Shown here: piece by piece, positions 1 to 54,617 of the stretch
Layout of the letters: each line of letters begins with the position of its first letter
Position numbering within the stretch: the stretch's first letter is position 1
From: Chloroflexota bacterium
Lineage (GTDB): Bacteria; Chloroflexota; Anaerolineae; Anaerolineales; Villigracilaceae
Reading direction: 5' to 3'
Assembly (NCBI GenBank): GCA_017743695.1
Contig: JAGHYK010000001.1
Coordinates: forward strand, 1-54,617
Length of the DNA: 54,617 nucleotides
Notes under the pieces: model-generated
Databases searched by the model: none
Told to the model about the DNA's origin: nothing
What the model saw: the letters and a program-made list of their open reading frames with translations, nothing else
Translations under genes and position numbers: made by a program

Positions 1-272
1 TTGACATACGCATAGCGATCCCACGCCTGCGCGCCCTGGCTTTGTTCGGGGATCAGGCTGTCGGGCTGGGTGAAGCGGCCCAGGGTGGGGTCGTACCATC
101 TGGCGTTGTAAAAGTACAGGCCGAAGTCGGGGGTGTAGGAGTATTGGCCGGTGTATTGGTAGCGGGTGGGGGTGCTGCCTGAATTATAGCGCGTTTCGCC
201 CCAGGGGCTGTAGCGCAGTTCGGCGAGCTTTGCGCCGTTGGCATCGGTGGTGAAGCCGGTGGAGCGTGAAGA
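1..272 (-). pseudogene. Orphan Rhs/YD core fragment with no start codon; it runs off the window edge toward an unseen C-terminal domain
   Basis: The minus-strand frame opens right after a TGA (273-275). It reads SSRSTGFTTDANGAKLAELRYSPWGETRYNSGSTPTRYQYTGQYSYTPDFGLYFYNARWYDPTLGRFTQPDSLIPEQSQGAQAWDRYAYV.. There is no ATG/GTG/TTG before the conserved core. nt 1-221 match 1677-1897 at 215/221. ORF-track entry 53..244(-) is the wrong frame. Confidence 0.6.
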
Positions 273-285
273 TCAACGATCCTGC

Positions 286-936
286 CTATGCTTTGGGTTT
301 CCTGGCCAGTTTTTTGTCAATCTTGGTCAGCGCGCGCTTGGCTTCGTTACGTATCCATGTTTTGGGATGGCTAATAAACGGCTCTATCGCTGTGCGCGCC
401 TCGGGAGGCGCCAGCCTGCGCAATGCAGAGACGGCATGTCCTGCAATCTCTTCATCGTTCAGCAACTCAATGAGTATGGGTACTACTCGTGGGTCTTTTG
501 TCTTTACCAGCGCCAGGGGAAGCATTTCACGCGCCCTACCATGGCGTTTATCGCGCACCAACTCCACCACTTCATCGAAAACGCTCTTGTCTGCTACCAC
601 GGAAAGCGCATTGCCAATAGCCCATTTCAATAACCAATTTTGTGCTTTGCGAAATTCTTCAATCAGCGGACGCGCCGCCACTCCTTTGGCCCAGGGGACG
701 CTTAGCGCCCGAACGATAGCCTCTTTGACATCCGGGTTCTCAATAAGTGGTAACCAGCGCAGTAGGATAGGAATAATTTCTCTGTGGTTTGTTTGGTACA
801 TGCTTGGATACTTGTAAATTAGGTCACTTACCCATTCTACGTAGATGCCGATCTGAGCCAGATCATCAATAATGGGCTTTGAATCTTCTCTATTTTTAGC
901 AATCTGTTGCTGCCTTTCAAGGTCACTAATGGGCAT
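286..936 (-). CDS. HEAT-repeat protein, putative immunity protein for the upstream Rhs toxin domain
   Basis: 216-aa ORF starting 35 nt downstream of the toxin ORF. It has repeated helical units (DPRVVPILIELLNDEEIAGHAVSALRRL, NPDVKEAIVRALS, KTWIRNEAKRAL) typical of HEAT/PBS repeats. The 5' part is visibly AT-richer than the genome. The immunity role is inferred from position only. Confidence 0.6.
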   Translation of the reverse strand: MPISDLERQQQIAKNREDSKPIIDDLAQIGIYVEWVSDLIYKYPSMYQTNHREIIPILLRWLPLIENPDVKEAIVRALSVPWAKGVAARPLIEEFRKAQNWLLKWAIGNALSVVADKSVFDEVVELVRDKRHGRAREMLPLALVKTKDPRVVPILIELLNDEEIAGHAVSALRRLAPPEARTAIEPFISHPKTWIRNEAKRALTKIDKKLARKPKA

Positions 937-970
937 TTTTCTTTTCTCCGTATATTAACAAGTGCCTTGA

Positions 971-1945
971 TTATCTGGCAAGCAAATTGCGCCTTATTAC
1001 AATTTCTCCCGCGTCTATTAGCCGCTGAAGAGACTGAGAGAATTTCGTGTTTTCTCTCACGATGAGTTCAAAGGTAAATCCTTCTTGTCTGGCATAAAGC
1101 CAGTAGTCCTTGATTTGATTGGTTAAACTCTGGTAGGCTACATTCTTTACTTCGGACAATAGCTTTTCATCAGCGAGCAGCTGGTCTGGAACCCGAAAGT
1201 TTGCTGTTCCAGTCAAGGAAACGATCCGCTCATTGTTCTTGACAATTCCTGCTGCCTGTTCGCCTGCCGATCCTAACGTTCGGGCGAGGGCTGTCGCCTC
1301 ATTGGTACAATCCCCATCGGCGCAGGCGGCATTGGCGGCGTTGTTGACCGCATTGACTGCCGCTGTGACTTCATTGGTGCAATCGCCATCGGCGCAGGCC
1401 AGCGCGCCGGCAGTGGCGGCCGCAGGCAAGAGCGCCATCGCAGCCTGCGTGACCACGTAAGCGCCAATGACCGCCCCGGCTCCGATGAAAGCACCGTTGA
1501 TGATCGGCTCGGCGCTGATGTTCTGCGTCCAGGCGGCGGCACCGCTGAGACCGCTTTGGTAGTTTTGGTAAACCTGGATGCCGTAGCCGATTCCGGCGCC
1601 GACCAGCGCTCCAATGCCTACCGCAATGCACCACGGACAGTGCCCGCTGGGATCGTTGTACCTCAACGGATTGTTGTTGACATATGCATACCGATCCCAC
1701 GCCTGTGCGCCCTGGCTTGACTCGGGGATCAGGCTGTCGGGCTGGGTGAAGCGGCCCAGGGTGGGGTCGTACCATCTGGCGTTGTAAAAGTACAGGCCGA
1801 AGTCGGGGGTGTAGGAGTATTGGCCGGTGTATTGGTAGCGGGTGGGGGTGCTGCCTGAATTATAGCGCGTTTCGCCCCAGGGGCTGTAGCGCAGTTCAGA
1901 GACGATGTTGCCGGATGCATCGAGAGTGTCACGGTTTGGGGACAT
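971..1945 (-). CDS. Short Rhs-core protein carrying a C-terminal polymorphic toxin domain (PD-(D/E)xK nuclease-like)
   Basis: RYSPWGETRY..YQYTGQ..GLYFYNARWYDPTLGRFTQPDSLIPE..YAYVNNNPLRYNDPSGH is the Rhs repeat-associated core ending in the DPxGH cleavage motif (1640-1654). The C-terminal 220 aa has glycine-zipper hydrophobic segments, a 2x CADGDCTNE repeat, then RVPD(1184-1189)..SEVK(1145-1153). Confidence 0.8.
   Translation of the reverse strand: MSPNRDTLDASGNIVSELRYSPWGETRYNSGSTPTRYQYTGQYSYTPDFGLYFYNARWYDPTLGRFTQPDSLIPESSQGAQAWDRYAYVNNNPLRYNDPSGHCPWCIAVGIGALVGAGIGYGIQVYQNYQSGLSGAAAWTQNISAEPIINGAFIGAGAVIGAYVVTQAAMALLPAAATAGALACADGDCTNEVTAAVNAVNNAANAACADGDCTNEATALARTLGSAGEQAAGIVKNNERIVSLTGTANFRVPDQLLADEKLLSEVKNVAYQSLTNQIKDYWLYARQEGFTFELIVRENTKFSQSLQRLIDAGEIVIRRNLLAR
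1299..1399. repeat. Internal 29-nt direct repeat (period 72 nt) encoding the duplicated CADGDCTNE motif of the toxin linker
   Basis: tcattggtacaatccccatcggcgcaggc (1299-1327) vs tcattggtgcaatcgccatcggcgcaggc (1371-1399); 2 mismatches. Confidence 0.85.
1677..1897. repeat. 221-bp direct repeat of the Rhs core coding segment (partner at 1-221)
   Basis: Manual alignment gives 215/221 identical with no indels. The last 175 nt are perfect (47-221 vs 1723-1897). Identity stops abruptly on the upstream side (222 / 1898). Confidence 0.95.
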
Positions 1946-2002
1946 TGCCCCTGATGATGCATCTGTTAGTAGAAATTAATTTATTTTTCATTTGTGTTGC
2001 TC

Positions 2003-2152
2003 AATTTTCAGGCCATACCGTCAACGAATTTTTAACGAATAAACGAATGCGCGTTTTCCCTTCGTTGACGGTATCCCCCCGGCAGGCCGGAAAGCCCATC
2101 CTGGCGCAGTCTGTATTCGTTGATTCGTTTTCCTGTTCATTGACGGTTCCCC
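2003..2152 (+). repeat. Structured dispersed intergenic element, copy 1 (TTCGTTGACGG / GGCCGGAAAGCC family)
   Basis: Perfect 14-bp inverted repeat ATACCGTCAACGAA (2015-2028) / TTCGTTGACGGTAT (2061-2074). It is followed by GGCAGGCCGGAAAGCCCATCCTGGCGCAG and ATTCGTTGATTCGTTT. Clearly alignable with 19214-19329. Confidence 0.85.
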
Positions 2153-2218
2153 ATACAGGTCCCAAGGGCTCTTTTTGCCTGACAGGATGTCCCCAATGCA
2201 ATATGCTCACTGCTTCCT

Positions 2219-4813
2219 CTACGTGGCGATCAGCCTCTCTAACAACTGCTTCTCTTCTTCGGCGGTGTGAATTTCTCCATCCAGCCAGGCCGCACGCAGG
2301 CGTTTCAGGAGGCGGCGGTAGGACGGGCCGGGGGGGAGCCCCAGCTTTCGCAGGGTTTCGCCATCGGTATAGGGTTGAATGTTGCGCCAGCGGGTGAGGT
2401 ATTCAGCGAGCGGAGCGGTCTGCGCTTCAGGCAGGCTGATCTGCAGGGCGTAGATGCTGATCGGGGAAAGATTTTCCAGCCGCTCCACCCAGCCGCTCGG
2501 CGGTGCTCCTTGCAGGTCCGGGAGGCTGTGGAAGAGGGCGGAGGCATCCAGGATCAGGCGTTTCAGCGGGGAGGAAAAGCGCAGCCGGTTGGCCAGGGAG
2601 ATGATCTCTGAGGCGGGGAGGGGGAAAAGCCATACGGTGTAGGCCAGCGCCTGTCGCAGCGGCACGCGGCTCGGGGTCCAGAGGGAGGCGATTCCAGCCG
2701 CAGGCGGGCGCTCCAGCGCCAGGGCCAGGCGTTGCTCGATCTCCGCACTCCAGCCCAGGGCGGGATGGATCGCCTGGAACAAATCCAGTTCCGCCAGACG
2801 TCGCAGCGCCGCCAGGGCGCAGCTTTCATTCAGGATCAGGTCTAATTCATGGCGTACACGTTCCCCTGAGAGACGGGCCAGCAGCGGCCGCGCCTCGTGG
2901 ATCAGTTGTAACGTGCGGGGTTCGATTTGAAAACCGTACCGTTGTTCATAGCGCACGGCGCGGATCATCCGCGTGGGATCGTCTATGAAGGAGAGCGAAT
3001 GCAGCACCCGGATCAGGCCACGCTTCAGGTCTGCCAGGCCGCCCCAGTAATCGAGCAGTTCGCCGAAATGCCGCCCATCCAGGCGAATGGCCAGGGTGTT
3101 GATGGTGAAATCGCGCCGGTGGAGGTCCAGCTTGATGCTTCCCCGTCGAACGGTTGGTAGAGCCGTGGGATGTTCATAGAATTCCATGCGCGCCGAGATC
3201 AGGTCGAGAAAAGGCGGATCGTCTGTGGAGCGTAAGGAATCGGGGAGGAACCATTTCGCCGTGCCGAAGCGAGAATGGGAAATCAATCGCCCTCCATGTT
3301 CCCGTTGCAATTCCTGCGCCAGCGCAATCGCATCTCCCTCGACGACGAGATCGAAATCCACGCTGGGATAGCCGAGGAGCAAATCCCTGACGAAGCCGCC
3401 TACGATATACAGGGCCATATCCAGGCGGGTGGCCTTTTCTGCCGCCAGGCGGATCAGCGCAAGCCGGGAAGGGGAAAGAGCCTGGGGCAGGCGCTCCTGA
3501 AGATTGAGCTGGGGAGTCGCAGGCAGGTTCAACACCTTGAGCAGATCGGTGCGGGTCACGATCCCGATGATCTCGCCGCTTTCAGGGTCCACCACCGGGA
3601 TTTGTCCCCAACCGCTTTCTGTCATCCGATGCTGCAGCATCTGGAGCGAATCGTGGGGCGAGACGGTGACTTCGCCGGCCTCCATCAGGCTGGTGATCTT
3701 CAGGTTCAGGCGATGCGCCAGGGCGCGATCCACGGCGCGCCGCGTCAGCAGCCCGATCACTTTTCCATTCTCGACCACCGGGAAGCCCTCAAAGCCGGTA
3801 CGTTGCATGAGGGCCGCCGCCTCCTGAAGCGAGGTCTCTGGCGTGAGGAGCGTGGGGTTGCGGGACATGATCTGGGCGACGGTGATGGCCGGGCGCACGA
3901 AACGCGGCAGCAAGGCGCGTAATTGCTGGCCGGTCTGCTCCAGGGTGGCATGGAGTTCGGAGGGGGAAGGAGGACGGATCAGCGCGGCGGCTGCGCGTTC
4001 ATGTCCTCCGCCGCCAAAGTGGGCCAGGATTTCGGCCACGTTTATCTCGTCGGAAGTGGCGCGTGCCACGACGCGTATCCCCTCGCGTGTGGCGACAAGC
4101 ACAAAAAGCGCATCCGGGTCAAAAAGATCGCGTAGCTTATGCGCCAGCGAGGACACCTCTTCTTCCATCTCCAGCGCTTCGCCCTGGGCGAGGATGATCA
4201 GATGGCCGTGGATGTCCAGCATCTCGGCGCGCTGGATGAGCATATCGTAGAGTTTGCGTTGCGCCTCGGAGAGGGGCGGATTGAGGAAATCGGCGGCGAT
4301 CTTCAGGCTGGCTCCCTGTTCCAGCAGGTAGGCCACGGCGCGCGCATCGCGGGCGGTGGTGCGCGAATAGGTCAGCGAACCGGTATCTTCGTAGATGCCC
4401 AGCAGCAACAGGGTCGCCTGCAGGGGCGTCAGGTGACCGTTGTGCTCTTGCAGGCTCTCGACCAGCAGCGTGGTGGTTGCGCCGACTTCGTCAATGCAGA
4501 CCTCCCACTCCGGGTTGAGTGAAGGGCGTCGCGGATGGTGATCGATCACCCGCACCCGCGTTTTTGCCCCCATGCCGCGCACCGTGATCAGGGATTGCGT
4601 ATCTACAAGCACGACTTCCTCGACCGCGCCGCCGGGCAGATCGCGGGGATCGAGGAAGCCGAACTCGTTTCCGTAAAGGGTTACAAAGGCGCGAACGTTG
4701 CGATTCAGATGGCGAGGCAGGATGGCGCAGGCTGGCTCGTAAAGCAGGGTGGCTGCATAGAGCGAGGCCAGGGCATCAAAATCTGCCTGTTCATGGGTCA
4801 GGATCAGGCGCAT
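2219..4813 (-). CDS. DHH/DHHA1 phosphoesterase - CBS pair - tRNA nucleotidyltransferase (CCA-adding / poly(A) polymerase family) fusion
   Basis: 864 aa. N-terminal DHH motifs (HEQADFDALAS, VIDHHP, GGGGHERAAAA). Two CBS modules (IMSRNP..VIGLLTRRAV; VSPHDS..IIGIVTRTDL). Then the PolA head (LYIVGGFVRDLLLG..DFDLVVEGD, RRDFTINTLA). Confidence 0.85.
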   Translation of the reverse strand: MRLILTHEQADFDALASLYAATLLYEPACAILPRHLNRNVRAFVTLYGNEFGFLDPRDLPGGAVEEVVLVDTQSLITVRGMGAKTRVRVIDHHPRRPSLNPEWEVCIDEVGATTTLLVESLQEHNGHLTPLQATLLLLGIYEDTGSLTYSRTTARDARAVAYLLEQGASLKIAADFLNPPLSEAQRKLYDMLIQRAEMLDIHGHLIILAQGEALEMEEEVSSLAHKLRDLFDPDALFVLVATREGIRVVARATSDEINVAEILAHFGGGGHERAAAALIRPPSPSELHATLEQTGQQLRALLPRFVRPAITVAQIMSRNPTLLTPETSLQEAAALMQRTGFEGFPVVENGKVIGLLTRRAVDRALAHRLNLKITSLMEAGEVTVSPHDSLQMLQHRMTESGWGQIPVVDPESGEIIGIVTRTDLLKVLNLPATPQLNLQERLPQALSPSRLALIRLAAEKATRLDMALYIVGGFVRDLLLGYPSVDFDLVVEGDAIALAQELQREHGGRLISHSRFGTAKWFLPDSLRSTDDPPFLDLISARMEFYEHPTALPTVRRGSIKLDLHRRDFTINTLAIRLDGRHFGELLDYWGGLADLKRGLIRVLHSLSFIDDPTRMIRAVRYEQRYGFQIEPRTLQLIHEARPLLARLSGERVRHELDLILNESCALAALRRLAELDLFQAIHPALGWSAEIEQRLALALERPPAAGIASLWTPSRVPLRQALAYTVWLFPLPASEIISLANRLRFSSPLKRLILDASALFHSLPDLQGAPPSGWVERLENLSPISIYALQISLPEAQTAPLAEYLTRWRNIQPYTDGETLRKLGLPPGPSYRRLLKRLRAAWLDGEIHTAEEEKQLLERLIAT

Positions 4814-4822
4814 GGAGCGGGG

Positions 4823-5599
4823 TCACTGTCCAATTTCTTTCAGGATGCTTTCGATGGTTTGTTGAAAGGCGCTGAATGGCTGGGCGCCTTTGATCATTTG
4901 GGTTTTGGTTTCACCTTTGACCGTGTAGGTGATCACGAAAGCGGGCGTGCCATCCACACCGGCTGCGATGCCATCCTGATAATCCTGTTCGACCTGCTGG
5001 CGGTATTTTCCGCTGTTGAAGCAGGTGTTGAACTCGCTCATGTTCAGCCCGAGTTTTTGGGCAATGGCGCGCAGGCGTGCCTCCGAAAAAGCGCCAATCC
5101 CCTCGCCGGTCTGGTTGGCGAACAGCGCGTCATGATATTCCCAGAATTTTCCCTGATCGGCTGCGCAGTAGGCTGCCATGGCCGAATCGCGGGATTCACT
5201 GTTGATGGTGCCGCTGGCGCGGGCAATGTTATCGCTCAGGAAGTTCCCCATCGAGCGATAGATAAAATACACCTTCCCGGTCTTGACATAGGTTTCTACG
5301 AGCGCAGGTTCGGTATTTTCAAAAAATCTGCGGCAGTAGGGGCATTGAAAATCCGAGAATTCGACGATGCGGATCGGGGCATTCGGATCGCCCATCGCGT
5401 TACGGTCGGCCATGGGACGCGGGAGCGGCGCAGGCAAAACAATAGACCGGGTGGCCTGAATGTTGGGGAAAATGAGCAAAAAAGCCAGGAGCAACGCGCC
5501 CAGCCCAATCAGGCCGATAGCGATCAGGCGATTGCGTTGCTGTTCCTTGCGACGCTTTTCGCGCAACATTTCACGTTTGCTCATTTTTTCTTTTGCCAT
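4823..5599 (-). CDS. Membrane-anchored DsbA-family thiol:disulfide oxidoreductase
   Basis: Lys/Arg-rich N-terminus plus one TM helix. Thioredoxin-fold CPYC motif (FSDFQCPYCRRF). Start chosen at ATG 5599, preceded by AGGAGA; ATG 5584 (ATGA overlap with the upstream stop) is an alternative. Confidence 0.8.
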   Translation of the reverse strand: MAKEKMSKREMLREKRRKEQQRNRLIAIGLIGLGALLLAFLLIFPNIQATRSIVLPAPLPRPMADRNAMGDPNAPIRIVEFSDFQCPYCRRFFENTEPALVETYVKTGKVYFIYRSMGNFLSDNIARASGTINSESRDSAMAAYCAADQGKFWEYHDALFANQTGEGIGAFSEARLRAIAQKLGLNMSEFNTCFNSGKYRQQVEQDYQDGIAAGVDGTPAFVITYTVKGETKTQMIKGAQPFSAFQQTIESILKEIGQ

Positions 5600-6438
5600 G
5601 TTGTCTCCTGAAGATGGGATTCTAACCAATCAATTAAGAATTTGAAGACTTCCTGTTTTTGAGGCTCATTGTGTAACTCATGGTATAAGCCGGGCCAGAG
5701 CTTCAGCGTAGCTTTTTCGCCGGCGCGGCGGGCGAACTCTTCACTCCCCTGTGGATAGGCCAGGGCATCCTCGGTCCCATGCATGAGCAGGAGCGGCAGC
5801 GGAAATTCGTGCGCATGGGCAAAGGTCCAGGGGATCACATCGAGCATGATGCGGGCAAAGCCAAGACTGATTTTATCATGCACCAGAGGATCGCTCTGAT
5901 AGTCTTTTACAACCTGAGGATCGTGGCTCAAGGTCTTGGGGTCTAAACCACTGGGGAGAGTAAGGGAGGGGAAAATGCGTCCCAGGATGCGCACCAGAGC
6001 GACCTTGAGTTTTTGCTCTTCCAGGGCCGTGCGCAATCCGGACGAGGTGGCGATCACGCCGCGCGCCTCAGGCTTGCGCCGCAGGGCGTAGTTAAGGACC
6101 AGGATGCCTCCCAGGCTGTGACCATACAGGAAGCGTGGCTGGGAGGGATAGCGAAGCTGGGCCTGGTCAAACAGGCGGTCGAGATCGCGGAGAAAAGCCT
6201 CAAAGGAGGGGATATGCCCACGGGGGCCGCCGGAGCGTCCGTGTCCGCGCAGGTCGAAGCTCAGCACCGCGTAACCGGCTTCTGTCAGCGCTGCCGCGAC
6301 ATGTTGATAGCGGCCGCTATGCTCTCCAAGCCCATGCACCAGGCAGACGAGCGCTCGGGGCGCCCCCTCCGGCTCCCAGCCGCGCCCGAACAGGAAAACT
6401 CCATCGTCGGCTTGCCATTGGGTTTCAAACGAATGCAT
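5581..6438 (-). CDS. Alpha/beta hydrolase (lysophospholipase / monoacylglycerol-lipase-like)
   Basis: Nucleophile elbow GHSLGG and an HG oxyanion motif (LVHGLGEHSGRY). Start set at ATG 6438, preceded by GGGAGG. The longer ORF-track start would overlap the upstream GNAT gene. Confidence 0.8.
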   Translation of the reverse strand: MHSFETQWQADDGVFLFGRGWEPEGAPRALVCLVHGLGEHSGRYQHVAAALTEAGYAVLSFDLRGHGRSGGPRGHIPSFEAFLRDLDRLFDQAQLRYPSQPRFLYGHSLGGILVLNYALRRKPEARGVIATSSGLRTALEEQKLKVALVRILGRIFPSLTLPSGLDPKTLSHDPQVVKDYQSDPLVHDKISLGFARIMLDVIPWTFAHAHEFPLPLLLMHGTEDALAYPQGSEEFARRAGEKATLKLWPGLYHELHNEPQKQEVFKFLIDWLESHLQETTWQKKK

Positions 6439-6458
6439 GTTGCCTCCCATATTGACCA

Positions 6459-7340
6459 TTACGGCATCGGGACGGTGCATGATGACCTCCACGCATAAAC
6501 GTATACCGGATACGCTTCCCCCGTGCGTTCAAATCCCATGCGCCGGTAGAGGCTCAGGGAAACGAGATTATCGTGCTGGGTGTTCACCGTGAGTTGTTGA
6601 ATGTGACGCGCACGCAGAAAAGCAAAGAGATGCGCCAGCAATGCTTTTCCCCATCCCTGTCCCTGTACGTTTGGATGGACGGCCAGACGGGCAAGATGCG
6701 CCCCAAACGCATGGCCGGTGGTGATCTGGTAACCCAAAATCTGTCCATCCAGCTCCAGCACCGTTGCCAGAAGCGCCTGATCCAGGGCACGGCGCAGAGA
6801 GGAGAGGGAATGGCGCCATGGAGGGGAAAAGGCCTGCCAGTCCACCTCGGCGACGGCGCTCAAATCTTCCGGGCGCATGGGACGGATGACGGATTGCGCT
6901 TCGGGTGGGAGCTGCGGCAGATTCTGTCTTTGCCATTGCAGGACGACCACGCGCTGGAGAAGGTCGAAGTGCGCTTCGCGTAACAATTGTTCCATCCAGC
7001 TTTCCAGGACAATGGCAGCAATTTGCGTTCTGGACGCTTTCAGGGATTCCTGCGCCTGCCTCCAGAGGATTTGCCAGGCACGCGTGGCCGAAATCGGGCG
7101 CGAATAAGCGAACAGGCGCAGCCAGGCGATTTCAGGGGGATCGTCGGGGCAGGCCAGGGCGGCAATGGGGTGGGCGTTTTCTTCCAGTAGCCACCAGGAT
7201 GGATGCCCCAACCAGTCTAAGGGATGGCGCCAGTCCAGATGCCGGTGAAAGGTGGCGCTTTGCTCCAGCCATGGTTCCAAAATGAAGCGATCCTGGGGTC
7301 TGGCCTCTCGCACCTGGAAGGCGATTTCGGAGGTGTACAT
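6459..7340 (-). CDS. Two-domain GNAT-family N-acetyltransferase
   Basis: The C-terminal half carries the acetyl-CoA motif (VHPNVQGQGWGKALLAHL) and NTQHDNLVSLSLYRRMGF. The N-terminal half is a degenerate GNAT-like fold. Confidence 0.7.
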   Translation of the reverse strand: MYTSEIAFQVREARPQDRFILEPWLEQSATFHRHLDWRHPLDWLGHPSWWLLEENAHPIAALACPDDPPEIAWLRLFAYSRPISATRAWQILWRQAQESLKASRTQIAAIVLESWMEQLLREAHFDLLQRVVVLQWQRQNLPQLPPEAQSVIRPMRPEDLSAVAEVDWQAFSPPWRHSLSSLRRALDQALLATVLELDGQILGYQITTGHAFGAHLARLAVHPNVQGQGWGKALLAHLFAFLRARHIQQLTVNTQHDNLVSLSLYRRMGFERTGEAYPVYVYAWRSSCTVPMP

Positions 7341-7347
7341 CTCTTGC

Positions 7348-7860
7348 CTATACCCGAATGCGCAAAAGGGTGCGTAGCAGGCGTTGCCACCAGGGAAGGT
7401 TGGGTCGTTGCAGGGTAGAGATCATCTCCATCCCGGCGTCCATGAATCGCCCCTGTTTCAGGCGGATGGCGGCGATGGCCTTTTCCATCTCGGCGCGCAG
7501 GTCGCTTTTCCCGAGGGCCTCAAAACGCTCGGCGGCTGTGCGATAGGCCTGGATGGCCTCTTCCAGCCTGCCGAGGGCCTCCAGCGCGGCGGCCTGATTC
7601 CCCCAGGCCATGGCTTCCCGTTCGGTATCTCCCTGCTGGGCGAAGAGTTGAGGCGTGCCTTCGACGGCGCGCAGGGCTGCTTCGGCCTCCTCGCCCATCA
7701 GCAGGGCCACGCTCTGGTTGTTACGAGCTTCTGCCGCCTCCAGGATTTTCCCGGCCTGTTCCAATGCCTGCGCTGCCTGTTCAAAGAGCCGGGCGGCTTG
7801 CAGATACTCTCCCTCTCGATAGATTTTTTTCCCTTGTTCCATCAGATTGATTGCATCCAT
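7348..7860 (-). CDS. TPR-repeat protein
   Basis: Successive 34-aa helical repeats (EYLQAARLFEQAAQALEQAGK.., REAMAWGNQAAALEALGRLEEAIQAYRTAAERF). Start at ATG 7860, preceded by GGAGG. The longer ORF-track N-terminus is read through a dispersed repeat. Confidence 0.7.
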   Translation of the reverse strand: MDAINLMEQGKKIYREGEYLQAARLFEQAAQALEQAGKILEAAEARNNQSVALLMGEEAEAALRAVEGTPQLFAQQGDTEREAMAWGNQAAALEALGRLEEAIQAYRTAAERFEALGKSDLRAEMEKAIAAIRLKQGRFMDAGMEMISTLQRPNLPWWQRLLRTLLRIRV

Positions 7861-7871
7861 AAGGCCTCCAG

Positions 7872-7943
7872 GAATAGACGATTGACGGTGGACGGTAGAT
7901 GATGGGTGAACGGTGGACAACAGGTGGACGGTAGACGGCGGAG
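7872..7943. repeat. Degenerate GGACGGT/GGACAAC tract (repeat-family arm)
   Basis: gaatagacgattgacggtggacggtagatgatgggtgaacggtggacaacaggtggacggtagacggcggag lies between the XRE stop and the TPR start. The same word family occurs at 37270-37600 (reverse complement), 44586-44612 and 53603-54035. Confidence 0.7.
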
Positions 7944-7958
7944 TTGGTGCGCGGAGCG

Positions 7959-8639
7959 TTACAGGGTAATATCCAGCAGCCCTTCGGCGACAGCGCGTAA
8001 CTTCTCAGTAGATAGCTCACTCAGGCGCATGGCCAGTTCGAGATAGGGACGATTAACGGGCTTGCTGATGAACTCGCGTAGCTCAAAGGGAAGCTCCAGG
8101 AAGCGTTGAATCTCTCGTTGCTCCGCCATCCAGCGTCCGATAGGACCGCTTTGATCGAAGAAATGTTCGATGGGCGTATCAATGATCTGGAGCAGCAATT
8201 CCAGCTCCGCAAGCGGGATCGGGCGTTCCCCAAGCTCATAGGCCTTTAATCGAGAAATGCTGATTCCGGAACGCTCCGCAAGCGTTTTCAACGACATTCC
8301 GGCATTCATTCGCTCCTGGCGCAGGTTGGCGCCGATCATGCGGTGACGGAGGTTCAGGATCAGAGGCAGGTTTGGCAGGGGCGCCTGCTGGGGAGCTTCG
8401 GAAAGGATTTCTCTTTGCCAGAAGTGATCCAGGGGCAGTTTGAAAAAATAGGCCAGGAGTTCGATCTCAGGCAGGGAAGGGGACTTGCGCCCTTCTTCAT
8501 AGGCACGAAAGGTGGCCGCTTTAACACCCAGCGCCTGCGCGCATTCCCTGACCGTCAGGCGCCTGGCCAGGCGGGCATCACGAATCAACACCCCCAGCGC
8601 TTTGGCGCGTAGCGAAACCTGAATATTGCGAGTGTCCAT
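7959..8639 (-). CDS. XRE-family transcriptional regulator with two helix-turn-helix domains
   Basis: Two HTH_3-like modules (LTVRECAQALGVKAATFRAYEEGRKSPSLPEIELLA and MSLKTLAERSGISISRLKAYELGERPIPLAELELL). Confidence 0.8.
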   Translation of the reverse strand: MDTRNIQVSLRAKALGVLIRDARLARRLTVRECAQALGVKAATFRAYEEGRKSPSLPEIELLAYFFKLPLDHFWQREILSEAPQQAPLPNLPLILNLRHRMIGANLRQERMNAGMSLKTLAERSGISISRLKAYELGERPIPLAELELLLQIIDTPIEHFFDQSGPIGRWMAEQREIQRFLELPFELREFISKPVNRPYLELAMRLSELSTEKLRAVAEGLLDITL

Positions 8640-8664
8640 GTCTCAGATTATACTCCAGGCCTTC

Positions 8665-9969
8665 CTATTTACGTCCGCCCGCGGCAGGATTTGCGCCAAA
8701 AATCCTGGCATCCAGCTTAAATCCTACGGCTTCGAGGCGGGAATAGAACATGGGGCGCAGGCCGGTTGCCTTATGAACACCAAGGATCTTCCCGTCCGGG
8801 GTCAATCCCGTTTGCTCGAACTTGAACAGCTCGCTCATGCTGATCACATCGCCCTCCATGCCCACGATCTCTGTGATCGAGACGATCTTCCGTGACCCAT
8901 CGCGCAGGCGAGATTGCTGGATGATCAAATCCACCGCCGAGGCAATTTGTTGACGCACCACTTTCAGAGGCAAATCCATGCCGGCCATCAGTACCAGGGT
9001 TTCCAGACGGGCCAGGGCATCACGCGGTGAGTTGGCGTGAACGGTGGTCATGGAGCCATCATGGCCGGTGTTCATTGCCTGTAACATGTCCAGTGCTTCG
9101 CCGCCGCGGCATTCTCCGACGACAATGCGGTCCGGGCGCATACGCAGCGCGTTGCGCACCAGGTCGCGGATCGTGACCGCGCCCCTGCCGTTCAGATCGG
9201 GAGGGCGTGACTCCAGGCGCACGACATGTTCCTGCTGCAATTGCAGTTCCGCCGCGTCTTCAATCGTCACGATGCGCTCGTTCTCTGGGATGAAACTGGA
9301 AAGAACATTGAGCAGGGTTGTTTTGCCGGAGCCGGTTCCTCCGGAGATGATGATGTTCAGGCGGGCGGCCACACAGGCGCGCAGAAATTTTGCCATCCCC
9401 TCGCTCAGAGAGCCGAACTGGATCAGTTGTTCGATGCGGAGTTTGTCTTTGCGGAATTTGCGGATGGTAAGGCTTGGGCCATCAATGGCTACGGGTGGAA
9501 TGACGGCGTTGACGCGTGAGCCATCGGGAAGGCGCGCGTCCACCATGGGATATTCCGCATCAATGCGCCGTCCCAGGGGCAGCACAATGCGCTCGATGAT
9601 CCGTATAACGTGTTCGTCATCGTCGAAGGCGATATTCGTGCGCTGCAACATGCCTTTTCTCTCAATGTACACCTTTTTTGGCCCGTTCACCATAATTTCG
9701 CTGATCGTGTCATCTTCCAGCAAGGGCTGAATGGGGCCATAGCCGACAATGTCGTTCAGGGCGGCTTCAACCAGGTCCCTGCGCACTTCTGCTGGCAATG
9801 GGAAGCGCGACTGTTCGATCAGCGCGTTGAGTCGCTCTCGCACGACGTTCTTTTTCTCGGCTGCAGGGATTTCATTTCCCTCCAGAGAGCGGGAGACGAC
9901 GTCAATCAGGTATTTCTTGAAACGAATAATATCGTTGGGGGTGAGACGAGGAGGCAGGGTGTTATTCAT
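8665..9969 (-). CDS. cpaF: CpaF/TadA-type secretion ATPase (Tad/Flp pilus family)
   Basis: Walker A GGTGSGKTT, Asp box ERIVTIEDAAEL, Walker B/His box RPDRIVVGECRG..GHDGSMTTVHANS. Start at ATG 9969, overlapping the upstream stop by 8 nt. Confidence 0.9.
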   Translation of the reverse strand: MNNTLPPRLTPNDIIRFKKYLIDVVSRSLEGNEIPAAEKKNVVRERLNALIEQSRFPLPAEVRRDLVEAALNDIVGYGPIQPLLEDDTISEIMVNGPKKVYIERKGMLQRTNIAFDDDEHVIRIIERIVLPLGRRIDAEYPMVDARLPDGSRVNAVIPPVAIDGPSLTIRKFRKDKLRIEQLIQFGSLSEGMAKFLRACVAARLNIIISGGTGSGKTTLLNVLSSFIPENERIVTIEDAAELQLQQEHVVRLESRPPDLNGRGAVTIRDLVRNALRMRPDRIVVGECRGGEALDMLQAMNTGHDGSMTTVHANSPRDALARLETLVLMAGMDLPLKVVRQQIASAVDLIIQQSRLRDGSRKIVSITEIVGMEGDVISMSELFKFEQTGLTPDGKILGVHKATGLRPMFYSRLEAVGFKLDARIFGANPAAGGRK

Positions 9970-10252
9970 GGTGCTCTGGTTCTTCCTCCAGGGGAATGAC
10001 CCACAGGATTTGTTCACGACGCACGGCGATGAAAGGCGCCTCGTGCAGCACCTTTCCTTCTGCGCTTAAGACCTGTGCCTGGGTCATGGCCAGAAACAGC
10101 TCATTCCGATCCAGCTCATCTTTGACGCGTTCGCCGGGGCGCACGTGGATATATCCGCGGATAGCGTGTATCGTGGTCTGCACCAGGGCCGGCAGGGGCT
10201 GTTTATGCACCACGTCTGTAAACACCTTTCCTTTCTCATCGTATTCAAACAT
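9962..10252 (-). CDS. Small conserved-looking hypothetical protein wedged between tadZ and tadA
   Basis: 96-aa ORF (MFEYDEKGKVFTDVVHKQPL..). It has a strong RBS (ACAGGAGG, 5 nt upstream of ATG 10252). It overlaps the upstream stop (10245) and the downstream start (9969). No motif recognised. Confidence 0.55.
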   Translation of the reverse strand: MFEYDEKGKVFTDVVHKQPLPALVQTTIHAIRGYIHVRPGERVKDELDRNELFLAMTQAQVLSAEGKVLHEAPFIAVRREQILWVIPLEEEPEHHE

Positions 10253-11441
10253 ATATGCCTCCTGTAAGCATTTCCTCACGTAGTTTCTGCATCTTTTTCA
10301 GCACATCACGAATAATATCCTGGAGCGAAATGGCGATCATGTCTTTGGAGAATTTTTCGATCAAAGGCTGATGGAGCTGGTTGGCGACCGTCACATTGCC
10401 GCCGAGATAGGGGATTGTATAAATACTGGCCAGGCCGATCTCCTCATCCACGCGTGCTTTCGGGAGACCTTCCAGGCCGACCGGACGGTTAATGATCGGC
10501 AGGATGCGTTTGGTAGGAATGCCTTTTTTAATCAGAAACTCCAGCACGATGCGTGTAAGCAGGGTGGTGCTGGAGTCGGGCGTGACGACGAGGAGGATGA
10601 CATCTGCCTGTTCCAGGATCGGCAGGCTGATGCGCGAAAGGGAACGCCCCAGGTCTACGAACACGTAGTCAAACGACTCGCGCAGCGCCTCGATGAGCGG
10701 GCCGATGCGTTCGGCGCGTATCTGGTTGGCAGCTTCCGGATCGGGAGGGGCAGCCAGCACGTGAAATCCCCAGGGGAGGATTTGGGGCAATTTTTGCTTC
10801 AACGCCTGGGGTTCAAGGGCCTGGGTGTCCGCCGTGGTCAGGGTGTAGAGGTTAACTGCACCGTTGTATCCGACAATGGACGCGATGGAGCCTAATGGCA
10901 AGACCAGATCTGCCGTGACGATGGAAGCGCCTTTTTCCAGGCGTGCCAGCGTGGCCGCCAGATTGGCACAGAGCGAAGAGGTGCCGGTTCCCCCTTTAGC
11001 GCTTAAGAAGACGATCATTTTGCCATGGGGAATTTGCTTCTTTTTCTCCTCTTCCCGAATCGGGGATTCTATCGGCAAAAATTGTTCCAGCGCGCTGAAA
11101 ATTTTTGAAATATTTTGCGCAGATTTGGTGAAATACTCGTTGAATCCAGCCGAAAGACAGGAAGCGATGCGTTTTGGATCGGGATCGCTGCTGAGGGCCA
11201 GGCAAGGGGTGGAAGCCGTGCGGGGGTCCTTGCGTAGCTTCTGCACCACTTCTTCGCCGCTCAGGTCTGGAAGGCGGGGATCGATCACGATCGCCTCCGG
11301 GCGCTCGCGCCAGGCGAGGATCAGGCCTTCTTTTCCAGAAGCCGCCTGTAAAACTTGATAGCCGCGCTGCGTGAGCGCTCGTCCCAGGTAAATACGGCTG
11401 GGGGCATCTGCATCTATAATCAGCACTCTTTTCTCTTCCAA
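10245..11441 (-). CDS. cpaE: CpaE/TadZ-like protein: receiver domain fused to a ParA/MinD-type ATPase
   Basis: N-terminal REC-like domain (RVLIIDADAPS.., IVIDPRLPDLSG). C-terminal deviant Walker A (FLSAKGGTGTSSLCANLA) and ParA-like motifs (DYVFVDLG). Confidence 0.8.
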   Translation of the reverse strand: MEEKRVLIIDADAPSRIYLGRALTQRGYQVLQAASGKEGLILAWRERPEAIVIDPRLPDLSGEEVVQKLRKDPRTASTPCLALSSDPDPKRIASCLSAGFNEYFTKSAQNISKIFSALEQFLPIESPIREEEKKKQIPHGKMIVFLSAKGGTGTSSLCANLAATLARLEKGASIVTADLVLPLGSIASIVGYNGAVNLYTLTTADTQALEPQALKQKLPQILPWGFHVLAAPPDPEAANQIRAERIGPLIEALRESFDYVFVDLGRSLSRISLPILEQADVILLVVTPDSSTTLLTRIVLEFLIKKGIPTKRILPIINRPVGLEGLPKARVDEEIGLASIYTIPYLGGNVTVANQLHQPLIEKFSKDMIAISLQDIIRDVLKKMQKLREEMLTGGIYV

Positions 11442-11456
11442 AGTTCCTCCTCCCGA

Positions 11457-12143
11457 TCAGACAGGCATCCAGTATCCTTCCCCAGGGCGGGTGAGGATGT
11501 AACGGGGATGGCGAGGGTCGTCTTCCAGCTTCTGGCGCAGGCGGGCAATGGTCACCCAGAGCAACTCACGCTCTTGATCATCATAGTCTGCGCCCCACAC
11601 ATTTTGCAAGAGCCACGTACCAGAAAGTACCTTGCCACGATGAAGGACGAATTGTAACAGCAGACGATATTCGGTCGCCGAAAGCGAGATCGGCACGCCA
11701 CGCTTGGAGACCTCTGCGCGTCCCAGGTCTATTTTCAGATCATTATATTCGATGACCGAGGGCATAGAGGGTTGTCTTGATCCGGTGCGCCGAAGCACAG
11801 CGCGGATGCGCGCCAGCAATTCGATGATCGAAAAGGGCTTCACCACGTAGTCATCCGCACCCGCATTCAATCCTCTCACACGATCCTCTTCGCGATTTTG
11901 CGTCGTCAGGATGATCAGCCCCGCGTCTGAAAAAGAGCGTATGCGCCGACACAGCGTAAACCCGTCCTCATCGGGCAAAAGAATATCCAGCAGCACCAGG
12001 TGCACAGGATGCTCATGGAGTATCTTCAGGGCCTCTTCGCCGCTCTGGGCAGTGAAGACTTCATAACCTTCTGCCCGCAAGTTCGCTTCCAGCAAGTCAA
12101 GATAGGGAAGTTCGCTATCTACAACGAGGATCGAGTAGCTCAT
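11457..12143 (-). CDS. OmpR/PhoB-family response regulator
   Basis: REC domain (ILVVDSE.., LVLLDILLPDEDG, ADDYVVKPF) plus a winged-helix output domain (LSATEYRLLLQFV.., GEGYWM). ATG 12143 forms an ATGA overlap with the kinase stop. Confidence 0.85.
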   Translation of the reverse strand: MSYSILVVDSELPYLDLLEANLRAEGYEVFTAQSGEEALKILHEHPVHLVLLDILLPDEDGFTLCRRIRSFSDAGLIILTTQNREEDRVRGLNAGADDYVVKPFSIIELLARIRAVLRRTGSRQPSMPSVIEYNDLKIDLGRAEVSKRGVPISLSATEYRLLLQFVLHRGKVLSGTWLLQNVWGADYDDQERELLWVTIARLRQKLEDDPRHPRYILTRPGEGYWMPV

Positions 12144-13303
12144 GAAGTTTTTCCTTGCCGGGCAACAGGAAGAAGGATATGAATGGTGGTGCCGCGACCG
12201 GGCGTAGATTCCGCCCATATTTTACCTCCGTGTGCTTCCACGATGCGGCGACAGAGATACAGGCCGAGACCGCTTCCCGATGTGGGGGTGGGTCGAGAGA
12301 AACGTTGAAACAAGCGCCCCAGGATTTCGGCGGACATGCCAGGGCCTGCATCGGAAAAGAACAGATGGACGAAATTCTCTTCGGTTTTCAGGCGGATCAC
12401 CACCGGGGCTTCTGCCGCGTGTCGAGCCACATTGCTGAAGAGATTTTCCAGCACCTGAGTCAGTTGCACCGCATCCCCCCAGATGGGAGGTGTCTGAACA
12501 GCGCTCAGGTAAATCTCCATCTTTGGATAGCGAAAACGAGCGCGCAGGGCTGCATCGCGGAGAAGGCTTTCAATCTGGAGCAATTGAAAGTTTAAGGCGA
12601 TGCTTTTGCTTTCCCAGGCGGAGGAAGCAAGGAGGTTTTCTACCAGTTGGGTGAGGCGATCCGCTTCTTGCGCAATCCCTTGAAGGAATCTGTGCCGGGT
12701 GGAGGCATCCCATGAAACGTCCGGCCGCAACAGGGAATCCACGTACCCTTTGATCACTCCCAGGGGAGAGCGAAACTGGTGGGAAATGGTGCTGAGAAAA
12801 TCCTCTTGCATCCCAAGCTGATGTCGCAGTGCCTCCGCTTCGTTTTCTTTTTCGGCTAACATGCGTCGCATCAGGACGAGTCGCATCAGCGCCGCGGTTT
12901 CATCGGCCTGGGCCAGCGCAGAGTCGTCGAAGGCAGGGCCACCGAAACGGGCAAATACCACCACCCAACGCGATTGGGAAACCGCAAGGGGAAGTCCCAG
13001 GAGATGAGCCTGCTGCAGGCGATCCATCGTTGAAGAAGCGGATGGGGGCGCAACCAGCAAACGCTCCTGACGTTGAAGCACCTCGGCGGCCAGCGTCTCT
13101 CCCCAGGCAGCATCTGCTTCGGCGCTGCGCCCACGGCCAAAGGCGCGCGCATATTCCACTTCCAGATCATCCCCTTGCTGGCGATACAGGGCTACGTTGT
13201 CGAAGATGAATTGGGGGCGACGCTGCAGCAAAAGTTCATCCAGGGCCCTTCGCCAGGGGAGCGACTCAAGCTGATGGAACAGGTGGAGCAGTTCGGCCAT
13301 CAT
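12140..13303 (-). CDS. Cytoplasmic sensor histidine kinase (GAF-like N-terminus, HisKA, HATPase_c)
   Basis: H-box FLSTISHQFRSPL, N-box LENLFSNVARH, G-boxes DAGPGM and GSGLGLYLCRRIVEAHGG. No TM helix is evident. Confidence 0.85.
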   Translation of the reverse strand: MMAELLHLFHQLESLPWRRALDELLLQRRPQFIFDNVALYRQQGDDLEVEYARAFGRGRSAEADAAWGETLAAEVLQRQERLLVAPPSASSTMDRLQQAHLLGLPLAVSQSRWVVVFARFGGPAFDDSALAQADETAALMRLVLMRRMLAEKENEAEALRHQLGMQEDFLSTISHQFRSPLGVIKGYVDSLLRPDVSWDASTRHRFLQGIAQEADRLTQLVENLLASSAWESKSIALNFQLLQIESLLRDAALRARFRYPKMEIYLSAVQTPPIWGDAVQLTQVLENLFSNVARHAAEAPVVIRLKTEENFVHLFFSDAGPGMSAEILGRLFQRFSRPTPTSGSGLGLYLCRRIVEAHGGKIWAESTPGRGTTIHILLPVARQGKTS

Positions 13304-13906
13304 CTACCTTTTGACCAGGCGTGAGCGATACAGCCAGAGGGTGAAAGAAAATGCCAGAAGGAAAGCTAACAGGGTCAACGGCCAGAGCCACGCTTTCCAG
13401 CTCAAGGCGTGCTGGAAGAAGAAGATCGAGGCCGCAAAGGTCATGCCGGTCACCAGAGCGACTTCCAGAGCCATGTAAAACGACAGGCTATCTGTTTTCC
13501 AGGGAGGAGGGAGCGTCTCATCTTGCCAGCGAAAGGCCGCTTCCAGTTGTGGTAAGTGGTGGATGTAGAAACGTTTGATCTGATTCATCGCCCGCGCTGC
13601 CTCATGCCAGGCGAGTCGCAAGCGTGCAAGCTGAAGTGCTGTCAGAACGCCGAAAACGCTCAGGAGCAGGAAGAGGGCGCTCAAAATGAAAAGCAGGCTC
13701 TGGGAAAAACGCGCCGTTCCACCGCCGATTTGTGCACCGAAGATCGTGGCTGCCAGGGAGCCAACGGAAACGACGAAGAACGAGGTCGCTTTGCTGCGAT
13801 CCTCATTCGCCTGGAAGGCGGAGGTCGCAATGTATTCAAATTCAGCCATCAGAATTTCATCCGGGGATAGCTCAGGCATCCTGGCCTCCAGTTCAGAGAA
13901 GCTCAA
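13304..13906 (-). CDS. Hypothetical integral membrane protein (about 4 TM helices)
   Basis: 200-aa ORF with four long hydrophobic segments. It abuts the kinase start (0-nt gap) and overlaps the DUF503 gene by 14 nt. No catalytic motif recognised. Confidence 0.5.
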   Translation of the reverse strand: MSFSELEARMPELSPDEILMAEFEYIATSAFQANEDRSKATSFFVVSVGSLAATIFGAQIGGGTARFSQSLLFILSALFLLLSVFGVLTALQLARLRLAWHEAARAMNQIKRFYIHHLPQLEAAFRWQDETLPPPWKTDSLSFYMALEVALVTGMTFAASIFFFQHALSWKAWLWPLTLLAFLLAFSFTLWLYRSRLVKR

Positions 13907-14174
13907 TGCGCTCAGAGAGGATCCAACCCTCTGACCAGTTTTGCTCTATCCAGTGTATCACTTTTTGGAGGGAACTGTGGATAAAGGTGGGGTCGCGATT
14001 GACCAGGGCGCAGGCCACGAGCGCTTCCTGCCAGCGATCCTGATAATCCATTTCAGCCACCGACAGGTTGAAGTTCCGTTGCAGATGAACCAGCAGCGGC
14101 TTGAGCCGATGACGCTTTTCTTTCAACGACGTGCAGGCAGGCAGGTGCAGATGAAGGATGAGCACTCCGATCAT
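13893..14174 (-). CDS. DUF503-family small protein (YlxP-like)
   Basis: 93 aa. MIGVLILHLHLPACTSLKEKRHRLKPLLVHLQRNFNLSVAEMDYQDRWQ.. resembles the DUF503 pattern (hLxL.l....SLKeKR...k.l...l...f.vsvaE.d.qD.w) recalled from memory. Confidence 0.65.
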   Translation of the reverse strand: MIGVLILHLHLPACTSLKEKRHRLKPLLVHLQRNFNLSVAEMDYQDRWQEALVACALVNRDPTFIHSSLQKVIHWIEQNWSEGWILSERIELL

Positions 14175-14181
14175 GGTCTTC

Positions 14182-15672
14182 TCACGGGGCGCCAGCGAGG
14201 ATCTGGCTGAAACCCTCCGCGTATTCGCTGGCGATCACGATGTCGAAGCCGCGCTGTAGCCTTCCCTGATACGGTTTGGGGCCATTTTGCGCCACCCAGC
14301 CCTCGAGGTTGAAGCCCAGCGGCCCATCCGCCAGGATCCATTCCCCGTTATATTTGCGCGCGATGTGCACATGGGTTCCTGTTGCGCGCCCGCTTTCACA
14401 GGAAGGGTAGCCGATCTTTTCGCCCGCATGTACCGTTTGCCCGACCGCGGCGCGGCCCTCTGTAGCCAGGTGCAGGTAGAAGATCGTCCATCCGGTGCGT
14501 TCGTCGCCATCGCCATCCAGGTCCAGTATCAATCCGTTCGCGCCCGATCGCACGATGACTCCATCCGCCATGGCGACCACGAAATCCTGTGCTGCAGGTG
14601 TCATGCATCCGCGTTGGGTGGCCGGGGGAGCGAAATCCAGCGCGGCCCAGGGGAAGCCTGTGCCCCAGCCGGTATGGGGGCCGCCGGTATATGCCCAGCG
14701 TCTGCCCGCAGGGAAGGGCAATCGTAAAGGGGGTTGGGTCAGGTTGCCGGGGATGAGTACTGCCTTTTCTGCCCAGGGATCGCCAAACAATCGGCGATAT
14801 GTTGCCAAAAGCCCGTTGGGGCCTATGGCCTGCTCAAACACTTCGCCTGCAAACAGACGGGAGAAGTAATACTGCACGGCGACCGAGGCCGCGTTCTGCC
14901 AGGGATCCGGGCGATACAGGCGACCATCGGGCAGTTCAAATTCGGTCAGTTTCCCTGAGCGCCAGCCGTAGTAACCATGATTCAGGGTGTTCGCAGCCCA
15001 TACCAGTTGCAGATAGACGCCGCGATGGTATGGATCGCGATACCCCAGCGTGTATCCTCCCGTTTGCGGCAATTCCGGGTTGCTCAGGGCCTGGCTCTGA
15101 TATTCCAGGATCGCCAGCAGCAGGCGGGGACTGATGCTGAAATCCGTGGCCACCTGTTCGACCATGCCGGCGCCATCTTTCCAGGAACTGGCCACATAAT
15201 CTCGAAAGTCTTTCAGCCAGCCGCGCTGCGCTGTCACAAAGGCAGAGGTATTGAAGCCGCGGTCCCCCGGACCGTAAACGAAGGCGATGTCCGGCAGGGA
15301 GTGGAAGGTCGTTCCCCATAGAGGCAGATAGTAGATGGGGATTTTCATCGGCATTCCGGGGGGCAGGGTCGTGGCCTGTTCTGGAATGAAAGGGTTTGCC
15401 TGCAAAATCTCCCTGACGGTTGTGTTAAAGCGTGCCGCCAGCGCCGGCAGCGTGTCCCCATCCTGGGCAATGTAATCCACCAGTTCCCCTGGCGCATAGA
15501 CGGGGCGAGTCGGAGAGGGGGAAAGGGTCGGGCCTGGCGTAGCGGGTGGGAGCAACGGGAGCGTATCCCCCGATCCAGACGCCTGGCAGGCCGTGAGCAG
15601 AATCAGGAGGAGAAGAAAAAAGGAGCGCATCAGGAGAATGGGCGAGAGACGGACGCCTCGTTTTTCTACCAT
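14182..15672 (-). CDS. Lipoprotein peptidoglycan hydrolase: LysM domain plus M23 metallopeptidase
   Basis: Signal/lipobox LLLILLTAC. LysM (YIAQDGDTLPALAARFNTTVREILQANP). M23 motifs (FYLHLA.., GEKIGYP.., GTHVHIA). Confidence 0.8.
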   Translation of the reverse strand: MVEKRGVRLSPILLMRSFFLLLLILLTACQASGSGDTLPLLPPATPGPTLSPSPTRPVYAPGELVDYIAQDGDTLPALAARFNTTVREILQANPFIPEQATTLPPGMPMKIPIYYLPLWGTTFHSLPDIAFVYGPGDRGFNTSAFVTAQRGWLKDFRDYVASSWKDGAGMVEQVATDFSISPRLLLAILEYQSQALSNPELPQTGGYTLGYRDPYHRGVYLQLVWAANTLNHGYYGWRSGKLTEFELPDGRLYRPDPWQNAASVAVQYYFSRLFAGEVFEQAIGPNGLLATYRRLFGDPWAEKAVLIPGNLTQPPLRLPFPAGRRWAYTGGPHTGWGTGFPWAALDFAPPATQRGCMTPAAQDFVVAMADGVIVRSGANGLILDLDGDGDERTGWTIFYLHLATEGRAAVGQTVHAGEKIGYPSCESGRATGTHVHIARKYNGEWILADGPLGFNLEGWVAQNGPKPYQGRLQRGFDIVIASEYAEGFSQILAGAP

Positions 15673-15702
15673 GGCAGAGAGGTCAGGGATGGTGCGTGCG
15701 GC

Positions 15703-17121
15703 CTAATAAGGCAGCATCAGTTGATTGCCCGCAGGGCCGAGTAAGCGCAAAAATACAGGCCAGAAAGTCACGACCCGTTCCACCCAGTAAATCACCAGGA
15801 AGAGGGTGACAATGGCGGCCAGATACAGGGCGCCGCGCTTCGCTTCGGGCGCCGCACGCCGGCCCCGCGTCCAAAAGTGGACTGCGAGCAGGCTGAAGAG
15901 GGGCACCAGTGTCAGATGGAAACGTTCTTCAGACAGGATCAGGAGATGGGGTAGCAAATATCCGATGAAGAGATATGCCAGAAGGCGCTGCGTGCTTTCC
16001 TCTGCCAGGAAGGCCCAACCCCAAATCCCCCCAATGGCTATGCTCCACCATGGAAGGGTGAGCAGGAGATAAATGGCGATCAGCAGAACGGGAGGGAGAG
16101 GGCCAAGTAAGTTACTGGCGTAAAAGAAGGTAAAGGCGCGCCATTCCGGGGCGAAAAAGTGCCCGAAGCGCCGCAATACCAGGAAAAGCGCACGGCCGGG
16201 CGATTGGCGGATGAATTCGATCGCTTTTTGCGTTCCAATGCGATCTCGTTCCGCATCGTCCACAATTGTGAGCAGGTCAAGGGAGGGGCCAAATGTAAAT
16301 GTGCCATCCGATTGGGGGTGATAGCCCACGTACAAATTATAGCCCATGGAGGTTTCCAGCCCGGTCAGGCGATGGTGTAAAAGGGAGTTACGCAACATCC
16401 AGGGGAAAATGGTGAGGAAAAGGGTCACTCCAGCGACCAGTGCGTAACGGTACAGGCGACGATCCAGGATCAGCCAGAGGAGCGCCGCCGCGGCCATGAG
16501 CAGCACCACCGAACGGGTGAGCGCAGCCAGCCCAAACGAGAAGCCCAGCGCCATCGCACCGCCCCAGGAAGGGGATTCTCCGAGACGTACGAGCAGCAGG
16601 ATGGAAAGCAAGACCAGGAGGAAGAACAGGTTTTCGGTGGCTAACGCCAGAGGGAAAGCGATCAGCATTGGGTAAAAGGTCACGCTCCAGGCGGCAGCGC
16701 GGGCCACGCCTTCGTTGAACAGTCTACGCCCCAGCAACCAGGTAAGCAGCGGAAGGAGGGCGGCGAGAAAGGACTGTACGAGGCGGGCAGCGAAAAATCG
16801 CCCTTCCAGTCCGTTCAGGGAGTAGATCAAGGCCAGGAAGAGGGGATAGAGCGGCGCCCGGAAAGAAGTCAAAACGCCGCGGGGATCGTAGGGGACGCGG
16901 CTCAGGTCGAGGGGCACAAATTTGAGGATGAGATGAAGGTCCGGGGAGGCATACCAGCGGAAGCCGTTACCGCTCGCCAGACTGCGCCCCAGCATATCGT
17001 ACTGGAACATATCATCCAGGCCGATCCCCAGGGAGCGCGTCAGGAGCACCGGGATCAGACGCACTCCCCAGGCAATGGCAAACAACAGCAGTGGAAAGCT
17101 ATACCGTTTCAACCAGTGCAT
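15703..17121 (-). CDS. GT-C fold glycosyltransferase (ArnT/PMT, GT39/83-like)
   Basis: 472 aa and polytopic. It has the first-loop acidic motif GLDDMFQYDMLGRSLASGNGF typical of ArnT/PMT-type lipid-linked sugar transferases. Confidence 0.75.
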   Translation of the reverse strand: MHWLKRYSFPLLLFAIAWGVRLIPVLLTRSLGIGLDDMFQYDMLGRSLASGNGFRWYASPDLHLILKFVPLDLSRVPYDPRGVLTSFRAPLYPLFLALIYSLNGLEGRFFAARLVQSFLAALLPLLTWLLGRRLFNEGVARAAAWSVTFYPMLIAFPLALATENLFFLLVLLSILLLVRLGESPSWGGAMALGFSFGLAALTRSVVLLMAAAALLWLILDRRLYRYALVAGVTLFLTIFPWMLRNSLLHHRLTGLETSMGYNLYVGYHPQSDGTFTFGPSLDLLTIVDDAERDRIGTQKAIEFIRQSPGRALFLVLRRFGHFFAPEWRAFTFFYASNLLGPLPPVLLIAIYLLLTLPWWSIAIGGIWGWAFLAEESTQRLLAYLFIGYLLPHLLILSEERFHLTLVPLFSLLAVHFWTRGRRAAPEAKRGALYLAAIVTLFLVIYWVERVVTFWPVFLRLLGPAGNQLMLPY

Positions 17122-17632
17122 AGGCCTGTGCTTTCAGGGCCTGGATTTTGCGAGCGAGGTAGGGAGAAAAGTATCCTTCGTAGCGTTCCCATAGTTCCGG
17201 GCGCTTCCAGTCGTTTGCGCTTACGTGACCCCGGCAGTTCGGAGCGCCGCAATGGCATTCAAATTCATCATAGGGCGAACTATCACACATGGCGTAATCG
17301 AAGCACACTTCCTCCCCTGGCGCGATGTCACGCATGGCTACCAGCCCAATCTGACCAAAGAAGCCGGCGTTGGGATTGCAGGAGTGGTTGAAATGGTCTG
17401 CAGGTTCTCTCTCCGGGGAGAAGAGATAAAATTCTTCGTCAATTTGCAAAATGGCCTGGGTAAAATCCGGCATGTTCGGGTCCAGTTCGCTGACATGCAC
17501 AATTTTTCCGCCCCACAGGGCGAGCAACTCGTCCTTCTGGATGGGAGCGATGGCAAAAATGCCCCAGCCTCCCTTCTCAGGGTGTGGCCGGCTTTCGAGC
17601 TTGGGGGAGAGGTAAGAGAGGGACATTTTCAC
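17099..17632 (-). CDS. SET-domain protein (putative lysine methyltransferase) with a post-SET Cys cluster
   Basis: GWGIFA.., NHSCNPNA, EEVCFDYA, then CDSS..ECHCGAPNCRG. It overlaps the downstream GT-C gene by 23 nt. Confidence 0.8.
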   Translation of the reverse strand: MKMSLSYLSPKLESRPHPEKGGWGIFAIAPIQKDELLALWGGKIVHVSELDPNMPDFTQAILQIDEEFYLFSPEREPADHFNHSCNPNAGFFGQIGLVAMRDIAPGEEVCFDYAMCDSSPYDEFECHCGAPNCRGHVSANDWKRPELWERYEGYFSPYLARKIQALKAQAYALVETV

Positions 17633-17800
17633 TCCTTATGCGAAAAGATAAAAAATTAACCGCCATCAGCCGTGGCCAATGGAGGTTAACTTTCCAGGGG
17701 GCTGAACAAGGCGATTACGCCAGGGAGGGGCTTTTTCTCGATGGAGAGATGGGTTCATTGCGACCTGATCTTTACCACAAATTCCCTGAAAATGGAAGAT

Positions 17801-18451
17801 TTACGAGGGCCAGATGTGACCGGCGCGCACGACGCCGCCCTCTGGCACATCGGCTTTGACGGTGGCGCCATTGCCGATGCGCGCTCGAGCACCGATGCGA
17901 ATGCCCAGGTTGATTGTTACTCCCATCCCGATCTGCGCGGCCTCTCCCACTTCCACGTTGCCAGCCAGCATCGCTCCCGGCGAGATGTTTACATAATTTC
18001 CGATGCGACATTCGTGCGAGACGATGGCGCCCACGTTGATCAACGCGCCATAGCCAATCTGCACTTCGCTGCCGATGTAAGCCCTGGCCAGGATGTGCGC
18101 CCCCTCGGCGATGTGCGCGCTGGGCTCGATCAGCGCCCAGGGGTGGATCAGCGCCGGACATTCAAAGCCGGCCTCTCGCAGGCGCTCAAAGATCGCAATG
18201 CGGAGATCGGGTTTTCCAATCCCACCGACAGCGTTGATCGCCAGCTTCACGCCGGAGGCGCGAATTTCTGGCAGTTTTTCGCCATTGCCCAGGATGGGAA
18301 TGCCCATCACCTGCTCACCCATGGCGCGCCCATCATCTACAATGCCGATCAACTGATAGCGCCCCAGGGCGCGCAGCAGGTCAATCAAAATTTTGCCATG
18401 TCCGCCGCCACCGTACATGACGATGGGGGGCAAAGGGGAGGTCGTCCTCAT
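17801..18451 (-). CDS. NeuD/PglD-like sugar N-acetyltransferase (left-handed beta-helix, hexapeptide repeats)
   Basis: N-terminal Rossmann-like segment IVMYGGGGHGKILIDLL followed by hexapeptide repeats (IGYGALINVGAIVSHECRIGNYVNISPGAMLAGNVEVG). ATG 18451 forms an ATGA overlap with the upstream stop. Confidence 0.75.
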   Translation of the reverse strand: MRTTSPLPPIVMYGGGGHGKILIDLLRALGRYQLIGIVDDGRAMGEQVMGIPILGNGEKLPEIRASGVKLAINAVGGIGKPDLRIAIFERLREAGFECPALIHPWALIEPSAHIAEGAHILARAYIGSEVQIGYGALINVGAIVSHECRIGNYVNISPGAMLAGNVEVGEAAQIGMGVTINLGIRIGARARIGNGATVKADVPEGGVVRAGHIWPS

Positions 18452-19098
18452 GAATGCTCCTTCTCCGTGCGGAGATTGCCCATGAATTCTTCTGCTGTGG
18501 CATGACCTGGCTGTGAAATTCCCTCCCGTTTCAACACTTTCCACAGGGTGAGTAGCAGGATTTTCAAGTCCAGCCAGAGGGAGCGGTGATCCACATACCA
18601 CACGTCCAGTTTGAACTTCTCTTCCCAGGTGAGCGCGTTCCGCCCGTGGACCTGTGCCCAGCCGGTGATGCCGGGGAGCACTTCGTGGCGGCGCGCCTGT
18701 TCGGGGCTATAGCGTTCCAGGTAGTGCAGGTAGAGCGGCCGCGGCCCGACCAGGCTCATCTTGCCGCTCAGGACCAGGAACAGTTCGGGCAGTTCGTCTA
18801 AGCTGGTCGCGCGCAGAAAACGGCCAAGGGGTGTCAGACGTTCGGCATCCGGCAGCAGATGCCCTTGCGCATCACGCGCATCGGTCATGGTGCGGAATTT
18901 GTAAATCCAGAAGGGTTGCCCCCGATAACCGGCGCGCTGCTGGCGGAAGAGGATCGGGCGACCATGGAAGAAGAGCACCAGCAGGGCGATCAGACCCATC
19001 AGCGGGGAAAGCAGGATCACCGCCGGCACGGCCAGCACGAGGTCGAACAAACGCTTGGAAAGTGGAACTCCGGGAGGAAACACGCCTGGATTATACAA
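18448..19098 (-). CDS. Undecaprenyl-phosphate sugar phosphotransferase (PglC/WbaP small-type, Bac_transf)
   Basis: [18 protein letters not shown].., [26 protein letters not shown]-like [23 protein letters not shown]. Confidence 0.85.
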
Positions 19099-19213
19099 CA
19101 GGTGGGAGCCTGGAATCTCGATCCAATCGAGAGCGTCACGGTTTTGGGGCGTTCCATCTGAGAATGCATCTGCCGGCAGAAGGGAAAGGCCTTTTCAGGA
19201 ATCTATGTCAGGG

Positions 19214-19329
19214 AATTTTCAGGCCATACCGTCAACGAATAAACGAGGGGGCATTCTTCCCCGTTGACAGCATCCCCTCCACAGGCCGGAAAGCCCATCC
19301 TGCCGCAGTCCGTATTCGTTGATTCGTTT
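19214..19329 (+). repeat. Structured dispersed intergenic element, copy 2
   Basis: AATTTTCAGGCCATACCGTCAACGAAT..CCGTTGACAGCATCCCCTCCACAGGCCGGAAAGCCCATCCTGCCGCAGTCCGTATTCGTTGATTCGTTT shares both ends and the central hairpin with copy 1. Confidence 0.85.
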
Positions 19330-19378
19330 GAAGGCAGAAAACCTGTTCTCGTTTTGGTCTGCTCTCTCCATTTTTCGC

Positions 19379-21433
19379 TCACGGCGTTGGCGAAGGGGTT
19401 GGCGTCTCCGAAGGCGTTGGCGTGATGGTGGGGGTTGGCGTCAATGTTGGCGTGCTGGTGGGGGGCGGCGTGGGCGTCGAGGTGGGCGGCGCTGACGTGG
19501 GGGTATAGGTCGGCGTGACCGTGATGGATGGCGTAAGGGTCGGGGTGGAAGTGATTGTCGCAGCGCCACTGCGCCGGATGCGCGGCGCCACCCACAGGGC
19601 GCGATCGCCGCTGGCTGCGCCGTTCGCCAGCACGGTGAGCACAAAGCGCACATCCTGCCCGGCCAGCGCTGAGAGATCAATGCTGGCTGCATAATACATC
19701 CCTTCATACCGTTCTGCAAAAGCCCAGAGGGTCTGGATCGGGCCGCTACCGATGCGATAGTCCAGGCGGAAGATCACGAAGCAGGAGGTGGCGTTATATT
19801 CACAGTTCACGATGGCCTCAAAGCGATCCCCTGACTGCACGCGGAAGGGCGGATAGATGCCCTGGATGTAGCCGTTATAGACATTTTGGGGCACGGTAAG
19901 CAGCCCCGAACGCGAATCGCTCACCCCGTTTTCCAGTTGCGACGGGGTCACCACGCGCATGAACCCGCGGCCATCCCCTTCGCTTCCCGGGCAGGGCAGG
20001 ACGCCAGCGCCGCTGACCCATTGCGCGTCACACGCCTGGGCCACGAAGTCGTAGGCGGTGTCGCCGGTCGGCGGCGTTCCGCTGACTCGAATTTCCACCC
20101 ACCATGGGAGGATGGCCGGGCTGCCGATGCCGAAGAGTGCCCCGGTGGCGTTCTTGAATTGCCAGTAGCCGCGATACAGGCCGGGGGTCGAAGGCGCAGT
20201 GAGCCGCACGGTCAGGTCTACTGTACTGCCAGGGGGCACCTCGCGCGGCAGGTTGGCTTCTGCCGGGCCTCCCATCTGTTCACCGCTGACGAACGCCAGT
20301 TTATAGGCGGTGGTCCAGGTGCATGTGCCGATGTTCTTCAGGCGCCAGGTTTTATCGAAGACCTGACCAGGGGCCATCAGCGTCCCATCCGGCACGGTGA
20401 CATCGGCGATGAACTGGGCTTTGTCGCAGGAGGATGCAGGGGGTGGGGTGACGGTCGGGGTGGGCGTTACGCCGGGGGGAGGTGGGGTGCCGCCACGCAC
20501 GATAACCGGGTTGACCCACACAGCGCGGTCGCCGGTTGCAGAGCCGGCGGCGCGTACTTTCAGCACAAAGCGTACCGTCTGGCCTGCGATGGCGTTCAAC
20601 GGCACGCGAGCGCTGAAAATTTGCCCATCGTAGCGCTCATCGAAGCTCCAAAGGGTGTACAGGCCATTGCGGCTATCCAGATACTGGAGGGTGAAGCGGG
20701 CGTAACAACCCGTGGCGCCCTGTTCGCAGCCAATGGTGGCGCGGAATTCATCCCCGGTCTGGACAGTAACGGCCGGGAAGACGCCATAGATGACCCCGTT
20801 AAAGACCTGTTGCGGCACCATCCATAATCCCTTACCGCTGAGGGGAGTGCCGCTTTCCAGGGTGGGGTTGTCGCGCACCAGCGCAAATCCGCGCACATCC
20901 CCATCTGTGCCAGGAAAGGGGAGGCTTTTGGAAGCATTGCCCCAGGATGCGTTCGGCGCCTGGGCGATAAAATCCAGCACCACGCTCTCGCTGCCTGGTA
21001 CGACGATCTCGACCCAGAAGGGCAGGCTGGCTGTGCTTCCCAGGCCAAAGAGCACCCCGGAAGCGTTTTTCAGCATCCAGTAGCCGCGGTAGGAGCCGGC
21101 TGCGGCTGGCGCTGTCAGGGTTACAGAGACATCTACCGTCTGCCCCGGCGCAACGCTGTAAGGCAGGTTCACTTCTGCCGGTCCGTCCATCGCGTGGCCG
21201 CTGGAAAAGGCCAGGCGATAGCCGCTTCCCCAGGTGCAGCTACCGATATTCTTCAGCCGCCAGGTTTTGGTGAAGACGGTGCCGGCTGCGAGAACCGTAC
21301 CGTCAGGGATGGTGACGTCCGCAATGAATTGAGCCTGGTCGCAGAGGGTGGCGGCCTGCGCCGCCGGTACTTCCCAGGCGGGGAATAGCATGAGCAGGAT
21401 CAGGCTCAGGGAAAGAAGGCGAAAGAATTTCAT
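19379..21433 (-). CDS. Secreted protein with two tandem [NBR1-like Ig domain + about 200-aa unknown domain] units and a Pro/Thr-rich tail
   Basis: Signal peptide MKFFRLLSLSLILLMLFPAWEVPAAQA (ATG 21433, RBS AGGAG). It has CDQAQFIADVTIPDGT..FTKTWRLKNIGSCTW and a second copy CDKAQFIADVTVPDGT..FDKTWRLKNIGTCTW. The C-terminus is TPT/PTP low complexity. Confidence 0.7.
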   Translation of the reverse strand: MKFFRLLSLSLILLMLFPAWEVPAAQAATLCDQAQFIADVTIPDGTVLAAGTVFTKTWRLKNIGSCTWGSGYRLAFSSGHAMDGPAEVNLPYSVAPGQTVDVSVTLTAPAAAGSYRGYWMLKNASGVLFGLGSTASLPFWVEIVVPGSESVVLDFIAQAPNASWGNASKSLPFPGTDGDVRGFALVRDNPTLESGTPLSGKGLWMVPQQVFNGVIYGVFPAVTVQTGDEFRATIGCEQGATGCYARFTLQYLDSRNGLYTLWSFDERYDGQIFSARVPLNAIAGQTVRFVLKVRAAGSATGDRAVWVNPVIVRGGTPPPPGVTPTPTVTPPPASSCDKAQFIADVTVPDGTLMAPGQVFDKTWRLKNIGTCTWTTAYKLAFVSGEQMGGPAEANLPREVPPGSTVDLTVRLTAPSTPGLYRGYWQFKNATGALFGIGSPAILPWWVEIRVSGTPPTGDTAYDFVAQACDAQWVSGAGVLPCPGSEGDGRGFMRVVTPSQLENGVSDSRSGLLTVPQNVYNGYIQGIYPPFRVQSGDRFEAIVNCEYNATSCFVIFRLDYRIGSGPIQTLWAFAERYEGMYYAASIDLSALAGQDVRFVLTVLANGAASGDRALWVAPRIRRSGAATITSTPTLTPSITVTPTYTPTSAPPTSTPTPPPTSTPTLTPTPTITPTPSETPTPSPTP

Positions 21434-21535
21434 GAGGTGCTCCTTTCTTTCAGGCAAAGGTGAGGCGACTGCCTCGTGAAAGCTGGCGCTCCATCTCGCT
21501 GTCCGCAGTCCACCATCTACATCGTCCATTAAACG

Positions 21536-22933
21536 TCAATGCGAATCGAAAGGTTCATGAGCAGGTGGCCTCCCGTCTGTGACGGCGCGCGCCAGTTGTT
21601 CCGCCAGGCCGGTAAACGTCTTCGGCGAAAGGGAGAGAAGCCGCTCTTTCACTTCCGCGGCCACCGGCAAAGATTCGACCCATTGCTGATAGGCGGCGGG
21701 GGTGAGAACCTGCCCACGGGTGAGCGTTTTCAGCCAGTCATAGGCTTCTGCGTAACCGGCGGCGCGCAGGATTGTCTGGGCGCCTTCGGCGACCATCTCC
21801 CAATGCGCCTCCAGCGCCTGTTCCATGACCGTCGGCTGCACTTGCAGGCGTTCCAGCCCGCGCAGGATAGCCTGCCAGGCGACAAGGGTGTGACCAAACA
21901 TCACGCCGAACGTGCGCCGCACGGTCGAGTCCGAAAGATCGCGCTGTAACCGTGAGATGGGTAGCTTGCGTTGATAGTGTTCGATCAGGGCGTTGGCCAG
22001 CCCCAGGTTGCCTTCGGCGTTCTCAAAATCTATCGGATTGACTTTTTGGGGCATGGTGGAGGATCCCACTTCCTGTTGTACCACGCGCAGGTGCAGATAG
22101 CCATCGCTGATATATCGCCAGAGGTCCTGCACCAGGTCGAGAAGCACAGTGTTCACGCGATAAAGGTGGGAGAAATATTCGAGCCAGTTCTCGTAAGGCA
22201 GGATTTGCGTGGCGCAGGGGTGCCATTCCAGCCCCAAAGAGGCCAGAAAATCGCGGGCGAAGGCGGGCCAGTCTGTTTCAGGGAAAGCGGCAACGGCGGC
22301 GTTGAAATTCCCGACTGCGCCGCTCCAGTGCGCCTGGAAGCGATGATCCGCCAGTGCCCGGCGCAGCGGCTGCAGACGGGCCAGGAAGACCGCGATCTCT
22401 TTGCCGAAAGTGGTAGGGACGGCAATTTGCCCGTGTGTGCGCGCCGGCATGGGGAGCGCGGCGTGTTCGCGGGCCAGCGCAGTCAGGCGCGAGAGGAGCA
22501 GGTCCAGGGCAGGCAGGATCACCCGCTGGCGACTTTCGAGCAGTGCCCAGGCCTGGGCTGTGCTGTTGACATCTTCGGAAGTCAGGCTGAAGTGTATCCA
22601 GGGGATCAGGTCGTGCAGGCCGGCTGCCTGGAATTGCTCGCGCAGGAAGAGTTCCAGGGCTTTGACATCATGCCGCGTGAGCGATTCCAGCTCGTGGACG
22701 CGCAGCGCCTCAGGGAGGGAGAAGGAATCTGCAACCCTTTGCAGGCGTTCCTGTTCCGCGTCCGTTAAGGGGCGCGGTTTGCCCAGACGGCAGCTGAGGA
22801 AAAGAAGATAGGCGATTTCCACCCTGACTCGAAAGCGGATATAGGCAAATTCCGAAAACCACTCGCGCAGAGGGGCAGTCTGTTCCTGATAGCGTCCATC
22901 AATCGGAGAGATGGAAAGAAGCGGATCGCTCAT
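21536..22933 (-). CDS. purB: Adenylosuccinate lyase
   Basis: SPIDGRYQ N-terminus and fumarate-lyase signature GSSTMPQKVNP. Length 465 aa. Confidence 0.95.
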   Translation of the reverse strand: MSDPLLSISPIDGRYQEQTAPLREWFSEFAYIRFRVRVEIAYLLFLSCRLGKPRPLTDAEQERLQRVADSFSLPEALRVHELESLTRHDVKALELFLREQFQAAGLHDLIPWIHFSLTSEDVNSTAQAWALLESRQRVILPALDLLLSRLTALAREHAALPMPARTHGQIAVPTTFGKEIAVFLARLQPLRRALADHRFQAHWSGAVGNFNAAVAAFPETDWPAFARDFLASLGLEWHPCATQILPYENWLEYFSHLYRVNTVLLDLVQDLWRYISDGYLHLRVVQQEVGSSTMPQKVNPIDFENAEGNLGLANALIEHYQRKLPISRLQRDLSDSTVRRTFGVMFGHTLVAWQAILRGLERLQVQPTVMEQALEAHWEMVAEGAQTILRAAGYAEAYDWLKTLTRGQVLTPAAYQQWVESLPVAAEVKERLLSLSPKTFTGLAEQLARAVTDGRPPAHEPFDSH

Positions 22934-22988
22934 ATTTGTATTATACTCGGTTAAGCATTTTGCAAATTCCTGTTGCAGGAGGTAGCCT

Positions 22989-24428
22989 ATGAAGATTCTC
23001 CCCGATGTGGCCCTGACCTATGACGATGTCTTACTGGTGCCCCAGTTTTCAGATATCCCCTCGCGGCGCAAGCTCTCCACGCAAACCCGCCTGACTCCCG
23101 CGATCACGCTCCAGATACCGATCGTTTCCGCAAACATGGACACGGTGACCGAAGCCGAGATGGCGATTGCGATGGCGCGCCATGGGGGGATTGGGATCAT
23201 CCACCGTTTTATGCCGATTGAAGAGCAGGTGGCCCAGGTGGAGCGCGTCAAACGAGCCGAATCCTTTGTCGTGGAAGAGCCGATTACGCTGACGACGCGT
23301 CACACGGTCGGCGATGCGCGGCGCATGATGGAGGAAACCGGCACAGGGGGGATTCTCATCCTGGATGAAAACGGGCGGCTGGTCGGCATCGTTACCAGCC
23401 GCGACATGCTTTTTGAGCAGGATGATCGGCGTCCCTTGACCGAGATCATGAGCCGCAACCTGATCACCGCTCCTCCTGGCACGACGCTTCAGGAAGCGGC
23501 GGCCATTCTGCATCGCCACCGCATTGAAAAGCTACCGCTGGTAGATGAGCAGGGTGCGCTGGTCGGCCTGATCACGCTGAAGGATATTCTGAAGATTACC
23601 GAGTTCCCCAAAGCGACCAAAGACGCCAAAGGACGGCTGGCGGTGGGGGCGGCGGTGGGCGTCAAGGAGCGGGAGTTGAAGCGCGTCGAAGCATTGCTGG
23701 AGGCCGGCGCGGACTGTATTGTGGTGGATATTGCGCATGGGGATTCGCAGCTGGAGATAGAGATGATCCGCGCCATTCGCCGCCATTTTCCGCAGGCGCA
23801 GATCATCGGTGGCAATGTCGCCACCGCAGAAGCCACGCAGCGACTGATTGATGCCGGCGCCGACGCGGTCAAAGTGGGAGTAGGTCCCGGCTCGATCTGC
23901 ATCACGCGCCTGGTGGCGGGGGCCGGTGTGCCACAGCTTTCGGCGGTCATGGAATGCGCCGCCGTTGCCCGTCCGCAGGGCATCCCGATCATCGCGGATG
24001 GCGGCATTCGCACCTCCGGGGATATTGTCAAAGCCCTGGCCGCGGGGGCCTCGACGGTCATGATCGGCAGCTTGCTGGCCGGGACCGATGAAAGTCCGGG
24101 GTTGATGATGACGCGTAAGGGGCACCGCTACAAGGTCTCGCGCGGCATGGCCTCGCTGCAGGCGAATATTGCGCGCAAGATTCGCGAAGGGGAGGGGTGG
24201 ATCACCCAGGAAGAGATTGAGGATTACGTTTCGGAGGGTGTCGAAGCCGCAGTGCCCTATCGCGGCCCGGTGCGCGAGGTGCTGACGCAACTGGTCGGTG
24301 GGTTACAATCGGGAATGAGCTACTGCGGCGCTCATAGCGTGGATGAACTTTATGAAAAAGCGGTCTTCGTGCGCATCACGCCCGCCGGGTGGAAAGAATC
24401 GCAGTCGCATGATGTCGAAGTGCTCTGA
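22989..24428 (+). CDS. guaB: IMP dehydrogenase with CBS pair
   Basis: [14 protein letters not shown] insert, catalytic loop [29 protein letters not shown]. Confidence 0.95.
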
Positions 24429-24437
24429 GTCGAACGA

Positions 24438-25892
24438 TTAGCGCCACCGGTAAACGACCATGGGCATTTCCTCATAGGGCCAGGGGAGGCCGCGGTAAAC
24501 CACCTTGCGCCCGGCCTCCAGCGTGGGGTAGATGCCCTGCAGCACGATCAGGTATTGCACGCCCTGCGCATCCAGGTAACTGGCCAGGGCGTGTTCGTCG
24601 TTCATGAAAGGGATCACCTGCGGCGAGATCAGACCGGCCAGATCCACCAGCGGGTGCGTATCGAAATACCCCAGCGCGCCAATATCATGGGCGGCAATCA
24701 CCGCCTGCGGGGGGAGATTTACCTGCACCCAGCGCGCCGTATCCACCATTTGCGTCTCGATGAAGGCGACCTCCTGGGCATAAGCGTTGGCGCCGAAGAA
24801 CAGGTAAAGCACCAGCAACAGGGCAAAGCTCATTCGCCAGGCCGGCAGGCCGATCCTGGCCCATTTTCGGCGGGCGACCCGGCCGGCCAGGAGCAATCCT
24901 GAGACGCCCCACAGCAGCGAAAGCGGCAGGAGCGGCAGGATATAGCGCCCATGTTGATAGGGTGGCAGGCGCAGAAGGTAGATCATGAAAAATGCGCCCC
25001 ACCAGGCGAGCAATATCCATGAGGTGGGATGGAGCGGCGCCTCCCGTCGTCGCCACAGGTGGATGAAAAACCACACCATCCCCGGAAAAAGCAGCAGTAA
25101 GGCCCCATGCAGCCATTGCATCCCATATAAACCGAGGCGTTCCAAAAGGGATTTTTGCTGCCAGGAAAGGTACTCCGTCTGCTTGGCGTAAAATGTGTTC
25201 GGCCAGGGGTGTCCTTCCAGGATCAGGTTGAAGAGGAGATACAACCCGAAGAGCAGGCTGAAGCCGAGGGTCAGGTTCAGGAGGCGCCGCCAGCGTTCGC
25301 CGGAGGAGGGGGTGGGGCGCAGAAGCGCATCGAGGGCCAGGAAGGGGAAGAGGAGCACGCCATCCGGGCGCGTCCAGGTCGCCAGGGCGCAGAGGAGCCC
25401 CAGGGTCAGGTAGCGCGGCGCTGCGGTCAGCAGGCGGATGGCGATCAGCGTCAGGATCAGTGCGTGGAGCAGGGTCTCCATTCCCGAGGCGGCCATCCAC
25501 ACCATGCGCCATTCCAGGACGGCGATGATCCCCACCCAGGGCAGGTGCGGCTGGTAGAAGCTCAGCCAGCGACGGGCGGCGCTTTCCAGCAGCAAGCCCA
25601 TGCACCACAGGCCGAGGATCCCCAGTAACCAGGTCCAGAGATAGGGCGAGAGGCCGAGGCGAAAGCCGAAGGAGAGCAGGATGGTCCAGAGGGGAGAGGT
25701 GGAGCCAGCCGAGGGATGGCCGGGTAGAAAGCTCCATTCGGCGCGCTGTGCCAGGTTGCGGGCGTAGGTCTGGTGAATCCAGGCGTCATCCAGCGGAAAG
25801 CCAGGCCGAAAATAGAGCGCGGCCGCGCCCAGGAACAGGCTGACAGTGAGCAGGGAAAGGGCGAGCAGGATCAGAACGTGCGAACGGGGCAT
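24438..25892 (-). CDS. Polytopic membrane protein, probable GT-C fold glycosyltransferase
   Basis: 484 aa with more than 10 hydrophobic helices. First-loop acidic motif FPLDDAWIHQTYARN. The substrate cannot be inferred. Confidence 0.55.
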   Translation of the reverse strand: MPRSHVLILLALSLLTVSLFLGAAALYFRPGFPLDDAWIHQTYARNLAQRAEWSFLPGHPSAGSTSPLWTILLSFGFRLGLSPYLWTWLLGILGLWCMGLLLESAARRWLSFYQPHLPWVGIIAVLEWRMVWMAASGMETLLHALILTLIAIRLLTAAPRYLTLGLLCALATWTRPDGVLLFPFLALDALLRPTPSSGERWRRLLNLTLGFSLLFGLYLLFNLILEGHPWPNTFYAKQTEYLSWQQKSLLERLGLYGMQWLHGALLLLFPGMVWFFIHLWRRREAPLHPTSWILLAWWGAFFMIYLLRLPPYQHGRYILPLLPLSLLWGVSGLLLAGRVARRKWARIGLPAWRMSFALLLVLYLFFGANAYAQEVAFIETQMVDTARWVQVNLPPQAVIAAHDIGALGYFDTHPLVDLAGLISPQVIPFMNDEHALASYLDAQGVQYLIVLQGIYPTLEAGRKVVYRGLPWPYEEMPMVVYRWR

Positions 25893-25894
25893 AT

Positions 25895-26644
25895 TTACTG
25901 GCAGGAAAAGGAGATGGTCTTTGGCTGGGAAACACCGCCGGCGTTGAACGCCTCCACCCGATAGCTGAGCACCTCGCTCAGGGAGGCCACCAGGGCCACT
26001 TCTGCAAAGGATGGTTCGAGAACTTCGGCGATTTTCTGGTCATTGCGATAGACGCGGTAGCCTGTGGCATTTGCCGCCGCGTTCCAGGTCAGGGAAACGC
26101 TCACCTCGATACCCCCGGCGGCATAGGAGCAGGAATAGGTGTAACGCAGGTTGGTCACCGGCTGGGGTGGAATGGCGGTCGGGCTGGGAGGCGGCGTGAC
26201 GGAGGGGAGAAGTTCCAGGCTCCCTTGTGGCGTGGCGGCGCCGCCCCACACCCAGCAGATCGTATTGTTATCCAGGCGCACCAGCCAGTAGTTTTCGGCG
26301 TCCCATTGTCCCAGCAGGGGGAGTTGCGCTCCGGAGGGGATCACGGTCAGGATGGGGAAGGCGGTTCCTGGCCCCTGGCGGCAGCGCGTGGCATCGGCGA
26401 GGAACAGGGAGGGCGTGGTGCGCGCCGGGGTGAAGGTCGGCGGGGCGGCGGAAGGGGAGGAAGCCAGGGCACCTGTGGCCGTTGGCGATTCCCTTGGGAC
26501 GGTCGGCAGTTGCGGCGAAGGCGCCGGCCGGGTGACGTTTGCCGCAGGCGTTGCCGAAGGCGGGCGCGGCAGATTGCAGGCCAGGACGAGGAGGAAGAGG
26601 AGCAAAAAGGCAATGCGACGAGGCGTGAGGGGGTTCCGGGACAT
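25895..26644 (-). CDS. Secreted/lipoprotein with SH3-like and Fn3-like segments
   Basis: Start ATG 26644 gives MSRNPLTPRRIAFLLLFLLVLAC (lipobox-like). The Pro-rich linker is followed by ..NLRYTYSC..VSLTWNAAANATGYRVYRNDQKI.. (Fn3-like). The upstream ORF-track extension begins at TTG inside a dispersed repeat. Confidence 0.5.
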   Translation of the reverse strand: MSRNPLTPRRIAFLLLFLLVLACNLPRPPSATPAANVTRPAPSPQLPTVPRESPTATGALASSPSAAPPTFTPARTTPSLFLADATRCRQGPGTAFPILTVIPSGAQLPLLGQWDAENYWLVRLDNNTICWVWGGAATPQGSLELLPSVTPPPSPTAIPPQPVTNLRYTYSCSYAAGGIEVSVSLTWNAAANATGYRVYRNDQKIAEVLEPSFAEVALVASLSEVLSYRVEAFNAGGVSQPKTISFSCQ

Positions 26645-26753
26645 GTTCGTCTCCTGCGGGACTTGCGGGGAAAAGGATAGGGGTTGGGAGGCAGTTCCTC
26701 CGTTCTTTGGATTCGCCGGCAATCCGCGGCGCATTATCTGTCCTGTGCTGTTT

Positions 26754-26789
26754 GTCATTGCGAGGCGCGATAGCCGCCGAAGCAATGAC
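26754..26789 (+). repeat. GTCATTGCGAG..CGAAGCAAT palindromic short repeat, isolated copy
   Basis: gtcattgcgaggcgcgatagccgccgaagcaatgac; the termini GTCATTGC/GCAATGAC are self-complementary. Confidence 0.8.
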
Positions 26790-26860
26790 AGAGGACAGTG
26801 GTCTAAATGGTCGAGACAGTTACCGACGGGCTTGCAAACCTGTGCTGCGCCGGTCCGCGT

Positions 26861-29572
26861 TTACAGCGCATCGCCCAGCGACCGGGCTTGTTCCAGGAGT
26901 GCCTGTGGGGAGGGGAGGTGAATGTGGAGCACGCGCCGCCCCTGTGCCAGCAGGGCCTCCATGTCGCCTAAGGCCTGGGCGTATTGAAGGGTGCCGAAGG
27001 TCAACCCCTGGCCTGGGATGGGCAAATCCTGCTCGCGTGCGGCGGTGATCACGATGAACAGGCCGCGGTTGGGACCGCCTTTGTGATATTGCCCGGTCGA
27101 GTGCAGGAAACGCGGCCCGAAACCGAGGCTGACGGCGCAGCGAGTGCGGCGGCGCAGCGCACGTTGCAGCGATTCCAGCGCTTGCTCGAACTGGGGCAGA
27201 CGCGGCAGGAAGGCGTTCAGAGCAATGAAGTCGCCGGGTTGGGCCTGGGCCAGGAATGTATCCAGAGCGCGCAGGTCGTGTTGCGCGGGGAGCGGCGAGC
27301 GCAGGGTTTCTCCCTGCTGATAGCGCGCGATCTGCTGCCGGGCGCGCACTTTGGCATCCTCCACGTTCGGCTGATCGAAGGCGTTGATTTTGAGCCTGGC
27401 ACATGCAACGGCGGTAGCAAATTCCCAGCGATAAAACTCGGCGCCCAACGCGTAGGGAGAAGCAAGGTCGAAGATCACGATGGGATGGCCAGCCTGATGC
27501 AGGGCCTCCACCTGGGGCAGGATTTCCCCTGTTGAACGGAAATAGACGAACAGCCGATCCGGGGAGTATTCCTGTGGCAGGCCAACCTGTTCGCTGACGG
27601 GCAGGATGCCTTTGCCTTCCTTGCCACTGGATTCGGCGATCAGTTGTTCGATCCAGGCGGTGAAGGGCGCGACGGGCGGATCGGCGAGCAGGGTGAGGTT
27701 CTCGTACCCCTGGAGCGCAGCCTCGGCCAGGAGCAGGCCGGTCATCAGGCCTGGATTGCGCGCCATCTCTACCGGAGGCAGGCACTGGCGACGCATGACG
27801 CGGGCCTCGCCAAGCAGACGATCTCCATCAACGCCCAGCAGGGTTGCCGGAACCAGCCCGAACGCAGAGAGCGCCGAGTAGCGCCCTCCGACGTTGGGAT
27901 CGGCCAGGAAAAGGCGGCGAAAGCCGCGTTCCTGCGCCAGCGAGGCGAGCGAAGTGCCGGGATCGGTGATGGCGATCCATTGTTCCCCATTTCCCTTTAC
28001 CTGCTCCCAGAAGTAGTTGAAGAGGGCCATCACCTCCGCCGTCCCGCCCGATTTGCTGGAGACAATGAAGAGCGTTTGATCGAGGGGAAGAGAGGCAGCT
28101 TTCGCCTGAATTTCCTGCGGGTCGGTGGTATCGAAGATGATCCCTTCCAGGCCATGCCGTTCAAAGGGGAAGCGTGCCAGCACCTCCGTAGCCAGGGAAG
28201 ATCCGCCCATGCCCAGGAGGGCGAAGTGCGTGAAGCCGGCCTGGCGAATTTCTTCGGCAAAGGCGCGATATTCAGCAAGCTGCGATGGCATCTGGATCGG
28301 AAGGTCCAACCAGGCCAATCGCCGTCGTACCTCTGCCTGTCCCTGAGCGTCCTCTGTCCACAGCGTGGCATCTCCCTGCCACAGGCGCGAGACGAAATCC
28401 TGCGCCACGGAGGCGAGATGCTCCCTGACAGGGAACTGTAGTGGTCCCAGGTGAAGGCGCTGCGCCTGCAGCCGCTGGCGCAAGGTGTTTAAGAGGGCCT
28501 CAAACGCCTCTGCGAAGGCGCGCACGCCTTCTTCTTCCAGTTCTTGCATCACCTGATCCAGGGAAATGCCAAGCGCCTCCAGCTCCTGAAAGACCTGCCG
28601 CGCCTGTTCCAGATGGTCGCGGATCGTCATTCCCAGCCGGCCATGGTCGCGGAAGGCCTCTAAGGTCTGAGGTGGCACGGTGTTAACGGTGTGTGGGCCG
28701 ATCAGGTTGTCCACGTAGAGCGTATCCGGATAGGCTGGGTTTTTGGTGCTGGTGGAGGCCCAGAGAGGTCGCTGGAGACGGGCGCCGGCTGCGGCCAGAG
28801 CCTGCCAGCGTGGCCCGGAGAAGTACTCCTCAAACAGGGCATATGCCAGACGGGCGTTGGCAATCGCTGCCTGCCCGCGCAGGGCCGCAATGCGCTCCGC
28901 CTGAGGCGGCTCCGAGCGGAGCAGGGCTTCCAGGCGCGCGTCTATTTTCGTATCCAGCCGGGAGACGAAAAAGGAGGCGACCGAGGCTATCGAGTGCAGC
29001 GGCAGGCCGGCCCTCAGGCGATCTTCCAGGCCCGCCAGATAGGCCTCGATCACCTGGCGATAGCGCTCCAGGGAAAAGATCAGGGTGACATTGACGTTGA
29101 TGCCTTTCGCAATCGCCTGGCGAATGGCAGAGAGACCCTCTGTGGTGGCAGGAATCTTGATCATCAGGTTAGGGCGGTTCACCCGCTCCCAGAGCGCCTG
29201 GGCCTGTTCCACGGTGGGCTGAGGCTGATAGGCCAGCCGCGGGTCCACTTCCAGAGAAACGTAACCATCCTCCCCTTGCGTTTGTTCGTAGAGCGGCAGG
29301 AAGAGATCGCAGGCCTCTTGAATATCTTCAACGGCAAGCTGCCAGAAGACGCGTTCCTCCTCCCAGCCGGCCCAGGCCAGCGGTTGTAATGCATCGTCAT
29401 AGTCGCTGGTTTTGGCAATGGCGTTATGGAAGATGGTGGGGTTGGAGGTCACGCCGCGAATCTCACCGTTGCGGATCAGGCGTTCCAGTTCTCCATTGCG
29501 CAACAGGCGGCGCTGGATGTTATCGTACCAGAGCGATTGACCGTATTCGATCAGGCGAGTTGTCGGGAGCAT
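26861..29572 (-). CDS. Bifunctional transaldolase / glucose-6-phosphate isomerase fusion
   Basis: 903 aa. N-terminal transaldolase (GQSLWYDNI.., GVTSNPTIF, IKIPAT). C-terminal PGI (GMGGSSL, SKSGGTAE, FDQPNVE). Confidence 0.9.
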   Translation of the reverse strand: MLPTTRLIEYGQSLWYDNIQRRLLRNGELERLIRNGEIRGVTSNPTIFHNAIAKTSDYDDALQPLAWAGWEEERVFWQLAVEDIQEACDLFLPLYEQTQGEDGYVSLEVDPRLAYQPQPTVEQAQALWERVNRPNLMIKIPATTEGLSAIRQAIAKGINVNVTLIFSLERYRQVIEAYLAGLEDRLRAGLPLHSIASVASFFVSRLDTKIDARLEALLRSEPPQAERIAALRGQAAIANARLAYALFEEYFSGPRWQALAAAGARLQRPLWASTSTKNPAYPDTLYVDNLIGPHTVNTVPPQTLEAFRDHGRLGMTIRDHLEQARQVFQELEALGISLDQVMQELEEEGVRAFAEAFEALLNTLRQRLQAQRLHLGPLQFPVREHLASVAQDFVSRLWQGDATLWTEDAQGQAEVRRRLAWLDLPIQMPSQLAEYRAFAEEIRQAGFTHFALLGMGGSSLATEVLARFPFERHGLEGIIFDTTDPQEIQAKAASLPLDQTLFIVSSKSGGTAEVMALFNYFWEQVKGNGEQWIAITDPGTSLASLAQERGFRRLFLADPNVGGRYSALSAFGLVPATLLGVDGDRLLGEARVMRRQCLPPVEMARNPGLMTGLLLAEAALQGYENLTLLADPPVAPFTAWIEQLIAESSGKEGKGILPVSEQVGLPQEYSPDRLFVYFRSTGEILPQVEALHQAGHPIVIFDLASPYALGAEFYRWEFATAVACARLKINAFDQPNVEDAKVRARQQIARYQQGETLRSPLPAQHDLRALDTFLAQAQPGDFIALNAFLPRLPQFEQALESLQRALRRRTRCAVSLGFGPRFLHSTGQYHKGGPNRGLFIVITAAREQDLPIPGQGLTFGTLQYAQALGDMEALLAQGRRVLHIHLPSPQALLEQARSLGDAL

Positions 29573-29639
29573 GGGTGTATTTTACCATGCTTGAGATACT
29601 ATAGTTTGCCGGCTGCGAGATGAAGAGAACCCATAGTGA

Positions 29640-30686
<1,047 letters not shown>

Positions 30687-30713
30687 TTTTATCTTCCGCA
30701 TAAGGAGGTTCCC

Positions 30714-32030
30714 ATGATCCTGTATGACAAGATTGCGGCCCAGTTGCCAGAATGGCGTGAGCGCGTGCGTCGCCTGACAAAAGAGCATGGGGAGGTAGTG
30801 GTAGATAAAGTGACGGTGGGACAGGTTTACGGTGGCATGCGCGATGTCAAAGTGCTGGTCACCGACATCTCCTATGTGGATCCGGCAGAAGGCATCCGCT
30901 TCCGCGGCTATTCCATTCCGGAAGTGCTCTCGCTCCTGCCCAAACCGGATGGGGCGGATATGCCCTATGTAGGAGGCCTGTATTACCTGTTGCTCACCGG
31001 CGAGATCCCGAACAAAGCGCAGGCTGAAGAGGTCGAGGCCGAATGGAGGAAGCGGGCTTCTATCCCCTCTTATGTGTATGACGTCTTGCGCGCCATGCCT
31101 CCCGAAACGCACCCGATGACCCTCTTCTCGCAGGGGATTCTCGCGCTCCAGGTCGGCTCAAAATTCGCACAGAAGTATCATCAGGGGATGAAAAAGGATG
31201 AGTACTGGGTGCCGGCGCTGGAAGATAGCCTTGACCTGACGGCGAAACTTCCCATCCTCGGCGCCTTCATCTACCGCTTGAAGTATCGGGATGGGACAGA
31301 ACCGCGCTGGGATGCCTCACTGGATTACGGGGCGAATTTCGCCCAGATGATCCAGGTGGAGAACCAGAAAGAATATGCGGAGCTGGCGCGGCTCTATTTC
31401 ATCTTGCATTCGGATCACGAATCGGGGAATGTTTCGGCGCATACCATGCATCTGGTCGGATCGGCGCTTTCGGATCCCTACCTGTCTTTCTCGGCGGCGA
31501 TGAATGGGCTGGCCGGGCCGCTGCATGGGCTGGCGAATCAGGAATGCCTGGGGTGGCTGCTGGATGTGATCCAGAAATTCGGCGGCGTGCCGACCCGTGA
31601 ACAGCTCTATCAATTCGCCTGGGATACTTTGAACGCTGGCAAGGTCATCCCCGGCTACGGTCACGCTGTGCTGCGGGTGCCCGATCCGCGCTTTACTGCC
31701 CAGATGCAATTTGCCCAGCAGCGCTTCCCGGAGGACGATCTGGTGCGTCTGGCGCAGCTGGTCTATGAGGTGGTGCCACAGGTACTCAGAGAACAGGGCA
31801 AGGCCAAGAATCCAGCCCCGAACGTGGATGCTATCAGCGGCACATTGCAATACCACTATGGCGTGCGCGAGTTTGATTTCTACACCGTGCTCTTCGGCAT
31901 TGGTCGCGCCCTGGGCGTGACGGCGAACTACGTCTGGGCACGGGCATTGGGTCAACCCATCGAGCGCCCGAAGTCGGTCACGACCCGGATGCTGGAGGAG
32001 ATCGTCGAAAAGGCGTTGCAGGTCGCCTGA
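30714..32030 (+). CDS. gltA: Citrate synthase
   Basis: HSDHESGNVSAHT, GPLHGLANQE, PGYGHAVLRVPDPR, NVDAISG. RBS AAGGAGG upstream. Confidence 0.9.
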   Translation: MILYDKIAAQLPEWRERVRRLTKEHGEVVVDKVTVGQVYGGMRDVKVLVTDISYVDPAEGIRFRGYSIPEVLSLLPKPDGADMPYVGGLYYLLLTGEIPNKAQAEEVEAEWRKRASIPSYVYDVLRAMPPETHPMTLFSQGILALQVGSKFAQKYHQGMKKDEYWVPALEDSLDLTAKLPILGAFIYRLKYRDGTEPRWDASLDYGANFAQMIQVENQKEYAELARLYFILHSDHESGNVSAHTMHLVGSALSDPYLSFSAAMNGLAGPLHGLANQECLGWLLDVIQKFGGVPTREQLYQFAWDTLNAGKVIPGYGHAVLRVPDPRFTAQMQFAQQRFPEDDLVRLAQLVYEVVPQVLREQGKAKNPAPNVDAISGTLQYHYGVREFDFYTVLFGIGRALGVTANYVWARALGQPIERPKSVTTRMLEEIVEKALQVA

Positions 32031-32052
32031 ACGCTTTGGGGATATTGAACAG

Positions 32053-32086
32053 AAAGGCAACCATTCTTCACAGGATGGTTGCCTTT
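32053..32086 (+). terminator. Stem-loop downstream of gltA
   Basis: Perfect 12-bp stem AAAGGCAACCAT (32053-32064) / ATGGTTGCCTTT (32075-32086) with a 10-nt loop. The trailing T-tract is short (TTT), so intrinsic-terminator status is moderate. Confidence 0.6.
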
Positions 32087-32095
32087 CATGTTATA

Positions 32096-32512
32096 ATGAG
32101 AAAGATGAATACAAACGCTGCTTCTTCCAACCAATCGGCTCGCCTGCGATGGATACTGATAGGGGGAGGTATCCTGTTCCTGGTGTTATCCGGCCTGGCC
32201 ATCTATGCTTTGCTTCAGCCTTCCACGCCCACGGAGCGCATTCGGGATATTTTCATCATTATCCTGGCGCTGGAATCGCTGGTCATTGGCGCGGCCTTAA
32301 TCGTGCTGCTGATCCAGATGGCGATCCTGATCAACCTGCTCCAAAACGAGGTGCGGCCAATCCTGCAGGCGACGCAAGATACCGTGAACAACCTGCGGGG
32401 AACGGCGCAGTTTCTGGGAGAAAATGTCGTGGAGCCGGTGCTCAGGCTGAACAGCTACCTGGCTGGGATTCAACGTGTGATACAATTGCTCGGGATCAAG
32501 CAGAAATTCTAA
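32096..32512 (+). CDS. Membrane-anchored coiled-coil protein (DUF948-like, tentative)
   Basis: Two hydrophobic helices, then LLQNEVRPILQATQDTVNNLRGTAQFLGENV. Placement next to a YtxH gene matches the common DUF948-YtxH pairing. The start (32096 or 32105) lies after the gltA terminator hairpin. Confidence 0.45.
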   Translation: MRKMNTNAASSNQSARLRWILIGGGILFLVLSGLAIYALLQPSTPTERIRDIFIIILALESLVIGAALIVLLIQMAILINLLQNEVRPILQATQDTVNNLRGTAQFLGENVVEPVLRLNSYLAGIQRVIQLLGIKQKF

Positions 32513-32528
32513 GAAAGGAGTATTTCCT

Positions 32529-32915
32529 ATGTCTGAACGTGATGAATTTGGTGCTTTTCTGGTAGGGTTTATTGTCGGTGGCCTGACGGGTGCCATCGTC
32601 GCCTTGCTCTTTGCACCGCAATCCGGAGGGGAGACGCGTGCACTGATCCGTGAGAAGGGGATTGAGCTACGCGATCGGGCAACAGAATCGGCAGAGGAGG
32701 CGCTGGTCCGCGCGGAAGCAGCAGCGGCAGAAGCCCGCGCCCGCGCCGAAGAGTTGACCCGTGAGGCCCGCGCTCGCGCGGAGGAGCTGGCCCGTGAGAC
32801 GCGCGCCCGCGCCGAAGAACTCGCGGAGAAGGCACGTGAAAAGGGCGAGAGGGTCATCGGCTCGGTGCGCCGCAAGAGCGGCGAAGCTCCCTCTGAAACC
32901 TCCGCCGAAGCCTGA
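32529..32915 (+). CDS. YtxH-domain protein with ARARAEEL repeats
   Basis: FLVGFIVGGLTGAIVALLFAPQSGGETR is the YtxH N-terminal signature. It is followed by an Ala/Arg/Glu-rich coiled coil. Confidence 0.7.
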   Translation: MSERDEFGAFLVGFIVGGLTGAIVALLFAPQSGGETRALIREKGIELRDRATESAEEALVRAEAAAAEARARAEELTREARARAEELARETRARAEELAEKAREKGERVIGSVRRKSGEAPSETSAEA

Positions 32916-32944
32916 GTGTTCGCCTTCGTAACCTTTGCTTCAGA

Positions 32945-32979
32945 AACGGGTTTGCGCCTGCAAACCCGTTGTTGCTTTT
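32945..32979 (+). terminator. Rho-independent terminator after the YtxH gene
   Basis: 11-bp stem AACGGGTTTGC / GCAAACCCGTT with loop GCCT, followed by GTTGCTTTT. Confidence 0.7.
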
Positions 32980-33579
32980 ATGCGTCTGCTCCTGCGCGGC
33001 TTCTTTTATCTGCTTTATCATCCCCTGGCCGGTCTCTACGATCTCGTGGCGGCCCTGGTTTCTGGCGGTCGCTGGAAGCAATGGATTGCGCTCGTTCTCC
33101 CTTATGTGGAGGGGACGCGGGTATTGGAACTCGGTCATGGGCCGGGACATTTGCAAAAAATGCTCAGTGAGCAGGGTTTTCAGCCTTTTGGGGTGGATGC
33201 TTCGCGCTCGATGGGACGGCTGGCGCGGCGCAATGCAGGGAAAACTGCCAGGCTGGTTCAGGCCAGGGCGCAGGCCCTGCCGTTCCCCGAGGCGAGTTTC
33301 CCTTGCGTCGTCGCCACCTTTCCGACGGAATATATTCTTCACCCTGACACACTGAGCGAAGCGCGACGGGTGTTACAGACAGGGGGGAAGTTCATCGTCT
33401 TGCCGGGCGTGGCCTTTCGACCTGCTTCCTGGAGCTGGGAATGGCTGCGACGACTCTGGGAGGTGACGGGACAGACCGCACAGTTCCCTGTGCCTGCCGG
33501 GGCGCTGGATTGGGAAGTTCTGCGCCTGCCACAGGGACCTGTCGAGGTGATCCTGTGGATCGGGACGAAGAGAGAGTGA
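32980..33579 (+). CDS. Class I SAM-dependent methyltransferase
   Basis: Motif I VLELGHGPGHL and post-I FGVDAS. Start ATG 32980 lies directly after the upstream terminator hairpin. Confidence 0.7.
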   Translation: MRLLLRGFFYLLYHPLAGLYDLVAALVSGGRWKQWIALVLPYVEGTRVLELGHGPGHLQKMLSEQGFQPFGVDASRSMGRLARRNAGKTARLVQARAQALPFPEASFPCVVATFPTEYILHPDTLSEARRVLQTGGKFIVLPGVAFRPASWSWEWLRRLWEVTGQTAQFPVPAGALDWEVLRLPQGPVEVILWIGTKRE

Positions 33580-33693
33580 TCCTGGAGGATCCCCTGATCC
33601 CATGAGGCAGCGCAGCCGCAGGCGCAGGGATCGGCTTCAGGCTGGTTGCGAAGGCGCAGGGGGAAGGCAGGAAGGCGCGGCAAGATTGGCCGG

Positions 33694-34164
33694 TCAGGGA
33701 ACGGTGTAATTCAGGCGCGGCGTGCCTGTACGGTCGAATAACATCAATGTTTCACCGCTTTCCCAAATTGCCTGCGGCAATCCCCAGAAGAGGTCTATGG
33801 GGGTATCTGTGCCCTGGGTGGTGTGAAGTTGCACGGCGCCGCCCGATGCCAGGGTGAAGTTCGGAAAAACGTACACGAACCCGTCTTCGTCCTTGATGCG
33901 CCAGCCGCTCAGGTCGAGGGAGAGCGGGCCATTGTATTGCAATACCACGCGTTCATTTTCCAGATCCCCGGCGCCTAAGACGACAACCTGGAGCGTGTTC
34001 GAGGGGAGCGCAGCCGGCGTGATGGGAGTGAGGGGGGTCGCGATGGACGGAGGGATGGCCGCGTTCCGATAGAGGCGATCGTAGACGTACAGGATGCTCA
34101 CCGTGACCAGCGCCGAGACCAGCGCGTTGATCAGCAGATAGAGCAACCAGCGTTTGCGTGTCAT
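33694..34164 (-). CDS. Membrane-anchored lamin-tail-domain (LTD) protein
   Basis: N-terminal TM helix, then GDLENERVVLQYNGPLSLDLSGWRIKDEDGFVYVFPNFTLASGGAVQLHT, an LTD-like pattern. Confidence 0.55.
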   Translation of the reverse strand: MTRKRWLLYLLINALVSALVTVSILYVYDRLYRNAAIPPSIATPLTPITPAALPSNTLQVVVLGAGDLENERVVLQYNGPLSLDLSGWRIKDEDGFVYVFPNFTLASGGAVQLHTTQGTDTPIDLFWGLPQAIWESGETLMLFDRTGTPRLNYTVP

Positions 34165-34166
34165 CG

Positions 34167-35156
34167 TTACTCGTTGAACATCTCTCCCACACTGCGCCCT
34201 TCATGGGCACGCAGGATCACCTCGCCGAGCATCGGGGCCACGGACAGGATGGTGATCTTGTCCTTGAGGTAGCGCATTTTTTCGGGCGGGATGGGAATGG
34301 TATCGGTGGTGATAATACCCTGGATCGGGAGCGAGGCCAGCCGCTCGGCAGCGTTGCGTGAGAGCACCGGATGGACAAAGGCCAGGTAAACGTTGCGGGC
34401 GCCGTGTTCCCTGACCACCATCGTCGCCTGGGAGATCGAGCCGCCGGTATCTACTTCGTCATCCACAATGATCACGTCGCGGCCCTCCACCTCGCCGATC
34501 AGCGTCAGTGCTTCGGCGCGCGCTTCATTGGCGATGCGTCTTTTCTCTACGAAGGCGATCGGCGTATCCAGGGCGGCGGCGTAGTTCCGCCCGCGTTTGG
34601 CGAAGCCGAGATCGGCGGCCACAACCACCGGCTTGATCATGTGCGGCAGCAGGTTTTTCCGAATGTGTTGCACAATGAGATGGGTGGCGGTGAGCACATC
34701 CCCAGGGATGGAGAAGAAGCCCTGAATTTGCCCGGCATGGGGATCGAGGGTAATATAGCGATCGGCGCCTGCCACTTCGATCATGTCGGCTACCAGGCGA
34801 GCGGTGATGGGGACGCGGGGCTGATCTTTCTTATCCGAGCGCCCATAGCACAGATAAGGGATAACGGCGGTGATACGCGCCGCGGAGTCCAGGCGCAGGG
34901 TCTGGATCAGGATGAGTAGTTCCATCAGGTTGCGATGTACCGGCGATGCGGTGTGTTGGATCACGTAGGTATCTTGCCCGCGCACGCTTTGCTTGAGCTT
35001 GACGAACAGGTTCTCGTTGGGGAATTCAATGATCTCACGCTCACACAGTTCGAGCTTCAGGTAGCTGGCGATTTTTTGAGCCAGTTCTGGCGACCCGGTG
35101 CCGCCGAAGAGCTTGATGCTTCCGTAAATTTTCATTTCATGATGCTGCAATGACAT
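34167..35156 (-). CDS. prs: Ribose-phosphate pyrophosphokinase
   Basis: DPHAGQIQGFFSIP, PRPP loop VIIVDDEVDTGGS, and overall Prs length. Confidence 0.95.
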   Translation of the reverse strand: MSLQHHEMKIYGSIKLFGGTGSPELAQKIASYLKLELCEREIIEFPNENLFVKLKQSVRGQDTYVIQHTASPVHRNLMELLILIQTLRLDSAARITAVIPYLCYGRSDKKDQPRVPITARLVADMIEVAGADRYITLDPHAGQIQGFFSIPGDVLTATHLIVQHIRKNLLPHMIKPVVVAADLGFAKRGRNYAAALDTPIAFVEKRRIANEARAEALTLIGEVEGRDVIIVDDEVDTGGSISQATMVVREHGARNVYLAFVHPVLSRNAAERLASLPIQGIITTDTIPIPPEKMRYLKDKITILSVAPMLGEVILRAHEGRSVGEMFNE

Positions 35157-35165
35157 GGGTGCACC

Positions 35166-35708
35166 TCATTTTCTCCGTTGTTCCCATTCGGGGCGCAGGA
35201 TGGACAGGATCAGCACATCGTGGTATTTTCCTTCACTATAGCGCGCCTGGCGCAGGCGTCCCTCCAGGACGAAACCGCACTTCTCGTAAGCCCGAATGGC
35301 ACGCCGATTGAATTCGTAAACGTGCAGGTACACACGATGCAGGTTCAGGGTCTCAAAGGCGTGGCGGCAGAGCAGGAATACCGCCTCGCTGCCATATCCC
35401 TGGTTCCAGTAGCTTTTATCGCCGATGAAAATACCCAATTCAGCGGAAGCGTTGATCCAGTCTATCTTGAACAGCCGGCAGTTCCCGATTAGCTTCCAGT
35501 CGCTCTCTTCACGTACCTCGATGGCCAGGGGACGTTCAGCAGGGTGGGTTTGCATGACTTCTGCAAACCATTTTTCTTCTTCCTCCAGGGAGAGTGGGAA
35601 ACGGACATACAGCGTGCGATATACTTCCGGATCGTTGAGCCATTGGACGAAGAAGGGTAAATCGCGACGCTCGATGGCGCGCAGGCGAATGCGCTCTCCG
35701 TAGATCAT
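35166..35708 (-). CDS. GNAT N-acetyltransferase (RimJ/RimL-like)
   Basis: IRLRAIERRDLPFFVQWLNDPEV.., WNQGYGSEAV.., RAIRAYEKCGF. It overlaps meaB by 4 nt. Confidence 0.8.
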   Translation of the reverse strand: MIYGERIRLRAIERRDLPFFVQWLNDPEVYRTLYVRFPLSLEEEEKWFAEVMQTHPAERPLAIEVREESDWKLIGNCRLFKIDWINASAELGIFIGDKSYWNQGYGSEAVFLLCRHAFETLNLHRVYLHVYEFNRRAIRAYEKCGFVLEGRLRQARYSEGKYHDVLILSILRPEWEQRRK

Positions 35709-36715
35709 CCCTGCCTCCGATCCACCAATAGATGAACCGCATCCCAGGGGGAAAGTTCGCGAGCCAGTACCTGTTGCAGTACCTGTTCATAGATTTGGGG
35801 AGCAATGCGGGAGCGAAACTGGTGGAGCAGGGTTTCGCGCAGCAGGTCTTCCAGCTCGGCTTGCAGGCGAGCGCGCTCACGCGCTTCCCAATCGCCGCTC
35901 TCGATCAGGTGCTGGCGATGGCGGGCAATGGATTCCACCAGCTCGGCGATTCCTTTGCCCTCCGTGGCAACCGTACGATGGATGGGAGGAATCCAGGAGT
36001 TATATTGGGGGGCGGCGGCCGCGGCCTCGACCACTTCGATTTTCCCGTGGTGCCGAAAGACATGGCGCAGCGGATGGCTAAGCTCCAGCATGTTTCTCAG
36101 GGCCTTTTCCGTGCTTTCCACGCCGGGGCGGTCGGCTTTGTTGATAACCAGAATATCGGCAATTTCCAGGATGCCCGCTTTGATCGCCTGGATGTCGTCC
36201 CCCAGGCCTGGCGCTTCGACCACGAGGGTGGTATGAGCCAGGCGGGCGATGTCCACTTCGTTCTGCCCTGCGCCGACCGTTTCGATGAAGATGATCTCAT
36301 ACCCGGCCGCATCAAAGACCTGGGCCAGGGCTGCCGTGGTTTGTGCCAGCCCGCCCAGGGAGCCGCGTGAAGCCATGGAGCGGATGAAAATGCCGCTATC
36401 GCCGCTCAGATCGCGCATTCGCACCCGGTCGCCCAGGACTGCTCCGCCGCTGAAGGGGCTGGTGGGGTCCACGGCAATAATGGCCACCCGCGGCGCAGGC
36501 TGCACCTCGCGGCGGTAATGCAAGGCCAGACGATTGACCAGGGAGGATTTACCGGTGCCGGGCGCGCCGGTCACGCCGATCAGATGGGCGCGTCCTGTGT
36601 GTGGGAAGAGCTGGCTGAGCGCCTCAATCCCCTCGGGGTGTTGATTTTCGACGCGGGTGAGCAGACGGGAAAGTGCCAGGCGATCCCCGGCCAGGACTGC
36701 ATCAACAAGGTTCAT
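35705..36715 (-). CDS. meaB: Methylmalonyl-CoA mutase-associated G3E GTPase MeaB/ArgK
   Basis: P-loop GAPGTGKSS, IIFIETVGAGQNE, switch/NKAD motif VINKADR. Confidence 0.9.
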   Translation of the reverse strand: MNLVDAVLAGDRLALSRLLTRVENQHPEGIEALSQLFPHTGRAHLIGVTGAPGTGKSSLVNRLALHYRREVQPAPRVAIIAVDPTSPFSGGAVLGDRVRMRDLSGDSGIFIRSMASRGSLGGLAQTTAALAQVFDAAGYEIIFIETVGAGQNEVDIARLAHTTLVVEAPGLGDDIQAIKAGILEIADILVINKADRPGVESTEKALRNMLELSHPLRHVFRHHGKIEVVEAAAAAPQYNSWIPPIHRTVATEGKGIAELVESIARHRQHLIESGDWEARERARLQAELEDLLRETLLHQFRSRIAPQIYEQVLQQVLARELSPWDAVHLLVDRRQG

Positions 36716-36724
36716 GGGATTTCC

Positions 36725-37132
36725 TCAAGCCGGCGTGCCCAGGACGGCGGCACGAATATCGCGAATAATATCCTCGGTGAGCGCGCCAGGACCATAGACC
36801 GCGGTCACGCCCATTTCCAGCAGGCGAGGCACGTCTTCATCTGGAATGATTCCTCCCACAAACACCTTTACATGTTCCTGACCGTTTTGTCGCAGTAATT
36901 CTAACACGCGCGGCACAAGTTCCATGTGCGCTCCTGAAAGGATAGATAACCCAACCACATCTACATCCTCCTGGAGCGCGGCTTCCGCGATCATCTCTGG
37001 CGTCTGGCGCAACCCGGTATAGATCACCTCCATCCCGGCATCGCGCAACGCACGTGCGACCACCTTCGCCCCTCGGTCATGTCCATCCAACCCTGGTTTG
37101 GCTACCAGGACTCGAATTTTCCGTTCTTCCAT
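36725..37132 (-). CDS. Methylmalonyl-CoA mutase small subunit (cobalamin-binding domain)
   Basis: 135 aa with B12-binding DxHxxG ([13 protein letters not shown]), GLSILSGAH and VFVGGIIP. Confidence 0.85.
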
Positions 37133-37220
37133 GCGTCACCTCCGTGAGAACATGCGACCGCTTTGATTGTTAAGGGTTTCACTATGATTATAACCGAGAA
37201 TCGGCGCGCCTTTGTGTGTT

Positions 37221-37600
37221 CCCCCTTCGTTGACGGTATCCCCTCGGTAAGCCGGAAAGCCTGGGCTGTGCTGCCGCCGTCCACGGTCTGTTGTCCACCG
37301 TCTGACGGGCTGGAAGCCCGCGCTGAAACTGCGGTCTGCATTCGTTTATTCGTTGCCCCATTCGTTGACGGTTTGCCCTCCCCCGGCGGGCTGGAAAGCC
37401 CGTGCTACGGCTCTCTGCCGTCTGCCATCCGCGGTCTATTTACCGTTCATCGTCCATCGCGCCGTTGCCGTCCGCCGTCCCCATTCGTTTATTCGTTTAT
37501 TCGTTCCCCTATTCGTTGATGGTCGCCTCCACCGTCCATCGTCCAATCGCGCTCTGCCGTCCGCCGTCCGTCGTCTAATTCCGCGGTCTGCCGTCTTCAT
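37221..37600 (+). repeat. Three tandem, diverged copies of the modular element (TTCGTTGA(C/T)GG - GNRA-loop hairpin - CCGTCC/CCGTCT tract)
   Basis: Unit starts: CCCTTCGTTGACGGTATCCCC (37223), CCATTCGTTGACGGTTTGCCC (37358), CTATTCGTTGATGGTCGCC (37509). Hairpins GCCGGAAAGCC, GGGCTGGAAGCCC and GGGCTGGAAAGCCC. Each unit is followed by runs such as CCGTCCACGGTCTG, CTGCCGTCTGCC, CCGTCCGCCGTCC. Confidence 0.8.
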
Positions 37601-37695
37601 TCGGACATGGGTGTATAATCCCCTTATCCTCTATCCATCCTCCATCCTGGCATCCGTCTGTTCTGCTTTGCAGTGAAGGCCTTCAGGGTATCCAT

Positions 37696-39156
37696 ATGTC
37701 ACTGGAAGAATATCTCGATCCATTAACCTTCTTGCGTCGCATGGTGGGAAAAACAGCCTCCCAGGGGTATCTGGAAGACTACCAGACCTGGTGGGAAGGC
37801 GAGGGGAAGCTGATCTCAACGGCTGTAGATCGGGCGGGCACACCCTGGCTGCGCATGTTCGACCGCTTTGGCCAGCGTGTGGATGAAATTCTCTTTCCCC
37901 CCGAATACTGGAAAATGCTGCGAAAAGGTTACCAGGCAGGGGTGATCTGGCGCGTCTTTGAGGAAAATTCTCTGGTGCCCCATTATTTACTGGGCTATCT
38001 GACCGCTTTTTACGACGCCGGATTGTACTGTCCTTATACTGTTTCTCTTTCTACAGCCGTTCCGCTGGCGAAATATGGCACGGAGCCACTGAAGCGTCAC
38101 TTCCTGCCCAGATTGCTGGCGAAAGATGAAACCGTGTGGCAGGGCGCGACCTGGATGACAGAGATCGGGGGCGGCTCCGATCTGGGAACTGCTGTGGAAA
38201 CGGTTGCGGTTCCTGGCGACGATCGCTGGTATTTGAGCGGCGATAAGTATTTTGCCAGCAATGCCGGGGCAGAGCTGGCGGTTGTAGCGGCGCGCTTTCA
38301 GGGTGGTGCGGCGAACATTCGCGGGTTGGGGCTTTTTCTCCTCCCACGCTATCGCTCAGATGGCACGTTGAATTACACCATTCGGCGCATAAAGGATAAA
38401 ATCGGCACACGTTCGGTGCCCACCGGCGAAGTCGAGTTGCGCCAGAGTGAAGCCTATCTGCTGGGCGAAGCCGATTGGGGCATTTATCTGATCCTTGAAA
38501 CCTTGAATCTTTCGCGGGTGGCCAACAGTATCGGAAGCGTTGCGCTGGCCCAGCGTGCACTGGCGGAGGCAATCACCTTTGCCCGCAGGCGCCAGGCTTT
38601 TGGCAAAGCAATTCTCGAACATCCGTTACTCCGTCATCAGGTCGAGCAACGCCTTGATGATCTGGAAGTGGCCTTTGCCCTGGCGTGGGAAGCAGTGCGC
38701 CTGCTGGAGCAGGTCTGGCAGGAGAATCCGCGCTACTCGTCCCGTTATCATCTCTTTCGATTGGTCGCTCATCTGGCCAAGTACTGGACCGCAGAACTGG
38801 CTGTGCAAATGGCAAAATGGTGTATGGAAGTGCATGGTGGACTGGGAACACTGGCTGAGTACGGCGCGGAGCGCTGGTTGCGCGAGGCGATGATCCTGCC
38901 CATCTGGGAGGGCACCCCTCACCGTCAGATTTTAGATGGTCTGGAAGCGATGGAACGCAAGGGAGCGCATCAGTTGCTTCTGGATCACCTTGCCCCTTTC
39001 GCTCATCCTCAGAAACTGGAGGAATTCGCAGCGCGCCTGGAAGAGCACCTTTCGCTGCCCAAAGAGGAGCAAGAGGCGCTTGCCGAACCCCTGTTTCGCG
39101 ATCTGGCGATCTTCACGGCGCAGACGTTGCGCCATCGAGGCTTTCTCAATGTCTAA
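37696..39156 (+). CDS. Acyl-CoA dehydrogenase family protein (AidB-like)
   Basis: 486 aa. WMTEIGGGSDLG, IRRIKDKIGTRSVPTGEV, C-terminal four-helix ACAD domain (CMEVHGGLG..). Confidence 0.8.
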   Translation: MSLEEYLDPLTFLRRMVGKTASQGYLEDYQTWWEGEGKLISTAVDRAGTPWLRMFDRFGQRVDEILFPPEYWKMLRKGYQAGVIWRVFEENSLVPHYLLGYLTAFYDAGLYCPYTVSLSTAVPLAKYGTEPLKRHFLPRLLAKDETVWQGATWMTEIGGGSDLGTAVETVAVPGDDRWYLSGDKYFASNAGAELAVVAARFQGGAANIRGLGLFLLPRYRSDGTLNYTIRRIKDKIGTRSVPTGEVELRQSEAYLLGEADWGIYLILETLNLSRVANSIGSVALAQRALAEAITFARRRQAFGKAILEHPLLRHQVEQRLDDLEVAFALAWEAVRLLEQVWQENPRYSSRYHLFRLVAHLAKYWTAELAVQMAKWCMEVHGGLGTLAEYGAERWLREAMILPIWEGTPHRQILDGLEAMERKGAHQLLLDHLAPFAHPQKLEEFAARLEEHLSLPKEEQEALAEPLFRDLAIFTAQTLRHRGFLNV

Positions 39157-39217
39157 AGCCACGATTACTGTCTATAGCGCGCCATCTCCCATCCATCCTG
39201 GATGATTTGACCCGATT

Positions 39218-39829
39218 GTGGCGATGTCGCAGGAAATTGAAGCCAAGTTCTACGTCAGCGATCTGGCGGTTTTGGAAAATCGCCTGCAGCGGGCCGGTGC
39301 CCGTTGTTTGCATGCCCGCACGCATGAGATCAACCTGCGTTTCGATACCCCAGGCGGCGATCTGCGCCGTCAGGGGAGGGTGCTGCGTTTGCGTCGCGAT
39401 CAGCACGCCTGGCTCACCTATAAAGCCGGTCGGCAGATCGAGGATGGCCTGCACCGCCGCGAAGAGATCGAATTTCAGGTCTCCGACTTTGAGGCTGCCC
39501 GCCATTTCCTGGAGGCTTTGGGCTATGAGGTGCAGTTTATCTACGAGAAGTATCGCACGGTATATCTGTTGGATGCGGCGGAGATCATGCTCGACGAGTT
39601 GCCCTACGGGAATTTTGTAGAAATCGAAGGGCCTCCCGAAACAGTTCGTCAACTGGCGGCACGCCTGCGCCTTGCCTGGGAAACAGCCATCCCGCTCAGC
39701 TATCACGCGCTCTTTGAGCGCTTGCGTCAACGGATGCACCTATCGTTTCGCGATCTGTTGTTCGAGAATTTTCGAGAGATTTCGATTTCCCCTGAGGCTT
39801 TAGGCGTGATAGACGCGTTGAGAAGCTAA
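39218..39829 (+). CDS. CYTH-domain protein (triphosphate tunnel metalloenzyme / class IV adenylate cyclase-like)
   Basis: N-terminal EIEAKF (ExExK signature), then the alternating charged beta-strand pattern (RLRRD.., REEIEFQV, VEIEG). Confidence 0.8.
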   Translation: MAMSQEIEAKFYVSDLAVLENRLQRAGARCLHARTHEINLRFDTPGGDLRRQGRVLRLRRDQHAWLTYKAGRQIEDGLHRREEIEFQVSDFEAARHFLEALGYEVQFIYEKYRTVYLLDAAEIMLDELPYGNFVEIEGPPETVRQLAARLRLAWETAIPLSYHALFERLRQRMHLSFRDLLFENFREISISPEALGVIDALRS

Positions 39830-39855
39830 ATATCTCCATCCTTTCTTGAAGGTGC

Positions 39856-41277
39856 GTGAGAATGGTCGCTTTTCTCTTAGGTCCTATCGTCGGCGGGTTA
39901 TCGCATGAAAGCGTGAATCTGTGGGCGCGTGCGGATGGGCCGGGGACACTTTATGCCTGGCTGGCAGAAGAAGGAGAACCGTTACGCCTGGTCGGAAGTG
40001 CCCCTTTACAGGCTTCTGATGGGTTTGCAGGGATCGTCAGGGTGAAAAACCTGAAACCAGAGACCTCTTATCGCTATGCCCTGACCCTCGAGGCCTCTGA
40101 GAATGCCCCCGAGAGACGGGAGGGGCGCTTTACGACTTTCCCCTTACCGGGTCTGCGGCGCTCTTTCTCTTTTGCTTTCGGTTCCTGCTTCCGCCCCAGC
40201 GGATCGGGAAATGTCAACGCGTTCCATGTTTTGTCGCGTTTCCTCTCTTACTCGCCCGATTCTATACGATTTTTAATGCTCATTGGAGACCAGATTTACG
40301 CGGATGACGGGAAATACAACGCATTAAATCGGCCAGCAGAGACGCTGGAAGACTATCGGAAGGTTTACGCTTACGTCTGGTCACAGCCTGAATGGTGCGA
40401 GGTGGTCAATCGCCTGCCGGTTTTTATGACTATGGATGATCACGAGGTGGATAATGACTGGCATTGGATAGATGAGGATCGTACTCAGGCTACAAGTTCC
40501 TGCTATGTGCCGTCTTGCGCCTGCAAGAAAGGGAATTTGCGTGCTGAACGCGTACTTTCTGCACTTAAGGCTTACTGGGAGCATCAGGCTATGCACGGCC
40601 CCGTGCCGTTTAGATTGCCTGAATTTGTACATGGGGCTTCGCTGCGCCTGCCCCAAGCCGACCCTGGGTCGTTTGCCTGCGCGTTTACGTACGGCGCGGC
40701 TGCGTTTTTTGTGATGGATACTCGCAGTGGACGGGTTTGCAACTTGAGAAAAAAGCAAATGCTTCATCCTGCTCAGTGGGAGCAACTGAAAGCATGGTTG
40801 CTCAAGGTGAAAGATGAATATCCTGTCAAGTTTCTGGTAACATCCTCTGCACTTTTATATCAGTTAGGGGTAGATGTACCTGATCGCTGGTCTGCGTTTC
40901 CAGAGGAACGCGATCGCTTATTGCGATGGATCGCTGAGCATGAGATCGAAGGGGTATATTTCCTGAGCGGCGATCTGCACTCAGCGCACGCAACCAGAGG
41001 CTGGCTGGAGGGTCCGTCTGGAAAACGGATTCAAATTTACGAATTTTGTTCCACCCCGTTTGAACAGGAAGTTAATAAAATTTCCAGGTATTTGAACATT
41101 CGTCCCCGCTCCTCGGTTCTCAAAGGATATGAACATCTTTTCACCATTCCGGCGATGAATTTTGGGATCATACATGTCACATTTCAAGGAGATACGCCGA
41201 AGGTATTCTTTGAATGTGTGCATGAGTGTCACTCTGGGTTTTTGACAAAAACCTGCTGGACAAGCTCCTGGGCATAG
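39856..41277 (+). CDS. PhoD-like metallophosphatase/phosphodiesterase with no recognisable signal peptide
   Basis: FAFGSCFRP, LMLIGDQIYADD, MTMDDHEVDNDW, SGDLHSAHA. GTG 39856 or ATG 39862 start. The N-terminus (MVAFLLGPIVGGLSHESVNLWARA) enters the PhoD N-domain directly, with no twin-arginine motif. Confidence 0.8.
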   Translation: MRMVAFLLGPIVGGLSHESVNLWARADGPGTLYAWLAEEGEPLRLVGSAPLQASDGFAGIVRVKNLKPETSYRYALTLEASENAPERREGRFTTFPLPGLRRSFSFAFGSCFRPSGSGNVNAFHVLSRFLSYSPDSIRFLMLIGDQIYADDGKYNALNRPAETLEDYRKVYAYVWSQPEWCEVVNRLPVFMTMDDHEVDNDWHWIDEDRTQATSSCYVPSCACKKGNLRAERVLSALKAYWEHQAMHGPVPFRLPEFVHGASLRLPQADPGSFACAFTYGAAAFFVMDTRSGRVCNLRKKQMLHPAQWEQLKAWLLKVKDEYPVKFLVTSSALLYQLGVDVPDRWSAFPEERDRLLRWIAEHEIEGVYFLSGDLHSAHATRGWLEGPSGKRIQIYEFCSTPFEQEVNKISRYLNIRPRSSVLKGYEHLFTIPAMNFGIIHVTFQGDTPKVFFECVHECHSGFLTKTCWTSSWA

Positions 41278-41406
41278 CATTGCCGACGAGATGGTTACAA
41301 GCACCTGGGCGGTCAGCAATCTCCTGACGTGTCTCTTCCATGAGGCCCCGCTTTGTGCACTTTTGAGTGTGAGGGCGAGGACAGGGGGCAGAGTGGATGA
41401 AAAGCG

Positions 41407-42345
41407 CTAACTCCAGTGAAATATCATCCTTTGTTGCTGATCCAACCGGTAGAGGCCGGCCTCTTTTGCTGCCCGAATGGCTGCCTCGTATTCTTCTGCG
41501 GTAATGCGGCGGTTAATCAGCGGATAGCGCTCCGCACGATAATCTGGATGGTATTGGGCCATGATGTTCAGGTATGTGTTGGGTGAGATGTGGCGGGCAA
41601 GAAAGCGCACAATTTTGCGCGTTCCGGCCAGGTGATTGGGCAGAACCAGGTGGCGGACCAGCAGGCCGCGCCGTGCCAACCCATCTTCTCCGATCTGCAG
41701 ATCCCCCACCTGGCGATGCATCTCCTTTACAGCCGCCTGATTGACGCGCGGGTAGTTGCGTACCAGAGAGTAGGTGAAGGCAATGCGCTCATCCGCATAT
41801 TTCATATCCGGCATGTAGATGTCAATCACGCCGTCGAGCAGGCGCAAGGCAAGCAGAGAATCATAGCCACCGGTGTTGTAGACCAGCGGTAAACGCAAGC
41901 CGCGACGCGCCGCAATGGCTACCGCTTCCAGAATTTGTGCCACCACGTGAGTGGGAGAAACCAGGTTGATGTTGTGACATCCATAGGCCTGGAGCCGCAA
42001 CATGATCTCGGCCAGTTCCCCGGCATCCACCTCATCCCCGGCCTCCTGCTGGCTGATCTCGTAGTTCTGGCAGAACTGGCAGCGTAAATTGCAGCGGCTG
42101 AAGAAGATCGTGCCCGAACCGCGCCAGCCGCGTAATACGTCTTCTTCGCCCATATGGGGGCCGTAGCTGCTCACCCGTGCGTAGCGCCCGGTGCGACAGA
42201 CCCCATTTGCCACTTCCCAGCGATTCACGCGGCAGCGTCGCGGGCAGAGCACACAGGCTTTGAGAAGTTCCAGGGCCTGTTCTGCGCGCTTTTCAAGCTC
42301 TCCAGGAGGGAGTTGCAGATAGGCGGGGGTGAATGAGTTGCTCAT
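41407..42345 (-). CDS. Radical SAM enzyme (PflX / activase-like)
   Basis: CNLRCQFCQN (CX3CX2C) plus an extra N-terminal Cys cluster CVLCPRRCRVNR..GVCR. The start overlaps the upstream stop (TAATG). Confidence 0.8.
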   Translation of the reverse strand: MSNSFTPAYLQLPPGELEKRAEQALELLKACVLCPRRCRVNRWEVANGVCRTGRYARVSSYGPHMGEEDVLRGWRGSGTIFFSRCNLRCQFCQNYEISQQEAGDEVDAGELAEIMLRLQAYGCHNINLVSPTHVVAQILEAVAIAARRGLRLPLVYNTGGYDSLLALRLLDGVIDIYMPDMKYADERIAFTYSLVRNYPRVNQAAVKEMHRQVGDLQIGEDGLARRGLLVRHLVLPNHLAGTRKIVRFLARHISPNTYLNIMAQYHPDYRAERYPLINRRITAEEYEAAIRAAKEAGLYRLDQQQRMIFHWS

Positions 42346-42659
42346 TACGAGAGACGGCGGGCGCGTCGGGCGGCCTGGCTGAGGTATTCAACCAGCGAGC
42401 GCACTTCCTCGGACATTTCTGATTCGCTGAATTCAAAGGTGTGTTCTTGATCTTCGTTGATCACCGTCAAATGATAGGTGAAACGGTCGGCGCCAACCGT
42501 GGAAGGACGAGAATGGCGTTCTAACGCATGTGCCTGGAGCAATTCGCGCAAGCGCATTTGTGCCTCGATGGGCAAATCTTTCTCCTCCAGGTGAATCCGT
42601 AAGGGGATACCTGTAAAACCACCGCGGCGCTCAAATCTGATTTTCAGGGGTGTATTCAT
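42345..42659 (-). CDS. Small protein resembling emfourin (proteinaceous inhibitor of protealysin-like M4 proteases)
   Basis: 104 aa from ATG 42659 (GGAGG 5 nt upstream). ..RFERRGGFTGIPL.. and ..DRFTYHLTV.. resemble emfourin motifs as I recall them. It lies directly downstream of a signal-less M4 protease, as in described protealysin operons. Confidence 0.5.
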   Translation of the reverse strand: MNTPLKIRFERRGGFTGIPLRIHLEEKDLPIEAQMRLRELLQAHALERHSRPSTVGADRFTYHLTVINEDQEHTFEFSESEMSEEVRSLVEYLSQAARRARRLS

Positions 42660-42675
42660 GGGACCTCCGAGACTT

Positions 42676-43779
42676 TCACTTGCCCAAAAGGTGCAGGAGC
42701 GCTGGCAGGCAGCCGCTGGCCTGTTCGCCATCTACCGTCAGCCCCACTTCCTGCCAGCCTTTACGCACGGCCTGTTGCTCCAGGCTTCCGTTTCCGAAGA
42801 GTTCGCCGGCGATGCGATAGGTGACGGCGGCTGCGGCCTTGAAATCCGCGAGAGCTGTCAATCCGCTGGTCAGGGCGCGATACCATATCTGCCCTGCCTT
42901 TTCCCAGGCATATCCCCCGATCTCGCGCGCGGTGACGTAAAAAGCATGGTTGGGAATGCCTGAGTTGATGTGCACGCCGCCGTTATCTTCAGATGTTTCC
43001 ACGTAGTCGCGCATGTGAGCAGGCTGTGGGTCTTTGCCCAAAATCGGATCGTCATAAGCGGTGCCCGGCGCTTTCAAGCTGCGAATGCCGACGCCGTGAA
43101 CATGAGGGGTAAACAACCCCTCGCCGATGATCCAGTCCGCTTCTCCAACGCTTTGGGAGCGGGCGCGTTGTTTGACCAGTGAGCCGAAAATGTCGGAAAA
43201 GGACTCATTCAAAGCGCCGGATTGACCGAAGTAAACCAGGTTGGCCTCATGTTGGGTGATGCCGTGCGTCAGCTCGTGCCCGATTACATCCAGCGAGGCG
43301 GTGAAGCGATTGAACAGTCGCTCTTCAGGGGGCAGATCCTCATCTCCATCCCCATAGACCATTTGTTGCCCATTCCAGAAAGCGTTGTCATAGCCTCGGC
43401 CATAGTGCACTGTCGAATTGAGGTGCATTCCATGTCCATCTATCGAATTGCGCCCATACACATCGTGAAAGAGGTCGTAGGTCAGGCCGGCGCCCTCGTA
43501 GGCTTCGTTGACGGCTATATCTTCCGCGGGCGGATCGCCCTCTTTGCGCACCAGGCGGCCGGGTAAGGTTTCCGTGAAGTCGGCGTGGTAAACGGCGCGG
43601 TATTTCTCCGCAGCCAGTTCGGGGCGGATGAGATCGCGTAACGCCTCTGCAAAAGTCAATCGCTGACCGTACAGTTGGGCGGTCAGGTTAAGAGCGTTGA
43701 GCGCAAAATTCTTCTGTGCTGGTGACCCATTGAGGGCGATCTGTTTGAGCATGTAAGGGGGAATGATACAGTAAAGCAT
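42676..43779 (-). CDS. M4 (thermolysin-family) metalloprotease, protealysin-like (no signal peptide, short propeptide)
   Basis: HEXXH in VIGHELTHG, downstream GALNESFSD (third zinc ligand Glu), and an N-terminal IIPPYML propeptide motif. Confidence 0.85.
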   Translation of the reverse strand: MLYCIIPPYMLKQIALNGSPAQKNFALNALNLTAQLYGQRLTFAEALRDLIRPELAAEKYRAVYHADFTETLPGRLVRKEGDPPAEDIAVNEAYEGAGLTYDLFHDVYGRNSIDGHGMHLNSTVHYGRGYDNAFWNGQQMVYGDGDEDLPPEERLFNRFTASLDVIGHELTHGITQHEANLVYFGQSGALNESFSDIFGSLVKQRARSQSVGEADWIIGEGLFTPHVHGVGIRSLKAPGTAYDDPILGKDPQPAHMRDYVETSEDNGGVHINSGIPNHAFYVTAREIGGYAWEKAGQIWYRALTSGLTALADFKAAAAVTYRIAGELFGNGSLEQQAVRKGWQEVGLTVDGEQASGCLPALLHLLGK

Positions 43780-43856
43780 AGCGACTCCTGTTTTTATTAT
43801 ACACCCCAGGTTTCACTTCAGAAGATGAGTTTTTGCCTACCGATTCATCCAGAGGC

Positions 43857-44564
43857 TCACTCCTGAAAGCTATATCCTTTTTGCCAGGTACGGATGATGG
43901 CATCTGCTGCCAGCCCTTCCGCTTCTAACTTGCGGCGTAAGCGATAGATAGCATTTTTGAGCACTGCAGGGTCTGCATCAGAAGCTCCCCAAACGGTTTG
44001 TATGATCTCCTCATTGGAGAACACATACCCGGGGCGACTCATGAGCAGGTGCAGCAAGCGAAATTCGGTATTGGTGAGACGGATTTCGCGTCCTGTGGGC
44101 AGGATGAGGCATCGTCGAGAAGGATCGAGCCGCAAACTACCGGTTTCACGCCGGGTGATGGGCATTGTCCAGCTTCGGCGCGCCCAGGCGGTAATTTTGG
44201 CTAAAAAGATGGCCGGACTGATAGGCTTAATCACACACTCGTCAACTCCTGCCTGATAGGCCTCCAGGATTTCTTGCTCATTGTTGGAGGGCATGAACAG
44301 CAAAATAGGGCTGTTGCTTTGGGCACGAAAATGGCGGCAGATTTCGATGCGCTGCTCATGGGGAACACTGACATCAATGACGATCAGGTCGGGAAGCTCT
44401 TCCTGATAACGCTGCATAGCGCGGGTTACTGAAGTCTCCAGGATGGCTGTCAAACCCTTTTCGCGAATGATGTATCCCCAAATAGGCGCTGTGGCGTTTT
44501 GATCACAAACAACGAACACGCGTAAGGGCGGGAGATTTTCTTTCGGCTCCATTTCAGACTCCAT
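43857..44564 (-). CDS. OmpR/PhoB-family response regulator
   Basis: REC domain (RVFVVCDQ.., LIVIDVSVP, VDECVIKP) plus winged helix (LTNTEFRLLHLLM.., QKGYSF). Start ATG 44564 or 44552. The longer ORF-track start runs through a dispersed repeat. Confidence 0.8.
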   Translation of the reverse strand: MESEMEPKENLPPLRVFVVCDQNATAPIWGYIIREKGLTAILETSVTRAMQRYQEELPDLIVIDVSVPHEQRIEICRHFRAQSNSPILLFMPSNNEQEILEAYQAGVDECVIKPISPAIFLAKITAWARRSWTMPITRRETGSLRLDPSRRCLILPTGREIRLTNTEFRLLHLLMSRPGYVFSNEEIIQTVWGASDADPAVLKNAIYRLRRKLEAEGLAADAIIRTWQKGYSFQE

Positions 44565-44585
44565 CGAGATACATTTTATCGCAAA

Positions 44586-44630
44586 TGGATGATGGACAGT
44601 GGATGGTGGCAAGCAGGCCTTCCAGCCTGT
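44586..44630 (-). repeat. Partial copy of the modular element (tract + CAGGCCTTCCAGCCTG hairpin)
   Basis: tggatgatggacagtggatggtggcaagCAGGCCttccAGCCTG lies upstream of the response-regulator start. Confidence 0.6.
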
Positions 44631-44715
44631 CAAAAGCAATGGTCAGGGAAAGGCAACCACGAGGATACCCGACTGTTACTCAGCGGTGAGTGCAGTGGAC
44701 TCAGTTTACTCCTTA

Positions 44716-44752
44716 TGGTAACGATTGGTAATATTTTGTTATGAAATTGTTA
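44716..44752 (+). promoter_or_regulatory. Four helically phased direct hexamer repeats (candidate OmpR-family response-regulator site) upstream of the FGE-like gene
   Basis: TGGTAA (44716), TGGTAA (44726), TTGTTA (44736), TTGTTA (44747); spacing 10/10/11 bp. The last repeat ends 22 nt before a TATACT -10-like hexamer (44775-44780). GGAGG at 44805-44809, ATG at 44817. Confidence 0.45.
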
Positions 44753-44816
44753 CTATTTTCCCTTTGCTTCGCTGTATACTACAGGCAGAGTCTAATTCTA
44801 CTCTGGAGGTTTCCAT

Positions 44817-45758
44817 ATGAAACGCAGGCTATCTCTGGTATTGGCGCTGATATTCCTGCTCGTTGGCTGTCAGGGAAACAGAGCGGCCCCCACACCAACC
44901 CCTGTGCCGCTTCCGACCGCAATGCCTTCACCGACCCCTGTGGCCGTGATCCCGACGGCTACGGTAGCCGCACAGGCACCACAGGCAGGGAGCGAACGAG
45001 TGGCACAGGCGGATGGCATGGTCCAGGTATATATTCCGGAAGGTACCTTCCACCGTGGGGGATATGACACCAAAACCGACCCGGATGAACTACCGCCGCA
45101 CGATGTCACCCTCCATGCTTTCTGGATGGATAAGACGGAAGTCACAAACGCGATGTACAAACTCTGCATGGATGCCGGGGCTTGCAAGCCTCCCAAACAA
45201 TTCAAGTCCAGGACGCGCGATCAGTATTTTCTGAATCCGGAATTTCGGGATTATCCGGTGGTCTATGTAAGCTGGTCGGATGCGGATGCCTATTGCCGCT
45301 GGGCTGGGCGCCGCTTGCCGACCGAAGCAGAATGGGAGCGCGCTGCTCGTGGGAATGATTTTCGTACCTATCCGTGGGGAGATGAATTCCCGGATTCCTC
45401 TCGAGCGAATTTCAATAACATTGTTGGGGATACCAGCCGGGTCGGATCTTATCCGGCGGGGGCGAGCCCGTTTGGGATTCTGGATATGGCCGGCAATGTC
45501 TGGGAGTGGATTGCGGATTTCTATGATGCCAACTATTACAAGAAAGGAGTGACGGTCAATCCGACGGGGCCGACTGCTCGTGCAAATTTCTACGGACGGG
45601 TGATCCGAGGCGGCTCTTTCCAGGATGCGGCAACCGAATTGCGGGTGGCAAATCGCGCCTGGCTGGTTGGCCCCAATCCATCTGCCAATCCCAATAGCGC
45701 AGAGTTTTATGGAACGGTAGATCCAAAGGTGGGCTTCCGCTGCGTCTCCGATCAGTGA
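44817..45758 (+). CDS. Lipoprotein of the formylglycine-generating-enzyme (FGE/SUMF1) family
   Basis: Lipobox LLVGC. FWMDKTEVTN, YPVVYVSWSDADAYCRWAGRRLPTEAEWE, GNVWEW, RVIRGGSF, GFRC. Confidence 0.85.
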   Translation: MKRRLSLVLALIFLLVGCQGNRAAPTPTPVPLPTAMPSPTPVAVIPTATVAAQAPQAGSERVAQADGMVQVYIPEGTFHRGGYDTKTDPDELPPHDVTLHAFWMDKTEVTNAMYKLCMDAGACKPPKQFKSRTRDQYFLNPEFRDYPVVYVSWSDADAYCRWAGRRLPTEAEWERAARGNDFRTYPWGDEFPDSSRANFNNIVGDTSRVGSYPAGASPFGILDMAGNVWEWIADFYDANYYKKGVTVNPTGPTARANFYGRVIRGGSFQDAATELRVANRAWLVGPNPSANPNSAEFYGTVDPKVGFRCVSDQ

Positions 45759-45808
45759 GAGCCGTAAGACGTTTCCGGCGGCATTCCTGAGAATATCTGC
45801 CTGAAAGG

Positions 45809-45843
45809 GTAGCCATGTTGATCCGTGGCTACTCTATTTTTTA
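45809..45843 (+). terminator. Rho-independent terminator after the FGE-like gene
   Basis: Stem GTAGCCA (45809-45815) / TGGCTAC (45826-45832), followed by TCTATTTTTTA. Confidence 0.7.
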
Positions 45844-46079
45844 TTCCTTCCGCTTCACTCGATCATTTCCCTTTCACCATTCCCGTTCGTTGACGCTTAT
45901 CGCTGGCACTTCTGCGGTGCAGCTTCATCATATCCCTGATTCAACCCTGGGAGACTGGGGGTATTTCATGGTGGGCTTTAAGGCACGGAGGTTGTACCAT
46001 TCGGCGTTGTGCTTTTTGTCACAGAAAAGGTTGTGATTTTTGTCACTGTTTTTTGACCTCTTAAAGGGTTATTATATTA

Positions 46080-46091
46080 GTAAACGTTTAC
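46080..46091. promoter_or_regulatory. Perfect 12-bp palindrome GTAAACGTTTAC, 30 nt upstream of the Rrf2 start (candidate operator)
   Basis: It lies just downstream of TTGACC (46053-46058) and an A/T-rich TATATT stretch (46073-46078). A duplicated TTTTTGTCAC word sits at 46013-46045. Confidence 0.4.
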
Positions 46092-46120
46092 GTTGCTTGT
46101 CATTGTACGGAGACCCGCCT

Positions 46121-46555
46121 GTGAACCGAATTAATCGCAAAACGGATTATGCTGTTCGTATCCTGCTGGCTCTTGCACGTCGTGGGGAAGGAGCCATTGC
46201 ATCTACTCTGACGATCCGGGAAGAGATGTTGCTCCCGGCAGCGCTCACGCGTCGCATTGTGGCCGACCTGGCGCGTGGGGGTTTTCTGGTGACATATCCT
46301 GGCCGGGATGGAGGCATTCAACTGGCACGACCTCCAAGAGAAATTACGCTTTTGCAGGTGGTAGAGTTTTTTGAAGGTCCCGTTCACGTCTCCGAATGCA
46401 TTGAGGGCAAAGTAGAGTGCCCTTTTGAACTGCATTGCCCTGTGCGCCGCCAGTGGGCCAGGGTAGATCAGGCAATTGTTAAGATTTTGTCGGAGATCAG
46501 TTTTGCCGATCTGGCAGAGGAATCCATCCCCGAAGGGGTTTCACTGAATTCGTGA
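46121..46555 (+). CDS. Rrf2-family transcriptional regulator with a three-Cys cluster
   Basis: GTG 46121 gives VNRINRKTDYAVRILLALA (Rrf2 N-terminal wHTH). The C-terminal part has SECIEGKVECPFELHCP (C-X6-C-X5-C), like Fe-S-binding IscR/NsrR-type members. Confidence 0.8.
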   Translation: MNRINRKTDYAVRILLALARRGEGAIASTLTIREEMLLPAALTRRIVADLARGGFLVTYPGRDGGIQLARPPREITLLQVVEFFEGPVHVSECIEGKVECPFELHCPVRRQWARVDQAIVKILSEISFADLAEESIPEGVSLNS

Positions 46556-46565
46556 GGGAATCATC

Positions 46566-47222
46566 ATGCGCTGGCTCTATGCTTTTTCCCTGCTTTTGAT
46601 CGCTTCGGCTCTGGCTTTCAAAATTTTCCAGCCTATTCAAGTGTTGCCACGCATTCGCCTGGCCCCGGCGTTTTCAATGGTGGATCAGAACGGTGAGCGG
46701 CTGACCAGCGACCGATTGCAGGGGCAGATTACCCTCTATACGTTTACCTATACTCGCTGTACTGCTCCTTGCGTGAATCCAGATTTGATGATGCAGGAAA
46801 TTCAACGTCGCCTGGCAGAAGAACCTCTCTCCACGCCTGTCAGCCTGGTGAGCATTTCTTTCGACCCGCAGCATGACACCCCCGATGTCTTGCGAACCTA
46901 TGCGGAGCGTGTGGGCGCGGAACGAGGGCGATGGTATATTGCCACAACCTCCGATGAAAGTCTGCTCAAAACCATCATCGGAGCAGGCTTTGAAGTTTAC
47001 TATCAGCCACGCGCCGATGGAAGTTTTGACTTTTCGCCGGTCTTCATCCTCGTAGATGGATGGGGTATTGTTCGTGGAGAATATCGTTACCAGACAGAGG
47101 TGCCGACCGTGGAACGTATTCTTCGGCATTTGCGAGTTTTGGATGAAGAGGTGCGCAACAGTCACGGAGTAGCCCGCCTGGCTTATGAGGCAGCCCACTT
47201 ATTCCTCTGCTATGCGCAGTAG
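46566..47222 (+). CDS. SCO1/SenC-family protein, atypical paralog
   Basis: TM anchor, CTAPC motif (46758-46772), SFDPQHDTP. The segment aligning with the Cu-ligand His of Sco proteins reads FDFSPVFILVDGWG (no His). Confidence 0.75.
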   Translation: MRWLYAFSLLLIASALAFKIFQPIQVLPRIRLAPAFSMVDQNGERLTSDRLQGQITLYTFTYTRCTAPCVNPDLMMQEIQRRLAEEPLSTPVSLVSISFDPQHDTPDVLRTYAERVGAERGRWYIATTSDESLLKTIIGAGFEVYYQPRADGSFDFSPVFILVDGWGIVRGEYRYQTEVPTVERILRHLRVLDEEVRNSHGVARLAYEAAHLFLCYAQ

Positions 47223-47335
47223 AAATTTATTGAGAGAGCACAAATTCTGTAACCTGTGCATGGTATTTGCATCTATATAAGAAAATTTTTGAGAAAGCGC
47301 GGCAGGGATTTTCAAGCGACACAGGAGGCCAGACA

Positions 47336-47929
47336 ATGAAAAATTGGTGGAAAGCATTTTTGGGAGCATTTATTTTGATAGGGTTGATTGCGTGGGGCTG
47401 GTGGCGCTTTGCACCGTATAGCTTTCATGGAATGGTGATGCAATCGCCTGAGCCGGCACCTGATTTTACTTTGCTCAGCAAGGATGGCCCGGTTTCGCTC
47501 AGCGACTTTCGCGGTAAATATGTGCTTTTGTATTTTGGATATACCTTCTGCCCGGATGTTTGTCCGGCCACACTGGCGAACCTTGCTCAAGCGCTCCATC
47601 AAATCGGGAGGGGCGCCGAGCGGGTACAGGTCATCATGGTGTCTGTGGATCCGGAACGGGATACTCCAGAGAAAATCGGGGAATATGTGGCTCATTTTGA
47701 TTCTTCTTTCATTGGGCTAAGCGGCGATCCCAAAGACATAGCGCGCATTGCCTCCCTGTATGGCATTTTCTATGAAAAGGAGGAGGTTGCGGGGGCAGCC
47801 GGTTATCTGGTGACCCATACCGCCAGCGTACGCGTGATCGACCCGGAGGGACGATTGAAGCTGATCTGGCCCTTTGGCGCTACTCCTGACGAGATAGCCC
47901 AGGACCTGAAATTTTTGTTGCGGAGGTGA
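47336..47929 (+). CDS. SCO1/SenC-family copper chaperone (canonical)
   Basis: ATG 47336 after AGGAGG. TM anchor, CPDVCP (47549-47563), SVDPERDTP, YLVTHTASVRVIDPEG (His present). Confidence 0.85.
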   Translation: MKNWWKAFLGAFILIGLIAWGWWRFAPYSFHGMVMQSPEPAPDFTLLSKDGPVSLSDFRGKYVLLYFGYTFCPDVCPATLANLAQALHQIGRGAERVQVIMVSVDPERDTPEKIGEYVAHFDSSFIGLSGDPKDIARIASLYGIFYEKEEVAGAAGYLVTHTASVRVIDPEGRLKLIWPFGATPDEIAQDLKFLLRR

Positions 47930-47933
47930 AAAA

Positions 47934-48380
47934 ATGCGAAGAAAGAGATTTGTTTTTCTGCTGCTTCTCCTTGCTCTTTTGCTCACCGCCTGTGGGGGGA
48001 AGAAAGGTGGTCTGCGCGTGGAAGGCGCGTGGGGGCGTCCTTCACCCAAGATGGCCATGGCCGGTGCGTTCTACATGACCATCTATAATGATGGGGCGCA
48101 GGATGACCGCCTGATTTCGGCTGCTTCACCGGCTTGTGGTACGGTCGAGTTGCACGAATCTTATATGACCCCTGAAGGCGCGATGGGAATGCGACCGGTC
48201 GCGGGGGGCATTCCGGTGCCGGCCAAAGGCAAAGCTGAGCTGAAGGTAGGGGGGCTGCACATTATGTGCATTGATGTCAAAGAAGGCTTCGAGGTTGGCA
48301 AGAAAGTCCCCTTGACCCTTCACTTTGAGAAAGGAGGTGACCTCTCGGTTGAGGTTGAAATCCGTCAGGAAGCGCCTTGA
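47934..48380 (+). CDS. PCu(A)C copper chaperone (DUF461) lipoprotein
   Basis: Lipobox LLLTAC. Met/His copper motifs (LHESYM.., GAMGM, GGLHIMC). Confidence 0.8.
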   Translation: MRRKRFVFLLLLLALLLTACGGKKGGLRVEGAWGRPSPKMAMAGAFYMTIYNDGAQDDRLISAASPACGTVELHESYMTPEGAMGMRPVAGGIPVPAKGKAELKVGGLHIMCIDVKEGFEVGKKVPLTLHFEKGGDLSVEVEIRQEAP

Positions 48381-48414
48381 GTTTTTTAAATTTCATCTTT
48401 GAAAGGAGGCAGAT

Positions 48415-48540
48415 ATGAAAAATCAAGAAGAGTTCCAGCCTAAAGGCACGGTGGCAATCCTGGTCGTGTTCGTCATCACCCTGATTGTGCTCTGGGGCAC
48501 GATCTACCTGACTCTGCTGCAACGAGGAGGAACAGTATGA
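48415..48540 (+). CDS. cbaD: ba3-type cytochrome c oxidase subunit IIa (single-TM mini-subunit)
   Basis: 41-aa ORF absent from the ORF track: [53 protein letters not shown] upstream. Its stop overlaps the subunit II start (ATGA). It resembles Thermus subunit IIa (..EEKPKGALAVILVLTLTILVFWLGVYAVFFARG) as recalled. Confidence 0.7.
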   Translation: MKNQEEFQPKGTVAILVVFVITLIVLWGTIYLTLLQRGGTV

Positions 48541-49028
48541 GCACCACTTCTTTGCACGTTCATCCCTACGAGAAGCGGTGGATCATTTTCAGCATCGTCC
48601 TGCTGATCGTATTCACCGCAGCGGTGGCTATTGCAGCCTTTGCATTGGGCATTCAGGTGCCCTCGCCGGAGCAGCGAGTGGATCCGCGAACGGTGGCCGT
48701 AGATCCCAATAGTCCCTGGTCCAATCCGGGGCTGCGGGAGATTGCCCCTGGACGTTATGAGGCCTATATCCTGGCTCAAACCTGGCAATTCCAGCCGCGG
48801 GAAATTCGAGTCCCGGTTGGCTCGCGGGTGACCTTTTACGTCACCAGTAAAGACGTGCAGCATACTTTCAAAATCCAGGATACCAACATCAACGTGCAGG
48901 TTGTGCCTGGGCAGGTCTCGAAACTGACGGTCACCTTTAAGAAACCTGGCACCTATCCGTTCATTTGCAGTGAATACTGTGGGGTAGGCCATGCCGGCAT
49001 GTTCGGACAAATCATAGTTACCCCGTAA
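48537..49028 (+). CDS. cbaB: ba3-type cytochrome c oxidase subunit II (CuA)
   Basis: One TM helix plus a cupredoxin domain with DVQHTF and the CuA motif [12 protein letters not shown]. Confidence 0.9.
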
Positions 49029-49038
49029 GGAGGGCGCG

Positions 49039-50691
49039 ATGACAGCTCAAACCTATTCCCTTTCACCGAAAGAAAAGTCTTTTGTCTCCTGGCATCTGCT
49101 TGTAGCCATGGTAGCGCTGGCGCTGGGCACTCTTTTTGGCCCACTTCAGGCTTTTGAGCATGCCGGGTTGAACCTTTATCCTTTCTTGCAGCCGCTGATC
49201 AAGTCCTACTATCAGGGATTAACCCTGCATGGGGTGCTCAACGCGCTGGTGTGGACGACCTTCTTCATCACCGGTTTTCTGACGTTCAATGTCATCTATG
49301 GCCTGAAGCGTCCGCTGCGCTATCCCACGTTGAATCAGGTCGGTTTCTGGCTGATGATCGTTGGCCTGGTGATGGCGGCGATTCCCATCCTGCTCAACAA
49401 AGCCTCCGTGTTGTATACCTTCTATCCGCCAATGAAAGCACACTGGGCCTACTACGTGGGGCTGACGCTGGTTGTGGTGGGCAGTTGGGTGGAGGGATAT
49501 GGGTTCTATTTCACCTATGCTGCCTGGCGTAAGGAAAATCCGGGTGAACGGACTCCTTTCATTGCCTTTGCCAGCGTGCTGACCATGGTTTTGTGGCAGA
49601 TTGCCACGTTGGGCGTGGCAGTGGAAATGTTGACCATGCTCATCCCGTGGTCTCTGGGGTTGATCGAGACGGTTGATCCACAGCTGGCGCGTACCTATTT
49701 CTGGTTCACCGGTCACCCGCTGGTATATTTCTGGCTGCTGCCGGCGTACATCTCCTGGTACGCGATGCTGCCGAAGCAGGTGGGCGGCAAGATGTTCAGC
49801 GATTCCCTGGCGCGGCTCGCTTTCTGGCTGTTCTTGCTGCTCTCTGTGCCACTCGGCTTTCACCACCAGTATGTGGATCCGGGTGTGCCGGCTGGCTGGA
49901 AGTTCGTTCATGCCGTGTTGACCTTCTCGGTTTTCTTCCCCTCCTTGCTGACTGCCTTTACGGTCATCGCTTCCCTGGAATATGGGGCGCGGAAGAACGG
50001 CGGTACCGGGCTGTTCCGCTGGGTACTGGCTTTGCCGTGGCGCGATCCCTCGGTGGCAGCACAATTGCTGGCGGGGCTGCTGTTCTTCTTCGGTGGAATT
50101 GGTGGTCTGGCCAACGCGGCTTACAATGTCAACCTGGAACTACATAACACAACGTTTGTTCCTGGCCATTTCCACCTCACCGTTGCGACCGGCGTCACTC
50201 TGACCTTTATGGGCGTCTCGTACTGGCTTGTACCTTATCTCACCGGCAAAAAGCTCTGGAAGCCGGACCTGGCGCGCTGGCAGGCGTGGCTCTGGTTTAT
50301 CGGGATGATCATCTTTTCAAACGCGATGCATGTGCTGGGCATCCTGGGCGCGCCGCGCCGCACGCCGCTGGGCGATGCGCCTTACGTTCCTGCGGAGTGG
50401 AACAGCCGTTTGCTCCAGGTGGGCATTGGCGGCGGTATTCTCTTCATCAGTGCTATCCTGTACTTCGCGGTGATGATCGGCACTGCCTTCAGCAAAGTTA
50501 AGGTGGAGAAGGAGGTCGAGGTGCCGGTGGCCGAAGCGCTGCAACCTGTCTCCCAAACGCCTGCCTGGCTGGATCGCTGGGCGCCCTGGGTGTATGCCGC
50601 TCTGGCGCTGATCGTGATTGCCTATGGGCCTCAACTCTATGAACAGATTCGGAACATCTCGCTGACCTCGCCTGGATTCCGCGTCTGGTGA
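49039..50691 (+). CDS. cbaA: ba3-type (B-family) cytochrome c oxidase subunit I
   Basis: [52 protein letters not shown]. It aligns along its length with Thermus CbaA as recalled. Confidence 0.95.
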
Positions 50692-50779
50692 GCGTTTGCT
50701 TACTCTCAGAAGGGGCGGGCCTCTTCTGGGGGCTCGCCTCTTTATATGGCTGGTGGCAATTTTAATTACAGGTTGAGCC

Positions 50780-52999
50780 ATGAGGAACCAATCGTTGGAA
50801 ATGGTAGGAGCACGGCTACTACGTTGGATAGAACGAGTCTCGCGCCGCATCGAGCAACCACTGGCGCACCTGATCGGAGATGCGCGCTTGAATCCGCTTT
50901 ATCATACCGGCACGATCACGATCTTTCTTCTGGTGGTGATCCTGTTGACAGGGATTTATCTCACCATGTTCTATCCGTTCGGTTTCACGCTTTCGTACGA
51001 GGCCGTGAGCCGCATGGAGCAGAACCCTATCAGCCGCGTGATCCGTGCTTTGCACCGTTACGCCTCGGATGGGGCAGTGATTTTTGCCCTTCTTCATGCC
51101 TGGCGCACTTTTTTCCAGGATCGGTTTCGCGGCCCGCGCTGGCTGGCCTGGGTCACCGGCGTGGGGTTGGCGCTCCTGGTCTGGTTGATTGGCGTGAGTG
51201 GCTACTGGTTGATTTGGGATGAACGCGCCCAGTGGATCTCACGCGTTTTCAGCGATATGCTCTCTCACTGGCAGGGCGGAGAGTCTTTTCTCGTCCGCTT
51301 CTTCGTTGGTGAGCGTGCTGGAAGTGGATGGGAATTTTTGCTGATGGTCTTGTTGTTCCATTTGGGAATCTCCGCGCTGGTGGGGCTGTTTCTGTGGTGG
51401 CATCTTCAACGTCTGCGGCGTCGGCGCTGGCTGCCGCCTTCATTCTGGATGGGCATTGTGGGAGGCCTGTTGTTGCTGATTGCGCTCATCTTCCCTGTGG
51501 GGATGCTCCCTCCTGCCAACCCGGCGCACTGGTCACCTGCTTTTCCATTGGACTGGTTCTATCTTTTCTTCTTGCCTTTGTGGCAAAATCGCTGGCTCTG
51601 GCTCGGTTGGATCGCCTTGATCGCCCTTTTGATGCTTACTGCCTTGCCCTGGTTGTGGAAAGGCGATCCTTTGCGACGCGCGGTGGTGGACCTCTCGCGT
51701 TGTGACGGATGCACCCTGTGTGAACGTGATTGCCCTTATGGCGCAATACGGATGGTACCGCGCACAGACGGCGCCCGTGCGAAGTGGGAAGCAGAGGTGG
51801 ATGCTTCGCTTTGTGTAGGGTGTGGGATTTGTCTGGGGAGCTGTCCAACGCTCGCGCTTTCTTTAACCCCTTCCCCGCTTGTAACCTTAGAATCTTTGGA
51901 CGAGCATTTCAGCACGCATTTGCCTCGCAATGTCATTTTCCTGTGTTCCCATTTGCCTGAGCCGCCCTCTTCTCCAGAAACCGCTACTGTCATTCGGGTA
52001 TCTTGTACGGGAATGCTCAACCCGGCTTTACTGGGAAAGTGGTTTGGCGATGGGCTGGAAGAGGCGCAAATCATCGGATGCCCCGCGGAGGATTGTGCCA
52101 ATCGGGAGGGGAACCGATGGACCGAGGAGCGCATGCGCGGCCGACGCTTGCCGCGCTTGAAAGAGGCATTTCGATCTCGCGTTCATACTGCATGGGTGGC
52201 CTTTCTCAGTACCTGGCCAAAAGCTGGGAATGTGAACACCCCTGTGACTGCCTATGCTCCTGTTTCCTGGTCGCAGGTAAAGCGTCCTGCGCTACTGGCA
52301 GTTGTGGTGATGATAGCGTTATTGGGCTTACCTCTTGCACTTTCCCTCATTCCTTTCCGGTTAGATTCTCATCCTTCGTTGATCGTCTATGGCTGGCATC
52401 AGGCTGGTCATCCCTTGCGAGGCATTGAGCCACCGGTTCCTGTAGCCTCGCCAGAAAAAGCCCCTTTGCGCCTGGTCCTCGAAGTCAACGGTAAACAAGT
52501 TGCAGAAAGGAGTACGCAGCGAGAGGAAATGCCCTTTTTCATCCACTTTCCTCTTGAGCAAGGTCAAAATCAGGTGCGCATTCTTTTGCACGATCCTGCT
52601 TTTGCCTCACCGCAGGTACTTTTTGACCAAAAAGTGGAGGTAAGCGCTGGAGAAGTATTCAGTCTGGGATATTACGATGAACGCAAAGGCGGGGATGCAA
52701 AGCAAGGTGAACGTCTGTTTTCTGAGCGGGTGGTTGGTGTGAATACGGGATGTCACATTTGCCATTCTTTGCAGCCGGATGTCGTCATCGTGGGGCCTTC
52801 GCTGGCGGGAATTGCCACCCGTGCAGCCAGTCGCATTCCCGGCATGAGCGCCGAGGAATATATCCGCCAATCTATTCTGCAACCGAATGCCTATGTGGTG
52901 CCGGGATTTCCGTCGGGCGTAATGCCCCCTAATTTTTCGGAAATCTTGACTCCTGAGCAGATTGATGATTTGGTAGCTTTTTTGCTCACCCTGAAATAG
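50780..52999 (+). CDS. Fusion protein: di-heme cytochrome b domain - extra TM helices - 2x[4Fe-4S] ferredoxin - MvhD/FlpD-like domain - TM helix - unknown domain - class I cytochrome c
   Basis: Two HX13H pairs (His codons 51053/51095 and 51359/51401). CDGCTLCERDCP (from 51701) and CVGCGICLGSCP (from 51812). VIFLCSH..VIRVSCTGML..IIGCPAEDCANREGNRW. CHICH at 52751-52765 with a downstream GVMPP. Confidence 0.8.
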   Translation: MRNQSLEMVGARLLRWIERVSRRIEQPLAHLIGDARLNPLYHTGTITIFLLVVILLTGIYLTMFYPFGFTLSYEAVSRMEQNPISRVIRALHRYASDGAVIFALLHAWRTFFQDRFRGPRWLAWVTGVGLALLVWLIGVSGYWLIWDERAQWISRVFSDMLSHWQGGESFLVRFFVGERAGSGWEFLLMVLLFHLGISALVGLFLWWHLQRLRRRRWLPPSFWMGIVGGLLLLIALIFPVGMLPPANPAHWSPAFPLDWFYLFFLPLWQNRWLWLGWIALIALLMLTALPWLWKGDPLRRAVVDLSRCDGCTLCERDCPYGAIRMVPRTDGARAKWEAEVDASLCVGCGICLGSCPTLALSLTPSPLVTLESLDEHFSTHLPRNVIFLCSHLPEPPSSPETATVIRVSCTGMLNPALLGKWFGDGLEEAQIIGCPAEDCANREGNRWTEERMRGRRLPRLKEAFRSRVHTAWVAFLSTWPKAGNVNTPVTAYAPVSWSQVKRPALLAVVVMIALLGLPLALSLIPFRLDSHPSLIVYGWHQAGHPLRGIEPPVPVASPEKAPLRLVLEVNGKQVAERSTQREEMPFFIHFPLEQGQNQVRILLHDPAFASPQVLFDQKVEVSAGEVFSLGYYDERKGGDAKQGERLFSERVVGVNTGCHICHSLQPDVVIVGPSLAGIATRAASRIPGMSAEEYIRQSILQPNAYVVPGFPSGVMPPNFSEILTPEQIDDLVAFLLTLK

Positions 53000-53015
53000 T
53001 GGGCGTAAAATAACG

Positions 53016-53043
53016 CTGAACCCAGGGAATCTTCCCTGTTCAG
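53016..53043 (+). terminator. Bulged stem-loop between the fusion gene and the cytochrome c gene (possible attenuator/processing site)
   Basis: CTGAAC-cc-AGGGA aatct TCCCTGTTCAG, followed by AAAATTTTC. There is no clean U-tract. Confidence 0.35.
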
Positions 53044-53073
53044 AAAATTTTCAAAAGAAAGGAGTGTAGTGAC

Positions 53074-53487
53074 ATGAGAGTGTATCTCCTATCCGTTGTG
53101 CTGGTCGTGTTGAGCCTGGTGCTGGGCGCCTGTGGCGGTGGTGGCGGAGCGCAATCAGCGGCGACGCCCACCCTCCCGGCTCCCCCTGCAGCCTACGCCG
53201 GCAAGACCAATCCTCTCGGCCCCGATGCTGCTGAAGCCGGGAAGCAGGTTTTTACCACCTATTGTGTGTCCTGCCACGGAGAACAGGGCCATGGGGATGG
53301 GCCGGCAGCCGCCTCGCTCGATCCAAAGCCAAAGAACATTGCCGAGCTGCAAAAGGTGGCAGGAGATGATTTCCTCTTCTGGCGCATTTCGGAGGGCGTA
53401 GAGGGAACAGCCATGGTCGCCTGGAAGACGACGTTGAAGGAAGAGGAAATCTGGCAAGTCATTGCCTATCTGCGCACCTTGAAATAA
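53074..53487 (+). CDS. Lipoprotein class I cytochrome c (c552-like candidate electron donor)
   Basis: Lipobox LVLGAC, Gly-rich linker, CVSCHG heme motif, distal GTAMVAW Met. RBS AAAGGAG upstream. Confidence 0.85.
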   Translation: MRVYLLSVVLVVLSLVLGACGGGGGAQSAATPTLPAPPAAYAGKTNPLGPDAAEAGKQVFTTYCVSCHGEQGHGDGPAAASLDPKPKNIAELQKVAGDDFLFWRISEGVEGTAMVAWKTTLKEEEIWQVIAYLRTLK

Positions 53488-53528
53488 AACAACCTGCCAT
53501 CCACTTGTTCATGGCGTGGTTTGGCCTG

Positions 53529-53570
53529 CTCTGTCCAACGGTCTGAGAATGACTGTTGGACAGAGTTTTC
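53529..53570 (+). terminator. Rho-independent terminator closing the respiratory cluster
   Basis: 11-bp stem CTCTGTCCAAC (53529-53539) / GTTGGACAGAG (53555-53565), followed by TTTTC. Confidence 0.7.
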
Positions 53571-53602
53571 TAAATGCCTGCTGGGATCGTGGAGATGGGC
53601 AG

Positions 53603-54076
53603 TGACCGTGGACGATAGACGGCGGAATGGACGAGGGATGGCAGATCGTGATGGGTGGACAGGTTTTCAAGTCTGTCAGCGGGATGGTGTGCGCCTCTTG
53701 CCTGGGATTGGAGGCAGTGCCAGGTTAGGTTCTGCACATCAGCTTTTCGTATAGCCAGGATAACCTGAAGCCTGGAGAGACACAACGATAGACGGCAGAG
53801 CTCAGGTTTTCCGCCCTTTTGGGGATTACCGTCAATGAATGGGGAATGAAAGCGGACTGTGGACAGCAGACGGCAGATGGCAGAGCCCAGGCTTTCTGGC
53901 CTGTCAGAGGGTGATCGTCAACTTATCAGACAGCTTGACTGCTTTGGGATTGCTTCGTCGCAAAGAACGCTTCTCGCAGTGACGTACACATAAGCGAATG
54001 GGACCGCGTATGGTGTACAGTAGACAGCGTAGTCCAGGCTTTCCAGCCTGTTGGGTAGTGACCGTCAATGAACGAG
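53603..54076 (-). repeat. Cluster of reverse-orientation copies of the modular element
   Basis: GGACGATAGACGG-type tracts. Hairpins CAGGCTttctGGCCTG (53888-53903) and CAGGCTttccAGCCTG (54035-54050). Each is followed by ..GATCGTCAAC / GACCGTCAATGAACGA, the reverse complement of TTCGTTGACGG. Also GGGGATTACCGTCAATGAA at 53821-53839. Confidence 0.75.
53946..53983 (-). repeat. GTCATTGCGAG..CGAAGCAATC family copy (reverse orientation)
   Basis: gggattgcttcgtcgcaaagaacgcttctcgcagtgac; near-identical to 54408-54446. Confidence 0.8.
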
Positions 54077-54090
54077 GAGCAAAGGGAAGA

Positions 54091-54262
54091 AACCTTTGTA
54101 CCTTTTTGGTTTATTTTTTTACTTAAAAATAAAGGCGTGAAGGCAAAAATGAAATAAATTTTATTAATTTTCATTAAATTTTTTGAATATAAAATGTTTT
54201 GAATTCGTGTAGCCAATACAACCCCAAACATCAAGATTAAAAAAGCATAATTTAACTGCAAA
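54091..54262. other. AT-rich island (about 170 bp) in an otherwise GC-rich region
   Basis: Runs such as tttattttttttacttaaaaataaa (9-bp A/T hairpin) and aaatgaaataaattttattaattttcattaaattttttgaatataaaatg. It is flanked on both sides by dispersed repeat copies. Confidence 0.7.
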
Positions 54263-54346
54263 GGCCCCAAAGTTTCACCACGGAAACACGAAGTCACAAA
54301 GTTCCCTTTTCATTTGCTTATCCTCGTGTCGTAACTATTCAGCCAT

Positions 54347-54446
54347 GTCATTGCGAGCCGTTTTCTGGCGAAGCAACCTCCCGTTTCTCAAGCCAACTTG
54401 ATCGCTTGGGGATTGCTTCGTCGCAAAGAACGCTCCTCGCAATGAC
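54347..54446. repeat. Inverted pair of GTCATTGCGAG..CGAAGCAA units
   Basis: Forward unit gtcattgcgagccgttttctggcgaagcaacc (54347-54378). Reverse unit ggggattgcttcgtcgcaaagaacgctcctcgcaatgac (54408-54446). Confidence 0.8.
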
Positions 54447-54567
54447 AAACACAACCGTTTTGATGCAAGACTGAACAGTTACCTCGTGTCTCCGTGTGAT
54501 ACTGTATCATTCGTTCAGGAAATTCGCAGCGAGTCGCCCGAAAGCCATGAAAAACCCTCCGCCTCCT

Positions 54568-54617
54568 GTCATTGCGAGCGTAGCGAAGCAATCTCCTGGC
54601 CGATAGGGGGATTGCTT
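54568..54617. repeat. Second inverted pair of the same family, truncated by the window end
   Basis: gtcattgcgagcgtagcgaagcaatc (54568-54593), then gggggattgctt (54606-54617) begins the reverse unit. Confidence 0.7.

Follow-up and report, generated by a model that had tools for sequence, protein, structure and literature searches.

B-family haem-copper oxidases and the recently recognised eNOR nitric-oxide reductases are widespread, and their physiological electron donors are known in a minority of lineages only. For eNOR, activity has been assayed with artificial donors only (PMC11214002). Among the closest described systems, the eNOR operon of Ferrigenium straubiae encodes cyt b-[Fe-S]-FAD-NADH and cyt b-[Fe-S] proteins, which were detected in the proteome and speculated to form a quinol:NAD+ oxidoreductase supercomplex (bioRxiv 10.64898/2026.01.22.701106). 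The anammox bacterium Kuenenia has subfamily-G Rieske/cytochrome b complexes in which a large Fe-S subunit on the cytoplasmic side binds NAD(P) (Dibrova et al. 2017, PMC5600118, citing Kartal 2011/2013 and de Almeida 2016); electron bifurcation or a coupling to NAD(P) has been suggested for them (PMC5600118).

Here, we analyzed a 54,617-nucleotide stretch of a Chloroflexota genome (the window), in which a ba3-type oxidase gene cluster includes a gene for one polypeptide combining cytochrome b, ferredoxin, MvhD-like and cytochrome c domains. All coordinates refer to the forward (+) strand. The preliminary description knew of no characterized protein with this full domain order, and neither a full-text literature search nor the PDB or NCBIfam yielded a biochemical characterization of this architecture. 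In the literature searched, the family appears only as one appendix-table entry, RME88945.1 (PMC8756737), and in one paragraph of the 2026 preprint on the eNOR-operon relatives (10.64898/2026.01.22.701106).

Domain composition of the fusion protein

The open reading frame at 50780-52999 (stop codon included) encodes a membrane protein of 739 amino acids. Its domain order is Cytochrome_B, two Fer4, FlpD/MvhD and Cytochrom_C, and every domain anticipated for it scored above the curated Pfam cut-off. Cytochrome_B (PF00033) reached 57.8 bits over residues 36-209 (cut-off 27.2), FlpD (PF02662) 35.7 bits over residues 399-454 (cut-off 22.3), and Cytochrom_C (PF00034) 31.8 bits over residues 643-739 (cut-off 21.3), while the ferredoxin region 301-360 matched Fer4_6, Fer4, and Fer4_7 with 44.7, 40.6, and 39.4 bits. 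Residue numbering of the 739-aa frame reproduced all earlier motif coordinates exactly. Both haem b histidine pairs, H92 (51053) with H106 (51095) and H194 (51359) with H208 (51401), are of the HX13H type; the two CX2CX2CX3CP motifs start at C308 (51701) and C345 (51812), and the CHICH motif at 52751-52765 is followed downstream by M715-P-P.

The predicted 2x[4Fe-4S] ferredoxin part (51680-51859; C308/311/314/318 and C345/348/351/355; Fer4 family, NCBIfam) continues into an MvhD/FlpD-like domain at 51929-52195 with C389, C409, C434, and C439, presumed to bind a [2Fe-2S] cluster. In NCBIfam, residues 300-473 align as one block with residues 571-749 of HdrA2, i.e., its C-terminal ferredoxin-MvhD part. 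Across 137 sequences of the wide family introduced below, the eight ferredoxin cysteines are kept in 132-134 and the four cysteines of the MvhD region in 123-133. Three of the latter, C409, C434, and C439, align with cysteines of the solved MvhD structures 9sw2_D and 5odc_D, and a Foldseek superposition of the domain on 5odc_D gave an rmsd of 2.7 A over 108 columns.

Cytochrome b part and possible quinone site

The N-terminal part comprises a cytochrome b6-like four-helix di-haem core (residues ~36-209; 50885-51406). Its best sequence match in a profile search against the PDB is cytochrome b6 (75 bits), and H92/H106/H194/H208 align with the histidine ligands of b6, being kept in 129-131 of the 137 wide-family sequences. 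Foldseek of the structure model likewise returned bc1 and b6f cytochromes b, with 255-320 columns aligned to the long bc1 cytochrome b versus 180-210 to the four-helix b6. The additional length falls on TM5, a P-side loop, and TM6 (residues ~220-295; 51437-51664; hydropathy and Foldseek), carrying the segment P-x-D258-x-F-Y-L-F-x-L-P. According to sequence and model, this unit probably corresponds to helix E, the ef loop, and helix F in the long cytochrome b or subunit IV. By hydropathy, helix F runs directly into the ferredoxin domain.

Two conserved positions resemble the quinol-oxidizing site of bc complexes. The cd-helix segment contains an invariant W146-D147, its IWDE aligning to PWGQ/PWDQ, and position 258 is Asp in 129 and Asn in 6 of 137 wide-family sequences. 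An equivalence of D258 with the Glu of PEWY at residue level was not shown: when the family profile was compared by hhalign with approximate reference sequences of spinach PetD and bovine cytochrome b, a comparison that can serve as a lead at most, the E/ef/F region stayed unaligned. We treat it as a motif-level resemblance. The CxGG motif of haem cn is absent from the fusion. In the HMMER alignment, its NPLYHTGT pairs with NIFYCxGG of b6, so that the CxGG position in helix A reads H42-T-G-T (50903-50914). H42 is invariant in the haem-c-bearing subfamily and variable (H/Y/Q/F/R) in the wide family, and thus is neither a family-defining ligand nor a universal third-haem ligand at the haem cn position. 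No Pfam or NCBIfam match to a NarI/HdrE-type fold was obtained for the fusion. One relative showed a weak, sub-threshold Ni_hydr_CYTB match.

Topology and extracytoplasmic part

A simple hydropathy calculation combined with the positive-inside rule assigns the Fe-S/MvhD domains to the cytoplasm and the predicted haem c domain to the outside, as had been proposed from the motifs. The resulting layout consists of six transmembrane helices, the cytoplasmic Fe-S/MvhD part, a seventh transmembrane helix, an external beta-domain and the haem c domain. The seventh helix (residues ~497-527; 52268-52360) has a hydropathy peak of 2.77 and is preceded by an Arg/Lys-rich cytoplasmic stretch; the structure model, which is of moderate confidence overall (pLDDT 69), shows a helix at 497-522.

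The following segment had been described as about 150 residues with no recognized motif. It indeed lacks a cofactor motif, yet it is not featureless: modeling the C-terminal part separately gave a confident beta-sandwich (residues ~530-635; 52367-52684; pLDDT 80-95), predicted to be extracytoplasmic. Foldseek against the PDB returned weak, generic Ig-like, CARDB, and FnIII matches (best E = 3e-3). Degenerate Rieske or cupredoxin identities were discarded, since no PDB match at E <= 0.001 was found. The domain is homologous to separate proteins of ~175 aa encoded in short-form operons. The C terminus is a predicted extracytoplasmic class I cytochrome c (52697-52996; Cytochrom_C 31.8 bits) with C658-H-I-C661-H662 and M715 as axial ligand, matching the cytochrome c domain of the Rhodothermus caa3 subunit II (1w2l) with 44 bits.

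Gene cluster around the fusion

The co-directional cluster begins with an Rrf2-family regulator (46040-46555; Pfam Rrf2 105.9 bits), upstream of which lies a strong terminator-like hairpin (45806-45835); an Rrf2 gene recurs ~4 kb upstream of the fusion in ~28 related loci. It is followed by two SCO1/SenC-like copper chaperone genes kept in most related loci, one with a CTAPC motif (46566-47222; SCO1-SenC 67.6 bits) and one with a CPDVC motif (47267-47929; 147 bits), and by a lipoprotein copper chaperone of the PCuAC type (47934-48380; PCuAC 119.6 bits). The oxidase itself is encoded by cbaB (48537-49028), a B-family subunit II with a CuA motif and the Thermus ba3 subunit II as best PDB match (142.7 bits), and cbaA (49039-50691), the subunit I of a B-family (ba3-type) O2 reductase (Pfam COX1 319.9 bits; best PDB match Thermus ba3 subunit I, 484 bits) with the His-Tyr cross-link motif GHPLVY and an HH pair. 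Downstream of the fusion, a separate lipoprotein mono-haem cytochrome c (53074-53487; lipobox LGAC, CVSCH; Cytochrome_CBB3 51.8 and Cytochrom_C 47.5 bits) is encoded, which confirms the placement of the fusion between cbaA and a lipoprotein cytochrome c. A small cytochrome c gene also follows the fusion in ~15 related loci. A recent duplication of the fused haem c domain as the origin of the lipoprotein cytochrome c in the window was dismissed (blastp: 21 aligned residues, E = 0.005).

A six-frame motif search of the window found no Rieske motif, in line with the earlier reading of the gene content. Neither in the window nor among the recurrent neighbors of 80 loci were MvhAG hydrogenase or HdrABC partners present, and Pfam scans of 44-54.6 kb and of the ten largest other open reading frames of the window gave no matches to the Mo-less CISM Fe-S subunit ActB, the NrfD-like ActC/F, or the penta-haem ActA of alternative complex III. 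Membership in Hdr/Mvh, ACIII, or NarI-type systems was thus set aside for want of supporting genes or domain matches.

Homologs and linkage to oxidase genes

The fusion is no one-off but a member of a large conserved family already in databases, where such proteins go by the names "hydrogenase iron-sulfur subunit" or "cytochrome b N-terminal domain-containing protein". Independent assemblies contain more than 120 full-length homologs, which span ~99% of the fusion, and relatives occur in 148 species genomes of Anaerolineae, Caldilineae, and Acidimicrobiia. Throughout 28 full-length homologs (44-83% identity), the four haem b histidines, eight ferredoxin cysteines, four MvhD-region cysteines, C658/C661/H662, and M715 are invariant, a degree of ligand conservation far beyond chance. 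These data also bear on the concern that a mis-assembly or frameshift might have joined separate cytochrome b, ferredoxin/MvhD, and cytochrome c genes. Split forms, in which the C-terminal transmembrane helix and beta-domain constitute a separate gene, do occur in some distant relatives, but no support for an artifact was found at this locus; together with the full-length homologs, CxxCH and the same architecture in 77/77 full-length genomic relatives and a 99%-identical second record of the 739-aa protein (P0001) reduce its probability to a negligible level and mark the fusion as genuine and conserved.

The preliminary description had asked whether homologs neighbor cbaAB, and they almost always do. 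The cbaB-cbaA pair immediately precedes the fusion gene, in the same orientation, in 58/66 informative loci by strict ORF criteria and in ~63/66 by tblastn, so that the linkage to the oxidase appears obligatory from gene order; the Tyr cross-link motif is present in all COX1 proteins of the cbaB-cbaA-linked fusion loci. A Rieske protein is absent from 71/80 related loci and, where present, belongs to a separate canonical complex ~5 kb away. No conserved cytoplasmic donor gene emerged among the Chloroflexota and Acidimicrobiia fusion operons compared.

The core of cytochrome b, 2x[4Fe-4S], and MvhD defines a much wider family, of which ~85% of the members lack haem c. It was surveyed by a profile protein search with ligand counts over 137 sequences and by ten individual contig look-ups. 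All ten core members, sampled at unrelated places, reside in haem-copper oxidase or eNOR-type operons, which also contain SCO1, UbiA, or CtaA genes. In the eNOR-linked partner subunit I, Gln replaces the cross-linked Tyr (GHSSQQ). A NuoF-like FMN/NADH protein adjoins the fusion in locus L082, and some related operons encode a sister protein with the same cytochrome b fused to Fer2, FAD_binding_6, and NAD_binding_1.

Proposed function

The fusion probably feeds electrons to the adjoining haem-copper oxidases. More specifically, we tentatively favor, at somewhat less than even confidence, that it serves the upstream ba3-type oxidase as a dedicated subunit for electron input, or as an obligate partner, in physical association with it, and that it would act as a one-polypeptide transmembrane wire from a cytoplasmic reductant via haem c to CuA. 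A reductant encoded outside this operon, possibly a flavoprotein or ferredoxin docking at the MvhD part, would reduce the MvhD-like [2Fe-2S] center. From there, electrons would move over both [4Fe-4S] clusters to the haem b on the N side, traverse the membrane to the haem b on the P side, and arrive at the tethered haem c, the step between haem b and haem c perhaps involving a quinone bound in a Qo-like pocket. Haem c would then reduce CuA of subunit II, either directly or through the lipoprotein cytochrome c. In consequence, the oxidase would draw on cytoplasmic reducing power independently of the quinone pool and of Rieske/bc1 or ACIII complexes.

We favor this direction because four cofactor modules score with invariant ligands, a di-haem b6-like bundle is placed between the predicted inner Fe-S/MvhD and outer haem c parts, and the gene is tightly linked to cbaB-cbaA, with a CuA site in the subunit II encoded in the window. 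Furthermore, the haem-c-less core was always found in haem-copper oxidase operons (ten sampled), no Rieske protein is encoded in the window or at most loci, and related operons supply NuoF-like and FNR-like NAD(P)H-input modules. Fer2-FAD-NAD modules are nearly always NAD(P)H-oxidizing inputs, as in NqrF and oxygenase reductases, and their combination with a cytochrome b resembles the layout of NOX/FRE enzymes. By reasoning, outward flow also suits the redox and membrane potentials as well as heterotrophic microaerophiles such as Anaerolineae. However, the W146-D147 of the cd helix, the two extra helices, and the P-side loop with Asp258 are features that bc complexes have only for a quinol-oxidizing P site, and a pure wire needs none of them. 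The lack of a conserved donor gene in the Chloroflexota and Acidimicrobiia operons and the moderate confidence of the structure model (pLDDT 69) further weaken the proposal, and six related loci with a nearby canonical Rieske/cytochrome b6 complex indicate that roles could be more intricate.

The same P-side features lead to a competing explanation, which we regard as a serious possibility short of being probable: a bc-type complex devoid of Rieske and Qi sites, in which menaquinol would be oxidized at a Qo-like pocket that the cd helices build together with the ef-type loop, Asp258 accepting the proton. Of the two electrons, one would reach O2 through the tethered haem c and CuA; the other would travel from bP to bN and into the Fe-S/MvhD chain instead of Qi, ending on NAD(P)+ via a flavoprotein or on ferredoxin. 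This would amount to quinol-based bifurcation driven by O2 reduction, and a non-bifurcating version, with both electrons going to haem c, is included. The b6/bc1-like fold with helices E/F, the near-invariance of W146-D147 and D258 across the wide family, and a haem c held on a single-TM tether and spacer domain like Rieske or c1 argue for it, and so does the need of a CuA oxidase for a donor at the level of cytochrome c in an operon with no other quinol:cytochrome c oxidoreductase. A precedent is provided by the subfamily-G Rieske/cytochrome b complexes, whose cytoplasmic Fe-S subunits bind NAD(P); such complexes exist and are expressed (PMC5600118 section 9), and one of them adjoins the fusion operon in locus L045. 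The sole published comment on the relatives proposes quinol:NAD+ activity for those of eNOR operons, the opposite direction to a wire (10.64898/2026.01.22.701106). A Rieske center is lacking, though, ~85% of the wide family have no P-side redox cofactor besides haem bP, and the profile comparison, made with approximate reference sequences, detected no equivalence of D258 to the PEWY Glu. Inward flow to NAD+ would be opposed by redox and membrane potential, reverse electron flow would meet no evident need of heterotrophic Anaerolineae, and the FNR-like and NuoF-like modules of relatives usually serve as NAD(P)H-oxidizing inputs. That the fusion forms the core of a new complex III type, bifurcating menaquinol electrons between ba3 (via haem c) and a low-potential cytoplasmic acceptor (via bP, bN, 2x[4Fe-4S], and the MvhD [2Fe-2S] center), we consider rather unlikely. 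An assembly or maintenance role, i.e., a transmembrane reductase keeping Sco/PCuAC thiols or copper reduced, or handling haem, during CuA/CuB oxidase maturation, would explain the constant co-location with SCO1, PCuAC, UbiA, and CtaA genes in the narrow and wide family. It is improbable given that a five-cofactor protein of 740 aa would be extravagant for this job and its gene follows the structural cbaBA outside the chaperone genes; known Sco/copper-thiol reduction systems use thiol-based carriers (CcdA/DsbD, TlpA). Besides, the Ferrigenium relatives are abundant enough for proteome detection (10.64898/2026.01.22.701106).

Genetically tied to B-family oxidases and eNOR across at least six phyla, the family is the obvious candidate for their missing donor. 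If the fusion acts as a wire, these enzymes would be self-sufficient in reducing O2 or NO with NAD(P)H or ferredoxin and would bypass the quinone pool, changing models of energy yield and N2O emission for wastewater Chloroflexota, Accumulibacter-type, and iron-oxidizing bacteria. Should it be a bifurcating quinol oxidase that lacks a Rieske protein, it would constitute a new complex III class bearing directly on the evolution of bc complexes: the reduction of O2, or that of NO in the case of eNOR-linked relatives, would power the reduction of NAD(P)+ or ferredoxin, and the protein would represent, in a living form, the "membrane-anchored dehydrogenase" from which cytochrome bc complexes have been proposed to descend. 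Either way, it would offer a compact single-polypeptide system with five metal centers across the membrane for studies of transmembrane electron transfer.

Comparison with known systems

With cytochrome b6 or b of b6f, bc1, and bcc complexes, the fusion shares the bundle of four helices, in which helices B and D each contribute one His pair for the two haems, and the cd-helix segment; a P-side loop and two more helices probably correspond as well. In contrast to these, it has no Rieske partner, no CxGG, and no PEWY homology detectable with the approximate reference sequences. Only two helices instead of three or four follow helix D, both His pairs have a 13-residue spacing, and cytoplasmic Fe-S domains are fused where the Qi-side terminus would be. 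The subfamily-G complexes similarly link a short cytochrome b of the b6 type with an Fe-S chain in the cytoplasm, as in locus L045, where a GltD-like subunit, cytochrome b6, Rieske, and a trihaem cytochrome c are encoded just downstream of the fusion operon. They keep Rieske and subunit IV and have the Fe-S flavoprotein as a separate GltD-like subunit, whereas the fusion carries ferredoxin, MvhD, and cytochrome c in one chain, lacks a flavin domain, and is tied to a B-family oxidase. The Ferrigenium proteins belong to the same wide family, their operon comprising subunit II, subunit I, haem o synthase, sco1, and cytochrome b fusions, a layout also found in loci L082, L088, and L089; they differ in their eNOR-type NO reductase partner, the absence of a fused haem c, and the presence of an FNR-type paralog.

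The 2x[4Fe-4S]-MvhD unit is shared with MvhD/HdrA2 of the methanogen Mvh-Hdr system, but here no hydrogenase, HdrA flavoprotein, or HdrBC is encoded nearby, and the anchor of the module is a bc-type cytochrome b, in bacteria with an aerobic or microaerobic lifestyle. NarGHI, HdrED, QmoABC, and DsrMK also join two transmembrane b haems to a cytoplasmic Fe-S chain. Their cytochromes b are of the different NarI/HdrE-type family and their operons encode a cytoplasmic catalytic subunit, while the sole catalytic partner of the fusion is a P-side-fed oxidase. In NOX/FRE enzymes, a cytoplasmic input module delivers electrons over two stacked b haems to an outer-face acceptor; the haem domain fold is non-homologous and Fe-S and haem c are absent, leaving an analogy, albeit a close one in view of the sister proteins with Fer2-FAD-NAD modules. 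Finally, caa3 oxidases and the actinobacterial bcc-aa3 resemble the fusion as proposed here in that a membrane-tethered cytochrome c delivers electrons to CuA without a soluble carrier. The fusion partner of the cytochrome c is in those cases subunit II, or the QcrC subunit of a complex that contains Rieske, and in the present protein a cytochrome b with cytoplasmic Fe-S domains.

Domain composition and predicted topology of the fusion protein

The open reading frame at 50780-52999 (+) is uninterrupted over 739 aa, and the motifs on which the preliminary description had based its multi-domain reading were all recovered: two His pairs with 13 residues between partners (H92/H106, 51053/51095; H194/H208, 51359/51401), two CX2CX2CX3CP motifs starting at C308 (51701) and C345 (51812), and CHICH (52751-52765) with M715-P-P downstream. 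In a Pfam domain scan, each of the four proposed module types exceeded its curated cut-off, i.e., Cytochrome_B (57.8 bits, cut-off 27.2), the Fer4 family (Fer4_6 44.7, Fer4 40.6, Fer4_7 39.4 bits), FlpD (35.7 bits, cut-off 22.3), and Cytochrom_C (31.8 bits, cut-off 21.3). No NCBIfam model reached its cut-off; the best partial matches were the b-type cytochrome ExtP, cytochrome b6, and residues 571-749 of HdrA2, representing its C-terminal ferredoxin and MvhD part.

Hydropathy and the positive-inside rule predict the topology that had been postulated, with a cytoplasmic Fe-S/MvhD part and an extracytoplasmic haem c. The Arg-rich N-terminus would lie inside the cell, followed by helices A (46-68), B (~84-108, carrying H92 and H106), C (122-145), and D (183-209, carrying H194 and H208), a very basic D-E loop (RLRRRRW) inside, helix E (220-245), the E-F loop (246-269) on the outer (P) side, and helix F (270-294). 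Both [4Fe-4S] motifs and the MvhD-like domain are located in the cytoplasmic stretch 295-495, a basic stretch precedes the seventh helix (497-527), and residues 528-739 constitute the external segment. An AlphaFold2 model calculated from the alignment was of moderate quality (pLDDT 69, pTM 0.63) and displayed the same layout. Foldseek superposed the MvhD part on 5odc_D at 2.7 A, and C409, C434, and C439 align with Cys in solved MvhD proteins. Externally, residues 530-635 were modelled with confidence (pLDDT 80-95) as a beta-sandwich devoid of a cofactor motif, for which Foldseek retrieved only weak, generic Ig-like neighbours.

Among solved structures, the family profile matched cytochrome b6 best (75 bits vs. 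~36 for bc1 cytochrome b). Foldseek aligned the model over 255-320 columns with long bc1 cytochromes b and over only 180-210 with four-helix b6, a difference suggesting that the modelled helices E/F, with the loop joining them, are the counterpart of the beginning of the subunit-IV/C-terminal region. Conserved on the P side are W146-D147, aligned with PWGQ/PWDQ, and Asp258 within P-x-D-x-F-Y-L-F-x-L-P. Profile alignment places H42 (H-T-G-T, 50903-50914) at the position of b6 Cys35, in the CxGG motif binding haem cn; few bc-type cytochromes b have [T/S]G here, a motif typical of dehydrogenase di-haem anchors (Dibrova et al., PMC5600118, section 9). The residue is always His in the subfamily with haem c and Y/Q/F/R in relatives linked to nitric-oxide reductases of the eNOR type, and it is not universal among 137 sequences of the wider family (68 H, 20 Y, 16 Q, others). 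Two candidate roles are an extra haem ligand or help in contacting the first [4Fe-4S]. The protein would combine a bc-type cytochrome b with a membrane-anchored Fe-S wire.

Conservation of the full-length fusion

Homologs spanning the full length (740-820 aa, ~99% coverage, 44-99% identity) numbered at least 120 in a search of 5.8 billion proteins; they stem from numerous assemblies independent of one another, mainly MAGs of Anaerolineales and other Chloroflexota. Within a 28-homolog alignment, the four haem-b His, eight ferredoxin Cys, and four Cys of the MvhD part as well as C658/C661/H662 and M715 were invariant, and all 77 full-length copies among 80 fetched genomic loci carried the C-terminal CxxCH. 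The concern that separate genes had been joined by mis-assembly or a frameshift is thereby ruled out, and we regard an artefactual fusion as practically inconceivable. Scanning one genome per GTDB species, relatives of the fusion were encoded in 148 genomes, including Anaerolineae, Caldilineae, and, unexpectedly, Acidimicrobiia/Actinomycetota.

Operon context

The fusion belongs to eight co-directional genes (46040-53487; Rrf2, SCO1-like, SCO1, PCuAC, cbaB, cbaA, fusion, cytochrome c), with a strong terminator-like hairpin just 5' of the Rrf2 gene. Its proposed ba3 oxidase context is borne out by a CuA motif in subunit II (cbaB, 48537-49028, +), by GHPLVY and HH in subunit I (cbaA, 49039-50691, +), and by Thermus thermophilus ba3 as nearest solved relative of both (143 and 484 bits, respectively). 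The downstream lipoprotein cytochrome c is present as described and mono-haem, and the Rieske motif is absent from all frames of the window, consistent with the reported lack of such a gene.

Of the 80 loci, 66 extend at least 2 kb upstream of the fusion. A strict ORF criterion placed cbaB-cbaA immediately upstream and on the same strand in 58 of these, and tblastn in ~63; two more harbor cbaA no farther than 2.2 kb away, and L061 lacks it, so that the neighborhood to cbaAB, raised as a check in the preliminary description, applies to nearly every locus but not to all. Since all 58 subunit I sequences next to fusions contain the Tyr of the cross-link motif, they are O2 reductases. SCO1 paralogs, PCuAC, and Rrf2 also recur across the 80 loci, and a small cytochrome c gene directly follows the fusion in ~15, as in the window. 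In 44 loci (L002-L078), an unannotated gene for a ~140-aa lipoprotein lies right after the fusion in either orientation (e.g., L009:12256-12681). This lipoprotein, absent from the window and without Pfam match, shares the pattern GADAPADNVP..YGG..QWLV.G.IQEG.G.LEGN..YTVTVNGELYG..E.AYPN and may be a further component of the system.

The non-coding tail 3' of the cytochrome c gene (53490-54617) is dense in short repeats. Among them are two copies of a 63-nt element that share 86% identity (53928-53990 and 54391-54453), pairs of 52 nt (53870/54017) and 39 nt, and a 16-nt GACG..GGCAGA unit occurring four times, besides a 15-nt hairpin (53529-53565). Elsewhere in the window, a 903-aa ORF (26861-29572, -) with transaldolase (TAL_FSA, 294.6 bits) and phosphoglucose isomerase (PGI) domains putatively encodes a bifunctional pentose-phosphate/glycolysis fusion. 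An 864-aa ORF (2219-4813, -) joins DHH/DHHA1 and two CBS domains to a poly(A) polymerase/CCA-adding head with RNA-binding region, and a 716-aa protein (19379-21529, -) carries two N_BRCA1_IG Ig-like domains (182 bits). The 484-aa ORF at 24438-25892 (-) had no Pfam match at E <= 1e-5, and the window contains no tRNA gene.

Wider family and eNOR-linked relatives

Scanned exhaustively with HMMER, 1.84 billion representative proteins yielded 386 clusters (50% identity) at E < 1e-30. The haem c domain is missing in 101 of 120 complete representatives, i.e., those with cytochrome b, ferredoxin, and MvhD ligands. Almost all of the 137 wide-family sequences retain the four His, the twelve Cys, and Asp258 (129 D, 6 N). 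Carriers identified by profile search are Verrucomicrobiales, Spirochaetes/Turneriella, Vulgatibacter (Myxococcota), SAR324, Thermodesulfobacteriota, and Anaerolineae. All ten wide-family proteins checked on their contigs were surrounded by a haem-copper oxidase operon, typically including SCO1 and UbiA/CtaA; in short-form operons, a separate ~175-aa protein is the counterpart of the seventh helix and beta-sandwich of the long form. Subunit I of three of the ten operons (COX1 genes of loci L082, L083, and L088) contains GHSSQQ, the substitution of Gln for the cross-linked Tyr being the signature published for eNORs (PMC8756737, PMC11214002), and CuA ligands are retained in all subunit II proteins of these operons. 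The eNOR-type operons also hold one or two cytochrome b-Fe-S fusions (of FNR and MvhD type), the ~175-aa TM and beta-sandwich protein as a gene of its own, and a second COX1-like gene that is degenerate (43 bits to PF00115).

A sister architecture fuses the same cytochrome b (E about 1e-100) to Fer2, FAD_binding_6, and NAD_binding_1. FNR-type and MvhD-type cytochrome b fusions occur together between two COX1-like genes in L088 (8001-13554) and L089 (4439-10087), adjoined by NirS, NnrS, hemerythrin, and Crp/Dnr genes, and L082 encodes, after the fusion, a NuoF-like protein (Complex1_51K and NADH_4Fe-4S) and a second cytochrome b-Fer4 protein. On this basis, the window protein is assigned to a broad B-family/eNOR-associated cytochrome b-Fe-S family, in which it falls on the branch that bears haem c and is linked to O2 reductases.

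Possible direction of electron flow

Five metal-centre modules with conserved ligands are ordered inside-membrane-outside in one chain, and the CuA-type partner oxidase accepts electrons from the P side only. Based on this module order, the ligand conservation, and the obligatory gene linkage to the P-side-fed oxidase, we infer that electrons leave for the oxidase at the haem c end and that the fusion is the dedicated electron supplier of this enzyme; that it acts instead as an assembly reductase appears improbable to us. We tentatively favour an outward flow, giving it just short of an even chance, in which electrons would pass from a cytoplasmic donor via MvhD, the two [4Fe-4S], and the haems b on the cytoplasmic (bN) and outer side (bP) to haem c. 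This direction is suggested by relatives that carry or adjoin FNR- and NuoF-type modules, which are explicit entry points for NAD(P)H, the lack of a Rieske centre, bP being the sole P-side cofactor in most family members, the redox and membrane potentials both pointing that way, and the physiological sense for heterotrophic microaerophiles and NO/O2 scavenging. B-family enzymes pump about 0.5 H+ per electron; counting -1 charge for the outward electron, +1 for O2 chemistry, and the pump, roughly 0.5 charge would be conserved per electron, making this a pathway of low yield and high driving force.

The conserved P-side acidic residues and the kept helices E/F would be accounted for by the main rival, in which quinol is oxidised at a Qo-like pocket, one electron passing to haem c and the other to the Fe-S chain instead of a Qi site, and which could include bifurcation reducing NAD(P)+ or ferredoxin. 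It agrees with a preprint suggestion (10.64898/2026.01.22.701106), but most members miss a Rieske-type first acceptor and the flow would run against the membrane potential; we rate it only somewhat less likely than outward flow. The conserved pocket and outward flow would be compatible if a bound quinone relayed electrons between bP and haem c. The observation of the preliminary description is real, and its reading is supported as far as computation reaches.

Comparison with known systems

In keeping with the preliminary description, no biochemical or structural characterisation of the fusion family or its full domain order was found in the literature. The window protein is not unique, its large family already being in databases under uninformative names. 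Member RME88945.1 is an uncommented appendix-table entry (cyt b6, DMSOR-beta-like, FlpD, and 'C1' cytochrome c; PMC8756737). For the Ferrigenium straubiae eNOR operon, two 'rather unusual' genes (cyt b-[Fe-S]-FAD-NADH and cyt b-[Fe-S]) were described in a 2026 preprint, both products being detected in the proteome and a quinol:NAD+ oxidoreductase supercomplex being speculated upon (10.64898/2026.01.22.701106). The eNOR characterisation paper used TMPD/ascorbate as donor and leaves the cyt b-Fe-S genes unmentioned (PMC11214002). How tightly the family is coupled to B-family oxidases and eNORs has barely been noticed so far, and it is a strong candidate for the missing physiological electron donor of these enzymes.

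Short cytochromes b with cytoplasmic oxidoreductase subunits were proposed as ancestors of bc complexes by Dibrova et al. (PMC5600118). Rieske genes occur in only 9 of the 80 fusion loci, and in six of these (L040, L042, L043, L044, L045, L049) they belong to a separate canonical Rieske/cyt b6 complex ~5 kb downstream, directly after the ba3-fusion operon. An example is L045 (13524-18859), where it comprises a GltD-like protein, cytochrome b6, a 260-aa unannotated protein, Rieske, and a trihaem cytochrome c, the GltD-like protein (697 aa; Fer4_20, Pyr_redox_2, Fer4) being an NAD(P)-binding Fe-S flavoprotein subunit. With this cytoplasmic NAD(P)-binding Fe-S subunit, the complex represents the anammox-like 'subfamily G' arrangement of Dibrova et al., here in Chloroflexota.
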